DNA of 64,000 bases. Origin: Cetorhinus maximus. Taxonomy: Eukaryota. The DNA is taken from the NCBI RefSeq assembly GCF_964194155.1, contig NC_135886.1, forward strand, positions 9,052,001 to 9,116,000, in the 5' to 3' direction. The position numbers and the translations under genes were made by a program. Below, one piece after another: positions 1 to 64,000 of this stretch. The notes below the pieces were generated by a model. It was not told where the DNA came from. It saw only the letters and a program-made list of their open reading frames with translations, and did not search any database. Numbering within the stretch: the stretch's first letter is position 1; each line of letters opens with the position of its first letter.

Positions 1-1234
1 TGGAGCAAGCAAAAACCCAAGAGAAAGATGCTTAAATTAATTGTGTGATTCTTTTTCCATTTACTCGAACACTCTTCATAAAGTTATGGGAGATGGGAAA
101 AGCCATTTGACTGGAAAGGGAAAGTCATGTAGTCAAACCTACTGGAATGTACCCGACCAAGATTGGCAACACTGATCTATTGGGATATCAGAATTCCAAG
201 ATAGCCTGGTCTAATGAACTAAAACACCCTGTACCTCATTCAGCCAAGGAATGCTAAATTCTATTAGACATGACTGTCTCAAGCCAGTCTCCAGTAGCCA
301 AATCCACTTCACATTTACAGTCGGCAACATGAGAACATAAGGGAACATAAGAACAGAAAGAATGGGAGCAGGAGTAGGCCATAAGATTCCTCGAGCCTGC
401 TCCACAAAAACGTAGAAAAGCTTCAATTTCTAACTAACGTCCCATCTATTAAGACCAGTCCAAAGTGTTAAAATTTACTCTCTGTCTTAAAAGGAAATGG
501 GCATGTTCAAATTAAAATACTATCAGGTGCTGAACCTGGCCTTAAGTAGCTGCTACACTGTCAACAAAGAACAGCCAAGTATCTCTCTTAATAAAGTAAG
601 TATTTATTTTCAACCAGCTTAATATGGACAGATCTATGAACTTCTTCATGTGTGGAGCTTCCCCCAAGATTATAGCAGGGGGCACAGTTTATTTTACATA
701 GAAAATAGGAGCGGGAGTAGGTCATTTGGCCCTTTGAACCTGCTCCACCATTCAATATGATCATAGCTGATCCTCTATCTCAACACCATACTCTCGCTCT
801 CTTCCCATACCCCTTGATGCCTTTAGAGTCTAGAAATCTATCTATTTCCTGTGGAGACTTGGCCACCTGTGGTAGAGAATTCCATAGGATCTTTAGAGGT
901 TTGTGTTGACATTTGGGGCCAAGATGTTAAGTGCAAAGTCTGTTTCTCGGTTACCCTGCTTGCTATCTCTGGTCATCAAGGGGTTACCTGGATTGTCAAG
1001 CCAGGTGTTTTCCCTTCCAATGTCCACTCCTTCTCCCATTGGTAGACCCATAGAAAAGTTATGGTGCAGAAAGAGGCCATTCAGCCCATCATGTCTGCGC
1101 CAGCTAAAAAGAGGAAACAGAAACTAGCCGCTTATTTTAACCCCATTTTTTTATTAGCAGCACTTCACCACTCAACGTGGCTCTGATTGAGGCTTGAAGC
1201 TACATTCATCCCAAACACCAAGCATAACCTCCAC

Positions 1235-2498
1235 TGTTATGACGTGGCAGGTGATGTGTGCCAGTCGGACCAAATCTACCACGGAAACTTGGTCGCACTA
1301 TCACAACAGTTTTACAATTTGTATTTTTTTTATTGGTTCATAGGATGTGGGCGTTGCTGGCTGGGCCAGCACTTATTGCCCATCGCTAATTGCCCTTGAA
1401 AACTGAGTGGTTTGCTAGGCCATTTCAGCGGGCATTTAAGAGTCAACCACATCGCTGTGGGTCTGGAGTCACATGTAGGCCAGACCAGGTAAGGACGGAA
1501 GATTTCCTTCCCTAAAGAGCATTAGTGGAACCAGCTGAGTTTTAACAACAATTGACATGATTAGGCTTTTAATTCCAGGTTTTTTATTGAATTCAAATGT
1601 CACTATCTGCCGTGAATTACCCTGGGTATCTGGAATACTAGTCTGGTGACAATACCATGACGCCACCACCTCCCCATTGTATTTATTATGAGAAGATGTG
1701 TGCACTACATTCAGAAGTAATAAGACCACCAAGACCTTTAGAGATTTTAAAAATTAAATTAAAATATTTATTACCAAAATAAAAGATTTCAAGCATATAC
1801 ATAAGACTACAATTACTTACTAATATAATAACTCCTAAAATTCCTAACTAACCTGACTCCCCATTACACCCCCTTTAAGGCAACGGTCCAAAATAGCTTT
1901 TAGATTTAAAACAGAACCAGCAAGTTAACACAATACCCCTTGATGGTGGAATTCCAGTTGGCTTTTCCCCAACTTCAGTTTTGTTATATTGCACACACAG
2001 CTAGAGGCTTTATCAAGGTTATTTCACACACTCCTGTTAGATCTTATATAGCCTTCTTCTCACATAGCCTTTCATTCTCCTTTATATATGTTCTCTCTTT
2101 TTAATATATAAATTCTATTGCTCCATATGTCTTTGAAACTGTATCTTCCTCATAATATAAAAACTTTCATGTTGCCAATATTGTCAGTAACCTTTGGGGA
2201 AAATAAACACACTCCTTAGCCTTGCTTCTCTGACTAGTTGTAAACAGACTAAGATCCCTTTGAAATCCAAATATCCTTTCATTTATCTAAAAATGCAAAT
2301 TTCCTTCATACCTTACATGCTAAGCCAAATCCATGTTCACTCGTTAGCATGTCAAGCACTTAGCTTCTTTTGATGATTCCAAGCTTGTACTCCAAATGTA
2401 ATTAGAACACTCAGACAGACCCAATTATACTTGCCCCTATAAACCTACTTCACAATAAACCCGAAAAATATTATGAAAATTATTATACTTTCATCACA
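1235..2498 (-). mobile_element. Solo LTR-like element interrupted by a HE1-like SINE
   Basis: TGTTATGA...TCATCACA termini. Internal similarity to copies at 10733, 50994 and 56174 (e.g. atctaaaaatgcaaat, ctaggtgt). Flanks tccac/tctac. Confidence 0.6.
1326..1675 (-). mobile_element. HE1-like tRNA-derived SINE
   Basis: Same sequence as 17085-17455 and 46625-47012. Its 3' tail (gggcaattag.gatgggcaataaa.gctggcccagc) is shared with the HER1-like LINE copies. Confidence 0.7.
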
Positions 2499-3182
2499 TC
2501 TACATAGATTATTCTCGTGCTTTGAGGAGCACTGAGGATGTAGCACTTCCTTAAGGTTCGTATATACCCATCAATTTTCACAGGAAATTATGGTGTAAAA
2601 GCAGGAGCATTTCTGACACAATTATGGCATAAATCAGATTGAGAAAATTCCAACCCCATCGCTTCATGGAAAGTGATCAGTCCCTGGAATGGTCTGCTGG
2701 ATATTGTAGCACTGGAGGTAGTTAGCAAGTCGCTAGATGCTGTAATGAGGGAGGGGATCTCTCCCACCAGCTCATCCTTCTATGGAAACCTTTGTTCTTC
2801 CTTCTTTTCCTTTGTGATCTTCTTACAATGCCAATACTTTAACCAAACTTAACTGGGTCTGCGTTAAATTGTCAAGAGCACCAGTTAGGGTTATCATTTG
2901 GAACCTTGCCCCAACTCTCCAACCTGGATCCACCCAAGTGGGCAAGATGAAAGTTTCCTGTTGACTTGCTGTAAAGTTCCAGTATGAGATGAGATTAAGA
3001 CAGTGTCAGTCCAACTCTTGTCAGAACGAACAGCAAAGATCACAGGATAGATGTAGATGGGGAAGGTCATCCAGCTTGTCCTATCTCACCTCTCCATAAA
3101 GAACATTATTCCTCAGCTATATAAGTGCTACCCACAGCAGAGATTATTGTACTCTTATTATCTTTTATTTCTTGGATTTTAG

Positions 3183-4544
3183 ACAGATGATGATAGCAAG
3201 GCAATCCAAAACATCAAACTGGAGCCATCCAGCGTCCAAGACCGAGACAGCAGATCAGGATATAGAGATGAAAACACACAGAACGAGGAGGTTACCAAGG
3301 TGGGAGGAAGCAATTGTGACCAAAGGGAGAGGCTGGGCTGCAGCAGGGGCTTGTTGATCAGTGATGAGCTCCTTTTCAGAGATTCCATTACCTCAGACGA
3401 ATGTAGCGACTCTGGCTTCTACAGCGTCAGTCTCAGAGATTATGAGAGGTTTCAGAAGGTTCTGGAAAGGAAGTGTCGACAGTACGCTAGCAGAAGCAAA
3501 TCTGAGCTGGGCCGAAAGGCACCAACAGAGGAGGAGACCAAGAGCGGATGGAAAAACAGTCCCACAAATGCATTTGATAGACCACAGGAGTGTGGAGAAG
3601 ATGATGGGTTTAAGAACTGCAAGACAGATCAATATACTAAGTTGACAGAAAGACCTCCGGTTTGGGGTCAGCCGAAAAGGCCTCAAACTTGCTCCATCAG
3701 CAACGATTGCTATCACAGGCAGACAGCATTATCTGAAGATAGATTAAAGAACTTCCAACAAGACAATACCATTAGCCCTCTCAAAAGTTTTTCAGGCAAA
3801 GCTCAGCATTCTTTATCTGATCCAGTGTCTGATGCACCCAATGGGGGAGATACCTGCACAGCTAATAACACCCGTGTGGGGGAAAACATTGAGGGGAAGA
3901 AAGAGAAGAAGAAAGCTGGACATGAATCATCAGTCAGACGATATAACCATGACTCACGCACTTCAAGTCCAGGATCCATCCACATACCCCAACATGCACG
4001 GCACTATCAGAGCTACATGAGACTGGTGCAGCATAAAACTGCAGTGGAGTGTAACGAGAGTCTCTCAGATACTGGCAAAGGCGGTAGAGAAATGCCTGGC
4101 TTAATGTCAAGGCTGGAAGAGCATGGAACCTGCTTCACCCCCACCAGGAAGCAGTTGCGAGACCGACTCCTCAGAGACCGCGCGGTGAAGATCAGCGAAG
4201 AACGGAACAGCATGACCACCGACGATGAAACCTTGAGTGAGGTGAAGATGGGAAGGTATTGGAACAAGGCAGAGAGGAGGCAGCACTGGACACTGGCAAA
4301 AGAGAAGAGACAGAGGAGAGAGGTGATGATGCAAAGCAGGCTGGAGGTGGTGAAGGAAAGCACGGAAGACAGCGGAAGAACACAATCCAATATTATTGAA
4401 CTCAGCCAGAGGAAAGTGAGCAGCAAAAGAAATAAAAAGGTTTTTGACAACTGGGTGACCATTCAGGAACTGTTGACACATGGTTCACGATCTGCTGATG
4501 GCAGAATGGTCTACAGTCCCCTCCTCTCTGTCACTACTGTATAG
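3183..4544 (+). CDS. Terminal coding exon of a PDZRN3/PDZRN4/PDZD4 (LNX3/4/5) family protein, divergent paralogue
   Basis: Acceptor ttggattttag|ACA at 3182/3183 opens a frame continuous with ORF 3300-4544. Family motifs present: ERFQKVLERKC, IPQHARHYQSYMRLVQHKTAVE, RDRLLRDRAVKISEER..MTTDD..SEVKMGRYW..ERRQH, FDNWVTIQELLTHG, and the C-terminal class I PDZ-binding motif LLSVTTV*. Confidence 0.9.
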   Translation, partial: TDDDSKAIQNIKLEPSSVQDRDSRSGYRDENTQNEEVTKVGGSNCDQRERLGCSRGLLISDELLFRDSITSDECSDSGFYSVSLRDYERFQKVLERKCRQYASRSKSELGRKAPTEEETKSGWKNSPTNAFDRPQECGEDDGFKNCKTDQYTKLTERPPVWGQPKRPQTCSISNDCYHRQTALSEDRLKNFQQDNTISPLKSFSGKAQHSLSDPVSDAPNGGDTCTANNTRVGENIEGKKEKKKAGHESSVRRYNHDSRTSSPGSIHIPQHARHYQSYMRLVQHKTAVECNESLSDTGKGGREMPGLMSRLEEHGTCFTPTRKQLRDRLLRDRAVKISEERNSMTTDDETLSEVKMGRYWNKAERRQHWTLAKEKRQRREVMMQSRLEVVKESTEDSGRTQSNIIELSQRKVSSKRNKKVFDNWVTIQELLTHGSRSADGRMVYSPLLSVTTV

Positions 4545-6187
4545 AAACACAACTATTATAGTTTGAAATCAGAATTGAAGGGATACTAAATGGACTTTCA
4601 TTATCAGTTCTCCCACTCCTGGCACTAAATTAGCCTCTAAATCCTCAATGAATCGTTGCAATTGATGTTTGCTCACAGTTACAGTTAAGCAACTAATGAG
4701 GTTAATCCTGTCTGTTAATTATTGGGAAAAATATTGACGTCAATGACTCACATCATGACTAATGCACAAATTGGTCAACATATTTAAGGAATTAAGCTGT
4801 GAGTTGGGAATTCCCAGAAATGCTGGTCAATTTGCTTCGCACAAAGGACATCTCACCCTTAGCATCTCTGTTATTTGTAAGATCTTGTTGGATTTGTATC
4901 CTAACTTGCCCACGATTAGCCAGGACCATATTGAATGATGGAGCAGGCTCGACATGCCATAAGCTCTACACCTGCTCCTACTTCTTGTATTCTTGCCCTT
5001 TAAACTGGCTGCAAAAAGTTAGGGTTGGTAATTGAAAGCGTAAGTACCCTTTTAGCGATGTGATCATTGTCAATGCAATGCCAATCGATCCCTCCAGCCC
5101 AGAAGTGTTCAACCTCGTTCCTGTGTGTAGTACTTTCTTCTTAGAATCTGAAAAAAGGTTAATTTTTTTTAAAATTAATTTTGTTCTTACTTTTCCTTCC
5201 GGTCTCTGTTACATTGTTATATTATTCATAAAGAACCATGAACCAATTGTTGTGTGAATATTTATCCTGGGACGCCACATTCTCTGTCGCACCACAGTCA
5301 TGTGCCAAGTGACAATGCATCAGTCTGTCAGTCTACCAGCCAAATGGGGAACAGGAATAAATACACCCAATAGAGCTCCAACATTTTGTCTCTAAAAGCG
5401 TGATTAATTCTAACTTATGGGAACTGGAAGACATGAGTCTCTTTTTCTCCCTCTCTCTCTCTCTTAACCTAATCTTCCTTTCTGCCTCTTTATTTCTCTT
5501 TCTGTACTTGATTTGACTCTAGTCACTAGCCAGTGACCCACATCCTATGAGTGAATTAAAAAAAAAAATCCTGTCTAATTATCTCTCAAGTGGCTTGGTG
5601 TCAGATTTCATTTCATAACGCTCCTGTGGAGCGCCTTGGGATGTTTTGCCACATTAAAGGTGCTATATAAAAACAAAAGTTGTTGTGGTGGTTGTCACTA
5701 TTTTGCCTGCCATTCATGTCACATTACTGCCTCTGTGGTTAACCTGGCTCAGAACTGTTCCTCTTTAAAGAGCTAGCTTTGCTTTCTTGTGTTCCACAAG
5801 AGCCTCATCAGTGCCGACAGGTGATGCCCCCTTGATATAACCTTTATCCTGGGGACTATATATAAACCGGTTCAAAGATGTAATTAGTCTCAAGGTTTTT
5901 TCACTTAATTAGTGTTTCTACCAGAAGCGGGGATCAGGGTGGAACCCTCCATGATATCGGGTGCAGCACAAAAATTTGACAGCGTTAATGTTATCCTCTT
6001 TGTCACAGTACTTGTAGAAAATAGTCACATCATCAGTTATAGAGAACAAAACTTTGCATTCCATTACTCACTAAAATTTCATTTACTGACAAAATATTTT
6101 ACTTTTCTACCATTGTCTGAATTGGTCATTAGCTGTGGGTGTGATTTCTGTATGAGATTAATATGAAAGGAATTTGGGAAAAATGTT

Positions 6188-6193
6188 AATAAA
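6188..6193 (+). terminator. Candidate polyadenylation signal of the PDZRN-like gene
   Basis: AATAAA about 1.6 kb after the stop codon, followed by a T-rich stretch. Another AATAAA lies near 5356. Confidence 0.4.
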
Positions 6194-7603
6194 ATACAGA
6201 AAACAAAACTATTTTTGCTGCTTTTTTTTTTAAGCTCGTGTCCCGTGAAAATGACACTGATGGTTCTGAAGTGAGATTGTAATCCTAGTCCCTTTCTGGG
6301 ACTATTCCAGATCAGGCGTACTCCTCAGATGATCAATCTTACTTGAGGCTGAGAAAGATAGGCCTCACGGACACCTGAGTGGGTCTGAAGAACTGATCTA
6401 ACTCTCCCGCAGGAAAGGAACCACCAGAGAACATTACAGCTCTCCAGATAGCCTTTTTAACAAGTTTTAGCTAGGTCATAACAACCCTCCCTTAGTCCTG
6501 TGTTGGAATCAATCGAGGAGTACATTTGGGCAAGCACAGAAGTGGGCCAGGGGTAGAGCAGAGAGTGTTTCATGCTTCATTAACCTGTGCCCATCCTAAC
6601 ACAGGTATGGCAGGAACCAATTGTGGCTGCTTATAATGGGGTAATGTTGTGCGTTCCCGACCTGGTGGCCCTAACTTAGAAAGAACTGCCATTCATCATA
6701 AAAAATAATTTGGAAGCAACAAAGTTTGAACTGTGAAGGAATGCAGCTATAAATAGAGTTATAAGAGAATCCAGCCATAAATAAGGGATCAAGATTAAAA
6801 ACTGTGATTATTCTAGGAAGTAGGGATTAAAAATAAAAAGCAAAGTGTATCTGCTGGACAAGGGTTCATAAACATGCATGGGCATAATTGTGTGCTCAAG
6901 GACACCAACGTCCTGTGGCTTAGAATATGGTATATCCTCTAACAAAGGGCAGTCCGGAAAAAAAAAAACAGGAACTGGCCTCTACATCACCTCAGCAAGG
7001 CATTGATAACTTGTAAGATTCTACAATCTAACAATGGATAACCTTCAGGATGACCCTAAGTAAGTTGTCAACTGAATCCTGGAAACTGAATGTAATGACC
7101 ACTATCTGAGCCTCTCAGTACCCTATTTGCTTGAAGGATATTGACTAATATGAGGGATGTTGACGAAAACAAAGGACATTGTCCAGCATGAGTGCTCAAC
7201 AAGCTTCTTGCTGACTCAGTTCTTTTACAGTATAAACCCAGATGTTATAAGGGTTCAGGAATCTCCCCTCAACAGCGTACCTCTCCACTGAAGAGTGTAC
7301 AGAGATGGGTTATCAAGTTTTGATGCAGAAGACTATATGAGACAATATATTTTCTAAATTATATAAAAGTTTATTAAAAAACTGAACATGCAATTCACCT
7401 TTGATGGCAAGTCAATCGCAACATTGATGGTTCTAGGAAAATGAAGTATAATCTTGTTTCTAATAGAGAATCCAAGTCTTATTATTCCAGAGAGATACTT
7501 AAGATATCCATTAATATTTAAAGTAGCATTTACCTTAAATCCCTGAGTGGACAGTTACAGAGTATAGCAAGATACCTCTTTCCCAATTAAGGGGAGAACT
7601 ATC

Positions 7604-7950
7604 AGGCGGAATTTTCCATGCCCATTGGCGGCGGGTGTTATGAGTGGCCTGAGCAGACAATATGCCGCGATTGGTTTCATGACAGCAGGAAGGCAGGTTG
7701 CGATTGTCCGCTAAGCCCGAGGACCAGCGACTTTTGGATGCCGTGGAGACCTGCCGTGTTGTCCTCTACCCCAGCTCTGGCCGCAGGATGGGCAGCAACA
7801 GCGCTAGCCCGGCTTGGGAAGTGGTGGCAGCGGTGGTCAGTGCCGACACCCTGCAAAAGAGGACAGCCACCCGGTGCCGCAAGAGGATGAATGATCTCCT
7901 CCGTTCCGCCAGGGTAAGTCACACATCTCATCACTCAACTCTCACACTCA
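7604..7950 (+). mobile_element. PIF/Harbinger fragment with Myb/SANT-like ORF
   Basis: GGCGGAATTTTCC TIR-like start. Peptide LLDAVE...AWEVVAAVVSA...RTATRCRKRMNDL resembles the Harbinger/NAIF1-type trihelix domain. Donor gtaagt at about 7914. Confidence 0.65.
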
Positions 7951-8419
7951 GCTCTGAAGAAGAGTCATTCGGCTAGGAACATTAACTCTGTTTCTCCCTC
8001 CACAAGATGATGCCAGAGTTTTTCCAGCAATTTCTGTTTTTATTTCATTTTTCCAGCATCTGCAGTATTTTGCTTTTATTTGATTATATTGTTGCTTGTG
8101 GGAGCTGGCTGTGCACAAATTGGTTGCCGCGATCCCCGCATTACAACAGTGACTATGCTTCAGAAAATATTTCATTGACTATTAAGTGCTTTGAGACACC
8201 CCAAAGCCATCAGACGCCCTATATAAATGCAACTTCTTTCATTTTTTTAAACTATAAAATCAGATTTTGTGAATTTACAACACGGAAACATTCAGCCTTC
8301 TGGCCATGCCAGTCTTCATGCTCCACACAAGCCTTCTTCCACTCTTCCTCATCTCACCCATCAGCGTATCCTTCTCTTTCTTTCTTCTTCATGCAGTTAT
8401 CTAGCTTCCCCTTAAATGC

Positions 8420-8790
8420 AACTCGGCCAGGGCAGAAGACTCCAAGGGGACAGCGGAAACACTTTAGGGATGTCCTCAAAGCATCCTTGAAGAGGTCAAC
8501 CATCCCCGCTAACTCATGGAGTCTCTGGCTTGTGACCAACCAAAATGGAGAAGGGCTCATTTGGGAAGGCGCCGAACACATTGAGGGACTTTGTTGGGAA
8601 GACACAGAGGCAAAGTCGAGGCATCAGAGAAAGCGCACAAACCTCCAAACAAGTCATCTACCTTCAAGCACCACCTGCCCCTCACGTGACAGAGTCTGTA
8701 GGTCATGCATTGGACTGATCAGACATCCCAAGACCCATTGAACCAGAGTGGAAGCAAGTCATCCTCGATCCCAAAAGAGTGCCTAAGAAT
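8420..8790 (+). mobile_element. RTE-clade LINE 3' fragment
   Basis: GQRKHFRDVLKASLK...TCPSRDRVCRSCIGLIRHPKTH, typical of an RTE ORF C-terminus with a decayed zinc finger. Confidence 0.7.
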
Positions 8791-9819
8791 AAATGCATCT
8801 ATGGTACTCATCTCAACCAGTCCTTGTGGTAGTGAGTTTCACATTCTAACCACTTTCTGGGTAGAGAAGATTTTCCTGAAATACATATCGGATTTATTGC
8901 TAACCGTTTTATATTTATAGCCCCTAGTGTTGCTTTCTGCTTCTCTATGTTTACACTATTGAACCCTTCATAATCTCAACGACTTCAATTAAGTGGTAAC
9001 ATGGTTCAACACTATTTTATGGATCCTTGCGGCATTTGCTACCTTTAAAAAGCTGGTGAATGCACTTCATAAGTTGTGCTTTGGGATTCCTCAAGACATG
9101 AAAGGCACATGATAAATCCAAGCTCCTTATTACCTTCCGCAGCAGTGTAAATTTTCTTATCTCCCTCACTGCAAGGTCCCTGTAAGCACAATTGCTAATT
9201 GACTGCCAACTTTAAGAGTATTATAATGCTTGTGGATATGTAGCCACTCAGAAATGTCACAAACACATTCACTCCACCAATCCATATCTCAAGAGTTTCA
9301 AGGACAGTGTACAACAACCCAATGAATCATTCTCCACATCAACCTTTCACTTAAATCTCACTATACACAGATTTGACAAGGTACAAAGGGAAACTATCAA
9401 GATGGACAAAGAATGCAGTTTAAAAAAAAAAACTTGCACTTACACAGCTGTTTAACCCATGGTTGAACTGTTTTAAAGATCCCTGTACAATAAGCCATTT
9501 TTGTAAATGCAGTGACCATTGTTGTCTGGACAAACGCACAAGCGATAACTAACACACAGAATGAGAAGAGTAATTAGTTAAACTTTTCTAGTGGCATTGA
9601 CAGAGGATGCAATATTGGGCAAGTGTCTGGAAAAATACAGCCGCCCCCCCCCACCTCCCCCCGCACCCTCCCCCCCCCCGCCCCGAAACTGTCAGGTAGT
9701 GGGCTGGGGTTGTTGGGTTGGGGGGGTGGGGGGGGTGCAAAATTGCCTCTGATCACTCCACACTGCACCAATGTTCACCTTACGAAAATATCGTTAAACT
9801 GACATCAGTAAAAATCTAA

Positions 9820-9829
9820 TTTATTTATT
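9820..9829 (-). terminator. TMEM81 polyadenylation signals (overlapping AATAAA)
   Basis: Minus strand reads AATAAATAAA a few nt after the TGA stop. Confidence 0.55.
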
Positions 9830-9835
9830 GAACAT

Positions 9836-10174
9836 TCACTTATTTGTCATACATAAAAATATGGCTCCAAAACCGAAAGCCAAACTTCCTCCTATTGCCA
9901 AACCGATGGCAATCACTCGAATGGCCATGTTTGCGCTTTTAAATAAGTCCTTTACTTTATCCCAGAAGGATTTCCCCTTCTTCTTTGCCACTGGGTTTCC
10001 TTGAAGGATTTCCATCTCCTCCTTTTGCTCAGATGACAGCACTTCGTAATAGTTCAGCTGCACCAGGTTTTCAGGGATGATTCGGACTCCAATTAGCACT
10101 CGCTTGACAACTTGCATCGTTTTTGAGTTCTGCACTTGGCACATATATGTCCCAGCATGCTTCTCTTTGGCGTT
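9836..10174 (-). CDS. TMEM81: TMEM81 coding exon 2 (Ig F strand, transmembrane helix, stop)
   Basis: C-rich tract then ataaag|AAC, a phase-0 acceptor. Encodes HAGTYMCQV (Ig G-x-Y-x-C), VKRVLIGVRIIPENLVQLNY and the TM segment VIAIGLAIGGSLAFGFGAIFL. Spliced product is 154+112=266 aa. Confidence 0.9.
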   Translation of the reverse strand, partial: NAKEKHAGTYMCQVQNSKTMQVVKRVLIGVRIIPENLVQLNYYEVLSSEQKEEMEILQGNPVAKKKGKSFWDKVKDLFKSANMAIRVIAIGLAIGGSLAFGFGAIFLCMTNK

Positions 10175-10732
10175 CTTTATGGGCGGAAGTGGGGGGGAGG
10201 GGGAGGGGGAGAGAGAACGGTGGGCCCATGTTGTCAATATTAGGCATTACACAAAACATTCCAAATACAGAGACAGCACTTAAAAACATGACTGCTTCGC
10301 ATCTAAGGAAACAAAATAAGGGCAATCTGCTGAATAAGACACACTCGCCATCTTGTACTAATTTCTGTGAAAATTAGAAAATTATGGCTTTTGCTCTGAG
10401 ATTTGCTTTGCCGGTTATGAAGACATATGCAAAGAGCATACCACATTCGCTGCTCCAGAGCACGGACCACAGATGTCGTGGGGGTTGGAGGAGGGGTAGG
10501 GTTCAGGTGGGGGGAAATTAAAAGGATCAGATTTTTGGTCTCTGACTTAGATTTGAAGGAACATCTATTCTGCCATTCAGAAAAATACTCTGTCCTGTCC
10601 AAAATCAGACAGTTAAATCACATACTGGTTTTAAATGGTAGTTAAGCATTGGTGACTTGAATCCCTCCATTGAGAGATGACCATGCAAACTTGCAGGACA
10701 TTAAAGTTATTGCAGCTCACCTGTGGCTCATT

Positions 10733-11535
10733 TATCATGAAGAGATTTTAATGTGCATATTATTGGAAATTATTTTTAAATTGGTCTTGTAGTGTGGTCT
10801 GTGTGTGGTTTAATTGGATTAAAGCCAGCTAGTCTAGGTGCTTTGATGTATATTAGAGATGGTAATTAGGTAAACATAACGGTAGAAGCTAAAGAGTACA
10901 TTTGCTTTTGTTGAATAAACCATTCAAAAGAATGGGTAAAAATCTTGCGCCTAGCTAGGGGACACCAAGCAATGTTTATATTACTAATTAAATTAGGGTG
11001 GAATGAAAGGATTATTGTTAGGAGAGTAAAATTTAAAAACCTAGTAATACAATGGAAAATTTATATTCAAAGGGAAAGCCAGGTATAAACCAAGAGGAGT
11101 TTGTGTATGAGAGTCAGAGGTATGTAAGATCAAACCAGCTTGTAAGCCCTACAACTGTCTGCAAAGGGACCAAATTGCAAGGGAGCTCATTTTGAATTTG
11201 TAAGGCCAAATGTGCTTTGCCTGGTGTCTGTTTAAAGTCTATGGGTTATTGTTGCCTTGGTGAAGATTTACCTGGGAGTGATTAATTTGGAGGTTTCTTT
11301 AAAAGTTATTACGGTAGTCATTTGTAGTCATGTATGTGTTTAATTTGTTGTTAAATTAATAAATGTTTAATTTAGTTTTATATTAAAAAAAAACCTCTTC
11401 AGGCTTGGTGGTTTTATTCCTGAATTCAGAGCTGCATGTCAAACATACCAATTGAAAATATAGGTTATGACAGTTATTCAAGTTTCCCTCTGGGATTCAA
11501 ACAACTCAGCCTTTACCAACTGCTGCGTCATAACA
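10733..11535 (+). mobile_element. Solo LTR-like element in the TMEM81 intron
   Basis: TATCATGA...TCATAACA termini, ctcat direct repeat on both flanks, internal TATAAA (about 11084) and AATAAA (about 11358). Confidence 0.6.
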
Positions 11536-11919
11536 CTCATGTTGTTGAGGTTTCTGTTTCTCCAACACAAGTTTCAACCAGGAGCAGAAGTCTTTTATAA
11601 TGGGTCGGAAACAAGTTTATCATAACCACTTTGACTGAACAATGGAAAGTTTGGGAGATTGTGAATAAATACAGCAGCCTCCTCCTTTTCCCTTCATCAT
11701 CTCCTTTGCCCCTTTCAGCTAATGCTGGGATCTGCTGACTAGGGGGTTGGGGGGTGAAATTGCCCTACACCAGCACAAAACAGGTTGTAGTAAGTCAGCA
11801 GCCAACTTTTCATGAAGGCTGATATTCTTACCGCTGAAGTTCACTGAACACTTAAAATCTTTTTGGGGATCTGTTTCTTTGTCTCGCTGTTGCTTTTACT
11901 TGGTTTAAACTTAAAAAGG

Positions 11920-12310
11920 ACAAAGCAGCCCGCTTGATCAGCACCCCATCCACCACCTTAAACATTCACTCCCTCCACCAGTGGCAGCAGTGTGCACCAT
12001 CTACAACATGCACTGCAGCAACTCACCAAGGCTCCTTTGACAGTACTTTCCAAACCCCGGGCCTCTACCATCTAGAAGGACAAGGACAGCAGGTGCATGG
12101 GAACATCACCACCTGCAAGTTCCCCTCCAGGCCACACGCTATCCTGACTTGGAAATATATCATTCTCCCTTCAGGTTCGCTGGGTCAAAATCCTGGAACT
12201 CCCTTCCTTACAGCACTGTGGGTGGACAGCAATGGTTAGAGAAGGTGGCTTACCAGCACCTTCTCAAGGGCAATTAGGATTGGGAAACAAATTCTGGCCT
12301 CGCCAACAAT
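11920..12310 (+). mobile_element. HER1-like (CR1-group) LINE 3' fragment
   Basis: Shares the caagttcccctcc...cttctcaagggcaattagg 3' block with the other copies. Confidence 0.7.
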
Positions 12311-13126
12311 GTTCATAAGTAACCAAGTTTGTTAGAAATAGCTTCATCTCTGGAAGAGTAACATTAAATGTGAGAAGTGGCTTTAAGCTAAAGTTGGTAA
12401 CAGGTTAATACTGTCCACCAACCAAAATGTAAAACTCAACATATTTCCCCCCTTTAAGATACAAAGACCTCTCATGAACCTTGGGACAGCAACATTATAG
12501 ATCATCTCTTCGTTATACTCAAATTCTTGATAGAGAACAAAAACAATGACTACTTAAGTCACATGATACCGTTGAGCCAGAATATTTGGGACAAAGAATT
12601 TCCTAATGTAGTCAGCCTCAAGGTACATTCTGAGTAGGATGCAGAAGGTAGAATAAGCTTTCAGCTAGCATTAACAATGTCTGACACCAAGTGCTGAGGT
12701 TTATGCTGGGTCAGCACCAACGAAACACATAGGAATGGCACTATTTGTATGGCAACTCTTATTACCCCCCAAAACACTGAATTGGAGATGGGTGAAATGC
12801 TTTAATGATTGGTTTTACCTGCACTTATTTTGCAGGCTCTGAGATATATTCGAGAATGACAGCAAATGGCGCTCAGAGTATACATTCTAATTTCCAGACG
12901 CACAGGAGAAGGGAAGATTCATACACCAGCTGAGTCAATCCTATGAGCAGCTTTTTAATTCTTGAGGATCTCCAATTCAACGATACATAACACTGGCTCA
13001 ACCATAGCCATGTCACTTTCTTCCAGGTCAACTCCCTCTGATCTTGTGAAAGTGACACTGTCAAGTGAATCTCAATGCAACTAAGTGCGCAATCATCCAA
13101 TTTGGCGTGCATTATGAGGGGAATTT

Positions 13127-14060
13127 TTGCTGCAGTTATTCATAGTTAGTTCAGTTCTGGAACACCGAGTACTGTTTGGAGCACTGTACCTTAGAAAGGA
13201 TATATGGGCCTTGGAAGGATTGCAGTGCAGGTTCACCAGAATGTTCCCAGGGCTCCAAGGTTCAAATGATGAGGTGAAATTACAAACTATGTTGGTATTC
13301 CCTGGAATTTAGAAGGTTAAGGGGTGATTAGATTGAGGATTTTTAGGATTTTGAAAGGAATCAACAGGGTTGATAGAGAGAAATTTTTCCCATTTCTGGG
13401 TGAGTCTAAGACATGGCGACATAACCTTAAAATCAGAGCCAGGATATTCAGGAGAAAAGGTGGGAAAACTCTCCCACGAAAAGCAGCAGATTCTAGCTCA
13501 ATTGATCATTTTAAAACGGAGATTAACTGAATGTGTTAGCCAATGGATACAGTGCCAAGGGAAGTAAATGGGGTTCAGGTACAAATCAGGGTAGAATAGT
13601 AAAAGGGTTCAAGGATACAGGTGAACAAATTATTCAAAACAGCATAAGTTAGCAAGCCGATTAAAGATGCAGCAAAGCTCTGGGGTTATTTCCATGGGTA
13701 TAGAATTCAAAAGGAGCAAAGTTTATTTTAGACTTGTAAAGGCCACAATCAGGCCAGAGTGAAGTACTGGAGAGAAGCGTGAGAAAGATTACAAGGATGG
13801 TACCAGAACTGAGAGATAACAGCTATTGGGAAAGATTGAGAAGGTTGGGGCTTTGGTCTTTACGAAAAAACAGAGAAGTGATGTGAAAGAGGCATTTAAA
13901 ATTATGAACGGTTGGACAGAGTAGATGGACAGAGAATGTTTCTATCTTGCAGCAGGATCCATAAGTAAACACAATAGTTACCAATAAATCTAATAGGGAA
14001 GTAAGGAGAAATGTCGTCAGAGTGGTTAGAATGTGAAACAAGCTACCACAGGAAATGGCT
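13127..14060 (+). mobile_element. Two decayed CR1 LINE 3' fragments
   Basis: Peptides LRKDIWALEGLQCRFTRMFPGL and IFRILKGINRVDREKFF, from the CR1 ORF2 C-terminus. Confidence 0.75.
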
Positions 14061-14240
14061 GAGGAGTTTTTTTTTTTATTTTGTTCATTGAATGTGTGCA
14101 TCACTGGCAAGGCCAGCATTTATTGCCCATTCTTAACTTCCCTCGAGCTGGTGTGGAACTGCAGTGTATTCCATCATACTCCTGATATAGTACTCGAATA
14201 TACGTGGATAGAAATTTTAATAAAGCAAATTGATACTCAC

Positions 14241-14702
14241 CTTTACGATAATCATCCATGGTGTTTTTGAACCCTTTAATGGAAAGATTTTGAAGAGGTA
14301 TAGATCCGTTGTCACAATTCCTCTTGCAATCTTCCACACAAAGATGAAATCGGACGACCCTAAAGTTTTGATAGTCGCATCCAAGCAGCTAATGCTCAGG
14401 GTGGCACCCACGGTGGTGGTTTTAGCGATAAGGCCACAGTCTTGGTTGATCAGGCACAAGGCATTTGTCGATGTGCAGTTACTGACGTATCCCTTTTTGC
14501 TCACCTTGCAGTAATACTCAGACCTCCAGCCTAGCCCACAGGTTTTGCTGCAGGGGCTTACACTTACAACTAGGAGTCCAGAGAATGTGACATTCTCCAA
14601 CTCTGGCGGCAGGGTGTTAATGATCTCTTGGCAAGCAGCCAGATGCATCAGGAAAGTAAAAAAGATGAGGACAAGGTAGATACTGGCATGAGGGACCAGC
14701 AT
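14241..14702 (-). CDS. TMEM81: TMEM81 coding exon 1 (signal peptide, Cys-rich hairpin, first part of Ig domain)
   Basis: MLVPHASIYLVLIFFTF signal peptide. CSKTCGLGW..C..C..CL...CG and FVWKIARGIVTTD match the TMEM81 signature (human CTVTCGLGY and FTWRLARGVISTD, recalled). Phase-0 donor AAG|gtgagt at 14241/14240. Adjacent to RBBP5 as in other vertebrates. Confidence 0.92.
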
Positions 14703-14885
14703 TTCTTTAGGGGAAGGGACAGGGAGAGAAGAGGTGGGGGTGGGAAGTGGGGGGTTAAGGCTGTAGACAATCTAATTTTAACAAGTCTTTGTTACATCAA
14801 CCTTCAACACAATGGAGCTTTGAGAACAATGGAACTGAGGTTACATCATGACAACATTGGTAAGGCTGTAGATGCACAAAACAAT

Positions 14886-15606
14886 GGGTGAGAATTTGAT
14901 GTCAAAATAAGAGTGAAACTAATGGTGCTCACCATTATTTATGCACGAATGGTACAGCAACTTCAGGCTGTGCTAGATGCATGATTAAGCATTGATATCC
15001 AAACTTTGCTATCCTAGTTGCACTGCTCCACTGGTAGCTCCGCAGTAATGGTAGCTCTGCGGTAATGGTACCTTGCCTAATGCCTCACCGCTGAAATGCA
15101 TTGACTAGCATGAAGTTGTATTTGTGTCCTAGGCAAGTATTAAATTCCCCTTGGGAAGTTAAATCCTGAGCATTTCAGTCTAGATATCCTTTTTAATAAT
15201 GATGTTTATTCCTGCCAAACAACCTTTGACACTGAAAATTAACCATTAAAACTTAGAGTCTAATTCCTCAGGGTTTAATTGGTGAAGATTTCCAATGTTT
15301 AATTTTTTTTTTAAAGAACATTTTGTCTTTCATTCACTTAATCCAATCTTTTCTTTCCCTCTTTCTGTGCCTCATTTGACCTTGAATTCACAAACTCCAT
15401 CCTTCTTCTTCAATCTCATTGGTTAAGGAGACACTCAGCCAATTGTCCTGTTCATTCCCAGATGTGCAGTTTCCCGCGCTGCACCATTAGCAGATCACAT
15501 TTTCAGTAACTTGCCACACAACAAAATTTTCAGAACACAAATATGCAAGGTTAATCTACCTAACACTGGACGCTGTTAGATTCACTCCTACAGGAAAATC
15601 TCACCC
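14886..15606. mobile_element. Non-autonomous Harbinger-type element (MITE)
   Basis: TIRs GGGTGAGAATTT / AAAATCTCACCC flanked by a 3-bp AAT duplication. Confidence 0.65.
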
Positions 15607-15649
15607 AATGCGTTTCCTGAGGAAAACAGCAAAGGAGTTAAATAAGAGT

Positions 15650-16295
15650 ATGCTGGGGGTTACCATTGATCAGAAACTGAACTGGACTATCCATATAAAT
15701 ACTGTGGCTACAAGAGCAGGTCAGAGGCTTGGAATAGTGCAACGATTAACCGTCCTGACTCCCCAAAGCCTGCCCACCATCTACAAGGCACAAGTCAGGA
15801 GTGTGTTGGAATACTCTCTGCTTACCTGGATGAGTGCAGCTCCCACAACACAAAAAGCTCAACACCATCTGGGACAAAGCAACATGCTTGGTTGGCACCC
15901 TATTCTCAAACATCCACTCCCTTCACCACCAAGTGCCAGCAATATGGGTCATCCATAAGATGCACTGCAGGAACTAACCAAGCCTTCTCAGACAGCACCT
16001 TCCAAACCCACAACCTCTACCACCTAGAAGGATGAAGGCAGCAGACACATGGGAACACCACCACCTGCAAGTTCCCCTCCAATCCACACACCACCCTGAC
16101 TTGGAAATATATCACCATTCCTTCACTGTCGCTGGGTCAAAATCCTGGGACTCCCTCCCTAATAGCACTGTGGGTGTACCTGCACCACATGGACTGCAGC
16201 AGTTCAAGAAGGCAGCTCACCACTACCTTCTCAAGGGCAATTAGGGATGGGCAATAAATACTGGCCCAGCCAGCGAAACCCACATCAGTGAACAA
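15650..16295 (+). mobile_element. HER1-like LINE 3' fragment
   Basis: LGVTIDQKLNW..HI...TIYKAQVRSVLEYS..W (post-RT region) plus the shared 3' tail. Confidence 0.8.
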
Positions 16296-17084
16296 AAAAA
16301 AATTATTCCTGGTCCAGGACAAAATGATGTTCATAAGGCAGCAAATTTTCTAGCCTGTTATATTTCACACTAAATGCAGCTGTTTAATGTCACATGACAA
16401 GGCTCCACTCTGCTTTCCGTACCCTAACTCACACCACGTCCATTCACACATCACCTGTGCTGACTGACCAACTTTAATCCCTGGTCCAGCAACGTCTCGA
16501 TTTTAAAATTCTCATCCTTGTTTTCAAATCAGTCCGTGGCCTTGCCCCTCCAGATCTCTCAGCCTCTCCAGCCCCACAATCCTCCATGATCTCTGCACTC
16601 CTGTCTAGGTTATAACTAGATCATAAACAATGGATTTTTGTCCAACTCTCTCCAACTGTGTTACAGCCTGTGGCACGCCTTGGTCACAATTCAATCCCGG
16701 CTAGCCTGACAGGAGAGGATTCAAGTGTTGATTTTGAATTTAAATTAACCGTGCCAACTACTGATAACATTGGGATCTCCACCAATACTACAATCTCCAT
16801 AATGGAGAACCTTCCCGTTCTGACTCTCTCCCTTCCCCCACCCCACAGGGTAGTGGAAATTGATGGATAAAAGATCTCCAAATTCTGGTCAGGTACGTAC
16901 AGTACAGCAATGTCCTAGTAACGAAGGCCAAGACAACACAAATAAAACACTAAACTTCTAACAAAAAAACTGATTTGAAATTTTCTGGAGCGGAGAAGTT
17001 GGTGGTCAAAGGTGCAGCAAGACAACATCCCAAACAAAAATTCCAATCACACAATGTTCCACGGACTGTATATTCAGGGGAGAC

Positions 17085-17455
17085 GGTCATGTAACGTCAC
17101 TGGACTAGTAATCCAGAGGCCCAGGCTAATGCTCTGGGAACACAGGCTCAAATCCCAGCTCAGCAGCTGGTGAAGCTTAAATTTATAAATAACATCTGCA
17201 GTTGAAACCTAATTATTAACAGGGACCATGACAATTACCATCGATGTTGTAGAAACCCTCAGGTTCACTAATGTCCTTTAGGGAAGGAAATCTGCCATTC
17301 TTACGCAGTCTGGCCTATGTGTTGCTCCAGACACACAGCAATGTGGTTGTCCCTTAACTGCCGCTGAAATAGCCTAGCAAGCCATTCCGTTCAAGGGCAA
17401 CTAGGGATGGACAATAAATGCTGGTCTTGTCAGTGATGCCCACATCCCATGAAAA
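17085..17455 (+). mobile_element. HE1-like SINE
   Basis: tRNA-like head (ctggactagtaatccagagg), central block, and HER1-shared tail ending in an A-run. Confidence 0.7.
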
Positions 17456-17656
17456 AATTTTTTAAGCTTTTAAAAGCCATAGTGAATGTCTGACATTCAC
17501 ATTCTGAGGACAGTCAAAGCTTTCAGTCTCTTAGACAAGTCTGGGAAAGTCTAAGCATGTCTAGTTATGACAGTTCATAACCCACTGTCACAATTTACTG
17601 ATGATAGAAACTCTTATTTTTTAAAAAAACCAAACACACTTAAAACCAGGTTAATG

Positions 17657-17662
17657 TTTATT
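17657..17662 (-). terminator. Candidate RBBP5 polyadenylation signal
   Basis: AATAAA on the minus strand at the end of the repeat-poor 17650-21530 segment, with GT/T-rich sequence downstream. Confidence 0.45.
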
Positions 17663-20600
17663 ATTTACAGGAATAAAAAAAACTGTATACACAATTGCTC
17701 AAACCATCCTTGCACGTGTGTTCTGTACAACAATATTGGTTACCAAATATGTCACCTCAATACACTCGGGTCATCGACACATTTCCTTGAAGAGAGATAT
17801 ATTAGTGACCCATCCAATTTGAATGCAGCAGAGGAATGAGCAGGTATTGTTCTATCAACATTTAAAAAAAAGATCATTACAAAACAGCCCAGCCCCAAAT
17901 GGAAGAGGTGGTTTAACAACAGCTGTTAACAAGGCCAGTGGCTGCTGGGTCTAACACAAGGCATTTCTTAACAGCACAAAGGCCACAGGCCAGAAGCAAC
18001 AGACTATAGTGTCCCAGGAGAAAAAAACAGCAACTTGTCCAGCCTCGAAATGGCAGCAACAATGGACAAATCTAGAACTCTAGTTCACCCTTCCCCGACA
18101 GCGTCATCAAAAGGTTCATAACCAAACACAACTCACATCTGAAAGTATCCACTGCCTAGATTTCGGTGCTACCAGTGCTTTTTTTTAAAAAAAAACAGCA
18201 GAAATACTTTATTTTCTCCCCACACCATTGCCTAATGGTTTAGCTCCCTCTCGAGTCAAACAGAAACGCAAAGGCTTCGAGGACAATTCAGAAGAGGGGC
18301 CATTTTTTAAAGAAAGAAATGAAAACTGAAAAGCAAATGACTGGGTTTGTTGCATTGAAGCTTATTTCAAGATATCCTTTAACATGCCCACTGCTATGTC
18401 GAAGGAACAACTAAATGGGCTGCATTATTCGAGTCCATCTCCAGATCTCCCCAATTAAAGCAGGTTTACATAAACAGGGATATTATTAAATGATAACAGA
18501 ATGAAGAAAAACAGTAGTGAAAATATGGAGCTTACTACCACAAGGAGTGGTTCTGGTTAATTGCATAGATGCATTTAAGGGTGATGGGGTTGGATGAAGA
18601 GGGGAGACAGCAGTCTTGTGCAGAGCATAAACATTGGCAATGGACCTGTTGCTGTACTGTAAATACCATGTTGCTAATTTTATTTAGAATTAAAGGTCAC
18701 ACGTTTAATCGTAACTGTTTTGTTTGGATCTCATTTGCTCCCTGGCGATGGTATTCAGAGGAGTTTGAACAGAAATTAATTCGTCAGCTTCACAATAACA
18801 ATTAGAGGTGGAGGACCGAGATTTTGCAACTGGATCACAAGGATAATGCATTACAGAAACTGAACCACAGTTCATTCCTTGGGTAGCAAATGTGGATAAG
18901 AGAACAACATGGCTTTCAGAATCATTCAGCATGTTACTGTGCAAGTCATACTTTCACTGTTTTTCTGGGACTCGAAATCTGAAGGCGAGATGCAATGTGT
19001 GTGCCGCTGCATGCAATATATTGCTGTGAGTGCTATTGTTTTTACAATGAGCGGATACTCCAGGGCCAAGTCGCTTTAAACGACCATCAGTATTACTGAA
19101 AAGGAAAAACCAAAGCAAACTAACATAAGGGGGGGTGGAAACTTGTGTGCCAGACAGAAAAGGCAGAAACACAAGAATACCACAAAATAATCTGGCGGCT
19201 TCAGGAGCAAGCACCATCTCTGCTTGCATGGGAGCTTTTGATTTTTGTGCATGGGGTTAGACTTTGATATTCTTTGCTAGATGATGCACAGTTCCATGTG
19301 TATGGGGAAGTTCACATTTTAGGGAGCATGGGGTTTGAATGTGCACGTAGGCGTTAAGGTTAGGATATTGTGTGCATGAGGATCTTTGGACTGTTTGTGT
19401 ATTGGAATGGGGAAGAGGAAGCATGTTACATTGAGAGTGTAAACACAGCAACCCACTCATTAGCTGCGGTGTGTGGGTCTGACCAAGCGATCTGGAGTCG
19501 AGGAACTTTACAACAGTTCTTCATTCTTCCATTCGTGGTGGTGAACAAATGAGAAGGTTTAATCAATGGAGAATCTTAAGAAGCTTTTTTCAGATATTAT
19601 ATAAAAATTCAACTGCAGTGAACTATCAGATTTTCTCACCTCATCCTCATCTCCTGAATCTAGATTTTGGGTGACTTTTCTTGTCCTCTACATGATGAGC
19701 AATGGAGGGACACTCAGACCCTCAAGTTATTCAGACTGTAGCCCTGATGATGCCCTCCTGGATTGACTCTCCCAGAGTTTCCAAGATCAGTGGGAGGGGC
19801 CCTCATCAGCATGGGCACACTTCTGATAATCGCCTTCCCCATGCCTTCATAACCTCTAACCTCATTCCTCCCATGCGGAGCAGGTAGAAATAAGAGGTGG
19901 AAAGGTTCACTTCAACCCATCGTAGAGCAGGTTCAAATGACCTCCTTCTGTTAGGGAACGGATTTACAGTTGACCAGGCTTGGAGCCCACTGGTTGGAAG
20001 CACAAGGACCTCTTGGATGCTGCTCCAGCTCACCACTGGGTGCACTGGCCGCCCACTCCAACGCCAGGTCCTTATCTAGGGCAAAAGTGTAACCAGATCA
20101 CCGTCAACTGCTGGTCTCCTGCCAGAGTTACACCATCGGGTGGAATTTCAGGTCCTCAGGGTTCAACAAGGTTAGGGGTGTGGAACTACAACAGTGCACT
20201 GATTAGGAACAGCCTGCCCATGTTGGTACAGATTGGTAGGATTGGGAAGATGACAGCTGGTTCTTCTGCGAGAGGCAGAGGGCAATGCAGAGCAGCTGAG
20301 TGGATGGGCTGGACTTAGAAAGTCTAGGGGCAAGAGAAAGGTACATAAAACAAAACAACTGTCAGCCTCCACTTCACTTCAATAAAGGCATCAATTACAG
20401 CCCAAAACAATATTAACGGCCCAGTTCATTGATGAAGGGATAAAAAAGCAAAATCTACAATATTTAGCCTTTCACTGTCAGCTACTCATACAACAAAACC
20501 AATACAAAAGATATTCATCCGATTAGAATACAAACATTCAGGCATCTAATTACCACAAATAGTTTGTTTAAAAAATGTAAGTGGAGAAACAGGAGAATTT

Positions 20601-21531
20601 CAGCCTCAGGAACTGGACTGCATGGATCTTTTTAGTGAACCTGACCAATCAGTCTTGTGATGCAAGTGATCTTCCAGGGTACAAAAATAATACCCATCGA
20701 TAATTACTTCAAATGCAAAACTGCTGGATAAAAGAAACCAAAAATGGTTTTGCGCACTTTGCCGTACCTTGTTCATGCTTCAGCCACGAGTGGCCTCTGT
20801 TATGGTTCCAAATGAAAAGTAACTTCACCATATAACATGGGAAGACAGGAATTACACATCAGTTTGGGTTTCCTGGTGAACTGCCCAAGATCTTCAGTTG
20901 ACTGATTTTGCAATGCCATATTTCGAGGAGGGATGAAGGACCGTCCACTCCTGCAGTTCATGAAGGTTCCATTATGCTTTGGCAGGCAAGTTGACCAAGA
21001 GCCATACTCTTTCTAGGTGCTGCATCATATTACTAAAAAGTACAAAGGCAGCACAACAATGTCAGGGATGAAGAATCATCATTGCCCATGTTCACAGCAG
21101 ATCTGAAATTACACCTCCTCCTGAAAACCGAGAAAAGGAGGAAGGGATTAAAACTGAGGCATCCAATGGAAGCGGACAACAAAAATGAAACCAAGTTCTC
21201 AGAACGAGTGTATTTTGCTAATTCCAGCCACAAAGGGATGACACAAAAATAACTTGCTCATTTACTGGTCTTAATATGGCAGTGGTTTTCAAACATGGGT
21301 ACGTAAGGCCATGGTTAGTAGAGTGGTGTAGGAGAAGAACTCCCATCGAGAGAAAGAGGTGAGAGCGCAAATGGTTCAAACACATCCTCCTCTCAAGCGA
21401 AACTGTGTCAAACAAGGAGGGGATCTGGAAACTGGGAGAAATGCAACGTGAAGCTGATGGATTCTAAATACTGTTTGAAGGACTCTCAATAGTGTGTGCG
21501 GTTTGAGATCTTAATGCCCTTCCAGGGCTCT

Positions 21532-21551
21532 TCAGACAAATAATAAACTCC
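21532..21551 (-). CDS. RBBP5: Tentative RBBP5 terminal coding exon (GSLLFV*)
   Basis: ctacgcag|GGAGTTTATTATTTGTCTGA fits phase 1, gives 534 aa in total, and is followed by about 4 kb of repeat-poor UTR-like sequence. The peptide differs from mammalian GAISELL. Confidence 0.4.
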
Positions 21552-22099
21552 CTGCGTAGCACAATCCAGCTTTTTGAAATTCGGATATTCCAATAAAATA
21601 CGTGAGCTGCTTATGTGCTTTCTCAAAGACATCACCAAAACTTTCTATTGTTCACATTCTCTTGTCGAATCAGCACAATTTCTAACACACCAAAAGCAAC
21701 GAGATGGGCAATCGAGTGATTAGAAAGCACGATCGTTTCAACATTCTTGTAGGTTAACACTATAAATTAAATTTCTCTTCATGGATGAGCATCGGGTTAC
21801 AATTCACACTGCATGGCAAAATAATTACAGTTATGAAGGTCATTCATTACATCTTAATTTATTATAAAAAGTCAACGTCCCTCTACTGTAGCATGCATCC
21901 TTTTGCTTTCAGCATTCTATCTGGAAGTCTATTCCACATGTTGATACTTGCTGTGTGAAGAATTTTGTGTCTTCAGTTGTAAATTACCATTTACCACTTT
22001 GAACCTTTTACTCCCACTATTTAATTTGTAGGTTTTTTTTCCCCCCCTGCCACAAACCCTTAACTTAGAACCCTAGATCATTCTATCAGATCGCCTCAC

Positions 22100-23235
22100 A
22101 AATAGATTTTGGCAATGTCCCACATGGCAGGCTGATCAGTAAGTTAAAAGCTTATGGGATCCAAGGGAATGTGGCAAATTGGCTTAGTGACAGGAAGCAA
22201 AAGGTTATGGCTGACAGGTGTTTTTGTGACTGGAAGGCCATTTCCAGTGGTTCAGTGCTGGGTCGCTTGCTGTCTGTGGTACATATCAATGATAGAGACG
22301 TAAATGGAAGTGGCATGTTTAAGAAGTTTGCAGTCGATACAAAAATTGGGCATGTGGTTGATAGTGAGAATAGCTGTAGACTTCAGGAAGAGATCAATGG
22401 ACTGGTCTAGTGGGCAGAAAAATGGCAAATGGAATTCAATCCGGGGAAGTGTGAGCTAATGTACTTTGTGATAGCAGGCACTGCAAGGGAACACACAATA
22501 AATGATAGGATACTGAGAAGTATAGAGGAATAGAGGGACCTTGGAATGCACGTCCACAGATCCCTGATGGTAGCACGTTCACAGACCTCCATCTGCAGGA
22601 GAAAAATAAACCTCCAGGACATGTTGATAACGTGGTCAAGAAGGCATACGGAATACTTTCCGTTACTGGCCAAAGCCTAGAATATAAGAGCAGATTGGTT
22701 ATGCTACAAATGCATAAAACACTAGTTAGACCACAGCTAGAGTTCTGGTCAGGGGTGTGTTCACACTAGAGAGGGTAATTTACGAGGATGCTGTCAGGAA
22801 TGGAGAATTTAGTTATGACGAAAGGTTGGATAGGCTGGGGTTGTTTCCTTTGGAACAGAAGAGGCTGAGGGGAGATTTAATTGAATGTTAAATTGAATAT
22901 TGAAAGAGTCAATTGAATATTAATAAAATTACTAGGAGCCTGGATACTCTGTTGGCATAGAGGTCAATAACTAGTGTCATAGATTTAAAGTGATTGCGGT
23001 AAGGTTTAGATGGGAGTTGAGGAGCAATTTTTCTCAGAGGGTGGTGCATTCTGGAACTCACTGTCTGAACAGGTGGAGGAGGCAGAAACCCTCAGCACGT
23101 TTAAAAAGCACTTGGATACACACCTTAGATGCCCTGACCTACAGGACTATGGACCGAGAGATAGGAGGTGGGATTTGACTGGATAGTTCTCTCAGGCAAC
23201 ATGAACGTAACGGGCTGAATGGCCTCCTGCGGCAT
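22100..23235 (+). mobile_element. CR1 LINE fragment (RT C-terminal half to 3' end)
   Basis: NWLSDRKQKV, KFAVDTKIG (decayed FADD), WQMEFNPGKC. Confidence 0.85.
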
Positions 23236-24244
23236 AAATCTTCCTGTTTCTATGCCTTCACTAAGGTAAAATACCTAAGTTTCTTCCACCTTCCATAATT
23301 CTGACCCCTACACACCTGTCTCATGGCTCTTTTGCACTGTCTCCAGCACTTAAATTTCTTCATTGTTCCTTGGTGGCCAGGACTAAACACAGTATTGAAG
23401 GTGTGCTCTGACCAAAACACTATGGTTTTATCACTGTCTCCTAAGCTTGTATTAGATTGTTTGGGCTATATGGTTCAGCGTTCTAGTTGCTATATTAAAT
23501 ACTGTTTTCATTGTTTGACTGATTAATTTTGAGTCTACTTAGACTCACGTTTAGTAGATTTTAGGCAAGGGGCTCACAGGAATATGCCTATATTTAGAAG
23601 GTATTCCCCCATAAATGGTTTGAAAGCCACTGCTATATGGAAATAAATTTTAAAAAGCTAATGATTTATAAGTAGAGGCACAAAGCATAAAAGCAAGCAA
23701 GTTATTCCAGATCTTTATTAAACGCAAGTTTGGTCTCAGCTGGAGTGTTCCATCCAATTCTGAGCGCCACACTTCAGGAAGGATGCAGGGGAAAAAAATG
23801 ACACATCTATAGCGAAAGAGCTGGGCAGCGGAATTAATTGGATGGATCTTTCAAAGGGCCAGCATGGAGCCAACGGGGGCAAGTAGCCTCCTGGGCTGCA
23901 TCACAGACACACAGGAAATATTTGAGACAAATTGCATGGATGCGTTTCATGGGAAGCTAAGTGAGCAAATGAGGATGGAAGGAAGAGGAGGATATGCTGA
24001 TAGGGTGAGATGAAATAAGGTAGGAAGAGGCTGAAGCGGAGCACAAGCACCAGCACGGAACAATGAGGCTGAATGGCCTGTTTCTGTGCTGTAAACACTT
24101 TTTACTTCAATGCACTTAAAACAGCAAACCCGCATGCAAAAGCAGGACCAGAAACTAGAGGGAGCAGGAGGGGGAGGCGGGGGGGGAGAGGGAGAAAAGC
24201 ACAGGTACCAGGCAAGCTGCGGGAGCTCCCACCATGGTCCTTAC

Positions 24245-24433
24245 CTGCGGGTGGCTCAGCCACTTCCGCCAGCTCCTTGCCCTTCACTGCTCCTTCCAAA
24301 GGCTGACCTCTGTCCCCTTTGAAGGCTTTCGACTTAATGAAATCTTTCTCTTTACCTTTCGTTCCTTTTGGCCGGCCTGCTTGCTTTTTCTTCGACTTGC
24401 CATCGCCCTTCACACCCAGCAATGGGTGAACTT
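24245..24433 (-). CDS. RBBP5: RBBP5 exon 14
   Basis: EVHPLLGVKGDGKSKKKQAGRPKGTKGKEKD...AEPPA, ccag| acceptor and |gtaagg donor, 189 nt. Confidence 0.9.
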
Positions 24434-25104
24434 CTGGGGGGGGAAGAAAAATAAACATGCCGGTTACTTGTCACTGAGCTTGGGAGCGACCCTTATTTTG
24501 TAATACAGGTCCTGAGTCAACAAGAAACGGAAAAGGATTGGAATGGGAAAGGTGGAGTCCACATTCCTGCTTCTAACAGTTACCCAGTGATTCCTCCTCG
24601 TTTTATTAATCTGCACACTAACATAAGGTTTCAAAAAAGTGTCAAAATTGCAGGGACTTAATGAAATTGTGGGCTCCACAAGATTTTCCAGTGATGATCT
24701 TGACCTTGCGGTTTGAACAACCACAAATATTCATTAATGATTATTAAATATATAAAATCTCAAACATTAGAACAGATGACCTTTCCCCCCATTGTGCAAA
24801 ACCTTTTATCCATCTCATATTTCTTTTGAGCCTCGTCCCAGCCACTCACTTGCACCCACTAATGCAAAGCAATTGGGATTAATGGGCTTCAAGCCAAGTT
24901 GTGGCCAGTGTAAGATTTAGTTCAAGTGCAGGTCTTTTGAACAGCCGCAGATTTCCCACAGCATTACTCCTCTCCATAAACTCTGGACACTGGACATTAC
25001 TGCGAGTGTACTTCAGGGTGATTTTATTCACCGTGTGTCTACCAATCAAGGTCTTGAAAGCAAGGTTCAGAACAGAGTACTGGTCATTCCGCTCAAGGGT
25101 TTGA

Positions 25105-25430
25105 TGAAAGAAAGATTTGCATTGCCATAGCACCTTTCTTGAACTCAGGATGCCCAAAAGTGCTTTACAGCCACTTAAGTCCTTTTGAAATGTACTCACT
25201 GTTGCAATGTGGGAAATGCAGTGCTCAATTTGTACACAGCAAGCTCCCAGTAACAGAAACATAATAAATTACCATTTTCTAGCGTTGGTTGAAGATAAAA
25301 TCTCCAGGATACGAGACAGAATTTGTGCTCCTTTTTGAATAGCACCATGGCATCTTTACCGTCTACTCAAGAGGGCAGATTGGGCTTTGGTTTAATGCCT
25401 CATCCAAGAGATGGCACCTCCAAGAGTGTC
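25105..25430 (-). mobile_element. Deu-domain SINE (SacSINE1-like)
   Basis: Reverse complement of the gggagcttgctgtgcacaaattg...cattacaacagtgactacacttcaaaag block. Other copies at about 8090-8240, 27330-27570 and 33430-33820. Confidence 0.6.
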
Positions 25431-26856
25431 AGCCCAAGGAGTACCGAGTCTAACCTTGAAACAGACCATGCAGTAAATCTCTCCTTGCCATTCCCTTAAA
25501 GAAAAGAAAATGCTAACCTATTCTCTTACTAAAATTGACCAATGATTTCTTTCTGAACCAAGACAGCCATAACTTTTGTTAAAAAAAAATGTAATCTTAG
25601 TGCGTGATGCTATAAAAACAAACTCCAGCTCTGCTCAGTTTCATCCAAGGCAATTGATGTCATTAATTTCTCTAAGAGAAATATCCCGCAGTGGCTCAAC
25701 AGCAGAGACTAACTCACCATATATAACCTCACAACAACTTTAATAGGTCTCCTGCAGTACTGCTCACGACGAGTTGGAGGACAGGCTGTATTTTTAAAAT
25801 ATTGGTGCCATCATAAGTGCAATGGGAGAAGTGCTACAGGAAGTGTATACCACATGCAAAGTGAAAATGCCCCGAAGCAAACATCATTGCGCCAGATGCA
25901 CTTAATACGTTTAAAAAAAATAAAAGTTTTAAAGCTTAAACTAAAAAAAAACGCTCACCTTGCTAAGGTAGTCAATCAACAGTATATATACATTTATGCA
26001 GTTTGAAAACCACTACGCACATGGCAACTGAAGGCATGGCCACAAATGGAGGAGCGATTAAAATTGGGCAGGCTGAAGAGGCTGGAGTTAGAGAAGTACA
26101 GATAGCTCAGAGGGTTGTGGGGCTGGAGGAAATGACAGAGATTGAGGGAGAGGCGAGGCCATGGACGGATTTGAAAACAAGGATAAGATTGTTAAAACTG
26201 AGTCACTGCTTAACCGGGAAACAATCTAGGTCAGTGAACAGAGGGGCGATGGGTGAACGGGACTTAGTGCGAGCTAGAACATGAGTAGTAGAGTTTGGAT
26301 GTGCTCAAGTTTGCGGAGGGTAGATTGTGAGAGGCCAGCCAGCAGTGCATTGGAACAGTCAAGTCTAGAGGTAATGAACAATTAGCATCAAAACCTCAGA
26401 ACCCATGGGTGAGAGGGAATCTGAGAAACTTAGTCAGCTTTCTACTAGTGGTCGCTAGCCAGCAACTCCTACAGGAATTGTGCTATACTGAGAATGAGAG
26501 GCCAGGGGAGTATCAGCTTCAGTTGTGATGCCCTCCACTTTTGAACAAGCTGCTGTCACACGCCCATTAAGAATAGCTGCTTGGATGAGGTGTCTCCTGG
26601 AATCACTCCAGCAAGGGTCAGTGCCTTCAGAAAAGGAAACAAAATAAAACAAACTTGCATTTCCATAGCATCTTTTAACATCCTAAAGACAGGCTAATGA
26701 GACTCTCAGCCAATGAATTACTTTTGAAGTGTTGTTACCGATGAGGAGGTTGATAAAAATAGAAATTTGGTGCAGTTTGGAAAGCAAAGAGTTATCAATA
26801 TAAAGAACAAAATGCTCGAGATAACTGGTCTAATGAGTAGCAGATAACCCAGTTAC

Positions 26857-26980
26857 CATCACACGGTACTCCTTGTAGCTCAATATTGGTCATCTTGGGT
26901 TTCTTCTTTGGGGGCTGCGATCCATCAGTGGATGCCTGCCGCTTCTTCTCTGGGTTGCTCAAGTCGTCAGTTCCGGAATT
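26857..26980 (-). CDS. RBBP5: RBBP5 exon 13
   Basis: NSGTDDLSNPEKKRQASTDGSQPPKKKPKMTNIELQGVPCD, 124 nt, with an NLS-like PKKKPK. Confidence 0.92.
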
Positions 26981-27679
26981 CTGCCAAGACACAGATGTCA
27001 GACAAAGCCTTAAAATATGGAGTACAATTTTACTCGCTCTCTGTAAGAACCATCCTGCGTACATTGGGTTGACCAGTCTCGATCATAAAATTAGTGTAGT
27101 ACAGAAGCCCCATCAGGGTGAGTGATTACTTTGTTGTAGAACTCGAAACCAGAACGAACATCCACCACTATCCTGCTCCCTGCTACCCAATCAGTCAGAG
27201 ATCAAGTATTCCTTTGCTCCATTTACTATTGATAACATTTATGGGTTTTTTTTCCTAATTATGCCACTGTGAGCTGTTACAAGATATTCCACTACATTAA
27301 GGGCACTGCATATATCTAAGATTTTAAAGACTAGCATTTGTATAGCGCCTTTCAGAACCTCAAGATGTCCCTAATGGAATGAAGTACATTTTTGAAGTCC
27401 AGTCACTGCTGTAATGTAGGAAATATGGCAGTCAATATGCACACATCAAGGTCTTATAAACAGCAATGTGATAATGACCAGATCATCTATTTTAGGTGTT
27501 GGTTGAGAGATAAATGTTGACCAGAGCTCCAGGGAGAAACGCCTCTGCTCCTCTTCACCTAGTGATGTGGATTCTTTTACATCAAGCAGAGATTGTGGTG
27601 CCGGGTGCGATGGGATGGGGAGGGAGTGGTGAGTGCAGAGGACAGAAAGATTAAGTAGCATTAATCTAAGACATTCGAA

Positions 27680-30095
27680 CATACTAATTAGGAGCAGGAG
27701 TAGGTCACTCGACCCCTCAACCTGCTCCAGCATTCAATAAGATCATGGCTGATCTGACTGTAACCTCAACTCCACATCCCCGCCAACCCCAGAAAACCTT
27801 TCACCCTGTTGCTTATCAAGAATTTATCTAGCTCTGTCTTAAAGCTATTCAAAGGCTCTGCTTCCACTGCCTTTTGAGGATGAGAATTCCAAAGAATCAC
27901 AACCCTCGGAGAAATAATTTCTCCTCATCTCTGTCTTAGATGGGTGGCCCCTTATTTTTTAAACAATGGCCGCTAGTTCTAGACATGGGGCAGAAATTAA
28001 AGCAAGAAATAAAAGCATAAGAACATAAGAAATAGGAACAGGAGTAGACCATTCGGCCTCTCGAGCCTGCTCCAACATTCAATAAGATCATGGCCTGATC
28101 TTCTTGTGTTTCAATTTCCACATTCCCATCTAACCCCGATAACTTTTGATTCCCTTGCCTAACAAGAATCTATCTACCTCTGCCTTAAAAATATTCAATG
28201 ACCCCGCCTCCACCACCTTCTGAAGCAGAGAATTCTAAAGTTGCACAACCCTCAGAAAAAAATTCTCCCCACCTCTGTCCTAAAAGGGCAACCCCTAATT
28301 TTTAAAACAGTGTCCCCGGTTCCAGACTCACCTACAAGAGGAAACATCCTTTCGACATCCACCTAGTCAAGACCGTTCAGGGTCTTGTATACGTCAATCA
28401 AATCACCCCTCACTCTTCTAAACTCCAGTGGAAACAGAAATAAAAAATGCTGGAAAAACTCAGCAGGACTGACAGCACCTGTGGAGAGAAAGACAGAGTT
28501 AACGTTTCAAGTCCATATGATTCTTCTTCAAAGCTCTGAAGAAGGGTCATACAGGCTCAAAATGTTAACTCTGTCTTTCTCTCCACAGATGCTGTCAGTC
28601 CTGCTGAGTTTTTCCAGCATTTTTTGTTTTTGTTTCAGATTTCCAGCATCCACAGTATTTTACCTTTATCCAGTGGAAACAAGCCCAGTCTGTCCAACCT
28701 TTCCTCATAAGTCCACCCACTCATTCCAGGTATCAATCTAGTAAACCTCCTTTGAACCGCCTCCAATGCATTTACATCCTTCCTTAAATGAGACCAAAAC
28801 TGCACACAGTATTCGAGGTGCAGTCTCACCAATACCCTGTATAACTGAAGCATAACATCCTTACTTTTATGTTCAATCCCTCTCGTAATAAAATATAGCA
28901 TCCATTAGCCTTCTTAATTACTTGCTGTACCTGCATACTAACTTTTTGTGACCCGTGTACTAGAACAACTGGATCCCTCTGCACCTCGGAATTATGCAGC
29001 CGTTCTCCATTTAGATAATACTCTGCTTTTTTTGTTCTTCCATTCCACTTTTGCCAAGTGAACAACTTCACATTTTCCCACATTAAATTCCATTTGCCAG
29101 GTCTTTGCTCACTCACTCAACCTATCTTTATCCATCTGCAACCTCCTCATGTCCTCTTCACAACATACTTTCCTACCTATCTTTGTGTCATCTGCTCATC
29201 ATTGTGTCTATAGCTACCAGGTTTTCACTTCCCTCATCTAAGTCATTGATGTAAATTATAAAAAGTTGGGGCCCCAGCACAGATCCCTGTGGGACTCCAC
29301 TCGTCACATCCTGCCAATCAGAAAAAGACCCATTTATGCATACTCTGTTTTCTGCCAGCCAGCCAATCTTCTATCCAATGTGTTACCCCCTACACCATGC
29401 GCTTTTATTTTCCGTAATAATCTTTGATGTGACATCTTATCAAATGACTTCTGGGAATCCAAGTACAGTACGTCTACAGGCTCCCCTTTATCCACTATGC
29501 ATGTTACTCCTTCAAAAAACTCCAATTGGTTAAACATGATTATCCTTTCACAAAACCATGCTGACTTTTCTCGATTGCTCTGAGCTCTTCTAAGTGTCCA
29601 GCTATAACCTCCTTAATGATCGATTCTAATAACTTCCCCATGACAGATGTCAAGCTAACTGGCCTATAGTTTCCTTTTTTCTGCCTCCCTCCCTTCTTGA
29701 ATAGAGAGGTTATATTTGCTACTTTCCAATCTGATGGAACCTTTCCAAAATCTAGCTAATTTTGGAAAATTAACATCAGCACATCAACTAACTCATTAGC
29801 CACCTCTTTTAAGACCCTAGGATGTGGTCCATCAGGACCTGGAGACTTGTCAGCCCACAGCTCCATCAGTTTGCTCAGAACCATTTCGTTGGTGATTTCA
29901 ATTTCACCAAGTTCCTTTCTCCCGTTCACCTCCTGATTTGCAGCTATTACTGGAATATTTCTTGTGTCCTCTATAGTGAACACAGAAGCAACATATTTGT
30001 TCATTTCTTCTGCCATTTCCTTATTATCTACTATTAACTCCCCACTCTCACTCTCTAGAAGACCAACACTCACTTTACTTCCTCTTTTCCTTTTT
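27680..30095 (-). mobile_element. CR1 LINE (about 2 kb, 5'-truncated) plus a short second 3' fragment
   Basis: KSPGPDGPHPRVLKE, VDVLYLDSQKSFDK, LEYCVQFWS.HLRKDV, and a (TTCTTATG)n-type tail at about 28015. Confidence 0.9.
28437..28668. mobile_element. Palindromic Penelope-derived short element inserted in the CR1
   Basis: Long inverted arms (aaatgctggaaaaactcagcagg... / ...cctgctgagtttttccagcattt), 13-bp flanking duplication TCCAGTGGAAACA. Relatives at about 7950-8075, 38715-38856, 41510-41630, 49925-50345 and 52490-52740. Confidence 0.7.
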
Positions 30096-30632
30096 AAGAA
30101 ATAAAACAGAACATGAATTCACACTAAAAAACTTTATATTAATCGTACCTTCAGCAGCAACCTGATGCACAAGCAGCAGTTTTCATTTTTGAATGTTCAA
30201 TATTGGAATTGTTAGACAAAAAAATCCATCGAGTTCACCTTCAACCATGCTTGGTAGTCACATGCTACGATCATGAAATTGTTGCCAAATGATAGCAATC
30301 AACCTCTTTGAATGAGTCTACAACAGACTCCCAACACGAGGAAAAAAAATTCCAGTGAAGAGCTTTGGGATTTACAGATCAAAACTCACTCATTCCTCCC
30401 AAGTTTCCTACACTTGCATGTCTGAAATTACTTAGAGAGAGTCCCAAAATATTAACCCAAAACATTGTTAAGAATGTTTAACACTGTGTAAATGTTGGAT
30501 GCCTATTTACATGGTACCCCCTCAAATGGAATGCTACATCTCACATTAGTAAACCTTTTCCCTACCATAAACATAGGTATATCATGACAGAAAATTGAAA
30601 TATTAAATAAGCTGAGTATTTCTGGGGAAACG

Positions 30633-30833
30633 AAAAGAGACATGCTGTCAAAGCTTTTTGTCTTGCACTCATCCGGACAGATAGAAGAGTGCCAAATTTC
30701 AAAGGGAGCAACAATTTATACTGCATGAGAAAAAGGTGGTGAGTATAAATTGTTGCTCCCTTTGAAATTTGGTTTTCTTTCATCTGAGCTGATGAGTGAA
30801 AGATGGAAAGCTTTGACAGCATGTCTCTATTTT
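30633..30833. repeat. 200-bp imperfect palindrome with two hammerhead-like cores (Penelope-derived)
   Basis: Arms gagacatgctgtcaaagcttt / aaagctttgacagcatgtctc and tttcaaagggagcaacaatttatact / agtataaattgttgctccctttgaaa. Confidence 0.75.
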
Positions 30834-30911
30834 CAGCAATATTAAATAACTATTCATGCAATCACTCCCCACCACCACTGCTGAGTTATGGTGTTAATTC
30901 TCAAATCGCAC

Positions 30912-31017
30912 CTGTACTGCTTCAGGGGGAGGTCCATAAGGATTCTCTTCAGGATCCTCCACTTCTGGAGATATTGGGAGGTAGAGCAGGGCTTTGCAGT
31001 CTTCAAACTCTTCATCA
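30912..31017 (-). CDS. RBBP5: RBBP5 exon 12
   Basis: DEEFEDCKALLYLPISPEVEDPEENPYGPPPEAVQ|gtgcga, 106 nt. Confidence 0.92.
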
Positions 31018-32060
31018 CTAAGGCAAAACAAAGAATGCAGCACATGAAACCACAGACATTTCCCCAAGTTATTAGCTGCTCTATTAACAAGTAGAGAAAG
31101 CAGCTCTCTCCAGCTGTGCTTCCATAAGAAGTGTTACAGCAACAATCATCGAAAGAGAATCTGCCTCACTTAAGACAAAAGGAAAGTGACCGAGGCGGTG
31201 CAGCTAATCAATGAACCAGCGCATTCCAGTCTGAATTCATGAGTGCCCAACTGGAGATTCTTTCTCCCTGGAAGGCATATAGATTTTTTTTTAAAAAACC
31301 TTAAGGCTACAATTCTTGCTAAGGAAACATTCACCGAGCAACAGAAACCATCAAGCTCCTCACCCAAGTGAGGGTAGATTATTAGAAGGCATGACACCAA
31401 TCCAGTACTCAAACTCTCTCCACTTCTGAACCTCAAACTTCCCAGAAGTTGCTGGATAACAATCAGGAGGGAGAACCCTTCTTCGCTCCCCCATTCTAGC
31501 ACAAGGCAATTAGGCCAATTCCAGTTCCCCTATTGACACCCTATGATGATCTAATCTGAATTCAGGACTTTCTGATCTTACTATCTATTTTACAAATTGG
31601 TGCATTCACATTTGCTAGCACGGTGCATAATCACAAGGTGTATCCAAGAATGCAGTAGTGCATTAATGATAGAGCAGTATTTCTACATTGGAGAAGCATT
31701 CACTTTCTTTGCATGATAAAGATTACTGCCCATTGTAAACAGCCTGGAACTCCCAGACACATAAGGAAGCACCTTCACCACGCAGATTGCAACGGTTTAA
31801 AGCAGAAGCTCACCACAACCCTTTCAAGACAACAAGGGATCAGCAATAAAAGCCAGCCTTGCTAGCATCGTTATGTCCCAAGAATGAACTGAAAATAAAA
31901 TTCTATTAGAAGGTCAGGAGGAGGAAGAGGACAATTCGAAGTTGAAACAAGGTTTCTCAAACACTTCTGACAATGTTATGTAACAGCTCAGAGGAATTCC
32001 CCAGCTTCGAATCTAAGTTGATCCATTTCCCCATTAAAGAGCTTATATTCAGTTATCTAC

Positions 32061-32130
32061 CTGCTACAGAAAGCAGCAATAGGGTCTACGGACGTGACAT
32101 CAACCTCTTCATCCTCTGCCGCATCGCCAC
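32061..32130 (-). CDS. RBBP5: RBBP5 exon 11 (WDR5-binding VDV motif)
   Basis: GDAAEDEEVDVTSVDPIAAFCS, 70 nt. Confidence 0.95.
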
Positions 32131-33909
32131 CTGGAAGTGTTTCATACAGAAATAGGTCAAAGTTTAATAACAAAGCAGAGATGCGCAGTTTAGTAACTAA
32201 GTATACAGGGGATGAGGTAGTGCAGGGTAGCACTTATTGGTTCGGTAGCACAATCTACCCATGAAAGAAGCAGAGTCCTTCATGGCCCAAAGCAGTATTA
32301 TCCATATATCTTCTATGGTCTGGCAACACAGTAAGAACTTAAAATGGTCTTCAGTGAAATTTATTAAGATCATTGCTTTGTCTTTGAAGAAAGAAAATAG
32401 ATATTTCCCAGAGGAATCGATATTCCTATGGAGATTATCTAGTCTACATTGTTCTCCTGGATGCTTGATGTATTGATAATGGCATCAGCAATCCCCTCAT
32501 GTTCTTGAGAGGTTAATGCATGCAAGCCTGAAGACTCACGTCAGACCCTCAGACTCTTCTTAAAACCAAGATGACAAGAGCTAAGCTACTTGAAAGGGAA
32601 TTGAGTCAACAAGATCACTAGAAAGACGGGACCTGGACAGTGTCCAACTGAACTGCAGAACTGCTAACTAACAAATGCCTGAATAGTGAGAAAACAAATT
32701 TATTTGATTCATACATGTGAAACAACCTTGGAGTCACAGGAAAACCAATGAAGGTTTCCCAGTCTGGACTAGCAGGGAGGCTCATGGAAAAGCTCTGCCA
32801 GGCAGCATATCAAAGACTCTGTGTTTTCCAGAGTCTTTTAAATAAAATTTTGGACAATTTAAGTATGGTATTGTCAAGTGCTGTACTACTAGTTTCTTGC
32901 TGCATCCTTTTACTTAAGAATTAATTAAATTCTTTTTAAAAACGTGATTATTAACTTCACTCTGAAAAATATATCTGACTATGTAGTGTTTCCAGAGCTT
33001 TTTAATGTTAGCAGGTGCTCTTATGGTGGGCAACTCATGCACATCTTTAGTGCCCAATGTGCTGCCCCATTCGGAGCATGTGTAAAATTGTGTGTTTCAG
33101 ATCTTGAGTCAAGCAGCTCTGCTTGTGTAAGGTGCCTTGTACTGTCAACAGGATGTATAGCTTGAATTGTAACTGTACCAGGTGGCAAGAGATTGATGGG
33201 GGGGTGGTGGGTGGTCACATGGACAACTCCAAGCAACGTATCACATTGTCTGAGCTGTGTGATCATTCAGATGTGCTTGCAGGATTGCATGTGCCTGGGA
33301 CTTTTACAAACAGCCAAAAATATGGAATGAGAAAAAACAATTTCAGCTCATCTAGTCTATTCTTCCCACACATCACATACCCCAAAGTATCAACCCCAAC
33401 TACTTCCGATTTGAGGAAAAGAATAAAGGACTTGGATTTATATTGTGTCTTCAAGATGTCGCAAAGCATTTCACGGTCAATTGATTACTTCTGAGTGGAG
33501 TTATTGTTACGTGGGTAAACAGAAACCAATTTATGCACAGCAACTGCTCAAAAATAGCAAATGAGATGGATGACTGATTCATTCATTCATTAGTGACTTT
33601 GGATTAAAGGGTTAGTGTTGACCAAGACACCAGCAGAGCTCTTTGCTTCTCTGCAAATTGTGCCAACAGAACCGACAGGGCCTCAAGTTTAACATCTCAA
33701 CTAAAAGTCAAGCACTCCCCTCAGTACTATAATGAGGTGTTAACATGGATTACACACACAAGTTGTGGTGTGCAGCTTAAAGCCAAAACTTCGTCTCTCA
33801 GGCTGTGAGAGATTTAACAAGTGAGCCAAACTCTCCAAAATTCCAAAATCAACAAAAATGGCAGGGCAATCAAATCTTCTAATTCTACATTAGATTTCTC
33901 TTACCCACT

Positions 33910-34350
33910 CAATGCGTCAATACGTTGGCTTGGTGGTAGCTCTCTAACCTCGGAGTCGGAAAGCTGCGAGTTCAAGTCCTACTCCAGAGGCTTGAGCACA
34001 TAATCTAGGCTGACAGTTTAGCACAGTACTGAAGGAGTGCTGAGCTATCCAAGGTACAGTCTTTTGGAATAGACATTAAACTGAGGCCCTGTCTCCTCTC
34101 TCAGGTCGGGGTAAAAGAATCCAATACCACCTGATGAACAGGAGAGATGGACTAAGATTCATCCCTCTACAACATCACTGAAACACACGGCCTGCTTATT
34201 ACCTGACTGCAGTTTCTGGGACCTTGCTGTGCGTAAATTAGGTGGCAAATTTCCTACAATACAACACAGTGACTACACTTCAAAAGTATTCTGTTTGTTA
34301 TAAAGAGCTTCGAGGTATCCTGGCACTATATAATTGAAAGTCCTTCTTTT
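33910..34350 (+). mobile_element. Near full-length Deu-domain SINE
   Basis: tRNA-like head with B box gagttcaagtcc, then the Deu block ggaccttgctgtgcgtaaatt and the tail. Confidence 0.65.
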
Positions 34351-34557
34351 AGTGCCTCTAGATTATCTCATCACACTTCATGTTACCTTACTAGCAACTT
34401 CTTCAAGAACAGCATTAGCAGTGATTTGAAAGCAGATACTCTAGGATATAATGGTAAAACAGACAAACAGCATTAACACCACAATCTTCCAGTTGGACCT
34501 GCAGTGCGGTCAGTAATACTTGCCTGCCAAAACTAAAGCAGGGCCAATATTGCTTAC

Positions 34558-34675
34558 CGGTCTGTTCTGGCTCGCTCTTATCTTCATCTTCAATGTCAAA
34601 CTCAGATTCTCTCTCTTCATATTCAACATTCTCGTCTAACTCTTTGAAGTCTGGAGCAAATGCACTCCAGTTTTC
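34558..34675 (-). CDS. RBBP5: RBBP5 exon 10 (activation segment / D/E box region)
   Basis: ENWSAFAPDFKELDENVEYEERESEFDIEDEDKSEPEQT, 118 nt. Confidence 0.95.
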
Positions 34676-35791
34676 CTAAGAGAGAAGCAACCATCTTAGT
34701 CAAACAGGCTCCACCTGGAATACCAAGCTCCAAATATCCAAAACTGAAATAAAGGCTCACCTTCTTAGGAGCGAAAAGGAAGACTGGCAGGTCTATTTGG
34801 AAAAAATAGGTGAGTGATGGGAGGGAACAAGGGAAAGGAGGGGGAGAGAAGGAAACATCTGCTCCAGAGCTGGCCATTGCAGTCTTTTAATTGTGGGATA
34901 GACTCATCCCATTTTCTAGTCAGTCACTTCCAAAAAAGTTTACCCTTATTCCCACTCAAACCATTTTCACTGGTCACATTGCAAAGCAGAGATTAGTCTT
35001 ACAGAAAGCTCCCAAACACCTTAATCATTCCAGAATTAGTCTGCCAGCAAAAACGTACTTCAGCTAGAAGGAAAGAATCTCTCTCCTCCTCACCACTCAT
35101 TCTCCCCATCGCCCACCTACCATCCCATCTCTTTCAACTTCAACTGGGACTACGAATACAGGGATTGCCTACAAGGGGAGCCTGCCTTCAGTTTATTGCG
35201 TCACCCATTTCCTCTCTTCAGCCCCCAATCTCAGCCAGGACTGTCTAGGGAGACAGTGAACTGATAAGAAGGCCACTGAGTTATAAGTTAACTCAACTGT
35301 AAAATTGATCTTTGATGTTCCTCACTGGAAAAGAATAAAACAAGAATCAGAGGCCATATCAGACCCAGCAAATCCCACCTTCAGCTTTCAGACACTCCAC
35401 ACTGATTAGGTTTGGCTGTCGGCTGGTATTTGATTTTTCCCAAGCCATTCAGTCAAAGAATGAAAGTTGCCACAGAGTGAGCCAACAAGATATCTGGTAG
35501 AACAACACGTACATTAAATATGTATTTTTGTGTATTAACATGCATACACACAAATAATTTGCACAGCTGCTTTTTTCACTGCCCGTCTTATTGAAAACCC
35601 TGGTTCAGGCTGGGGTTCTGGAGCCGTGAGACATCCTCTCCGCAATGACCATACCTCACATGGGAGTCGAGACACCAAGTGTGGCCCACACAGTTGGATA
35701 CAATTCACCCTTATCATCTGGCAATAGTTATTCAGATTGGTCACCCTACAGATCCTGGCTCCAAGAAGCTAAAATCAACCCTGGCACTTAC

Positions 35792-35863
35792 CACTTGATT
35801 CTGAGCCCAAATGGACACGACTCCACTGGATATTGAGGCTATGATCGGTCGGACTGGGTGCCA
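35792..35863 (-). CDS. RBBP5: RBBP5 exon 9
   Basis: WHPVRPIIASISSGVVSIWAQNQV, 72 nt. Confidence 0.95.
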
Positions 35864-37002
35864 CTAAGAGGAAATTTTAAAGGGAAGAGAAAAGAAGTTA
35901 ACCTTCATCTCAATTGCAACCATGTCTGAGTTTGAGTGGAATAAGATCTATTCCAAAAATGAATTAAAGAGTCAAATATTCAATGGGAAGCTATAATTTT
36001 AAACATGTTTACAGTACACACTGCCTAGCACTGTTGAAACACATATTGGGAATCTGACTGGAGTTGTCACTGGCCAAAGCATAGAGGGCTTGAAGTTATT
36101 CGAAGTTCCCTCAGCTCAGAAGCAACAGATCTCTTAATCTACTTTCCACAACCAAAGTTAGCTCCTCGAAAAGGTCACATGCAGTTAACCAATATTGAAA
36201 CGTTTAGCTTTATTCCCACTGAGCCAATAGGGTTAGAGGAAGTTGGGTGGGAGGAAACCTGTCAGGATCATAAACCTTAGTCTGAGGTAAAGCAGGGAAT
36301 GAGAGACTGACAAGGGTCGAGGTTCAGCGAGGTGCAGAAGTTTGGGAATGAGAGAGAACTTTTAAGTGCTAGGAGGATCAAGGAACAGGTTAAGGCTGAA
36401 GTGCTGCTGTGTCAGGAACTTGCTGACAATTGTTAGCTGAGTTACAATTTACCTCTTTTTAGATACACTGGTATGTGAATGTGGGGAACAAAAAGCCAAA
36501 ATTCCCCATTCCCCATAATCTGAATGTTTCCCAATTTTCTGCAAGAGAAACAACCAGGAAGCTTGTGCACGGGGTTTCAGAAGCACGTGACAAAAGGATC
36601 AAGGATGGCACAAGCGTTCTGGGTTTGAGTGCAGGCATTACAAGGGCTGACGATTAACCAAATAATCTCACAGGAAATGGCCAGAATCCCCAGCCAAAAT
36701 GTGGAGTATATAAATAAAGTCAAGTTAGAAAAAGATTTGAGGGACAATTTCAGGACACTACACGAATTAAGGGATTTGGCAGGACAGTGGAGTTGAGATA
36801 GATGATCAGAAATGATCTGTTGAATAGTAGAGCAGACTACTGCTGATGGGTCATATGGCTTAATCCTGCTCCTATTTCATTTGATCTTAAACATGGGAGC
36901 ATCCTTACGGTCACTCAACTCGAATCAGGAGACCTCAGTAAGTTGGAGTCTGCCAGCGATTAAGAATGCAACAAAACCAATTAGTCACAAATAGTCACTT
37001 AC

Positions 37003-37156
37003 CGCTACATCCAACAACAGCTCTCCTCGGGTGCCATGTAGAATCTTCACCAGGTTTCCAATGCTCTTCTCCCAGATGTAAAGTGCATGCTGCCGTGCCG
37101 AACCAGCGCAAATGTACTCCCCATCACCAGAAAAACAACATTTCTTCCAGGGTGTC
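37003..37156 (-). CDS. RBBP5: RBBP5 exon 8
   Basis: [51 protein letters not shown], 154 nt. Confidence 0.95.
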
Positions 37157-37692
37157 CTGAGATTAAAATAAACCACCAGGTCACATATTAAAAATAACCA
37201 ACACAAAAATGGAAAGAATCTCTTTAACATGTATACCAGAATGAGATGTAAACATAAGTTATAGATTATACATCACGCTCACCGTACTAATGCCTTGTGA
37301 TTTCTATAAACAAAAAGATTCAACTTATTGAATAAAAACAAGAGGTCTCTGCATTTTTCTATAATTAAACATAAGCAAAAGAAGCAATTTTGAAAGGTGC
37401 CATATCTGACGAGAATTCTTCGATGGAAAGCCATTAAAGAACAAGCATTCTTCCATTTTTCATTAATCTCATGCTCAAATGAATCAACCAAATTTAAAAA
37501 ATGAAGATCTGACACCATCAGGAACTTCAAGTCAGTCTCCTCAACCCCAACAATTTTCAATATGAAAATGGTCAAGAACTATAGCAACACATCCTGTTAA
37601 CTACACTGCTGTATCTATATTATACATACAGTTATGCTGCTGTTAACTAGTCGATTATGCATCTCCAGTAGGGAGTTTAGTTAAGTACCTAC

Positions 37693-37812
37693 CTGTTCAC
37701 CAAGTCCTGCAGCTTCTGCATTGGTTCAGGCTCCCCATCGCGCCCACATGTTAAAATCTCCCGGCCATCGTACACTCGAATTATTCTGTCTGCTGTGTTT
37801 ATAAGGAAACAG
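37693..37812 (-). CDS. RBBP5: RBBP5 exon 7
   Basis: CFLINTADRIIRVYDGREILTCGRDGEPEPMQKLQDLVN, 120 nt. Confidence 0.95.
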
Positions 37813-39239
37813 CTACCGAGGTAAAGACAATAGTTTAGAGAAGGAGATTATGCCACAACATTGAGGCAGAAAGGAACTAATCAATGGCTCTCACTAGCAT
37901 GGAAATAAAATGCAGTGAGATCTACTTAATGTTTGTTGGTTAGTGTTTAAAATCAAATTGAACCGTGCACAATAACATGCTTGTGGATGAAGTTTCTCAG
38001 TTGTTTCATGTGGCTTTAAGTCAGGAGAGAAAAGAGGAATCACTAAAGCAGCTAAATGAATATTTTGGGGGACAGGGTAGGGGTAAATGTTAGATCAATT
38101 TTACTGTATTCAATAGGGCAGACTGAAATACATTTTCCAAACTTCATTGCAAAATAAACAATCTTTATGTCTGCATTTTTTTTAAAACCTCAAAAATATA
38201 TGGAAAGGAAAGGTAAGAACAATGCTTTTGGTGTTTTTGAAGTTGAAGAATACTGTATGGATGACTTACGAATTTTTTTTGCATTAAGAATGAGTATTAA
38301 AGGTGCATAACAAAGAGGGTATTTTACCCTCTGTCTCAGTGCATCTCCCACATCAGATACCCTGGTCACATTTTGGGGGAAACTTCTAATGTGTCACAAG
38401 CCACGAGCCATGTTCTGTTACTCTCTCATCCTCTTCTCGCCAAAGTCATTTAGCATTAAGACTCTTACAGCCAGCGTGGTTAGTCTGAGATGGCTAAAAC
38501 CCAGGTTCCAGGGGACAGGGATGTGTGGTAACCTAAAACACCAACCAAATCCCCGGTACATTCAACATGTAATCTACTTCTCAAATGAAAAAGGACAGGT
38601 CCCTCTAAACATAAAAAAAGGGGTGGAACATTGTTCTACACTTAATTACATGAACTGATATAATAGCAGTGTAGCTCCCCCGGCAGTTAAGGTAGAGAGT
38701 AGCTGAGCTTAAATAAGAACAGAAAATTCTGGAAACACTCAGCAAGTCAGGCTGCATCAGGTGAAAGGTCATCAACCTGAAATGTTAACTCTGTTTCTGT
38801 CTCCACAGATGCCGCTAGACATGCTGACTATTTCCAGCATTTTCTGTTTTTATTTCATGTGAGAGCTTACCTGGGCTTGCTGAACCTCCCCCTGCCAGCC
38901 CACACAAATTCAACAGCCATCGGGAAAAGGTGCCAGGGAGTTCCCGACACCAACAAGCCTGCGCTCAAGCAAGGAATCAACTCATTTAGGGGGAATGAGG
39001 AAACAGAGCTGGCACGAGGAGGAAATAAAAGCACAAATGAGAGGATTCTGCAGGGCAATGTAAGTAAAGTTTATATGATGTGATATCTCTCCAGTGATCC
39101 CATTCTGATCATTGCCCAATCACTCAATACACTGAGGCGTATCAGAGGTGTATCAGATTCACACAGACATATGCCATTGATTGAAAATAAAGCCCATTCT
39201 AAACTTCCTGCGAAATCTAAGAAACAGTAAATGCCTCAC

Positions 39240-39349
39240 CTCCCTTTCCTCGCAAATTCGATAGATTTAATAGCGGTGGTGTTACTGGTGCCGGTCGTGA
39301 CTCGGAATGAAGCTACCAGCTCCTGTGTATCAGTCTTTAGAACCAAGAT
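39240..39349 (-). CDS. RBBP5: RBBP5 exon 6
   Basis: ILVLKTDTQELVASFRVTTGTSNTTAIKSIEFARKG, 110 nt. Confidence 0.95.
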
Positions 39350-39469
39350 CTGAAAATACAAGGCACGTTTTAGCATTATCAACAGATGTATGAAAATTGA
39401 GTAACGATGCAGGAGTCAGCACGGTGACAAAGTGTCACGGCTCTCTCTGCTCATTGTACATGAATCACA

Positions 39470-40110
39470 TAAATTTAGTAAGCAGGTACAGCAAGTGGCA
39501 AATGGAATGTTGGTGTTTATTGCAAGAGGAACTGAATATAAAAGTAGGGAAGTTTTACTACAGCTATACAGGGCCTCGGTGAGTATTGCGTGCAGATTTG
39601 GTCCCTTAATTTAAAAAAAAGACTTCCTTTAGAAGGAGTTCAGGGAAGGTTCACTGCACTCGTTCTGGGATGAAGGAATTACCTTATGAAGAAAGGTTGA
39701 ACAGGTTAGGCCTATACCCATTGAAGTTTCGAAGAATGAGAGGTGAACTTATTGAAAGGGCCTGATAGGGTGGACACCCGGAGGGCGTTTCCTTGTGTGG
39801 GGGAGGCTAAAACTAGGGGACATAGTTTAAAAATAAGAGGTCTCCCTTTTAAGGCAGAGATGAGGAGAAACTTTTTCTCCTAAAGGGTTGCTTGTGTGTG
39901 GAATTCTCTTCCCCAGAAAGCAGTGGAGGCTGGGTCTTTGAATTTAGTCAAGGCAGAGTTAGACAGATTTTTGTGAGGCAAGGGAGTCAAGGATTATGGG
40001 AGGCAGATAGGAAAGTGGAGCTGAGACCACAACCAGGTCAGCCATGATCTTACTGTATGGTGGAGCTGACTCAAAGGGCAAATGGCCGACTCATGCTCCT
40101 ATGTTCTCAT
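39470..40110 (+). mobile_element. CR1 LINE 3' fragment
   Basis: KQVQQVANGMLVFIARGTEYKSREVLLQLYR and a CR1 3' UTR ending ctcctatgttc. Confidence 0.8.
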
Positions 40111-40890
40111 GTTGTTGTGGTAGGCAATATCACCAGTGATAAATAGAAAAACTGCAAACACAAGGCATGTCAGCCAACTGTAAAAACAAAAGACGGGACC
40201 AACTCTGTTCTGACAAAAGGTCTAAACCCAAACGCCAAGAGCTTTTCACTTCAGGAGGAGGACATGCCCATTCTCAATAACAGCATCACAACTAGGCTCG
40301 GAGCCTATGGGGTAGGGAAATAAATTTGACAAAACTATCCGGGATTTCCAATCCTGACCGTCACTGGCACATTCTAGGAAATGCACAGGGACAGGATAAG
40401 GATCAAGCCTTCTGAGTGTCTATTTCTCTCTCCAATATTGGTAAATAGGCAGTCATTGTTCACCCTTTCACATCACTGAAGGATACACCTAGGGCACATC
40501 ACTGGAGGACTTCTGGCATCTGTGGAACTGTACCCCAGCCACAAGGAGAGTGGTAAAGGCTCAGCAATGGGGGAAAAAAAAGAGTTGGATTTGATTACAT
40601 CAAAATCCTTAATGGTATGGAGACCACCGTACATCAATAGATACAGCCAGTTGTGACAAAACATTGGATCTTTATGACTTTAGCCCCTATATGCTTTACT
40701 AGGTGACATTGAAGAAAGAGAAAAATAGACCTTTTAAAAAAAAGATTCGTTTATTTAATTAAAAAAAAGATTAAGGTTGGGGAAAATTAACTTTCCCCTT
40801 TACAAATACATTGAGAATCGACACATCTGATCTGCCACCGACAAAACTGGAAAATTGAAGCAAAAGAAAAAACAAGGCTTTAATGCTCAC

Positions 40891-41053
40891 CTTTCCCTTG
40901 GCATTCCCTGTGTAAATATACTCTCCCCGTCGGTCAAAAGATGCCACGACATTAAGATCAGAATCATCATCTACAGGTAGAACTACGTGCTTAGAGTCAG
41001 AGAGAGTTAACAACACCGGAGCACATTTCATTGGGCAGACCAGGACCCTGTTC
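40891..41053 (-). CDS. RBBP5: RBBP5 exon 5
   Basis: NRVLVCPMKCAPVLLTLSDSKHVVLPVDDDSDLNVVASFDRRGEYIYTGNAKGK, 163 nt. Confidence 0.95.
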
Positions 41054-42317
41054 CTGTTGACACAGAGCAAATACAAATAAGTAACAAATACATCAACTAA
41101 GGGCAAGCCCTTCATTATTAAACAGAGCTAACCCATGATTAGCCCTCAGAAACCAAGTAGGAGATACCCAACACACACAAAGCTATTGAAGGTAATGTCA
41201 TATGTATTCATATCATTGGTGTAAGGGATGATTATAAACTACTTTCATTCCAGGAGACCAGTTAACATCTTCAGATATTAAATACCACTTATTGGACAAT
41301 AGGAGCTGGCAATGGTTCTGCTGTTATTTATACCTCCTCTAGAGCCATCTTTTGTATCTTTACATCTCCTTTTTGCCTTGCACCATCATCTCATTTGCTC
41401 CTACCTGGACCCAACCACAGACCTTTCTCACTGTTCTTTCCTCTGCCCCTTTAGCCCTGCCTCTGTATTTGGCAATGAACAATTAAATCTTTAACCTCCT
41501 CTAGTTCTGATCATAGACCTGAAACCTTAACTCTGTTTCTCTCTTCACAGATGCTGCCTGACCTGCTGAGTATTTCCAGCACCTTTTGGTTTCCAAATCT
41601 GATTTTCAGCATCCGCAATATTTTGTTTTTGACCTGCAGTAATTAAGTTTGGCTTCTGCGATTCCTGGCACAAAGTTTCTAATAATGTCGAAGAAGCTGA
41701 ACAGAGGCCAGGCACGTCACTGCTGGGTGACAGTAAGCTCAGAGCAGCAATGGTGGAGGTTCCCACTTACTGTCCTCCATAAAGGAATAGCGTGCAAAAG
41801 AATCAGGAAATAAACTTCCCTTTAAAATATGCAAGGGAACAAAAAAAAAGGAAACCATTGACTTAAAGCTCTCTGTATAATTTGCGTTCATCACTAGTTT
41901 GGCCTGGGGAATGGTGGACTTTCTGATGCTCACTCAGAAGCTAAGGGCTGTTAAACTTCCCAACAATCTATGCCAATAGAGCAACTCAGCCACAAGACAG
42001 CCTTCTAGTGTGCGAAAGGGACACTTCCCATAACTGCCACCCCGTGGTTCAATTTAAGTGCAAATCAGGGTCACGTTGGTCCCATGCCCACCCGAGACTG
42101 GGCTAAGATTGCCCAACCTCATGTCAGGTAGGAAACAGTCCCTTTAAAATTCCTAAGTTTTCACATTTCAGAGAGGAACATAAATAGAAAAATTAGAAAG
42201 GCGTTTCACCCATCTTACTTTCATAGTCCTAAGGAAGTCTTTTGGACCGGAGATCTGAAATTTTCTACTTTCCAGGCAATTTCATTGTAAATCCATCCAA
42301 ACTCTTGAAATACTTAC

Positions 42318-42458
42318 TGATCTCTGGGATGGAACTGCACTTTGAGAACTGGTGAGGGAAAACGGAACCTCTGGTCACAGTCTCCGGACAGAACATCCCA
42401 CAGTGACACGATGTTATCAGTTGAAGCACTGACTAGTTTATGCCCATCTCGACTCCAA
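42318..42458 (-). CDS. RBBP5: RBBP5 exon 4
   Basis: WSRDGHKLVSASTDNIVSLWDVLSGDCDQRFRFPSPVLKVQFHPRD, 141 nt, AG/GT bounded. Confidence 0.95.
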
Positions 42459-42499
42459 CTGTAAAACAGAAGAAAAATAAGCGATTTTTTTTTTTAAAT

Positions 42500-42732
42500 G
42501 TATTCTTCCAGTAAGCATAGCATCGCTGGCTGGGCCAGCATTTGTTGCCCATCCCTAATTGCCCTGGAGAAGGCGGTGGTGAGCTGCCTTCTTGAACCAC
42601 TGCAGTCCAGGTGGTGTAGGTACACCCACAGTGCTGTTAGAGAGGGAGTTCCAGGATTTTGAACCAGCGACAGTAGAGCAACAGCAATATATTTCCAATT
42701 CAGAATGGTGTGGGGCTTGGAGGGCAACTTGC
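42500..42732 (-). mobile_element. HER1-like LINE 3' end next to the RBBP5 exon 4 acceptor
   Basis: Same tail block as the other HER1-like copies. Confidence 0.7.
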
Positions 42733-43339
42733 AAAGTTAATTGTGTAAAATTATCGAGAAGATAACGGACTAACATTTTGTAAGATGTGTAGTTTTCCTT
42801 TATAATTTTAATGTTTGCCATTGGATTCTCATGAATTGTAGTCACAATGAAGAATACCGAAACACTCGCACAAATCTATTAAAATCAATTCTTTGTCAGC
42901 TAAAGGGGAAAGGTCAAAATGAGTGCTTTTGGTTTAATAAATGGAGCCACATGCAACTCTGCCCATAACTAAAGAAACGAACCCAAAGAGAAATGACATT
43001 AAGAGTGCGACAGCCAAGGAGACACATGCATCAAATCTGCTGTGGTAACAAAATTTGATTATTTTTTTTTAAAACTTAAAAAATGTTGCAAATATATAAA
43101 TCAAAACAAAAAGTGTGTTTTCCCTTTTAACAGCAGACAAATCAATGTTTCAAAGTTGCTGAGAATTCCCGCTAAAGGGAAGAGTGGATAATGCAGTAGA
43201 GCTGCTACACTAAGGAGAGGCTCTGCCAAGTGGCAGAGCAAGATTATACACAATCCTGCTGGCTTCTGATATTCAACTTCACTGGTCACAGACCAAGGAT
43301 TTGGGATGAAGGAAGGAGACAAAAGAGGCGATCAGATGT

Positions 43340-43450
43340 CATTCCACTGTAGACCCAAACCTCTTTGGAATACTTACTGATCTAGAGGATGAAACTGACA
43401 TTGAGAACTGATGAGGGAAAACTGGAACGGTGGTGCTGCCCTTCCACTTT
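43340..43450 (-). pseudogene. Decayed partial duplicate of RBBP5 exon 4 (3' half plus donor) inside intron 3
   Basis: gttccagttttccctcatcagttctcaatgtcagtttcatcctctagatca|gtaagtatt aligns by eye to exon 4 gttccgttttccctcaccagttctcaaagtgcagttccatcccagagatca|gtaagtatt. Confidence 0.8.
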
Positions 43451-45376
43451 CTGGTTGGAGGAGAGAAATGCAGATACTCTCAAACAAGTAGCCATGTGGG
43501 AGAACAAATAACAGCTCATCCAAAGGGCAGGGGGGAGGGGGGGAAAATGAGGCGAGGGGCGCTTCTTTGAGCATGTAGCAAATAAGATAGAAAATTGAAG
43601 TCCTTAATACTTCCCATAATCAAGTCCAAATGTGTCATATTCTTAGTGTAAAATTCATGGCACACTGCACTAGTAAGAAACTGAGTTTAAAAATAAGGGA
43701 AGTGTGTGCACTCGTGAGGTATAATCACCAGGGAAGCAGGTGGTTCTATGCATGAATCTCATGGGTCAGCGTTTGGGTCCTGGTTGTTGCTTGTCGACAT
43801 AAAATGACCTTGATGCAAAAAGCAATTGTAGGATCCAGCTGTGGTGTACATCAATTTGGGACTGCAACAGAGCCAAAGGAAGTAGCTCAAGTTTCACAGG
43901 ATAACCTGGATCAGTTGTTGAATGAGGCAGAGAAATGATAAATGAAATTTAAACATTGATGTATGCAGGGTATTGAAGAGTGAACAAGCAGCAAAGGTAT
44001 ACACTCAAGACAACAAATTTCGCATTAAGAGGCTTTGACAGGGAGTGATAGCAGACCCATTACTTACGAGATCAAGACAACGCAAAAGGTGATTTACAAA
44101 GCAAACAGATGCTAGGTGAGCTGGAATCACGCAGCACAAGTGTACAGAGTTCATGATGGTGCTCAGTAATGCATTGGTCAAGCCTCACTTGAAATAGTAA
44201 TGAGCAATTCTGTCACTTCACATCAAAAGGGGCAGATGTGCATTGGAAAATGTGCAGAAACAGTAACATGTCCCAAATATAAATGGTGATGAGCCACAAA
44301 ACAGGCCAGAGAAGGTTACAGAAGAAAGGGAGACCTCACTTAGATATGGAAAGTATTTAACAGTATAGATAGGTGATCATAGAATATTGGATTAAGCTCA
44401 GTCCAAGCCAATAGAATGAGGGGAAATTAACTTAAATTAATCGAAAGTCAATTTTGAAAAACAAATTCTTAACTCACTGGGGGATAAGTGGAATGATCTG
44501 TTTGGTAAGATAGCTTGATGCTAGATTGATTCTTAAGTGTATACTTCATTAATTATTGATGGACGACTGCAACGGGAACTTTGTGTGACAGAATAGAAAA
44601 CATGCGCTATGAAAATGGTTGAACATTGGGGATTTAGATGCAGCTCACTTCTGACTGGGGTTCTGAAACATTAACACCTGAAGGAGAAAAGATAGGTAAT
44701 CGTTCTGCTTTGCATTTCCAGAATTTTGTTTCAGATTTCCAGCATTTCAAGTTTTACCTTTACCAGTGAACACACTACCAGTGATTCTTCCAGAGGCACT
44801 CAAATGTCACCTAGCCTCTACAAAACATGAAACCCAAGGCATGGAATGCATGGCTAGTTACCAGCTTACAAATCAATATGTACATTTCCACTCCCACCAC
44901 TCACCAACAGCAGCAGCACAGACCATGCCCTGATGAAGGCCAGAGTAGGACAACAGTGGGCAAAGTTGGCATGTAGCAGAGCCAAAGGCTGAAAGTTTCT
45001 AACCTTGATTCCCAATTTGTGCAGCTAACCAGTCTCAGCCAAAAACAAAGGAGAATGGGAATTTGGCTATCAGGCCCCTCCCTAACACCTGGGAAATGAA
45101 AAATTGACTCTTTATCTGGAATCTCCCACTGGGAAACATACACTGATAGACAGCTAGCCCTTCCCCACATTCAAACAGCCTGTCAATGCACAGGCTCTAA
45201 ACACATTCACTGGGAGTGATGACCTGAGGATGTAACAGATCACACTTGTGCAACTATACCTCAACATGGAGTCAACACAAATTGGAAGTGGGGAGCTTGC
45301 AAAACATGTTTTTTTTTTAAATATAGAGACACAAGTACATGTACATATACACACACACAAACAGGTAACCAATTAC

Positions 45377-45549
45377 CATAGTGAGCAAACTGGATGGATG
45401 TGTGCGCTGATGATTTTGGCAATACCCCTCGTCAGGAAGTCCCAAATGACGATACGCCCATCGTTGCACCCCACAGCGAGCAGTGTACCCCACCTGTTAA
45501 ACGTACAGGTCAGGGCCATGCTAATACAATCCAGGGTTCCATCCGCCTC
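45377..45549 (-). CDS. RBBP5: RBBP5 exon 3 (WD40)
   Basis: EADGTLDCISMALTCTFNRWGTLLAVGCNDGRIVIWDFLTRGIAKIISAHIHPVCSL, AG/GT bounded, 173 nt. Confidence 0.95.
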
Positions 45550-45599
45550 CTACACAAAAAAAAATTACACTAAATCACATTTCAGAGAACAGCAAGAAC

Positions 45600-46330
45600 T
45601 TGCATTTATATAGTGCCTTCAGTGTAGTAAAACCATTCTGGGGTGCATCAGAGAGCATAGATATTAGGGCAGGTAAACAAAAGCTTGGTCAAAGATGCAG
45701 CTTTTAAGGGGCACCTTAAAAGGAAAAGAGGTAGAGAAGTATAGTGAGGGAATTCCAGAGTTTAGGGCCTAGACTTCCAGTCAGTGAAGGTGCAGAGGAA
45801 CTGAGGATGAGCAGAGTGTCAAAATTGGAGGAATGCAGAGTTCTCAGTGGGTGTAGGGCTAGCAGGGGTTTCTGCATTAGTAAGGGATAAGAGAATGGAG
45901 GGATTTAAAAAAACATGGATGGGAATTATAACACTGAGGTATTGCCAAATCAGGAACCAATGCACATTAGCAAGCATGGAGATTATGTGAGAACAGGGGT
46001 TTGTGCAAGTCAGGATACAGACAGAGGTCAAGGTTGCAGATGGTGTAAGATGGAAAGCTAGCCAGGAGTATTAAAATAGTCAAGTCCAGAGGCAACAAAA
46101 GCACTGATGTGAGGTTCAGCAGCAGATGAGCTAAGGCAGGGACAGAGAAGGGCAACATTACAAAAATAGAATTAGGCCTTGGTGATGGAGAGAATCAAGT
46201 CAAGCAGGATACCAAGGTTACAAACAATCTGGTTCAGTTTCAGACAGTGGCCAGGGACAAGGATGGAATCGAAGGCTAGCAAAGTGGAGTTTATGGCAGG
46301 GGTTGAAGGCCATAACAGATTTGAAGTGTG
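45600..46330 (-). mobile_element. Decayed L2-like LINE fragment
   Basis: Minus-strand peptide VCNLGILLD and purine-rich plus strand, similar to 26030-26380. Old and degraded. Confidence 0.5.
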
Positions 46331-46624
46331 GTGAGTGTAAGATGCTCGGGAGGAACAGGTGACTTTGGACTTATAGTTCCCAAATCTCTCCACTACTGGG
46401 GGTTTTCCTCGCCTTGTGCCTAGTCTGTTGCAGACTTATTGATGGAGATTAACACCCATGAACAGTCAACACCTCCATTATAGTTGTATAATGTGACCAC
46501 CCGGATGGTAGAAGACGAACTAGATGGCTCCTGGTCTGTATTCATCCAACAATTCCTGTGTTAGGGAGGAATATTAGTCAGGAACCACAACCACTTTCCT
46601 TCAAACATTTCTATGGGATCATTT

Positions 46625-47012
46625 TTTTTTATTCTTTCATGGGATGTGGGCGTCACTCTAAATGCCAGCATTTGTTGACCATCCTATATTACCCTTGAAC
46701 TGAATGGCTTGCTAGGCCATTTCAGAGGGCAGTTAAGAGTCAACCACATTGCTGTGGGTCTGTAGACCAGACCAGGCAAGCATGGCAGATTTCTTTCCCA
46801 AAAGGACATCAGTGAACCAGATGGGTTTTTACAACAATCAATAATAGTTCCGTGGTCACCATTACTGAGACTAGCCTTATATTCCAGAGTCATTAATTGA
46901 ATTTAAATTCCACCAGCTGCCATGGTGGGATATGAACCAGTGTCCCCGGAGCATTAGCCTCGGTATCTGGATTACTCATCCAATGACATTATCACTATGC
47001 CACCACCTCCAC
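46625..47012 (-). mobile_element. HE1-like SINE
   Basis: Colinear with 1326-1675. Confidence 0.7.
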
Positions 47013-47449
47013 TTAAACAGGGTGAAGGGTCTCAGATTTTGAATTTATCTGCAATACATCATTCCTAGAAGTCCAGCACTCTTGAACCAGAGCGTCAGTC
47101 CAGGCTATGGTATATATTCAGAGGTTGAACTTTAGCGCTAAGGCTGACTCCTTGATCTGTGCTTACTCTGAGCCATATCATAGGTGATTCTGGGCTTTTC
47201 ATTACCTACAACTAAGAACAGACCTATGCAACTGCCAGCTGAGAGAAGGGTCTTTCATTCCATGACTGGAATCAAACCCATATCCCAGCGATTACAAGCT
47301 AGAGCTGCCGCAACGATATATTAAGACTCATAACTTTTACATTGTTGAAAGTGTAGATTTTGCTGAGATGGTTAACATCTTGATAAATAAAAGGGCTCAA
47401 AGAGAACTTTTAACAGCAATTGCTAAAAACACAAGTGTTTCAAACCTAC

Positions 47450-47475
47450 CTCGGGGTAGTTCTGTCCAAAGGACT
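47450..47475 (-). CDS. RBBP5: RBBP5 exon 2 (SFGQNYPE)
   Basis: cag|AGTCCTTTGGACAGAACTACCCCGAG|gtagg, 26 nt. Confidence 0.93.
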
Positions 47476-48809
47476 CTGTTTAAAATAAGAGATAATGAAA
47501 ACAGATCAATTTAGATACCAGATCTTGAAAATAATTCAAGATTCTTTAACCCTGCCACCGTACACGACAGATATAAATAGTCACATTTCATCTTTTATAG
47601 GATACTTTTCCACTCCCCAACACTAACCTAGCAGTGTCCATAGATTCACAGAGTACAGGAGGAGGCCATTTGTCCCATCATACCTGTGCTTGCTCTTTGT
47701 AGACCCCTGGTTTTTCACCAAGGCCCTGCAAAATTTTTCCTTCGCCAAATTTTTATCCGATTTTCCTTTTTGAGGGTTAGTTACAATTGAATCTGTTCCC
47801 ATGACGATGTGCAAGCCTCCTCAGTTACAACCCACTGGGAGGCAAGCAAGAGGGCTCGAAGAACATATACAGCCTGTGAGCTTCCCTAAGGCAGGGCAGG
47901 CAGGCCGAGGCTGTGAACTCATGTTTTGAGAAATTTAGGATCCTCGCCCTCATTATCCGAGGTAAAACACCTCTTTTCTGGTGCTGGTTTGTGACGTCAC
48001 ACATTCTTATTTAATGCACAGGGGCGTGGGACTAATTCGACGGGTCTTTCAGAGATCTGGCACAAACACAATGGGCTGAATGGTCTTTCTCTGTGCTGCG
48101 TGATTCTGTGTCAAGTTTTGGAGGAGTTCTTTCATCAATTAAAATAACACAAATATTTAAGAACAAGCAAATCAGCAGCTGTGGTGGAGCCCCACACCAC
48201 TTAGAAAATTCTCAAGATCCACAACAGACATCACTTGATACTATTCTCACTCAAGTCTAATTCAAACCTTTCGCACATTACTAATATTTCAAAATATTTA
48301 TTCACAGGACAGGAACATTTCGGGTAAGGTAAAGAATGTATTGTTCATTCTAGTTGCCCCTGAGGTGGTGATGATGAAGCATCTTCTTGAACCATTGCAG
48401 TCTACGTGGTGAAGATCCTCCCAGAATGATGTAGGGAGGTAGTCCCAGGATTTTGACCCATCGACAGTGAAGGAACGGTGATATAGTTCCAAGTCAGGAT
48501 GGTGTGTGGCTCAGAGGGGAAACTCACAGGTGATGATATTCCCAAACATCTTTTTCTTCTAGGTGATAAGAGATCACAGGTTTGAGAGTTGCTGTCAAAG
48601 AAACCTTGGTGAGTTGCTGAACATCTTAGAAATCAAACAGACTGCTTCATTCTGGTGGTGTGGAGCTTCTGAAGTGATGTCGGAGCTGCATTTTCTACAT
48701 TTCAACAGTAACTACACTTCAAAAATATTTAACTGACTGTAAGGCACTTTGGGGCCACCAGAGATCATGAAAGACTCTATAGATACACAAGCCTTTCTTT
48801 TTTTCAGTC

Positions 48810-49680
48810 CCCTATGGCACCCACCCTACATTACCTCCACTCCCCTCACTCTCCATCCACTTCGTCTTCCATCTCCCCCGTCCTTCCCACTCTCCACTAG
48901 AAATCCCGCTCTTTCCCCCTTCTCCTCCCCCTCAGCTCCACACTCCATCCACTCTCTACTCCCCCCTCCACCTCCCCCCTCCATGCCACCCTCCAGCTCC
49001 CCCTCCTACCCCCTCTGCCCCATCCAACCCTCCGCAATCATGTCCTCCCCCTCCATCCCCACTCTTCTCCATTCCCCTAGACCCCATCCTTTGCCCCCTC
49101 TGTCCCCCAAACTTCCCTGTGCTCCTCCCCCTCTCCTTCACTGCCCTGTACCCCCATCCTTCCCCCACCCCCATACTTCCACCCTCTTTCGTTCCCCCGT
49201 CCACCACGCCATCCTACCCCACATCATCACCTCCTCCTGCCCCCACTCCACCTCCTTGCCCCCTCTGCCTCCTTCTTCCAGGTCCCCCCCATCTGCCTCC
49301 TCCTTCCAGGTCCCCCCCCCCCATCCTCCCTCCCCCTCTTTCCCACTCCACCAGCCCCCATCCTGAGGTTATAAAAGGTGCTACAAAAATGCATACCTTT
49401 CTTTTTTTATTCCTCCATGGAACCCACCCTCTCTCCCCCACCTCATTCCCCTCCCTCCTTCTCCCCATCATTCACCTCCCACTCATTCCCCTCTGTCTCA
49501 TTTCCCTCCTCTTCATTCCGCTCCCTCCTTCCCCCCCCCCCCTCCCTCCCTCACTCTCCTCTCCCTCCCCCTCATTCCCCTCCGGCCCTGAATCCTCCCT
49601 CTCCCCCGGACCAAGCACCAGCTCCACTCACCCAGCAGCTCCAGGTTCATCCTCTCTCTCTCCCTCTCTCTCCCTCTGTG
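48810..49680. repeat. C/T-rich low-complexity tract spanning RBBP5 exon 1 and the start of intron 1
   Basis: About 870 bp almost devoid of G on the + strand, with many CCC runs. Confidence 0.9.
49632..49650 (-). CDS. RBBP5: RBBP5 coding exon 1 (MNLELL)
   Basis: ATGAACCTGGAGCTGCTGG|gtgagt, 19 nt, at the edge of the CpG island. Confidence 0.93.
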
Positions 49681-49689
49681 GATTTTCTC

Positions 49690-50420
49690 CGGTGTTTTAT
49701 TTTTTTTAATTTATTTTCTCTCTCCCGGATCCCGGTCAGACACAAGCCGCCGTCCCGATTGCCTCAAATCCCCGGCCCCGGGCCGCCTCCTCCCACTCCT
49801 CCTCCCGGTCCGACAGGAAAATCCGCCGCCGGCCGCTCCGTCCCTTATAAACCGTCCCCGGCGCGGAGAGCGCCGAGCGCGACAGAAGGTTCCGGGTCCC
49901 TCCCCCCCCAACAAACTGCACAGACACAAAGGCAAAACCCTGCAGATGCTGGAAATCTGAAGTAAAAAAAACAGAAAATGCTGGAGATACTCAGCAGGTC
50001 TGGCAGCATCTCGTGGTGGGAGGAACAAGAGTTAAGGCTCCTTTCATCCTGAATGTGAAACCTTTCCTCCTTTTAAGACCCCCTCATAAAAACCTGCCTC
50101 TTTGGTCGGACGATCAGACGATCCCCCGGTTTTTCGTCGAGCGTCCCGGCGCCTGGACGGTTTCGTCACAATTATTGAAGCGTTCCTGTTTTCAGCTCTC
50201 TCCCATCTCCCCCCCCCCCCTGGCGGGAGTGGAATGAGATAAAATTGAACAGCTCCATCCAGGTTTGCGCATGGGCATCCCGGTTTTGCCGCTTCGCCAG
50301 CATTTTTCTGTTTTTATTTCAGATTTCCAGCCTCTGCGGGATTTTGCCCACTTTGCCCGATGCAGCGCGATGTTACATTTCCGGATAAGGCGTGGAAAAC
50401 AGTTCCAGGCGAGGGGGGAG
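49690..50420. promoter_or_regulatory. CpG-island promoter of RBBP5, possibly bidirectional
   Basis: The only CpG-dense region of the window. TTATAA at about 49844-49849, an NRF1-like TGCGCATGGGC at about 50266, directly upstream of the RBBP5 ATG. Confidence 0.7.
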
Positions 50421-50529
50421 GGGGGTGGTGGGGGCAGAAAAACAGGTGGCAGGAAGGTGGGAGAAGTTTGTCCGAGCTGTTTACACCCACAGAGCTTGGT
50501 TTCCTTGCACCGTGGTGGGGAATCAGAAG

Positions 50530-50950
50530 ACCATAAGATGTAGGAGCAGAAATAGGCCATTCAGCCCATCGAGTGTGCTCTGCCATTCAATGAGATCATG
50601 GCTGATCTGTTAATCCTCAACTCCACTTTCCTGCCTTTTCCACATAACCCTTGATTCCCTTACTGATTAAAAATCTTTCTCAGCCTTGAATATATTTAAT
50701 GACCCAGCCTCTTCGGTACAGAATTCCACAGATTCACTACACTCAGAGAAGAAATTCCATCTCATCTCTGTCTTAAATGCCACCCCACCCCCCCCACCCA
50801 CCCACCCCCCGCTACTCCGATTATGCCCTCTGGTCCTAGACTCTCCCATAAGGGAAAACATCCTCTCAGAATCTACCCTGTCAAGCCCGCTAAGAAGCAG
50901 CTTTTGTTTCAATAAGGCCGCCTCTCATTCTTCTAAACTCCAATGAGTAG
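50530..50950 (-). mobile_element. CR1 LINE 3' fragment
   Basis: GLDRVDSERMFSLMGESRTRGH peptide and CR1 tail. Confidence 0.8.
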
Positions 50951-50993
50951 TGATAAAAATGAATAAGGTGCTGCAACCTGAGGAGCTGCGAAG

Positions 50994-52090
50994 TGTATGA
51001 CCACAGCAGATGTTAATTGCTGAGCAAGCCAAATCCCAGAGGGAAACTTGGCTTAAGGGGCCATACTCTTTTTTTTGTATGCTGAAAACAAGAAGACGAT
51101 GTGTTGATCTCAGTAGCAAGAAGTCCAATAACACCTTTAGGATTTAAAAAATTAAAATTAAAAGTAAAAGTTTTATTAACAAGAAGAAAAGAAAACTTAA
51201 ACACACAAGATTACAGTTACACAGTTAAGATTAGTCTTACAAAACAATCCCCCAGAAAATTCCCTACTTGGTCAGACCCAAAAGTAAACACCTTCCAGGC
51301 AACACTCCCTTCCAGGTGTTTAACTATAAAAATCCAGTCATATTATCCAAGGCAAACTGCTGTAGCTTTAATAAAGGCATACCACATGACCTCTTAAAGT
51401 CTCTTCCACTCTGTTGTGGAAATCCAAGACTTTGGCACAAGACTGCTTTTGGCAGCCCAAGACTTTTCTGGCTTGACTGGATGACTGATTCAAATTGCAT
51501 CTTCTCCCAGCCTAGAACTGTTTGCAGGAGATCTTCCTCACACAGCCAACAGCCAACCACTAAGCTCTCCACTGTAACTCTAAAATACCTTTTTCCCCCT
51601 TTCACCTCAGGTCCCATTGTTCTTACACCTCTTTGAAACTCAACTCCTTCTAAATATAAAATCTTTCATGTTTCTATTTTGTCTCTGTTTTCGGTCAATA
51701 AAATGTAGTATACCCTCTTCTATTTACTTCACCCACCTTCTATTTACCCATGAAACTCCTTTAAGGTGCAAAAAATGTTTCTTGTCACCTCTGACTTCCC
51801 TTTGATATTCAAACAAACTCTTGACTTATCTAAAAATGCAAATGTTAGATCCAACCTATTTACTTGTACCTCAAATCCATCATAATATCTCATTACAAAT
51901 GCACACCTAACATCTCTATCGTTTCATGTCTTACCTCCCAGACAACCTGTATCTAGTAACTTTTCCCCAGCTTAATCAAATCATTTACCCACACACACAC
52001 ATACACACACACACACACAAATGCAAAGCCTCCTTCACAGAATAACACAATATTCCTCAAAAATATTTTTTAAAAACACTCATTCTCACA
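50994..52090 (-). mobile_element. Solo LTR-like element with 4-bp TSD (GAAG), containing a (CA)n repeat at about 51990-52018
   Basis: gaag|TGTATGA...TCTCACA|gaag. Confidence 0.65.
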
Positions 52091-52749
52091 GAAGGGAAGT
52101 CTGTTTTGAGTTGTGAGGGAGCATTACCTCAGGGTGTCAGTTCCCTGTTAGTCACAAAGTTTCATTTTTTTCCCAGTTTGGACTTTTGAATATCTGGTCA
52201 CCCTACCCTTTGGCTAAGCTATTGGTTATCTTCCCTAATATCTCCTTATGTGGCTTGTTCTCATACTTTGTTTTATAATGCTCCTGTGAAGCACCTTGGA
52301 ATGTTCAAGTACTTTCAAGACACTATGTTAATATAAGCTATTGTTGGTGTTTTCTCTCTGTGGAAATGACTAGGGCTCTTGTCATCATTCTTGCCCTACA
52401 AGAAGGAAGTCTAGATCATCTCAAAATTGCCACAGGTCTCCAGCCAAGTCAACTCTCACTCACTGAGAGTCAGTCAGGAGAATATGAGTTAAAAACAAAA
52501 AGTATTGCAAATACTCAGCAGCTCTTACAGCATCTGTGGAGAGAGAAACAGAGTTAATATTTCGTGTCAAATATAACTCTTCTTCAGAAGTCTTCAGACT
52601 CTCCTGGACTAGAATCATATTCAACTCGAAATGTTAACTCTGTTTCTTTCTCCACAGATATTGCCAGACCTGTGAGTTTTTCCCGCACTTTCTGTTTTTA
52701 TTGCAGATTTCCAGAATCCACAGCATTTTGCTTTTATTTTAAGGGAGTA

Positions 52750-53105
52750 TGAGTGGCCTGCATTGAAACAGTGCCTTATTGTTACTGACACTGTCTTTCA
52801 GATGAAATGTTAAACTGAGGTCCCATCTGCTCCCTCAGGTGGAGTTCAAATATCCTGTGGTACTACTTCAAAGAAGAGCAGTGTTTTCTCCCTGGGTAAT
52901 ATGCATCCCTCAATCAATGTCACAAAAGAAACGGGTTAGTTTTTCATTATCACATTGCTGTATGTGGGAGCTTGCTGTGCACAAATTTGCTGCCCAATTT
53001 CTTCCATTACAACAGTGACTACACTTCAAAAGTACTTCGTTGGTAATAAAGCTCTTTGAGACGTTCAGTGGTCATAAAAGGTGGTATATAAATGCAAGAT
53101 TTACT
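52750..53105 (+). mobile_element. Deu-domain SINE
   Basis: gtgggagcttgctgtgcacaaattt...acaacagtgactacacttcaaaagtac...tatataaatgcaag. Confidence 0.65.
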
Positions 53106-54624
53106 TTTTCCCAACCTTGTATTTAATGCATGGGGAACACCATTACCTCTAAGTCACACACCATTCCAATTTGGACGTACAGTATATCACTATCTCTTCG
53201 TGATCTCTAGGATAAAAGCCTCTGCTCTACACTCTATGTAAAAATTGCTAACAGATATACATTCTTTATGAGACCGCAGCGCATCATTAACCTGCAAGGA
53301 CTATATCAAGAAGCAGCCCCATGCTTGGAAAGAAATGTTAGTTGGGGGAATGGGAGGCTGTTAGTAATGTCAGCATTTTCAGGTGATATTCCCCTTTCCA
53401 CTCTTTTAAAAGTTGTGTTAATCAGTGTAATAATAACGCCTCAGTTAAAAACACTGGCCTGAGAAAAGTCATGCGAATGTGCTAAGCATTCAACTGCTAA
53501 TATCGCGGAAGAGTAGGTTACCCAAAAAATAACATAGCTCCTCCATCATAAAGTGATGATGTTAGCGATCGGCTGACACGGCGGCTGTGTTCATTTTCTT
53601 CTCACTTGCAGAAATTGGGGAAGGAGCACGGGTTGAGCAGGGCTACAGTGAATTGCTCGTTCAAAGAGCCAGCATAGACATAATGGGCTGAATGGCCTCT
53701 GTCTGTACAGTGCAGTTCTGGACTAATGAACGTTTTGTACATAAGGCTGCCTTGTGCAGGCCCTTCTCACACCAGGATCAGAAAATAGAACACAGGAGCT
53801 TTAGATGAATATGACTTTTTCATGTTACTGTAAGATTTAAATACAATGATACTAAACAATATGGTACAGAGTGCTGATATAGGATGTTCATTGTTCTTGT
53901 TCAACCATAACACCAATCAGAAATACTCAACCTTTTCCTCTCATGCTAGGGTTGCAGACCTATGAAGAAAACAACCTGCATTGATACGGTGTCTTAATAG
54001 ATTCTCTAGTTACCAACCCCCTAGGATTAAACTGGAGCAATCAGAAATCAAAGGTTAATCTCAAGGTCACTATTGCAGGAGAAAAGTCACAAGGAGCAGC
54101 AAAACCACAGAGCAGGGGTTCCCAAACCTGTGGGTCACAACCCCGGCCAAGTCTTTGGGGTCATAAGCTCTGAGGCAGCAATGGCAGCTGCCAAGCGGAG
54201 ACTGCCGGGATGCGAATTTTTTTGCAAAGCGTTCGTCAACAGAACAGCTTTTGGCTGCTCTGGCTGGTCGTTCTTTCAGTGCCCTGATTGGCCGTTCAAT
54301 GCACTGCTCCAATTAGCACCCGCTGAACAATCCTGAGTGCGCTAATAGCTACACTAAGAACCAATCTAAAACAATCAGTTGAGCTCGTAACATGGCTCAT
54401 TTACACTTACTAAAAGCGACATACATTCATACATAGGGACACGTTCTCTGCAAACAAAAGGAATGTGTTCAAGACTTGCGCCTTTGTTGAATTACCCGGG
54501 AGCTGGGGAGCCTGCCATGGCAACACCTCAACCAATCAGGGTAGGCTTGTCAACCAGCCAGTCAGCCCCCTTTTCTCCTGTAGTGTAAATTGTTGCGATC
54601 GTTTGAAATTTGCCATTCTTGCTT

Positions 54625-54660
54625 TTGTCCTGATGAGTGCAAGACGAAAAGCTTCAGCAA
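54625..54660 (+). ncRNA. Minimal type I hammerhead ribozyme-like motif (Penelope-type)
   Basis: ttgtc-CTGATGA-gtgcaagac-GAAA-agcttc-agcaa: intact catalytic boxes, palindromic AAGCTT stem III, UUC cleavage triplet. Stem I is partly mismatched. Confidence 0.55.
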
Positions 54661-55210
54661 CATGTCTCTCTTTTTCAACAATATTCAAGTTCTGTGCTAC
54701 CAAGAGACTGTTCCATGCTTTTATTCTCTATTTGTAAAGGCCAGAATCCCATGTGCAGTTTTAACCACTTTCTCAACCTTCCCTGCCACGTTCAACAATT
54801 TGTAGACATGTATCCCCAGGGATGTCTGTTTCAGCAGGAGTGTGTGAAGCCGCCTCATACATTGGTGTAGGGTTCTCATCCCTCCCTCTCCACATCTCCG
54901 ACATCAACATGTGGTAAAAAATGCAAGACATGCCAGTGGCAAAGATGTCATTATTATGGGTGCAGGAACAGCCTCGGGCAACTACACACCTTGGTGAATA
55001 AATGGGTGGGATTAAAGTGTTTGCATCGCCGCCAAGAGTTTAAGAAAATCTCAAAGAGAGAATCTCTCCAACAAGGGAGCAGCACGGGGTTTTGCTATTT
55101 CTCTTCTTTGCTTTCTCTGCAGGTTTCCCCAGCCGCTGGGCTTTGGTTCTTATCAGCTGTTCTCCCTGTCCCACCAGCGCTCCTTTCACCTTGGCTGAGC
55201 GGCGAGGACT

Positions 55211-55390
55211 ATGTGCAGACCCGTGCCCAGTGGAATATCGATGCTGGGGAGAATGCTCCCACCTGCATGTTATTTTATTCTGCTGGCCATCGCACTGGTT
55301 GCTCCGAGACTGGCAGGCAGGAGCACTTACGAAACCCTAGCAGTCTCCAACAGAACTGTGGAGAGCTGCACTCAAGACTGCTCACAGCCG
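55211..55390 (+). CDS. First coding exon of a probable IL-17 receptor family protein (signal peptide, ESCTQDCSQP)
   Basis: Exon bounded by strong acceptor tttctctgcag| (55122/55123) and donor CCG|gtaaga (55390/55391). Encodes MLPPACYFILLAIALVAPRLAG signal peptide, an NRT sequon and CxxxCSQP ending in phase 0. The start codon could be 55211, 55241 or 55253. Confidence 0.6.
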
Positions 55391-56059
55391 GTAAGAACCT
55401 TTACTCTTTTCTCATGAAGGGCTTGCTTCAGAATTCAACAAATAAATGTCAAACGCTGAGGGTGTTGCAGATTGTAAGATCTTTACTGATGTGTCAACTC
55501 GCGGCCAACCCAAGATTCACAGATAACCTCCTCCCAGAAATGTGTCAATTCCAGCCTGTCAGGCATCGCAATTCTCCTGAATGTTGTTAAACCTTTTATG
55601 GATGCGGTGCGGAATGATGTTGCTGACGGGTTCTCTGTGCCAAGACCGCCTGGTTATACTGAGAGTTTCTGTTCCTTGTTCTGTCCGGAAAAAGAAATGA
55701 TTTGACTTTTGGGATTTGGCTGTGCCCATGCAGAACTGCAAAGAGTTGTAAAACAATGACCTTCAGGTAGTCCATGAAGTTTTTAAGTAAAATGAAATGA
55801 TTTGCCGTCTAAAACCCCCAGTGTAGATGTCCCCCGCTCAACAGAAATGAGAGGGGAAGTGTTGCAATATTCTAACCCCACAGCAGGTGGATCAGCCACT
55901 GAAAGAGATGGTTTAATATTTCAGCAACAATTTGCACTTTTCTTTCCAACATGACAAGAGTACAGTTCCCAGGATCGTGGGCTTTTAAATATTTAGGTTA
56001 GGCACCTGTAAATTCTTTTAAAGGGGAATTAGTTGCTTGAAATGCTGTTGGTGCAGAGC

Positions 56060-57275
56060 GTAACATCTACCAAATGCACTGCAGCAAATCGCCAAGGCTC
56101 CTTCGACAGCACCTTCCTAACCCACGGCCTCTACCACCTAGAAGGACAAGGGCAGCAGATGCACAGGAAACATTATTATGACACAGCTGATGGTAAATGC
56201 TGAGCTGCTCAAATCTCAGAGGGAAACTTGAAACAACTGCCATAGCCAATTTTTGCAATTTGTATGTTTTGAGATGCAGGTTTTGAATTCAGTTATAATA
56301 AGAACACCGAATCTCATGGGGTTTTTATAAAGCTAAATTAAACATTTAATAATTAAAAGATTGTAAGCACTTACATATGTCTACAAATTACTACCATAAT
56401 AACTTCCAAAGATTCCCTAATTAATCAGACTTTTAGTTACACCTCCATTAAGGCAACAGTAAAACACATAGATTTAAACAGACCCCTGGCAAAGCACACT
56501 CTGGACAGTCGGATTCAAAATGAGTTTCTTTCAGCTCTGGGTCCTTGCAGACAACCACTTGAGGCTTACAGGCTGAAGGCTTTAGACCTTAGAATCCCTC
56601 TCCTTTTACCAACAGCTTTCTCTTCCTTTATACATATTTTCCTCTTTGAATGCAAATTCTCATTGTATCACTAAGTTTTTTGAACTTTACCTCTTCTAAC
56701 AATAAAACCCTTTCATAGCATCAAGTTTATTAGTAAGCTTAGGAAAAAGTAAACACATTGTTTGGCTTCTTCTGGCTAGGTGTGATACTTCACCCATTCT
56801 TTTGAATGGTTTATTTAAAAATGCAAATTGCCCTCTTTACACTTCACCTTCCAACTATCCTATGTTTACCTGATTAACATTTCAAACCAACTTCTCTTCT
56901 ATACATCAAAGCCTCTAGCCCAGCTGGCTTTAATCCAATTAAGACACAGACACACACAGACACACACACCACTAGAACTCTATTATAAAATAATTTGCAA
57001 TAACATTATAGACATTATTATATCTTGACAACATCACCACCTGGGTGTTCCCCTCCAAGCCACACACCATCCTGACTTGGAAATATATCGCCGTTCCTTC
57101 ACTGTAGTTGGATCAAAGGCCTGGAACACCCTCCTCCCTAACAGCACTGTGGATGTACCTACACCACATGGACTGCATCGGTTCAAGAAGATGGCTCACC
57201 ACCACCTTCTCAAGGGCAATTAGGGATGGGCAATAAATGCTGGCCCAGCCAGTGACGCCCACATCCCAAAAATAA
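56060..57275 (+). mobile_element. HER1-like LINE 3' fragment split by a solo LTR
   Basis: LINE sequence stops at ggaaacat (56173) and resumes at acatcaccacc (57031). Confidence 0.75.
56174..57030 (-). mobile_element. Solo LTR-like element with 4-bp TSD (ACAT)
   Basis: acat|TATTATGAC...TCTTGACA|acat. Confidence 0.7.
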
Positions 57276-58239
57276 ATTTTCAGAAATTGAAGGGTTTGGG
57301 GAGCAGGTTGGGGGGAGGTGGGGAAATGAGATGTTCATTGGCCTGAGACACCCCTGAAGATTTTGTCTTTAAAATGAGAAAGTGCCTTTATTTTGTGAAC
57401 TGCCCTGTTTGCTTATAGATTTCACAAGCGAAACCAGCTTCTTAAACCATTTAATCCCCTACTGGAGACAGGAGTCCCAGTATCATAAAGAGAGGACATT
57501 TTGGAAAGTATCTTAACTGGCATCTTGCTCTCAGTTGCATGGCTTCTTAGCATTCTCACCCCCCACCCCATTTATGGGAAGCTGTGCTGCCCACCTCACC
57601 TCTCAAGTGCACAGAACATTTTGACAGATAGTTAAAGGGGTGGGGATTCATTATTCCTGGAGTTGTCCCAAGGTCTGACTCACCCTGCCGGGGTTACAGC
57701 ATTTTCCAAGCAGAACACAAAGGTAATTTCAAAGCCAATGATTACAATGTTTTGCACCTCCCTTTAATTTTTCAATTAATATTTCACTCCCATGGGAGTT
57801 GAGAGCGTGGGGATGTCTTTAATATTTTCTCTGGTGTTCAGTGAAGATTCCATCTCCAGGTCCTAGCCAATATGATTATTCAGACTCTGCTCCCTTTCTG
57901 ATTCAAGCACTTAGGTTTCCACCTCTTAACCACGCCAGAAAAATTCAGATCAAAGCACGTCTTGAGGTGTTCGCATTTTCGAGTCATAGAAATGACAGCA
58001 CAGGAGGAGGCCAATTGGCCCATCGTGACTGTGCTGGCACCAGCTCTCCAAATGGGGCAATCTACTCCAATTGAGCTGCTTTCAGCAGCTACCATGTTGT
58101 AAGAAGTTACCAAGAGGTTTTATGTACATGTCAGCGAGAGAGTGGAAGATGTGGCTGGTGCTTCCCAGGTCATAATGCTGATGTAACACCACACTGTGGG
58201 CTCAGTGCTTTTTTTTCTATTCATTACAGGGTTTGATCA

Positions 58240-58710
58240 TCTCTGGCTAGGCCAGCATTTATTGCCCATCCCTAACTGCCCTTGAGAAGGTGGTGGTGAA
58301 CCACCTTCTTGAACCGCTGCAGTCCATGTGATGTAGGTACGCCCACTGTGCTGTTAGGGAGGGAGATCCAGGATTTTGACCCAGCCAGCAGTGAAGGAAC
58401 AGTGATATATTTCCAAGTCAGGATGGTGTGTGACTTGGAGGGGAACATACAGGTGGTGGTGTTCCCAAGCATCTGCTCCCCTTGACCTCTAGGTGGTAGA
58501 GGTCATGGGCTTGGAAGGTGCTGTGAAGGAGTCTTGGCAAGTTGCTGCAGTGCATCTTGTAGATGGCACACACTGCTGCGACCATGCACAATATTAAGGT
58601 GGTGGATGGAGTGCTGGTCATGCAGACTGCTTTGTCCTGGGTGGTGTTGAGCTCTTGAATGTTGTTGCAGCTGCACTTGTCCAGGAAAGTGGAGAGTATT
58701 CCATCACATG
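58240..58710 (-). mobile_element. HER1-like LINE 3' fragment
   Basis: Colinear with 59980-60450 and with the reverse complement of 15780-16290. Confidence 0.75.
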
Positions 58711-59009
58711 TTCATAATGATGTATAGGACAGGATTGCTTTCATACATTGGAAATCTTCTTCAGGCTAGCAAACTTCAAAGCAATTTCATTCCTGGAAAG
58801 CGTGAGTTGCTTTCAAGGCCAGCATTAATTACCCAATCCTAATTTACTGAATTTGAGACGACATTAGCAGCAACAGCAGTGGTTGTGAACAGCAAAACAC
58901 AGCTTAAACAGCTGTGAAAGTCTCTGTACAGTCAGCAACTGCATAGTGGAAAATCTGATGTTTGTTGCTAAACTTACAAGGAGCGACAGCAACCTTGACT
59001 AACAGTGTC

Positions 59010-59392
59010 AGCCATGGCTCAGTTGGTGGCACTCACATCTCTAAGTCGTAAGGTTCTGGGTTCAAGTCCCACTCCAGGACTTGAGCACCAAAATCAAGGC
59101 TGATAGTTCAGTACTCTTAGAGGTGCCATCTTTCAGATCAGACATTAAGGCAAGGCCCCATATCCTTGGGTAATTTCAGAAGACCCTGTGAGACTATTTC
59201 AAAGAACAGCAGGGGATTATCTGGTCGTTATTATATTGCTGTTTGTGGGAGTTTGCTGTGCACATATTGGCCCCCACATTTCCCATATTACAACAGTGAC
59301 TACACTTCCAAAAGTACTTCCTTGGCTGCAAAGTGCTTTGAGACATCCAGCAGTCATGAAGGGCGCTGTATAAATACAAGTCTTTCCTTTTT
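59010..59392 (+). mobile_element. Deu-domain SINE with tRNA-like head
   Basis: A box tggctcagttgg, B box gggttcaagtcc, Deu block and tail. Confidence 0.7.
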
Positions 59393-59532
59393 TTAACTCT
59401 TAACAAGCTTTGTATTTCCAGCATTGTATAACCGACATAACACACCCTAACCAACAGAATCAGTTTTAACAAATGGAAAACTGTGTGTTATCTAATCATC
59501 TAATGCTCTGTTTGTCATTTGTCTATTTGCAG

Positions 59533-59557
59533 AATCTTCCCTGCCGAGTTATTAAAG
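59533..59557 (+). CDS. 25-nt microexon (NLPCRVIK) of the probable IL-17 receptor family gene
   Basis: tttgtctatttgcag|AATCTTCCCTGCCGAGTTATTAAAG|gtatgt, phase 0 to 1. The joined sequence CSQP-NLPCRVIK parallels IL17RA CSQP-GLNCTVKN (recalled). Confidence 0.6.
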
Positions 59558-59979
59558 GTATGTTTGGTGGTGAGATGATTCGTTTTTGCTTTTTTCATTA
59601 TAAGTAACACGGCGTTAATGCTTCATTGCTTTGTCACACAAGGGGAACAGAGGAAAACAGTCAGTGGAGCATTAGAATTGAAGAATGTACACCTGTGTGC
59701 ACAAATCCTCATCCAATTCTCATTTTGACCTTGTGGAAAATGAGAGATAGAGAGTCGGCAGCCATTTTACATCTCCTCACATTCCTATTTCCATTGAAGT
59801 CCATTGGGAGCGATGTCGAAGGTGGATGCCGATTCTCTATCACCTCTTCTAAGTGGGGTTCCACTGCGGAGTGTTGGCTGATGCTTCTGCTCCTCATCCA
59901 AAGGGTATACATTTGCAGGCCACTTGCGCACTTGCCAGCAACTCAGCTAAGATCAGTTTTATTTTTTATTGCTGTATTT

Positions 59980-60455
59980 GTTCACGGGATGTGGGCTTCA
60001 CTGGCTAGGCCAGCATTTATTGCCCAACCCTAATTGCCCTTGAGAAGGTGGTGGTGAGCTGCCTTCTTGAACCACTGCAGTCCTTGTGGTTTAGGTACAC
60101 CCACATTGCTGTTAGGAAGGGAGTTCAGCGACAGTGGAGAAACAGCGATATAGTTCCAAGGCAGGATGGTGAGTGTCTTGGAGGGGAACTTGCACGTGGT
60201 GGTGTTCCCATGCATCAGCTGCCCCTGCCCTTCTAGGTGATAGAGGTTATAGGTGCTGTGGAAGGAGCCTTGGTGAGTTGCTGCAGTGCATCTTATAGAA
60301 GATACACACTGCTGCCACTGTATGTCGGTGGTGGAGGGAACGAATGTTGAAGGTGGTGGATGGGATGCCAATAAAGGGGGCTGCTTTGTCCTGAATCGAG
60401 CTTTGTCGAGCTTCTTAAGTGTTGTTGGAGCTGCACTCATCCAGGCAAATGGAAA
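59980..60455 (-). mobile_element. HER1-like LINE 3' fragment
   Basis: AWMSAAPTTLKKLD peptide and shared tail. Confidence 0.75.
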
Positions 60456-61491
60456 GTTAATGTAACACCAACATGAGAACTGAACGGCTTGAGTTTTGTG
60501 GTCAGTTATGGAAATTACCTGCATTACAACAGTGATTACACTTCAAAAGTATTTCGTTAATTTCAGTGCGCTTTGGGATGCCCTGAGATGGCTGAAATTG
60601 ACAGTGAGTATCAGCAGGAAATTGGCCTGTGGGGTTGGAGGCTAGAATCTACAGACTAGTCTGATCTGTCCTTCCATGATGCTTTCATACAGCTTTTCCA
60701 GCTGAAGTCACTGGGCTATATTCAGGAGCAGGAACTCCCCAGGTAGCTCTGGTAGCAATTGTGATATCCGCCTATTTTGCGTGGGGAACATCAGCAAACT
60801 GACCAGAGACTGGAGTGTTTGATCAGAGTAGCTCCGTTGGTAGCACCCTTGCCTCTGAATCACAAGGTTACAGGTTGAAGTCCTACTCCAAAGCGTGAGA
60901 ACAAAAATCAAGGCTGATATTCCGGTGGAGCACTGAAGGAGTGCTACACTGTTCGATGTGTCATCTTTCAGATGAGATGTCAAACTTGTAAAGAACATTT
61001 TTTTTCTTGGACTGTGGCTTTAAAAACTACCATGGCTGCAGCTTAAAAGAGCTGGAGTAAGAAGAAAATCTACAATGTTGCTATTCCCTGGAACAGTGTG
61101 TGCCGGGGTGGACTGAATGGTGCAGGAAAGGAGACCTGGTTTAAGAGGGGACTGCCTTGCAATGGCGTTTTGATTGGTTCCTGACCAAATGACCAGGTTC
61201 TGTGTGAGGATAATGCAGTAGATCAGCTCTTAGCCTGAAAAGGGGAAAGACCTGAAACCTCTCTCTCCTGTGATTTGTAAGACTCCAGTAATCCTGTCAT
61301 AGTAGCTAGCTGGCTATTCTTCACTTCGCTGTATCCTGCTTTCTTTGAGAAAACCCAGTCAGGAGAAATAGGGGGGAAAACGCCAGTAGAGTCATTAAAA
61401 GCAAGTTTCAACAAGAGAACCACAGACTGCAAGTGCTGGGAGACCACCTGGTGTCAGCCACAACAACCTGCAAGGAATTTGGAAGAAAGCA

Positions 61492-63320
61492 ATCACAGAA
61501 TCACAGAGTGCAGAAGAGACCCTTCGGCCCATCGAGTCTGCACCAACACATGGGAAACACCTGACCTACCTATTTAATCCCATTTACCAGCACTTGGCCC
61601 AGCCTTGAATGTTATGACGTGCCAAGTGCTCATCCAGGTACTTTTTAAAGGATGTGAGGCAACCTGCCTCCACCACCCTCCCAGGTAGTGCATTCCAGAC
61701 CGTCACCACCCTCTGGGTAAAAAAGGTTTTCCTCATATCCCCCCTAAGCGTCCTGCCCCTCACCTTGAACTTGAGTCCCCTCGTGACTGACCCTTCAACT
61801 AAGGGGAACAGCTGCCCCCTATCCACCCTGTCCATGCCCCTCATAATCTTGTACACCTCGATCAGGTCACCCCTTAGTCTTCTCTGCTTCATTGAAAACA
61901 ACCCAAGTCTATCCAACCTCTCTTCATAACTTAAATGTTTCATCCCAGGCAACATCCTGGTGAATCTCCTCTGCACCCCCTCCAGTGCAATCACATCCTT
62001 CCTATAATGTGGCGACCAGAACTGCACACAGTACTCCAGCTGTGGCCTCACCAAGGTTCTATACAACTCCAACGTGACGGCCCTACTTTTATAATCTATG
62101 CCTCGATTGATAAAGGCAAGTGTCCCATATGCCTTTTTCACCACCCCACTAGCGTGCCCCTCTGCCTTCAGAGATCTATGGACACGCATGCCAAGGTCCC
62201 TTTGTTCCTCAGAACTTCCTAGTGTCATGCCGTTAATTGAATACTTCCTTGTCAAATTACTCCTTCCAAAGTGTATCACCGCACACTTTTCAGGGTTAAA
62301 TTCCATCTGTCACTTATCTGCCCATTTGACCATCCCGTCTATATCTTCCTGTAGCCCAAGACACTCAACCTCACCGTTAACCACCCGGCCAATCTTGGTG
62401 TCATCCACAAACTTACTAATCCTACCATCCCCCACATAGTCATCTATGTTATTTATATAAATGACGAATAATAGGGGACCCAGCACAGGTCCCTGTGGTA
62501 CGCCACTGGACACTGGCTTCCAGTCACTAAAGCATCAATCTGTCATCACCCTCTGTCTCCTACAACTAAGCTAATTTTGAATCCACCTTATCAAATTACC
62601 CTGTATCCCATGTGCATTTGCCTTCTTTATAAGTCTCCCATGCGGGACCTTGTCAAAGGCTTTGCTAAAATCCATATAAACTACATCAACTACACACCTG
62701 GTCACCTCCTCAAAAAACTCAATCAAATTTGTTAGGCTTAACCACCCTCTGACAAAGCTATGCTGACTATCTCTGATCAAACCTTGCCTCTCCAAGTGGA
62801 GATAGATTCTCTTCAGAATTTTCTCCAATAGTTTCCCTACCACTGACGTGAGACTCACTGGCCTGTAGTTCCCTGGCTTCCCTCTACAACCCTTCTTAAA
62901 TAGTGGAACCACATTAGCTGTTCTCCAGTCCTCTGGCACCTCTCCCATGGCCAGAGAGGAATTAAAAATTTGGGCCAGAGCCTCTGCTCCTCCCTTGCCT
63001 CTCTCAGCAGCCTGGGACACAAATCCGGACCTGGAGATTTGTCTGCTTTTAAGCCTGCCAACACCTCCAATACCTTGTCACTCCCTATATCAATTTGCTC
63101 AAGAACCTCGCAGTCTCTCTCCCCGAGTTCGATACCTTTATCCTCTTTCTCTTGGGTGAAGATGGATGTGAAGTATTCGTTCAACACTCTACCGATGTCC
63201 TCTGGCTCCACCCATAGATTGCCCCCTTGGTCCCTAATGGGCCCTACTCTTTCCCTGGTTATCCTCTTCCCATTGATATGCTTATAGAATATGCTAGGAT
63301 TTTCCCTACTTTTACCAGCT
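61492..63320 (-). mobile_element. Relatively young 5'-truncated CR1 LINE (ORF2 RT region)
   Basis: Long ORF pieces: WRTANVVPLFKKG..PGNYRPVSLTS, VYMDFSKAFDKVPH, GVPQG.VLGPLLF, KFVDDTKIG, LVRPQLEYCVQFWSP. (ATTCTGTG)n tail at about 61492-61507. Confidence 0.95.
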
Positions 63321-63391
63321 AAAGTCAACTCATCTAATCCTGAACCCGGATTGGTGTATTGAACTGTCTTATCTCACCCTTAAAATTCATG

Positions 63392-63394
<3 letters not shown>

Positions 63395-63431
<37 letters not shown>
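63395..63431. repeat. (TG)n microsatellite
   Basis: Perfect TG dinucleotide run. Confidence 0.95.
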
Positions 63432-63434
<3 letters not shown>

Positions 63435-64000
63435 AGTTATAGAGTTAAAAATTAGCAGCTCTTATTTCTTTCTTTTGCCACAGGTTACAGACAATTTGTT
63501 TAATAATTATTTACTTGTTAAGTTTACAAACCTGGTGCTCATATTTTTTTAACCTAAATTAAACAGTTAGGTAGAATTGGGGCAATTTGGTGGGCTGATT
63601 AAACTTGGCACATTTCTCTCAGCTCGGGGAGCAGTGGGGCTTGACACTGCAGCGCACTATCCCCAGTGAATCATGACACAGTAAAGCCCCATCTGCCTGC
63701 ATGGGTGGATGGAAAAGATCCCATGGCACCATTTTGAAGAAGAGGAGGGGAGTTCCCCCCAGTGTCCTGGCCAATATCTACACCTCAATCAACATCACAA
63801 AAACCCCTTTCTCAGCGACCTTTTAGGGGAGAGAGTTCCAGATTTCCATTACCTTTTGTGTGAAGAGGTGCTTTCTGATATCACACTTGAACACCTTGGC
63901 TCTAATTTTAAGGTTAAGCCCCCTTGTTACATTCTCCCCGCGCCCCCTCCCCCACTAGAGGAAATGATTTTTCTCTATCCATCCTGTCAACTCTTTTAAT

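Follow-up and report, generated by a model that had tools for sequence, protein, structure and literature searches.

A divergent terminal exon of Cetorhinus maximus likely ends an apparently undescribed fourth vertebrate LNX3H gene

Background

Three vertebrate LNX3H genes are named in Flynn et al. 2011, a review from 2020 (PMC7765395) and a preprint from 2026 (10.64898/2026.10.09.757662). PDZRN3 (LNX3) and PDZRN4 (LNX4) encode E3 ligases, and especially their short RING-less isoforms share the segment order, the DSG motif region and the LNX3H helices with the shark gene described here; both also follow a contactin encoded in the same direction. Unlike them, the shark gene has no RING exon, PDZ2, SSAYNT motif or hairpin, and its clade evolves much faster, with 68 % identity between two sharks versus 87-93 % for PDZRN3/4 in elasmobranch pairs, which are different species pairs. 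PDZD4 (LNX5, also PDZK4 or PDZRN4L) resembles the clade in being RING-less, in beginning with half of PDZ1 and in carrying an LNX3H domain, three phosphosites and a TTV tail. However, it has an intact PDZ2, usually retains SSAYNT (18/22) and the hairpin (13/22), and forms a separate clade at a separate locus.

Like the clade, C. elegans PZLS-1 and Drosophila Slip1 are RING-less LNX3H proteins, and PZLS-1 is described as working in Wnt-Ror-Dishevelled polarity without a RING (10.64898/2026.10.09.757662). The hairpin is present and required in PZLS-1, which also has the SSAYNT region; the clade is without both. LNX2b provides a precedent for an LNX-family paralogue that occurs in non-mammalian vertebrates and was lost in eutherians (PMC3162930), but it belongs to the LNX1/2 branch, with a RING and four PDZ domains and no LNX3H.

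The window analysed here is a stretch of 64,000 nucleotides from the 3.99-Gb assembly of Cetorhinus maximus (C8:9052001-9116000, where C8 is the contig NC_135886.1); positions given without a contig refer to this window. The original prediction, made from the sequence alone, had proposed that one exon in it belongs to a fourth PDZRN3/PDZRN4/PDZD4 copy.

Results

The terminal coding exon, exon 5 of the gene model, lies at 3183..4544 (+) and consists of a long divergent linker and an LNX3H domain. It had been predicted as an intact 453-codon exon with a VTTV end, and this is borne out by the open reading frame, which contains no stops and closes with VTTV-stop, by a canonical AG acceptor directly 5' of position 3183, and by homology. 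The PDZ-binding motif VTTV (4530..4541, +) is recognised from the sequence and is invariant across a 13-row orthologue alignment. PDZRN3 proteins matched the ORF with E about 1e-54, and a homologue search over 794 aa yielded no close orthologue, with a top identity of 55 % (both among the best 120 of 785 matches). The closest relative of the exon is a Heptranchias protein with 68 % identity over the whole exon (E 1e-182, best 120 of 710). Its last 189 residues show 56 % identity to two further exons in this assembly, one each on C23 and C6. The LNX3H domain aligns with that of the same genome's PDZRN4 at 59 % identity over 142 of 149 aa (E 4e-46), with the N-terminal hairpin missing. The absence of Pfam matches (0) for the ORF is expected since LNX3H had no Pfam model (PMC3162930). 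By its LNX3H domain and TTV tail, the predicted protein belongs to the LNX3H branch of the LNX/PDZRN family (Flynn et al. 2011).

The exon closes a predicted gene of five exons and 603 aa, whose upstream exons were located with the Heptranchias orthologue as query. All five exons have canonical splice sites and compatible phases, and the 603 codons contain no internal stops. Exons 1 to 3 lie upstream of the window: exon 1 (C8:9015257-9015292) encodes an N-terminus common to the newt, turtle, alligator and ostrich orthologues, exon 2 (C8:9047088-9047296) the second half of PDZ1, and exon 3 (C8:9050722-9050824) a linker. Exon 4 (494..595, +) comprises 34 codons with AG/GT borders in phase 0 and is a degenerate remnant of the first PDZ2 exon; it matches Heptranchias at 67 % in tblastn and aligns with the PDZ2 start of PDZRN3, PDZRN4 and PDZD4. 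A stop inside exon 4 suggested by tblastn was rejected, as it sits in the intron before the acceptor. Exon 1, 32 kb further upstream, was the top of 290 ATG-to-GT candidates (27.5 versus 10.75) and ranked third of about 524,000 positions by score alone. Ray-finned orthologues begin with an MGC-type first exon, and a dead exon of this type lies between exons 1 and 2 (C8:9022522-9022590; score 38 versus 27.8 for the next), in which GTG stands in place of ATG and CT in place of the GT donor. The sequence at C8:9039202 is similar to the N-terminus of the Heptranchias model, as a candidate only. Two runs guessed to be RNA contained short pieces only, including an intronic one, with no splice joint listed for the gene, and are neutral on expression. 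We consider it very probable that the five-exon gene is expressed.

RING and PDZ exons, whose retention upstream had been raised as a point to check, are largely gone: there is no RING and no whole PDZ, and the PDZ content of the shark gene model is the second half of PDZ1 and the remnant of the first PDZ2 exon. In a genome-wide search in which 150 of 264 candidates were scored, the locus yielded no RING exon; those of the PDZRN type occurred only on C23 and C6. A local HMM search of 264 gap-free kb gave no RING at E under 0.8 and recovered only the half-PDZ1 exon. PDZ2 exons were detected genome-wide on C23, C6 and the scaffold C3576, and none at the C8 locus. The Pfam PDZ cut-off was passed by none of 14 orthologue proteins versus all three controls. 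Six aligned sequences, the shark model plus three orthologues from tetrapods and two from ray-finned fish, share one deletion, which removes the later PDZ2 segments together with the linker that leads to the terminal exon. This supports the orthology of these proteins independently of branch lengths. Without a RING there is no ubiquitination by the mechanism of the family, and the shark protein therefore cannot be a PDZRN-type ligase. As judged from the predicted proteins, its architecture is the most reduced among the vertebrate members examined.

The two motif replacements quoted in the original prediction are both present: RDSRSGYRDENTQN occupies residues 21-34 of the ORF and LMSRLEEHGTCFTPTRKQ residues 307-324, where the genome's two paralogous exons have KDSG(L/V)GRTDES and EWKVKIRSDGTRYITKRP. 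In the segment that stands in place of the WKVK beta-hairpin (4101..4154, +), AlphaFold2 predicted coil without strands, mostly with a pLDDT under 50, versus a two-strand hairpin at the matching place of the same genome's PDZRN4 (block pLDDT 93); since both models had a pTM of about 0.22, only local secondary structure was used. On the clade profile, 57 of 472 proteins had their best score, two of which (P0399, P0413) were later placed elsewhere. Motifs were counted in the clade-class proteins of at least 430 aa (n=50, including P0413 and many redundant ones). The hairpin pattern occurred in 0/50 of these, versus 282/284 of the PDZRN3/4 class, 13/22 of the PDZD4 class and 41/44 of the invertebrate class; the corresponding counts for the SSAYNT pattern were 0/50, 280/284, 18/22 and 20/44. 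Hence the predicted loss of the WKVK motif holds for this gene, but its description as near-invariant does not, the pattern being absent in 9/22 PDZD4-class and two invertebrate-type proteins. Likewise, the strong divergence stands, but far more than one motif is gone and the gene also occurs outside sharks. The WKVK hairpin is also lost or eroded, apparently independently, in the PDZD4-type proteins P0348, P0368, P0374, P0382, P0400, P0402, P0403 and P0441, of which P0348, P0368 and P0441 fall inside PDZD4 in the tree. P0399 and P0413, marginal in score, were rejected as clade members by the tree and, for P0413, by the presence of PDZ2; they are invertebrate-type LNX3H proteins without a hairpin that group with P0420 and not with the vertebrate clade.

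Selection was estimated by simple counting from one species pair, with one related-species contig (depth 5.9) that spans the terminal exon, shows 31 listed differences there and is free of indels and stops. Codons 265-453 carry 8 synonymous and 2 nonsynonymous differences (pN/pS 0.07-0.09, p<0.001), and codons 1-264 carry 6 and 15 (pN/pS 0.7-1.0). The C-terminal 189 codons are thus under purifying selection, the LNX3H helices being the selected part, and the linker is near neutral. A dN/dS analysis across elasmobranchs had been proposed; for this one pair, constraint was confirmed for the C-terminus but not for the linker. The motif TTDDETLS (4215..4238, +) contains the residues matching T955, T956 and S962 of mouse Pdzrn3 (sites from 10.1101/2020.06.22.163790). 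All three are kept in the named shark and tetrapod members, and the third is lost in most teleost members.

In the main tree of the terminal exon (48 rows, mixture model), all 15 clade rows form one branch with a support of 100/99, which contains shark, tetrapod and ray-finned subgroups, and PDZD4 (100/100), PDZRN3 (97/97) and PDZRN4 (99/99) form one branch each. As the original prediction had expected of a fourth copy, the maximum-likelihood tree places the protein inside none of the three. The exons on C23 and C6 read as PDZRN4 and PDZRN3, respectively, and group with them. PDZD4 is represented by five upstream exons on the 23.7-kb scaffold C3576 (4667-18768, -; loci L055-L056), a small GC-rich scaffold, with 70-87 % identity to Hemiscyllium PDZD4. 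Its terminal exon was found neither in searches of the assembly nor in the 20 kb examined of C3576, and PDZD4 was not found beside the fourth L1-family exon in C931:1-90000. PDZD4-type proteins occur in six other elasmobranch species, and in elasmobranchs the PDZD4 records frequently come from tiny scaffolds, so that apparent shark losses of the block may be assembly gaps. With the PDZD4 exons on C3576, all four genes coexist in this genome, which settles the question of separate PDZRN3, PDZRN4 and PDZD4 genes in the affirmative.

The 100/99 support for a branch with shark, tetrapod and ray-finned members dates the clade before the split of cartilaginous and bony vertebrates. Its cartilaginous members are the studied shark and Heptranchias. 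Among the matches listed, the tetrapod members are turtles of eight species, Alligator, Struthio and Pleurodeles, and the ray-finned members are Erpetoichthys, Polypterus, Polyodon, Megalops, Electrophorus, Denticeps, Scleropages, salmonids, Muraenolepis and Knipowitschia. About a dozen clade rows carry no species name, and orthologue records are mostly labelled 'uncharacterized' or '-like'. Teleost members were absent from the best 120 of 1013 matches in one protein search. No mammal, squamate, frog or neognath bird was among the named members (best 120 of 785, 710 and 1013; 150 of 462). For mammals, in which the gene had been predicted to be lost, this absence, seen in protein listings, is weak evidence of a loss. 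The unnamed 73-aa fragment P0426 is 81 % identical to the ostrich orthologue and ends in TTLS instead of TTV, which may be a sign that the gene is decaying in another bird.

To our knowledge, no PDZRN gene lies among NFASC, CNTN2, TMEM81 and RBBP5 in human. All four genes are located at human 1q32.1 (PMC11532416). In the shark, contactin exons lie upstream on the same strand, of which two were tested and both had Contactin-2 as best PDB match; further upstream, the sole PDB match of an L1-family tail exon was a neurofascin construct, which is weak as a paralogue test. These exons agree with the expectation of CNTN2 and NFASC upstream of the window. RBBP5 follows downstream on the minus strand (exons mapped at about 32060-49650, identified by sequence match; E 3e-31). 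Between them, a TMEM81-like gene (9836-14771, -) has a signal peptide, TSP-like and Ig segments and a C-terminal membrane-type segment; the label is a lead only (Atlas 0.79; Pfam matches below cut-off; no PDB support). The proposed slot between CNTN2 and TMEM81 is supported by CNTN2 upstream and RBBP5 downstream, with TMEM81 itself as a lead. LINE-type reverse transcriptase fragments at 61584-63373 (-) were judged by eye from ORF translations.

Within this shark genome, which is the basis of the synteny analysis, an L1-family 3' exon, a contactin Ig1 exon and a PDZRN terminal exon recur in this order, all on a single strand, at three loci: C8 (8.619, 8.908 and 9.056 Mb, +), C23 (68.21, 67.80 and 66.74 Mb, -) and C6 (55.27, 53.46 and 51.82 Mb, -). 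The contactin exon of C8 resembles its C23 counterpart (69 %) more than that of C6 (57 %), which would lead one to expect PDZRN4 as the sister of the shark gene. A fourth L1-family tail exon (locus L028, C931:87641-87799, -) lies on a 116-kb scaffold of largely simple repeats, which is not linked to the PDZD4 scaffold C3576 in the assembly; the fourth block is fragmented. The L1CAM and CNTN families belong to a published genome-duplication paralogon on human chromosomes 1, 3, 7/12 and X (PMC3826523), and L1CAM also to that of PMC8851675. PDZRN does not appear in the family table of PMC3826523, and its five supplementary files contain no PDZRN, PDZD4 or LNX. The shark gene thus sits in a paralogous block with conserved neighbours, the L1CAM/CNTN/OTR-VTR paralogon. 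The Polypterus gene model P0443 fuses LAMB3, which we take to lie at human 1q32, to the clade orthologue, implying that the two are neighbours there; this is an indirect hint on the block. In a search for LAMB3, the shark genome has a laminin-type match at C8:19.70 Mb, which is not the best of 15.

Discussion

Our main reading, to which we give a probability of roughly 0.8, is that the exon ends a fourth gene of the family, likely made by genome duplication, whose product is likely a non-enzymatic Dishevelled-binding modulator of Wnt5a-Ror signalling and not a ligase. Its functional part draws on two studied systems. In mouse cells, Wnt5a-induced degradation of Pdzrn3 requires T955, T956 and S962, and the RING-less Lnx5 stays undegraded under Wnt5a (10.1101/2020.06.22.163790). 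For PZLS-1 of C. elegans, localisation and function depend on the beta-sheet and its tryptophan, and activity depends on three S/T residues; the SSAYNT region keeps abundance down, and the requirement for the PDZ-binding motif is partial (10.64898/2026.10.09.757662). The beta-sheet was equated with the WKVK motif from the preprint text and the AlphaFold2 hairpin in shark PDZRN4. The clade is without the localisation and turnover modules (hairpin, SSAYNT) and keeps the activity sites and the tail. Such a protein would most likely be a stable Dishevelled-binding modulator. Tentatively, VTTV would dock on a PDZ domain, either that of Dishevelled or one in the protein's own paralogues, and the kept T-T-S sites would be phosphorylated. 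Because RING and SSAYNT are missing, the protein would escape degradation on Wnt5a signalling, and because the hairpin is missing, it would be poorly polarised. A stable and poorly polarised docking protein would therefore buffer or compete with PDZRN3/PDZRN4 and damp the output. The simplest reading, plausible though short of probable, is accordingly worded as a stable, weakly polarised adaptor that may occupy PDZ domains of Dishevelled or the paralogues and buffer PDZRN3/4.

The most serious alternative accepts the same history and would place the protein outside the Dishevelled pathway, or would have it pair with PDZRN3/4 through its LNX3H helices, in a dominant-negative or scaffolding role. 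The helices are the part under selection, as this explanation would expect. Furthermore, as the hairpin is required in C. elegans and the PDZ-binding motif only partly (10.64898/2026.10.09.757662), a hairpin-less protein may have left the pathway. The invariance of VTTV in 13 orthologues and the conservation of the three phosphosites in named shark and tetrapod members speak against it, and we regard this alternative as somewhat doubtful.

The origin of the gene in the two early whole-genome duplications is highly probable and rests on synteny, since the tree does not fix the sister paralogue. An older or small-scale duplication, whether it preceded the divergence of cyclostomes or copied the cassette as a segment, would fit the 48-row tree, in which the clade falls outside all other vertebrate genes, cyclostomes included (95/87), and it was not rejected by the AU test (p 0.45). 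However, the clade has long branches and the basal placement dissolves in two other trees, so that it is probably due to long-branch attraction. None of five placements of the whole clade was rejected (p 0.27-0.57; all AU values from LG+F+G4 with fast searches, the 5000 replicates having drawn a warning that they were too few), and with the unstable basal position neither a date for the duplication nor a sister paralogue follows from the tree. The vertebrate genes cluster away from the invertebrate rows, and no ((A,B),(C,D)) sister relation stands out among them. The slot of the gene matches those of PDZRN3 and PDZRN4 within the published four-fold paralogon, and the hairpin-less invertebrate-type P0399 and P0413 do not group with the clade, which leaves an older or small-scale duplication improbable.

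Less probable still is a pseudogene in which decay has so far spared the reading frame. The losses of RING, PDZ, hairpin and SSAYNT, the dead MGC exon, the near-neutral linker and the ostrich-like fragment P0426 without a PDZ-binding motif would suit decay, but they are set against 603 codons free of internal stops, canonical splice sites, a C-terminal pN/pS of about 0.08 and open orthologues in sharks, ray-fins and tetrapods. A relocated shark PDZD4 or a shark-specific copy of PDZRN3, PDZRN4 or PDZD4 is largely refuted and has next to no probability left, despite the missing PDZD4 terminal exon and a RING absent as in PDZD4, because the upstream exons of PDZD4, including PDZ2 exons, are on C3576 and the AU test rejects joining the shark gene to shark PDZD4 (p 0.0009), PDZRN4 (p 0.00015) or PDZRN3 (p 2e-7), under the same replicate warning.

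The fourth vertebrate LNX3H paralogue with its new reduced architecture is real and apparently undescribed; its history is well supported, and its mechanism we infer. A literature search that covered few subscription journals, with automated gene-tree databases outside its scope, found no paper on a fourth LNX3H gene. The surprise is limited because hidden shark ohnologues are a familiar type of result and the proteins are already in databases under automatic names.

Nevertheless, a fourth LNX3H gene fills an empty slot in a well-studied paralogon. It is conceivable, if rather unlikely, that the clade has supplied a ligase-dead, PDZ-less and degradation-resistant decoy of the Wnt5a-Ror-Dishevelled-PDZRN pathway since the origin of jawed vertebrates, lost in mammals. 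If true, this decoy would be a natural separation-of-function variant that shows the LNX3H helices without hairpin, RING and PDZ. With the hairpin and SSAYNT gone clade-wide and the phosphosites and tail kept, the role of LNX3H without a ligase is testable in fish, and an overlooked relative may be present behind fish pdzrn3/4 knockouts.

Follow-up and report, generated by a model that had tools for sequence, protein, structure and literature searches.

A Cetorhinus maximus gene for an apparently unnamed IL-17 receptor lineage, probably a co-receptor of IL17RA

Results and Discussion

The 64,000-nucleotide stretch of Cetorhinus maximus DNA analysed here (the window) contains the start of an intact gene for a single-pass IL-17 receptor, which probably belongs to an ancient subfamily of its own and acts as a ligand-specificity co-receptor of IL17RA. 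It apparently represents an old lineage of such co-receptors that has had no name so far. IL-17 receptors are commonly divided into two designs, the two-domain RA/RB/RD and the four-domain RC/RE. The present gene, with its RA-type front and RC/RE-type rear, links both designs cassette by cassette, and the order of events thereby becomes testable.

Gene Structure and Neighbours

Exon 1 (55123..55390, plus strand) comprises a 5′ untranslated part, the ATG at 55211 and a signal peptide, the hydrophobic core of which lies by hydropathy at about residues 19–32; it encodes residues 1–60 of the NCBI protein model (P0002) and ends with ...CTQDCSQP in phase 0. Directly upstream of 55123 are a pyrimidine tract and AG, and the donor GTAAGA directly follows 55390. 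The 5′ boundary is uncertain: the sole RNA contig over exon 1 (run X1, from another species), which aligns at 55087–55389 and ends at the donor, reads through the putative acceptor at 55123 from 55087. Exon 2 (59533..59557, plus strand) is a 25-nt exon bounded by AG and GT that reads NLPCRVIK plus one base and is the counterpart of the IL17RA 25-nt exon. The 25-nt pattern on its own is common, with 34 AG-N25-GT windows within 55391–64000. The peptide NLPCRVIK is kept in all five aligned shark proteins, the exon is also conserved in paddlefish, and the IL17RA gene of the same genome has its own 25-nt exon, of phase 0-1. No exon joint, 55390–59533 included, was among the joints listed from four RNA runs compared with exons 1–3, alignments that were swamped by repeats and gave 912 further joints outside the listing, and no RNA dataset was listed as covering the SEFIR exon.

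Intron 2 (59558..64000, plus strand) runs past the window end, and positions beyond it are given as the contig (C8) position minus 9,052,000. Exons 3–6 (64163–82916) encode D1 and include an RA-type 48-nt linker exon, exons 7–12 (85154–99885) form two three-exon cassettes of RC/RE type for D2 and D3, and exons 13–15 (102412–110423) encode the TM helix, a linker, the SEFIR domain and a 112-residue tail, all on the plus strand. A single 15-exon path, with GT/AG at all introns, translates exactly to P0002, and the gene model is intact and unique. An earlier note, made on the window's letters, had proposed a cryptic IL-17-receptor-like gene from exons 1 and 2. The two exons are real, and the NCBI model splices one exactly to the other as the first of 15 in a SEFIR receptor gene. 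The gene is not cryptic to annotation, because NCBI already models it under the misleading name 'IL-17 receptor A-like'.

The upstream neighbour is RBBP5 (40855..49650, minus strand; PDB match, E 8.5e-23), which has its ATG at 49650 and continues to lower coordinates. Its identity and divergent orientation agree with the head-to-head arrangement that had been proposed; the two ATGs (49650 and 55211), however, are 5,561 nt apart. A CpG-rich stretch occupies 49500–50500 at the RBBP5 start. The locus had also been contrasted with the human one, which has DSTYK and no IL-17 receptor, but DSTYK is not replaced here: its exons lie past the receptor gene, directly downstream at about 136500–182800 on the minus strand. 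Searches of Pfam and PDB gave no match that would name TMEM81 or a PDZRN-like exon.

Domain Architecture

Once the gene is extended past 64000, the IL-17 receptor identity holds, as the protein contains a SEFIR domain (PF08357, 104 bits, cut-off 23) with alphaF present. Foldseek matched 4NUX with a TM(target) of 0.81. The structure model places a single TM helix from residue 403; at full length the model is weak, with a pLDDT of 58 from ten sequences and 32 from five shark sequences. The ectodomain consists of three FnIII-like domains, in which an RA-type front (the 25-nt and 48-nt exons and D1, matched by PF16556 at 23–35 bits) is followed by the two RC/RE-type cassettes. In PDB profile searches, IL-17RA matches residues 28–208 and IL-17RC residues 94–350; the ectodomain also matches IL-17RA/RB/RC structures, and D1 matches those of RB. 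In the number of three-exon cassettes after D1, the present gene (two) stands between IL17RA (one) and IL17RE (three). The D2 profile scores 29 bits against RE D2 and 3 bits against RA D2, with shuffled sequences at or below 7. D3 scores 4.7 and 6.7 bits against RE D3 and D4, which is shuffle level, and a check for internal duplication gave cross scores between D2 and D3 of −1.2 to 10 bits.

IL17REL has a PF15037 ectodomain and, in mammals, is not known to carry a SEFIR domain. The REL-type likeness suggested earlier does not stand, as the shark protein possesses both a TM helix and a SEFIR domain and has no PF15037 match at E≤1; the sole PF15037 match in the genome is at the IL17RC locus on C6.

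Phylogenetic Placement and Distribution

In a 49-row SEFIR tree, the protein falls with those of other sharks, paddlefish/sturgeon and coelacanth in a clade of their own (support 95/98), which a 34-row tree recovers at 100/98. The trees contained no REL sequence. Grouping with IL17RA is rejected by the AU test (p=0.004), and grouping with IL17RB on SEFIR is not (p=0.16). In the 49-row tree the RB (100/99) and RD (100/98) clades leave the gene outside. By these sequence comparisons the NCBI label is wrong, since the gene has its own SEFIR clade and its grouping with IL17RA is rejected. It matches no receptor type that has a name so far. The best reading is that RC/RE would be the nearest lineage, in the SEFIR and ectodomain trees alike. 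The sister relation is not firmly supported (93/85 and 90/83), with long branches involved, and the gene is not nested within the RC+RE clade (96/90 with 49 rows, 98/93 with 34), which holds only two to three RC/RE rows. With IL17RC/IL17RE it shares a D2 with a PCLC..CPF motif, three-exon cassettes, the membrane-proximal CVxVWxxD...C, the co-receptor Trp and alphaF. It differs from them in having three domains rather than four, no PF15037, one cassette fewer than RE, an RA-type D1 with the 48-nt exon, a tail of 79–124 residues in its clade versus 5–30, and a position on C8 rather than C6.

The gene is additional to the RA, RB, RC, RD and RE loci of the same genome, as the phrase "extra receptor" in the earlier note had it. 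The suggested restriction to cartilaginous fish is too narrow. Orthologues form a tier at 330–1050 bits, above a next match of 119 bits, that includes sharks, Polyodon, Acipenser, Huso and Latimeria, and lamprey and hagfish probably have the gene as well. Word-index searches returned only sharks as close relatives, and sharks plus paddlefish from the coelacanth query. The best 150 of 340 matches include no teleost or tetrapod orthologue, although clusters may hide members, and the matches listed include none from rays or chimaera. We infer that the gene was lost in teleosts and tetrapods and kept in sharks, sturgeons/paddlefish and coelacanth. With relatives as far apart as sturgeons, coelacanth, lamprey and hagfish, the gene gives the impression of an ancient branch of the family that is absent from humans.

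SEFIR Signature and Proposed Mechanism

Co-receptors and IL17RA differ in a Trp/Leu position of the BB loop and in an EF/betaF hairpin signature (PMC12828022). The co-receptor Trp is present in all 10 members of the clade, and Leu in 13 of 13 IL17RA; the hairpin segment measures 28–30 residues in members versus 44 in 11 of 13 IL17RA. Because the same Trp occurs in all RD and in four of six cyclostome RA-like proteins, it is probably ancestral, and it is no proof of partnership with IL17RA. The SEFIR domain is modelled to dock on shark IL17RA as IL17RB does: a 2:2 model scored 0.65, the best of three controls 0.00, with runs agreeing in at least 66% of contacts and partner pLDDT of at least 81. 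The mark is reached by 51 of 78 solved pairs and 2 of 108 mismatched pairs, and the score is to be read with the IL17RA being from another shark and with close cousins passing the mark too. The top modelled contact, W482 with RA P527, is the counterpart of RB W368–RA P544, and the model may echo likeness to the solved RA/RB structure.

We propose that an IL-17 dimer would be held between D1-D2 on one face and IL17RA on the other. Clustering would then allow the BB loop (W482, R484, R485) to dock on the IL17RA beta-hairpin and to stabilise it; the hairpin could seed the ACT1 filament and thus TRAF6/NF-kB signalling, in the manner of the RA/RB/ACT1 structure. The long tail may perhaps tether ACT1 or set receptor turnover. 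A role of the gene product itself as the ACT1-seeding base subunit is improbable, given the deletion of its beta-hairpin segment.

Alternative Interpretations

The NCBI name implies a second IL17RA, a duplicate common chain equivalent to teleost IL-17RA2. The top pairwise matches are indeed IL17RA, with which the protein shares the CSQP motif (in alignment with human IL17RA), an RA-like PF16556 D1, both small exons, intron phases common through D2, the PxWFE end of SEFIR and a long tail in which a comparable Ser-Gly-Tyr motif occurs (S/D-S/Q-G-Y). Such an origin is nevertheless highly improbable in view of the AU result, the Trp in place of Leu415, the hairpin deletion, the extra domain cassette and a position outside the 48-row IL17RA sub-clade that holds the named teleost sequences; the true IL17RA of this genome is on C23. 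Teleost IL-17RA2 as an orthologue is ruled out by the tree and by domain count, three FnIII domains versus the two of snakehead RA1 and RA2 (PMC11942210). Another candidate is a sister of IL17RB, born of genome duplication, that acquired a further domain and serves IL-25/IL-17B-type ligands. It would suit the unrejected SEFIR grouping, the PF16556-type D1 with its matches to RB structures, the co-receptor Trp and the RB-like modelled interface. We regard it as improbable, as in the D1-D2 tree RA+RB stand apart (97/99) from the present gene, RE and the three-domain proteins of cyclostomes, D2 is RE-type, alphaF and the long tail are both missing from RB, and three-domain relatives exist in cyclostomes; the true IL17RB is on C6.

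Scarcely more probable is an IL17RD/Sef-like receptor that signals alone via its tail or damps other pathways. Autonomous signalling has been raised as a possibility for RD (PMC12828022), and the tail exceeds the 30 residues or fewer of RB/RC/RE, a beta-PxPhi-like motif occurs in four of ten members, and conservation across shark orders is 75–80%, seemingly high for an immune co-receptor. Against it, the motif is absent from the other six, the ectodomain scores 0 bits against that of shark RD, and RD retains the 44-residue hairpin segment that is deleted here. The remaining alternative, doubtful though the likeliest of the four, concerns the evolutionary reading only and is compatible with the co-receptor mechanism: the three-domain state would be derived, from an RC/RE-like four-domain receptor that lost three exons. 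Aligned with shark RE, the protein passes across a long gap from the beginning of RE D3 to the final part of RE D4, and exon sizes suit a fusion (167 vs 173; 69/55 vs 63/52). An internal duplication in RC/RE, however, would yield the same alignment, the three-domain span recurs in the proteins of lamprey and hagfish, the RA-type 48-nt exon is kept here and missing from RE, and branches of the present clade are shorter than those of RC/RE.

Evolutionary Implications

Under the co-receptor reading, the gene would be sister to RC/RE, evolve slowly and keep the three-domain state common to cyclostome receptors, which fall without resolution between the present clade and RE in the SEFIR and D1-D2 trees. 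Whether the subfamily predates the jawless/jawed split and preserves a three-domain intermediate that gave four-domain IL17RC/RE by exon-cassette duplication we judge about evenly balanced; that, in addition, it was the lost IL17RA partner of an ancient ligand such as IL-17D seems unlikely. We know of no settled SEFIR co-receptor for IL-17D in mammals. Mammals would thus have fewer IL17RA partners, by at least one, than the ancestral jawed vertebrate had.

The lamprey protein P0018 has PF16556 and PF15037 both above cut-off. Han et al. in 2015 reportedly described lamprey receptors including an IL-17RA.1-type and an 'IL-17RE/RC'. P0018 could be the gene they called RE/RC, or 'IL-17RF'; its 90% cluster has no named entry from that work, and the IL-17RA.1 cluster had one. 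The name 'IL-17RE/RC' is used for a lamprey receptor in PMC11136934. Our literature search, which did not extend to the full texts of Han 2015 and Wu 2011, found no description of the gene, and the PMC3964593 supplements, PMC6795676, PMC6238376 and bioRxiv 2026.04.13.718218 contained nothing on it. Members appear in databases as 'RA-like', 'RB-like' and 'uncharacterized', names that hide the gene and are corrected here. The receptor is a concrete candidate for ligand pairing in shark, sturgeon and lamprey, and the same genome contains seven IL-17 ligand matches.

Gene Model and Locus

A gene resembling the IL-17 receptors, lying head-to-head with RBBP5, had been proposed in the earlier note from two exons. 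The window covers G000:C8:9052001–9116000 of a 3.99 Gb genome. A SEFIR search of that genome gives one match that lies 45 kb beyond the window and shares the strand of both exons, and this SEFIR exon retrieves P0002, an NCBI protein model of 746 residues that begins with exactly those exons. The gene is therefore a member of the IL17R family, as had been suggested, and is not cryptic to annotation, being labeled "interleukin-17 receptor A-like". We call it the three-domain receptor, after its FnIII-like ectodomain domains D1–D3. Exon 1 (55123–55390, plus strand) is preceded by a pyrimidine tract and AG and followed by a GTAAGA donor; the ATG at 55211 opens a frame with a hydrophobic signal peptide, and the exon ends in CTQDCSQP. 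Exon 2 (59533–59557, plus strand) is 25 nt long and supplies NLPCRVIK plus one base. Since 34 AG..GT windows with 25-nt spacing occur in 55391–64000, such spacing is common by itself, and the case for exon 2 is sequence conservation, not pattern. A single all-GT/AG path of 15 exons (180, 25, 126, 119, 112, 48, 140, 78, 55, 167, 69, 55, 87, 72, and 908 nt) joins the pair as proposed and yields P0002 letter for letter on translation, stopping at extended position 110423 (numbering continued past the window end).

The identity of the minus-strand neighbor as RBBP5 is confirmed, with 5,561 nt between its ATG and that of the receptor. DSTYK is next downstream on the opposite strand, and the receptor gene is therefore located between RBBP5 and DSTYK, which we take to be direct neighbors in humans. 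Between the receptor and DSTYK, a stop-free frame of 117 codons (L015:6818–7168, minus strand, on a separately numbered stretch) returned no Pfam match and may be chance. Intron 2 holds a fragmented CR1/LINE reverse-transcriptase copy (window 61584–63373, minus strand), and similar copies fill the region.

Transcript Evidence

Among runs recorded as RNA, none contains the SEFIR exon. Four runs were aligned to exons 1–3. One 917-nt contig from X1, a run of another species presumed to be RNA, has a depth of 27.5 and 21 differences. It aligns over 55087–55389 and halts at the exon 1 donor, but it reads through the AG at 55122; of the two splice bounds claimed for exon 1, the donor agrees with this contig and use of the acceptor is unproven. 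The remainder of the contig is 571 nt, if its coordinates are in the original orientation, which equals 1 plus exons 2–7 (570 nt). We infer that it spans spliced exons 1–7 and stops just before exon 8, which a Mustelus isoform skips. Absence of that exon (G000:C8:9137540–9137617, on the contig of the window) from one Mustelus isoform takes out a piece of D2. A one-residue length difference between two NCBI isoforms of the gene is consistent with a tandem acceptor at the start of exon 10 (G000:C8:9142858).

Phylogenetic Position and Ectodomain Architecture

With 158 rows (181 SEFIR domains minus 23 isoforms or fragments), FastTree places the receptor in a seven-row clade. In a tree of 49 chosen rows, it forms its own clade (95/98) outside RA, RB, and RD, and this clade and RC/RE, together with three cyclostome rows, form a group supported at 93/85; with two long cyclostome rows removed (34 rows), RC+RE is its sister group (90/83). 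In these trees, RC/RE rows are few and long-branched, and REL is absent. Constraining the receptor to the IL17RA group is rejected (p = 0.004); a constraint with IL17RB is not (p = 0.16). In a D1–D2 tree (27 rows), a 97/99 split has RA+RB on one side and the receptor, RE, and the three-domain proteins of cyclostomes on the other. The human blocks 1q32, 3p, and 22q13 are duplicated, so the receptor is a plausible candidate for a genome-duplication sister of RC/RE and REL.

The ectodomain is intermediate. A profile built from ten sequences aligns to IL-17RA structures over 28–208 and to IL-17RC structures over 94–350, and in lamprey P0018 both PF16556 and PF15037 score above cut-off. We compared exon maps of IL17RA and IL17RE from the same genome, with two ties settled by the phase-keeping boundary. 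IL17RA (25/147/125/127/48 nt) shares its front and 48-nt exon with the receptor but has one three-exon cassette (152/75/73) rather than two; IL17RE (144/107/124) lacks the 48-nt exon and has three (140/57/67, 173/48/46, 149/63/52). The receptor thus combines an RA-type front with two cassettes, all in phases 1-0-0-1. The receptor's D2 is of the RE type, scoring 29 bits against RE and 3 against RA (shuffles ≤7). D3 matches RE D3 and D4 only marginally; in the alignment, the first part of RE D3 is joined to the last part of RE D4. The three-domain lineage could have lost one cassette, or RC/RE could have gained one by duplication; the three-domain proteins of cyclostomes favor the gain.

Distribution across Vertebrates

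A profile from five shark proteins, searched against 1.84 billion representatives, gave 340 matches. Among the best 150 of these, four score 330–1050 bits (shark, Polyodon, Latimeria, and Acipenser) and the next 119; cluster members of this tier add Carcharodon, Hemiscyllium, and Huso. The proposal of an extra receptor kept in cartilaginous fish holds as to an additional receptor, but the receptor occurs outside cartilaginous fish as well. Across 179 proteins and six exons from the genome itself, an ectodomain profile matches the third domain only in sharks, acipenseriforms, lamprey P0018 and P0161, and hagfish P0035 and P0036; in the coelacanth fragment it matches that domain's last strand, and in IL17RA and RB the match ends by position 222 of 342. 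Pairwise ectodomain scores are 83–100 bits against cyclostome proteins, 11–38 against RA/RB types, and 2–5 against RE. Orthologues from teleosts, tetrapods, gar, bichir, lungfish, rays, or chimaera are absent from the best 150 of the 340 profile matches. This suggests loss in those lineages, an indirect reading because 50% clusters hide members and the matches listed are the best 150.

We found no description of this receptor in the open literature, including the accessible portions of PMC8187396, PMC13682048, PMC8353272, PMC11136934, PMC8226699, PMC6795676, PMC6238376, PMC11942210, bioRxiv 2026.04.13.718218, and one PMC3964593 supplement. Han 2015 or Wu 2011, or their supplements, may already name a lamprey, shark, or coelacanth member. 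The receptor is encoded by a real gene of a known family and forms an apparently unnamed subfamily of intermediate architecture.

Signaling Mechanism and Tail

In PMC12828022, a co-receptor BB-loop Trp (RB W368) stabilizes the IL17RA hairpin that recruits ACT1, IL17RA itself having Leu at that position. The Trp is present in 10/10 subfamily members, 9/9 RB, 4/4 RC/RE, 7/7 RD, and four of six cyclostome RA-like rows, and in none of 13 RA. The hairpin segment has 28–30 residues in members versus 44 in 11 of the 13 RA. A 2:2 SEFIR model of the receptor with Hemiscyllium IL17RA scores 0.65 (best control 0.00), which measures likeness to a known complex and not binding, because a similar complex is already solved (9OT1); the mark was reached by 51/78 solved and 2/108 mismatched pairs. 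At least 66% of contacts recur between runs, the pLDDT of the partner is 81 or higher, and the top contact, W482–P527, matches W368–P544. The BB-loop Trp of the receptor would stabilize the IL17RA hairpin, leading to ACT1 recruitment, and we consider it likely that the protein is an IL17RA co-receptor. The tails of RB, RC, and RE have at most 30 residues, versus 79–124 in members. Four of 10 member tails contain a β-PxΦ-like motif, and seven of eight checked contain SSG[YH], which we take to resemble β-TrCP degrons.

Other Loci in the Genome and Window

The SEFIR search gave eight matches at seven loci. The others group in the tree with IL17RA (contig C23), RB, RD, RE (C6), and an RD-like gene (C250); the remaining C6 locus is called IL17RC because it adjoins RE and has a PF15037 match. 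ACT1/TRAF3IP2 is missing from the matches, probably because this exon-wise search is not sensitive enough. The second IL17RD-like SEFIR exon (G000:C250:373944–374309), on a small contig and with a short tail, groups as sister with the Heptranchias protein named "IL-17 receptor D-like" and is possibly another retained paralogue.

Elsewhere in the window, an open frame of 453 codons (3183–4544, plus strand) ends in LLSVTTV and is similar to the final exon of PDZRN3/PDZRN4; neither Pfam nor PDB gave it a name. To our knowledge, no PDZRN-type gene adjoins TMEM81 in humans, so the block may retain a second gene that mammals have lost. Two minus-strand exons (9836–10246 and 14217–14771) are TMEM81-like, with a signal peptide, a Cys-rich part, a weak Ig match, and a transmembrane segment; their identity as TMEM81 was not confirmed. 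Finally, near-identical, divergent IL-17 ligand-like exons lie on two tiny contigs (C4531:1402–1614, L067; C3664:17471–17683, L068), besides five ordinary IL-17 ligand matches, two of which form an inverted pair on C6.
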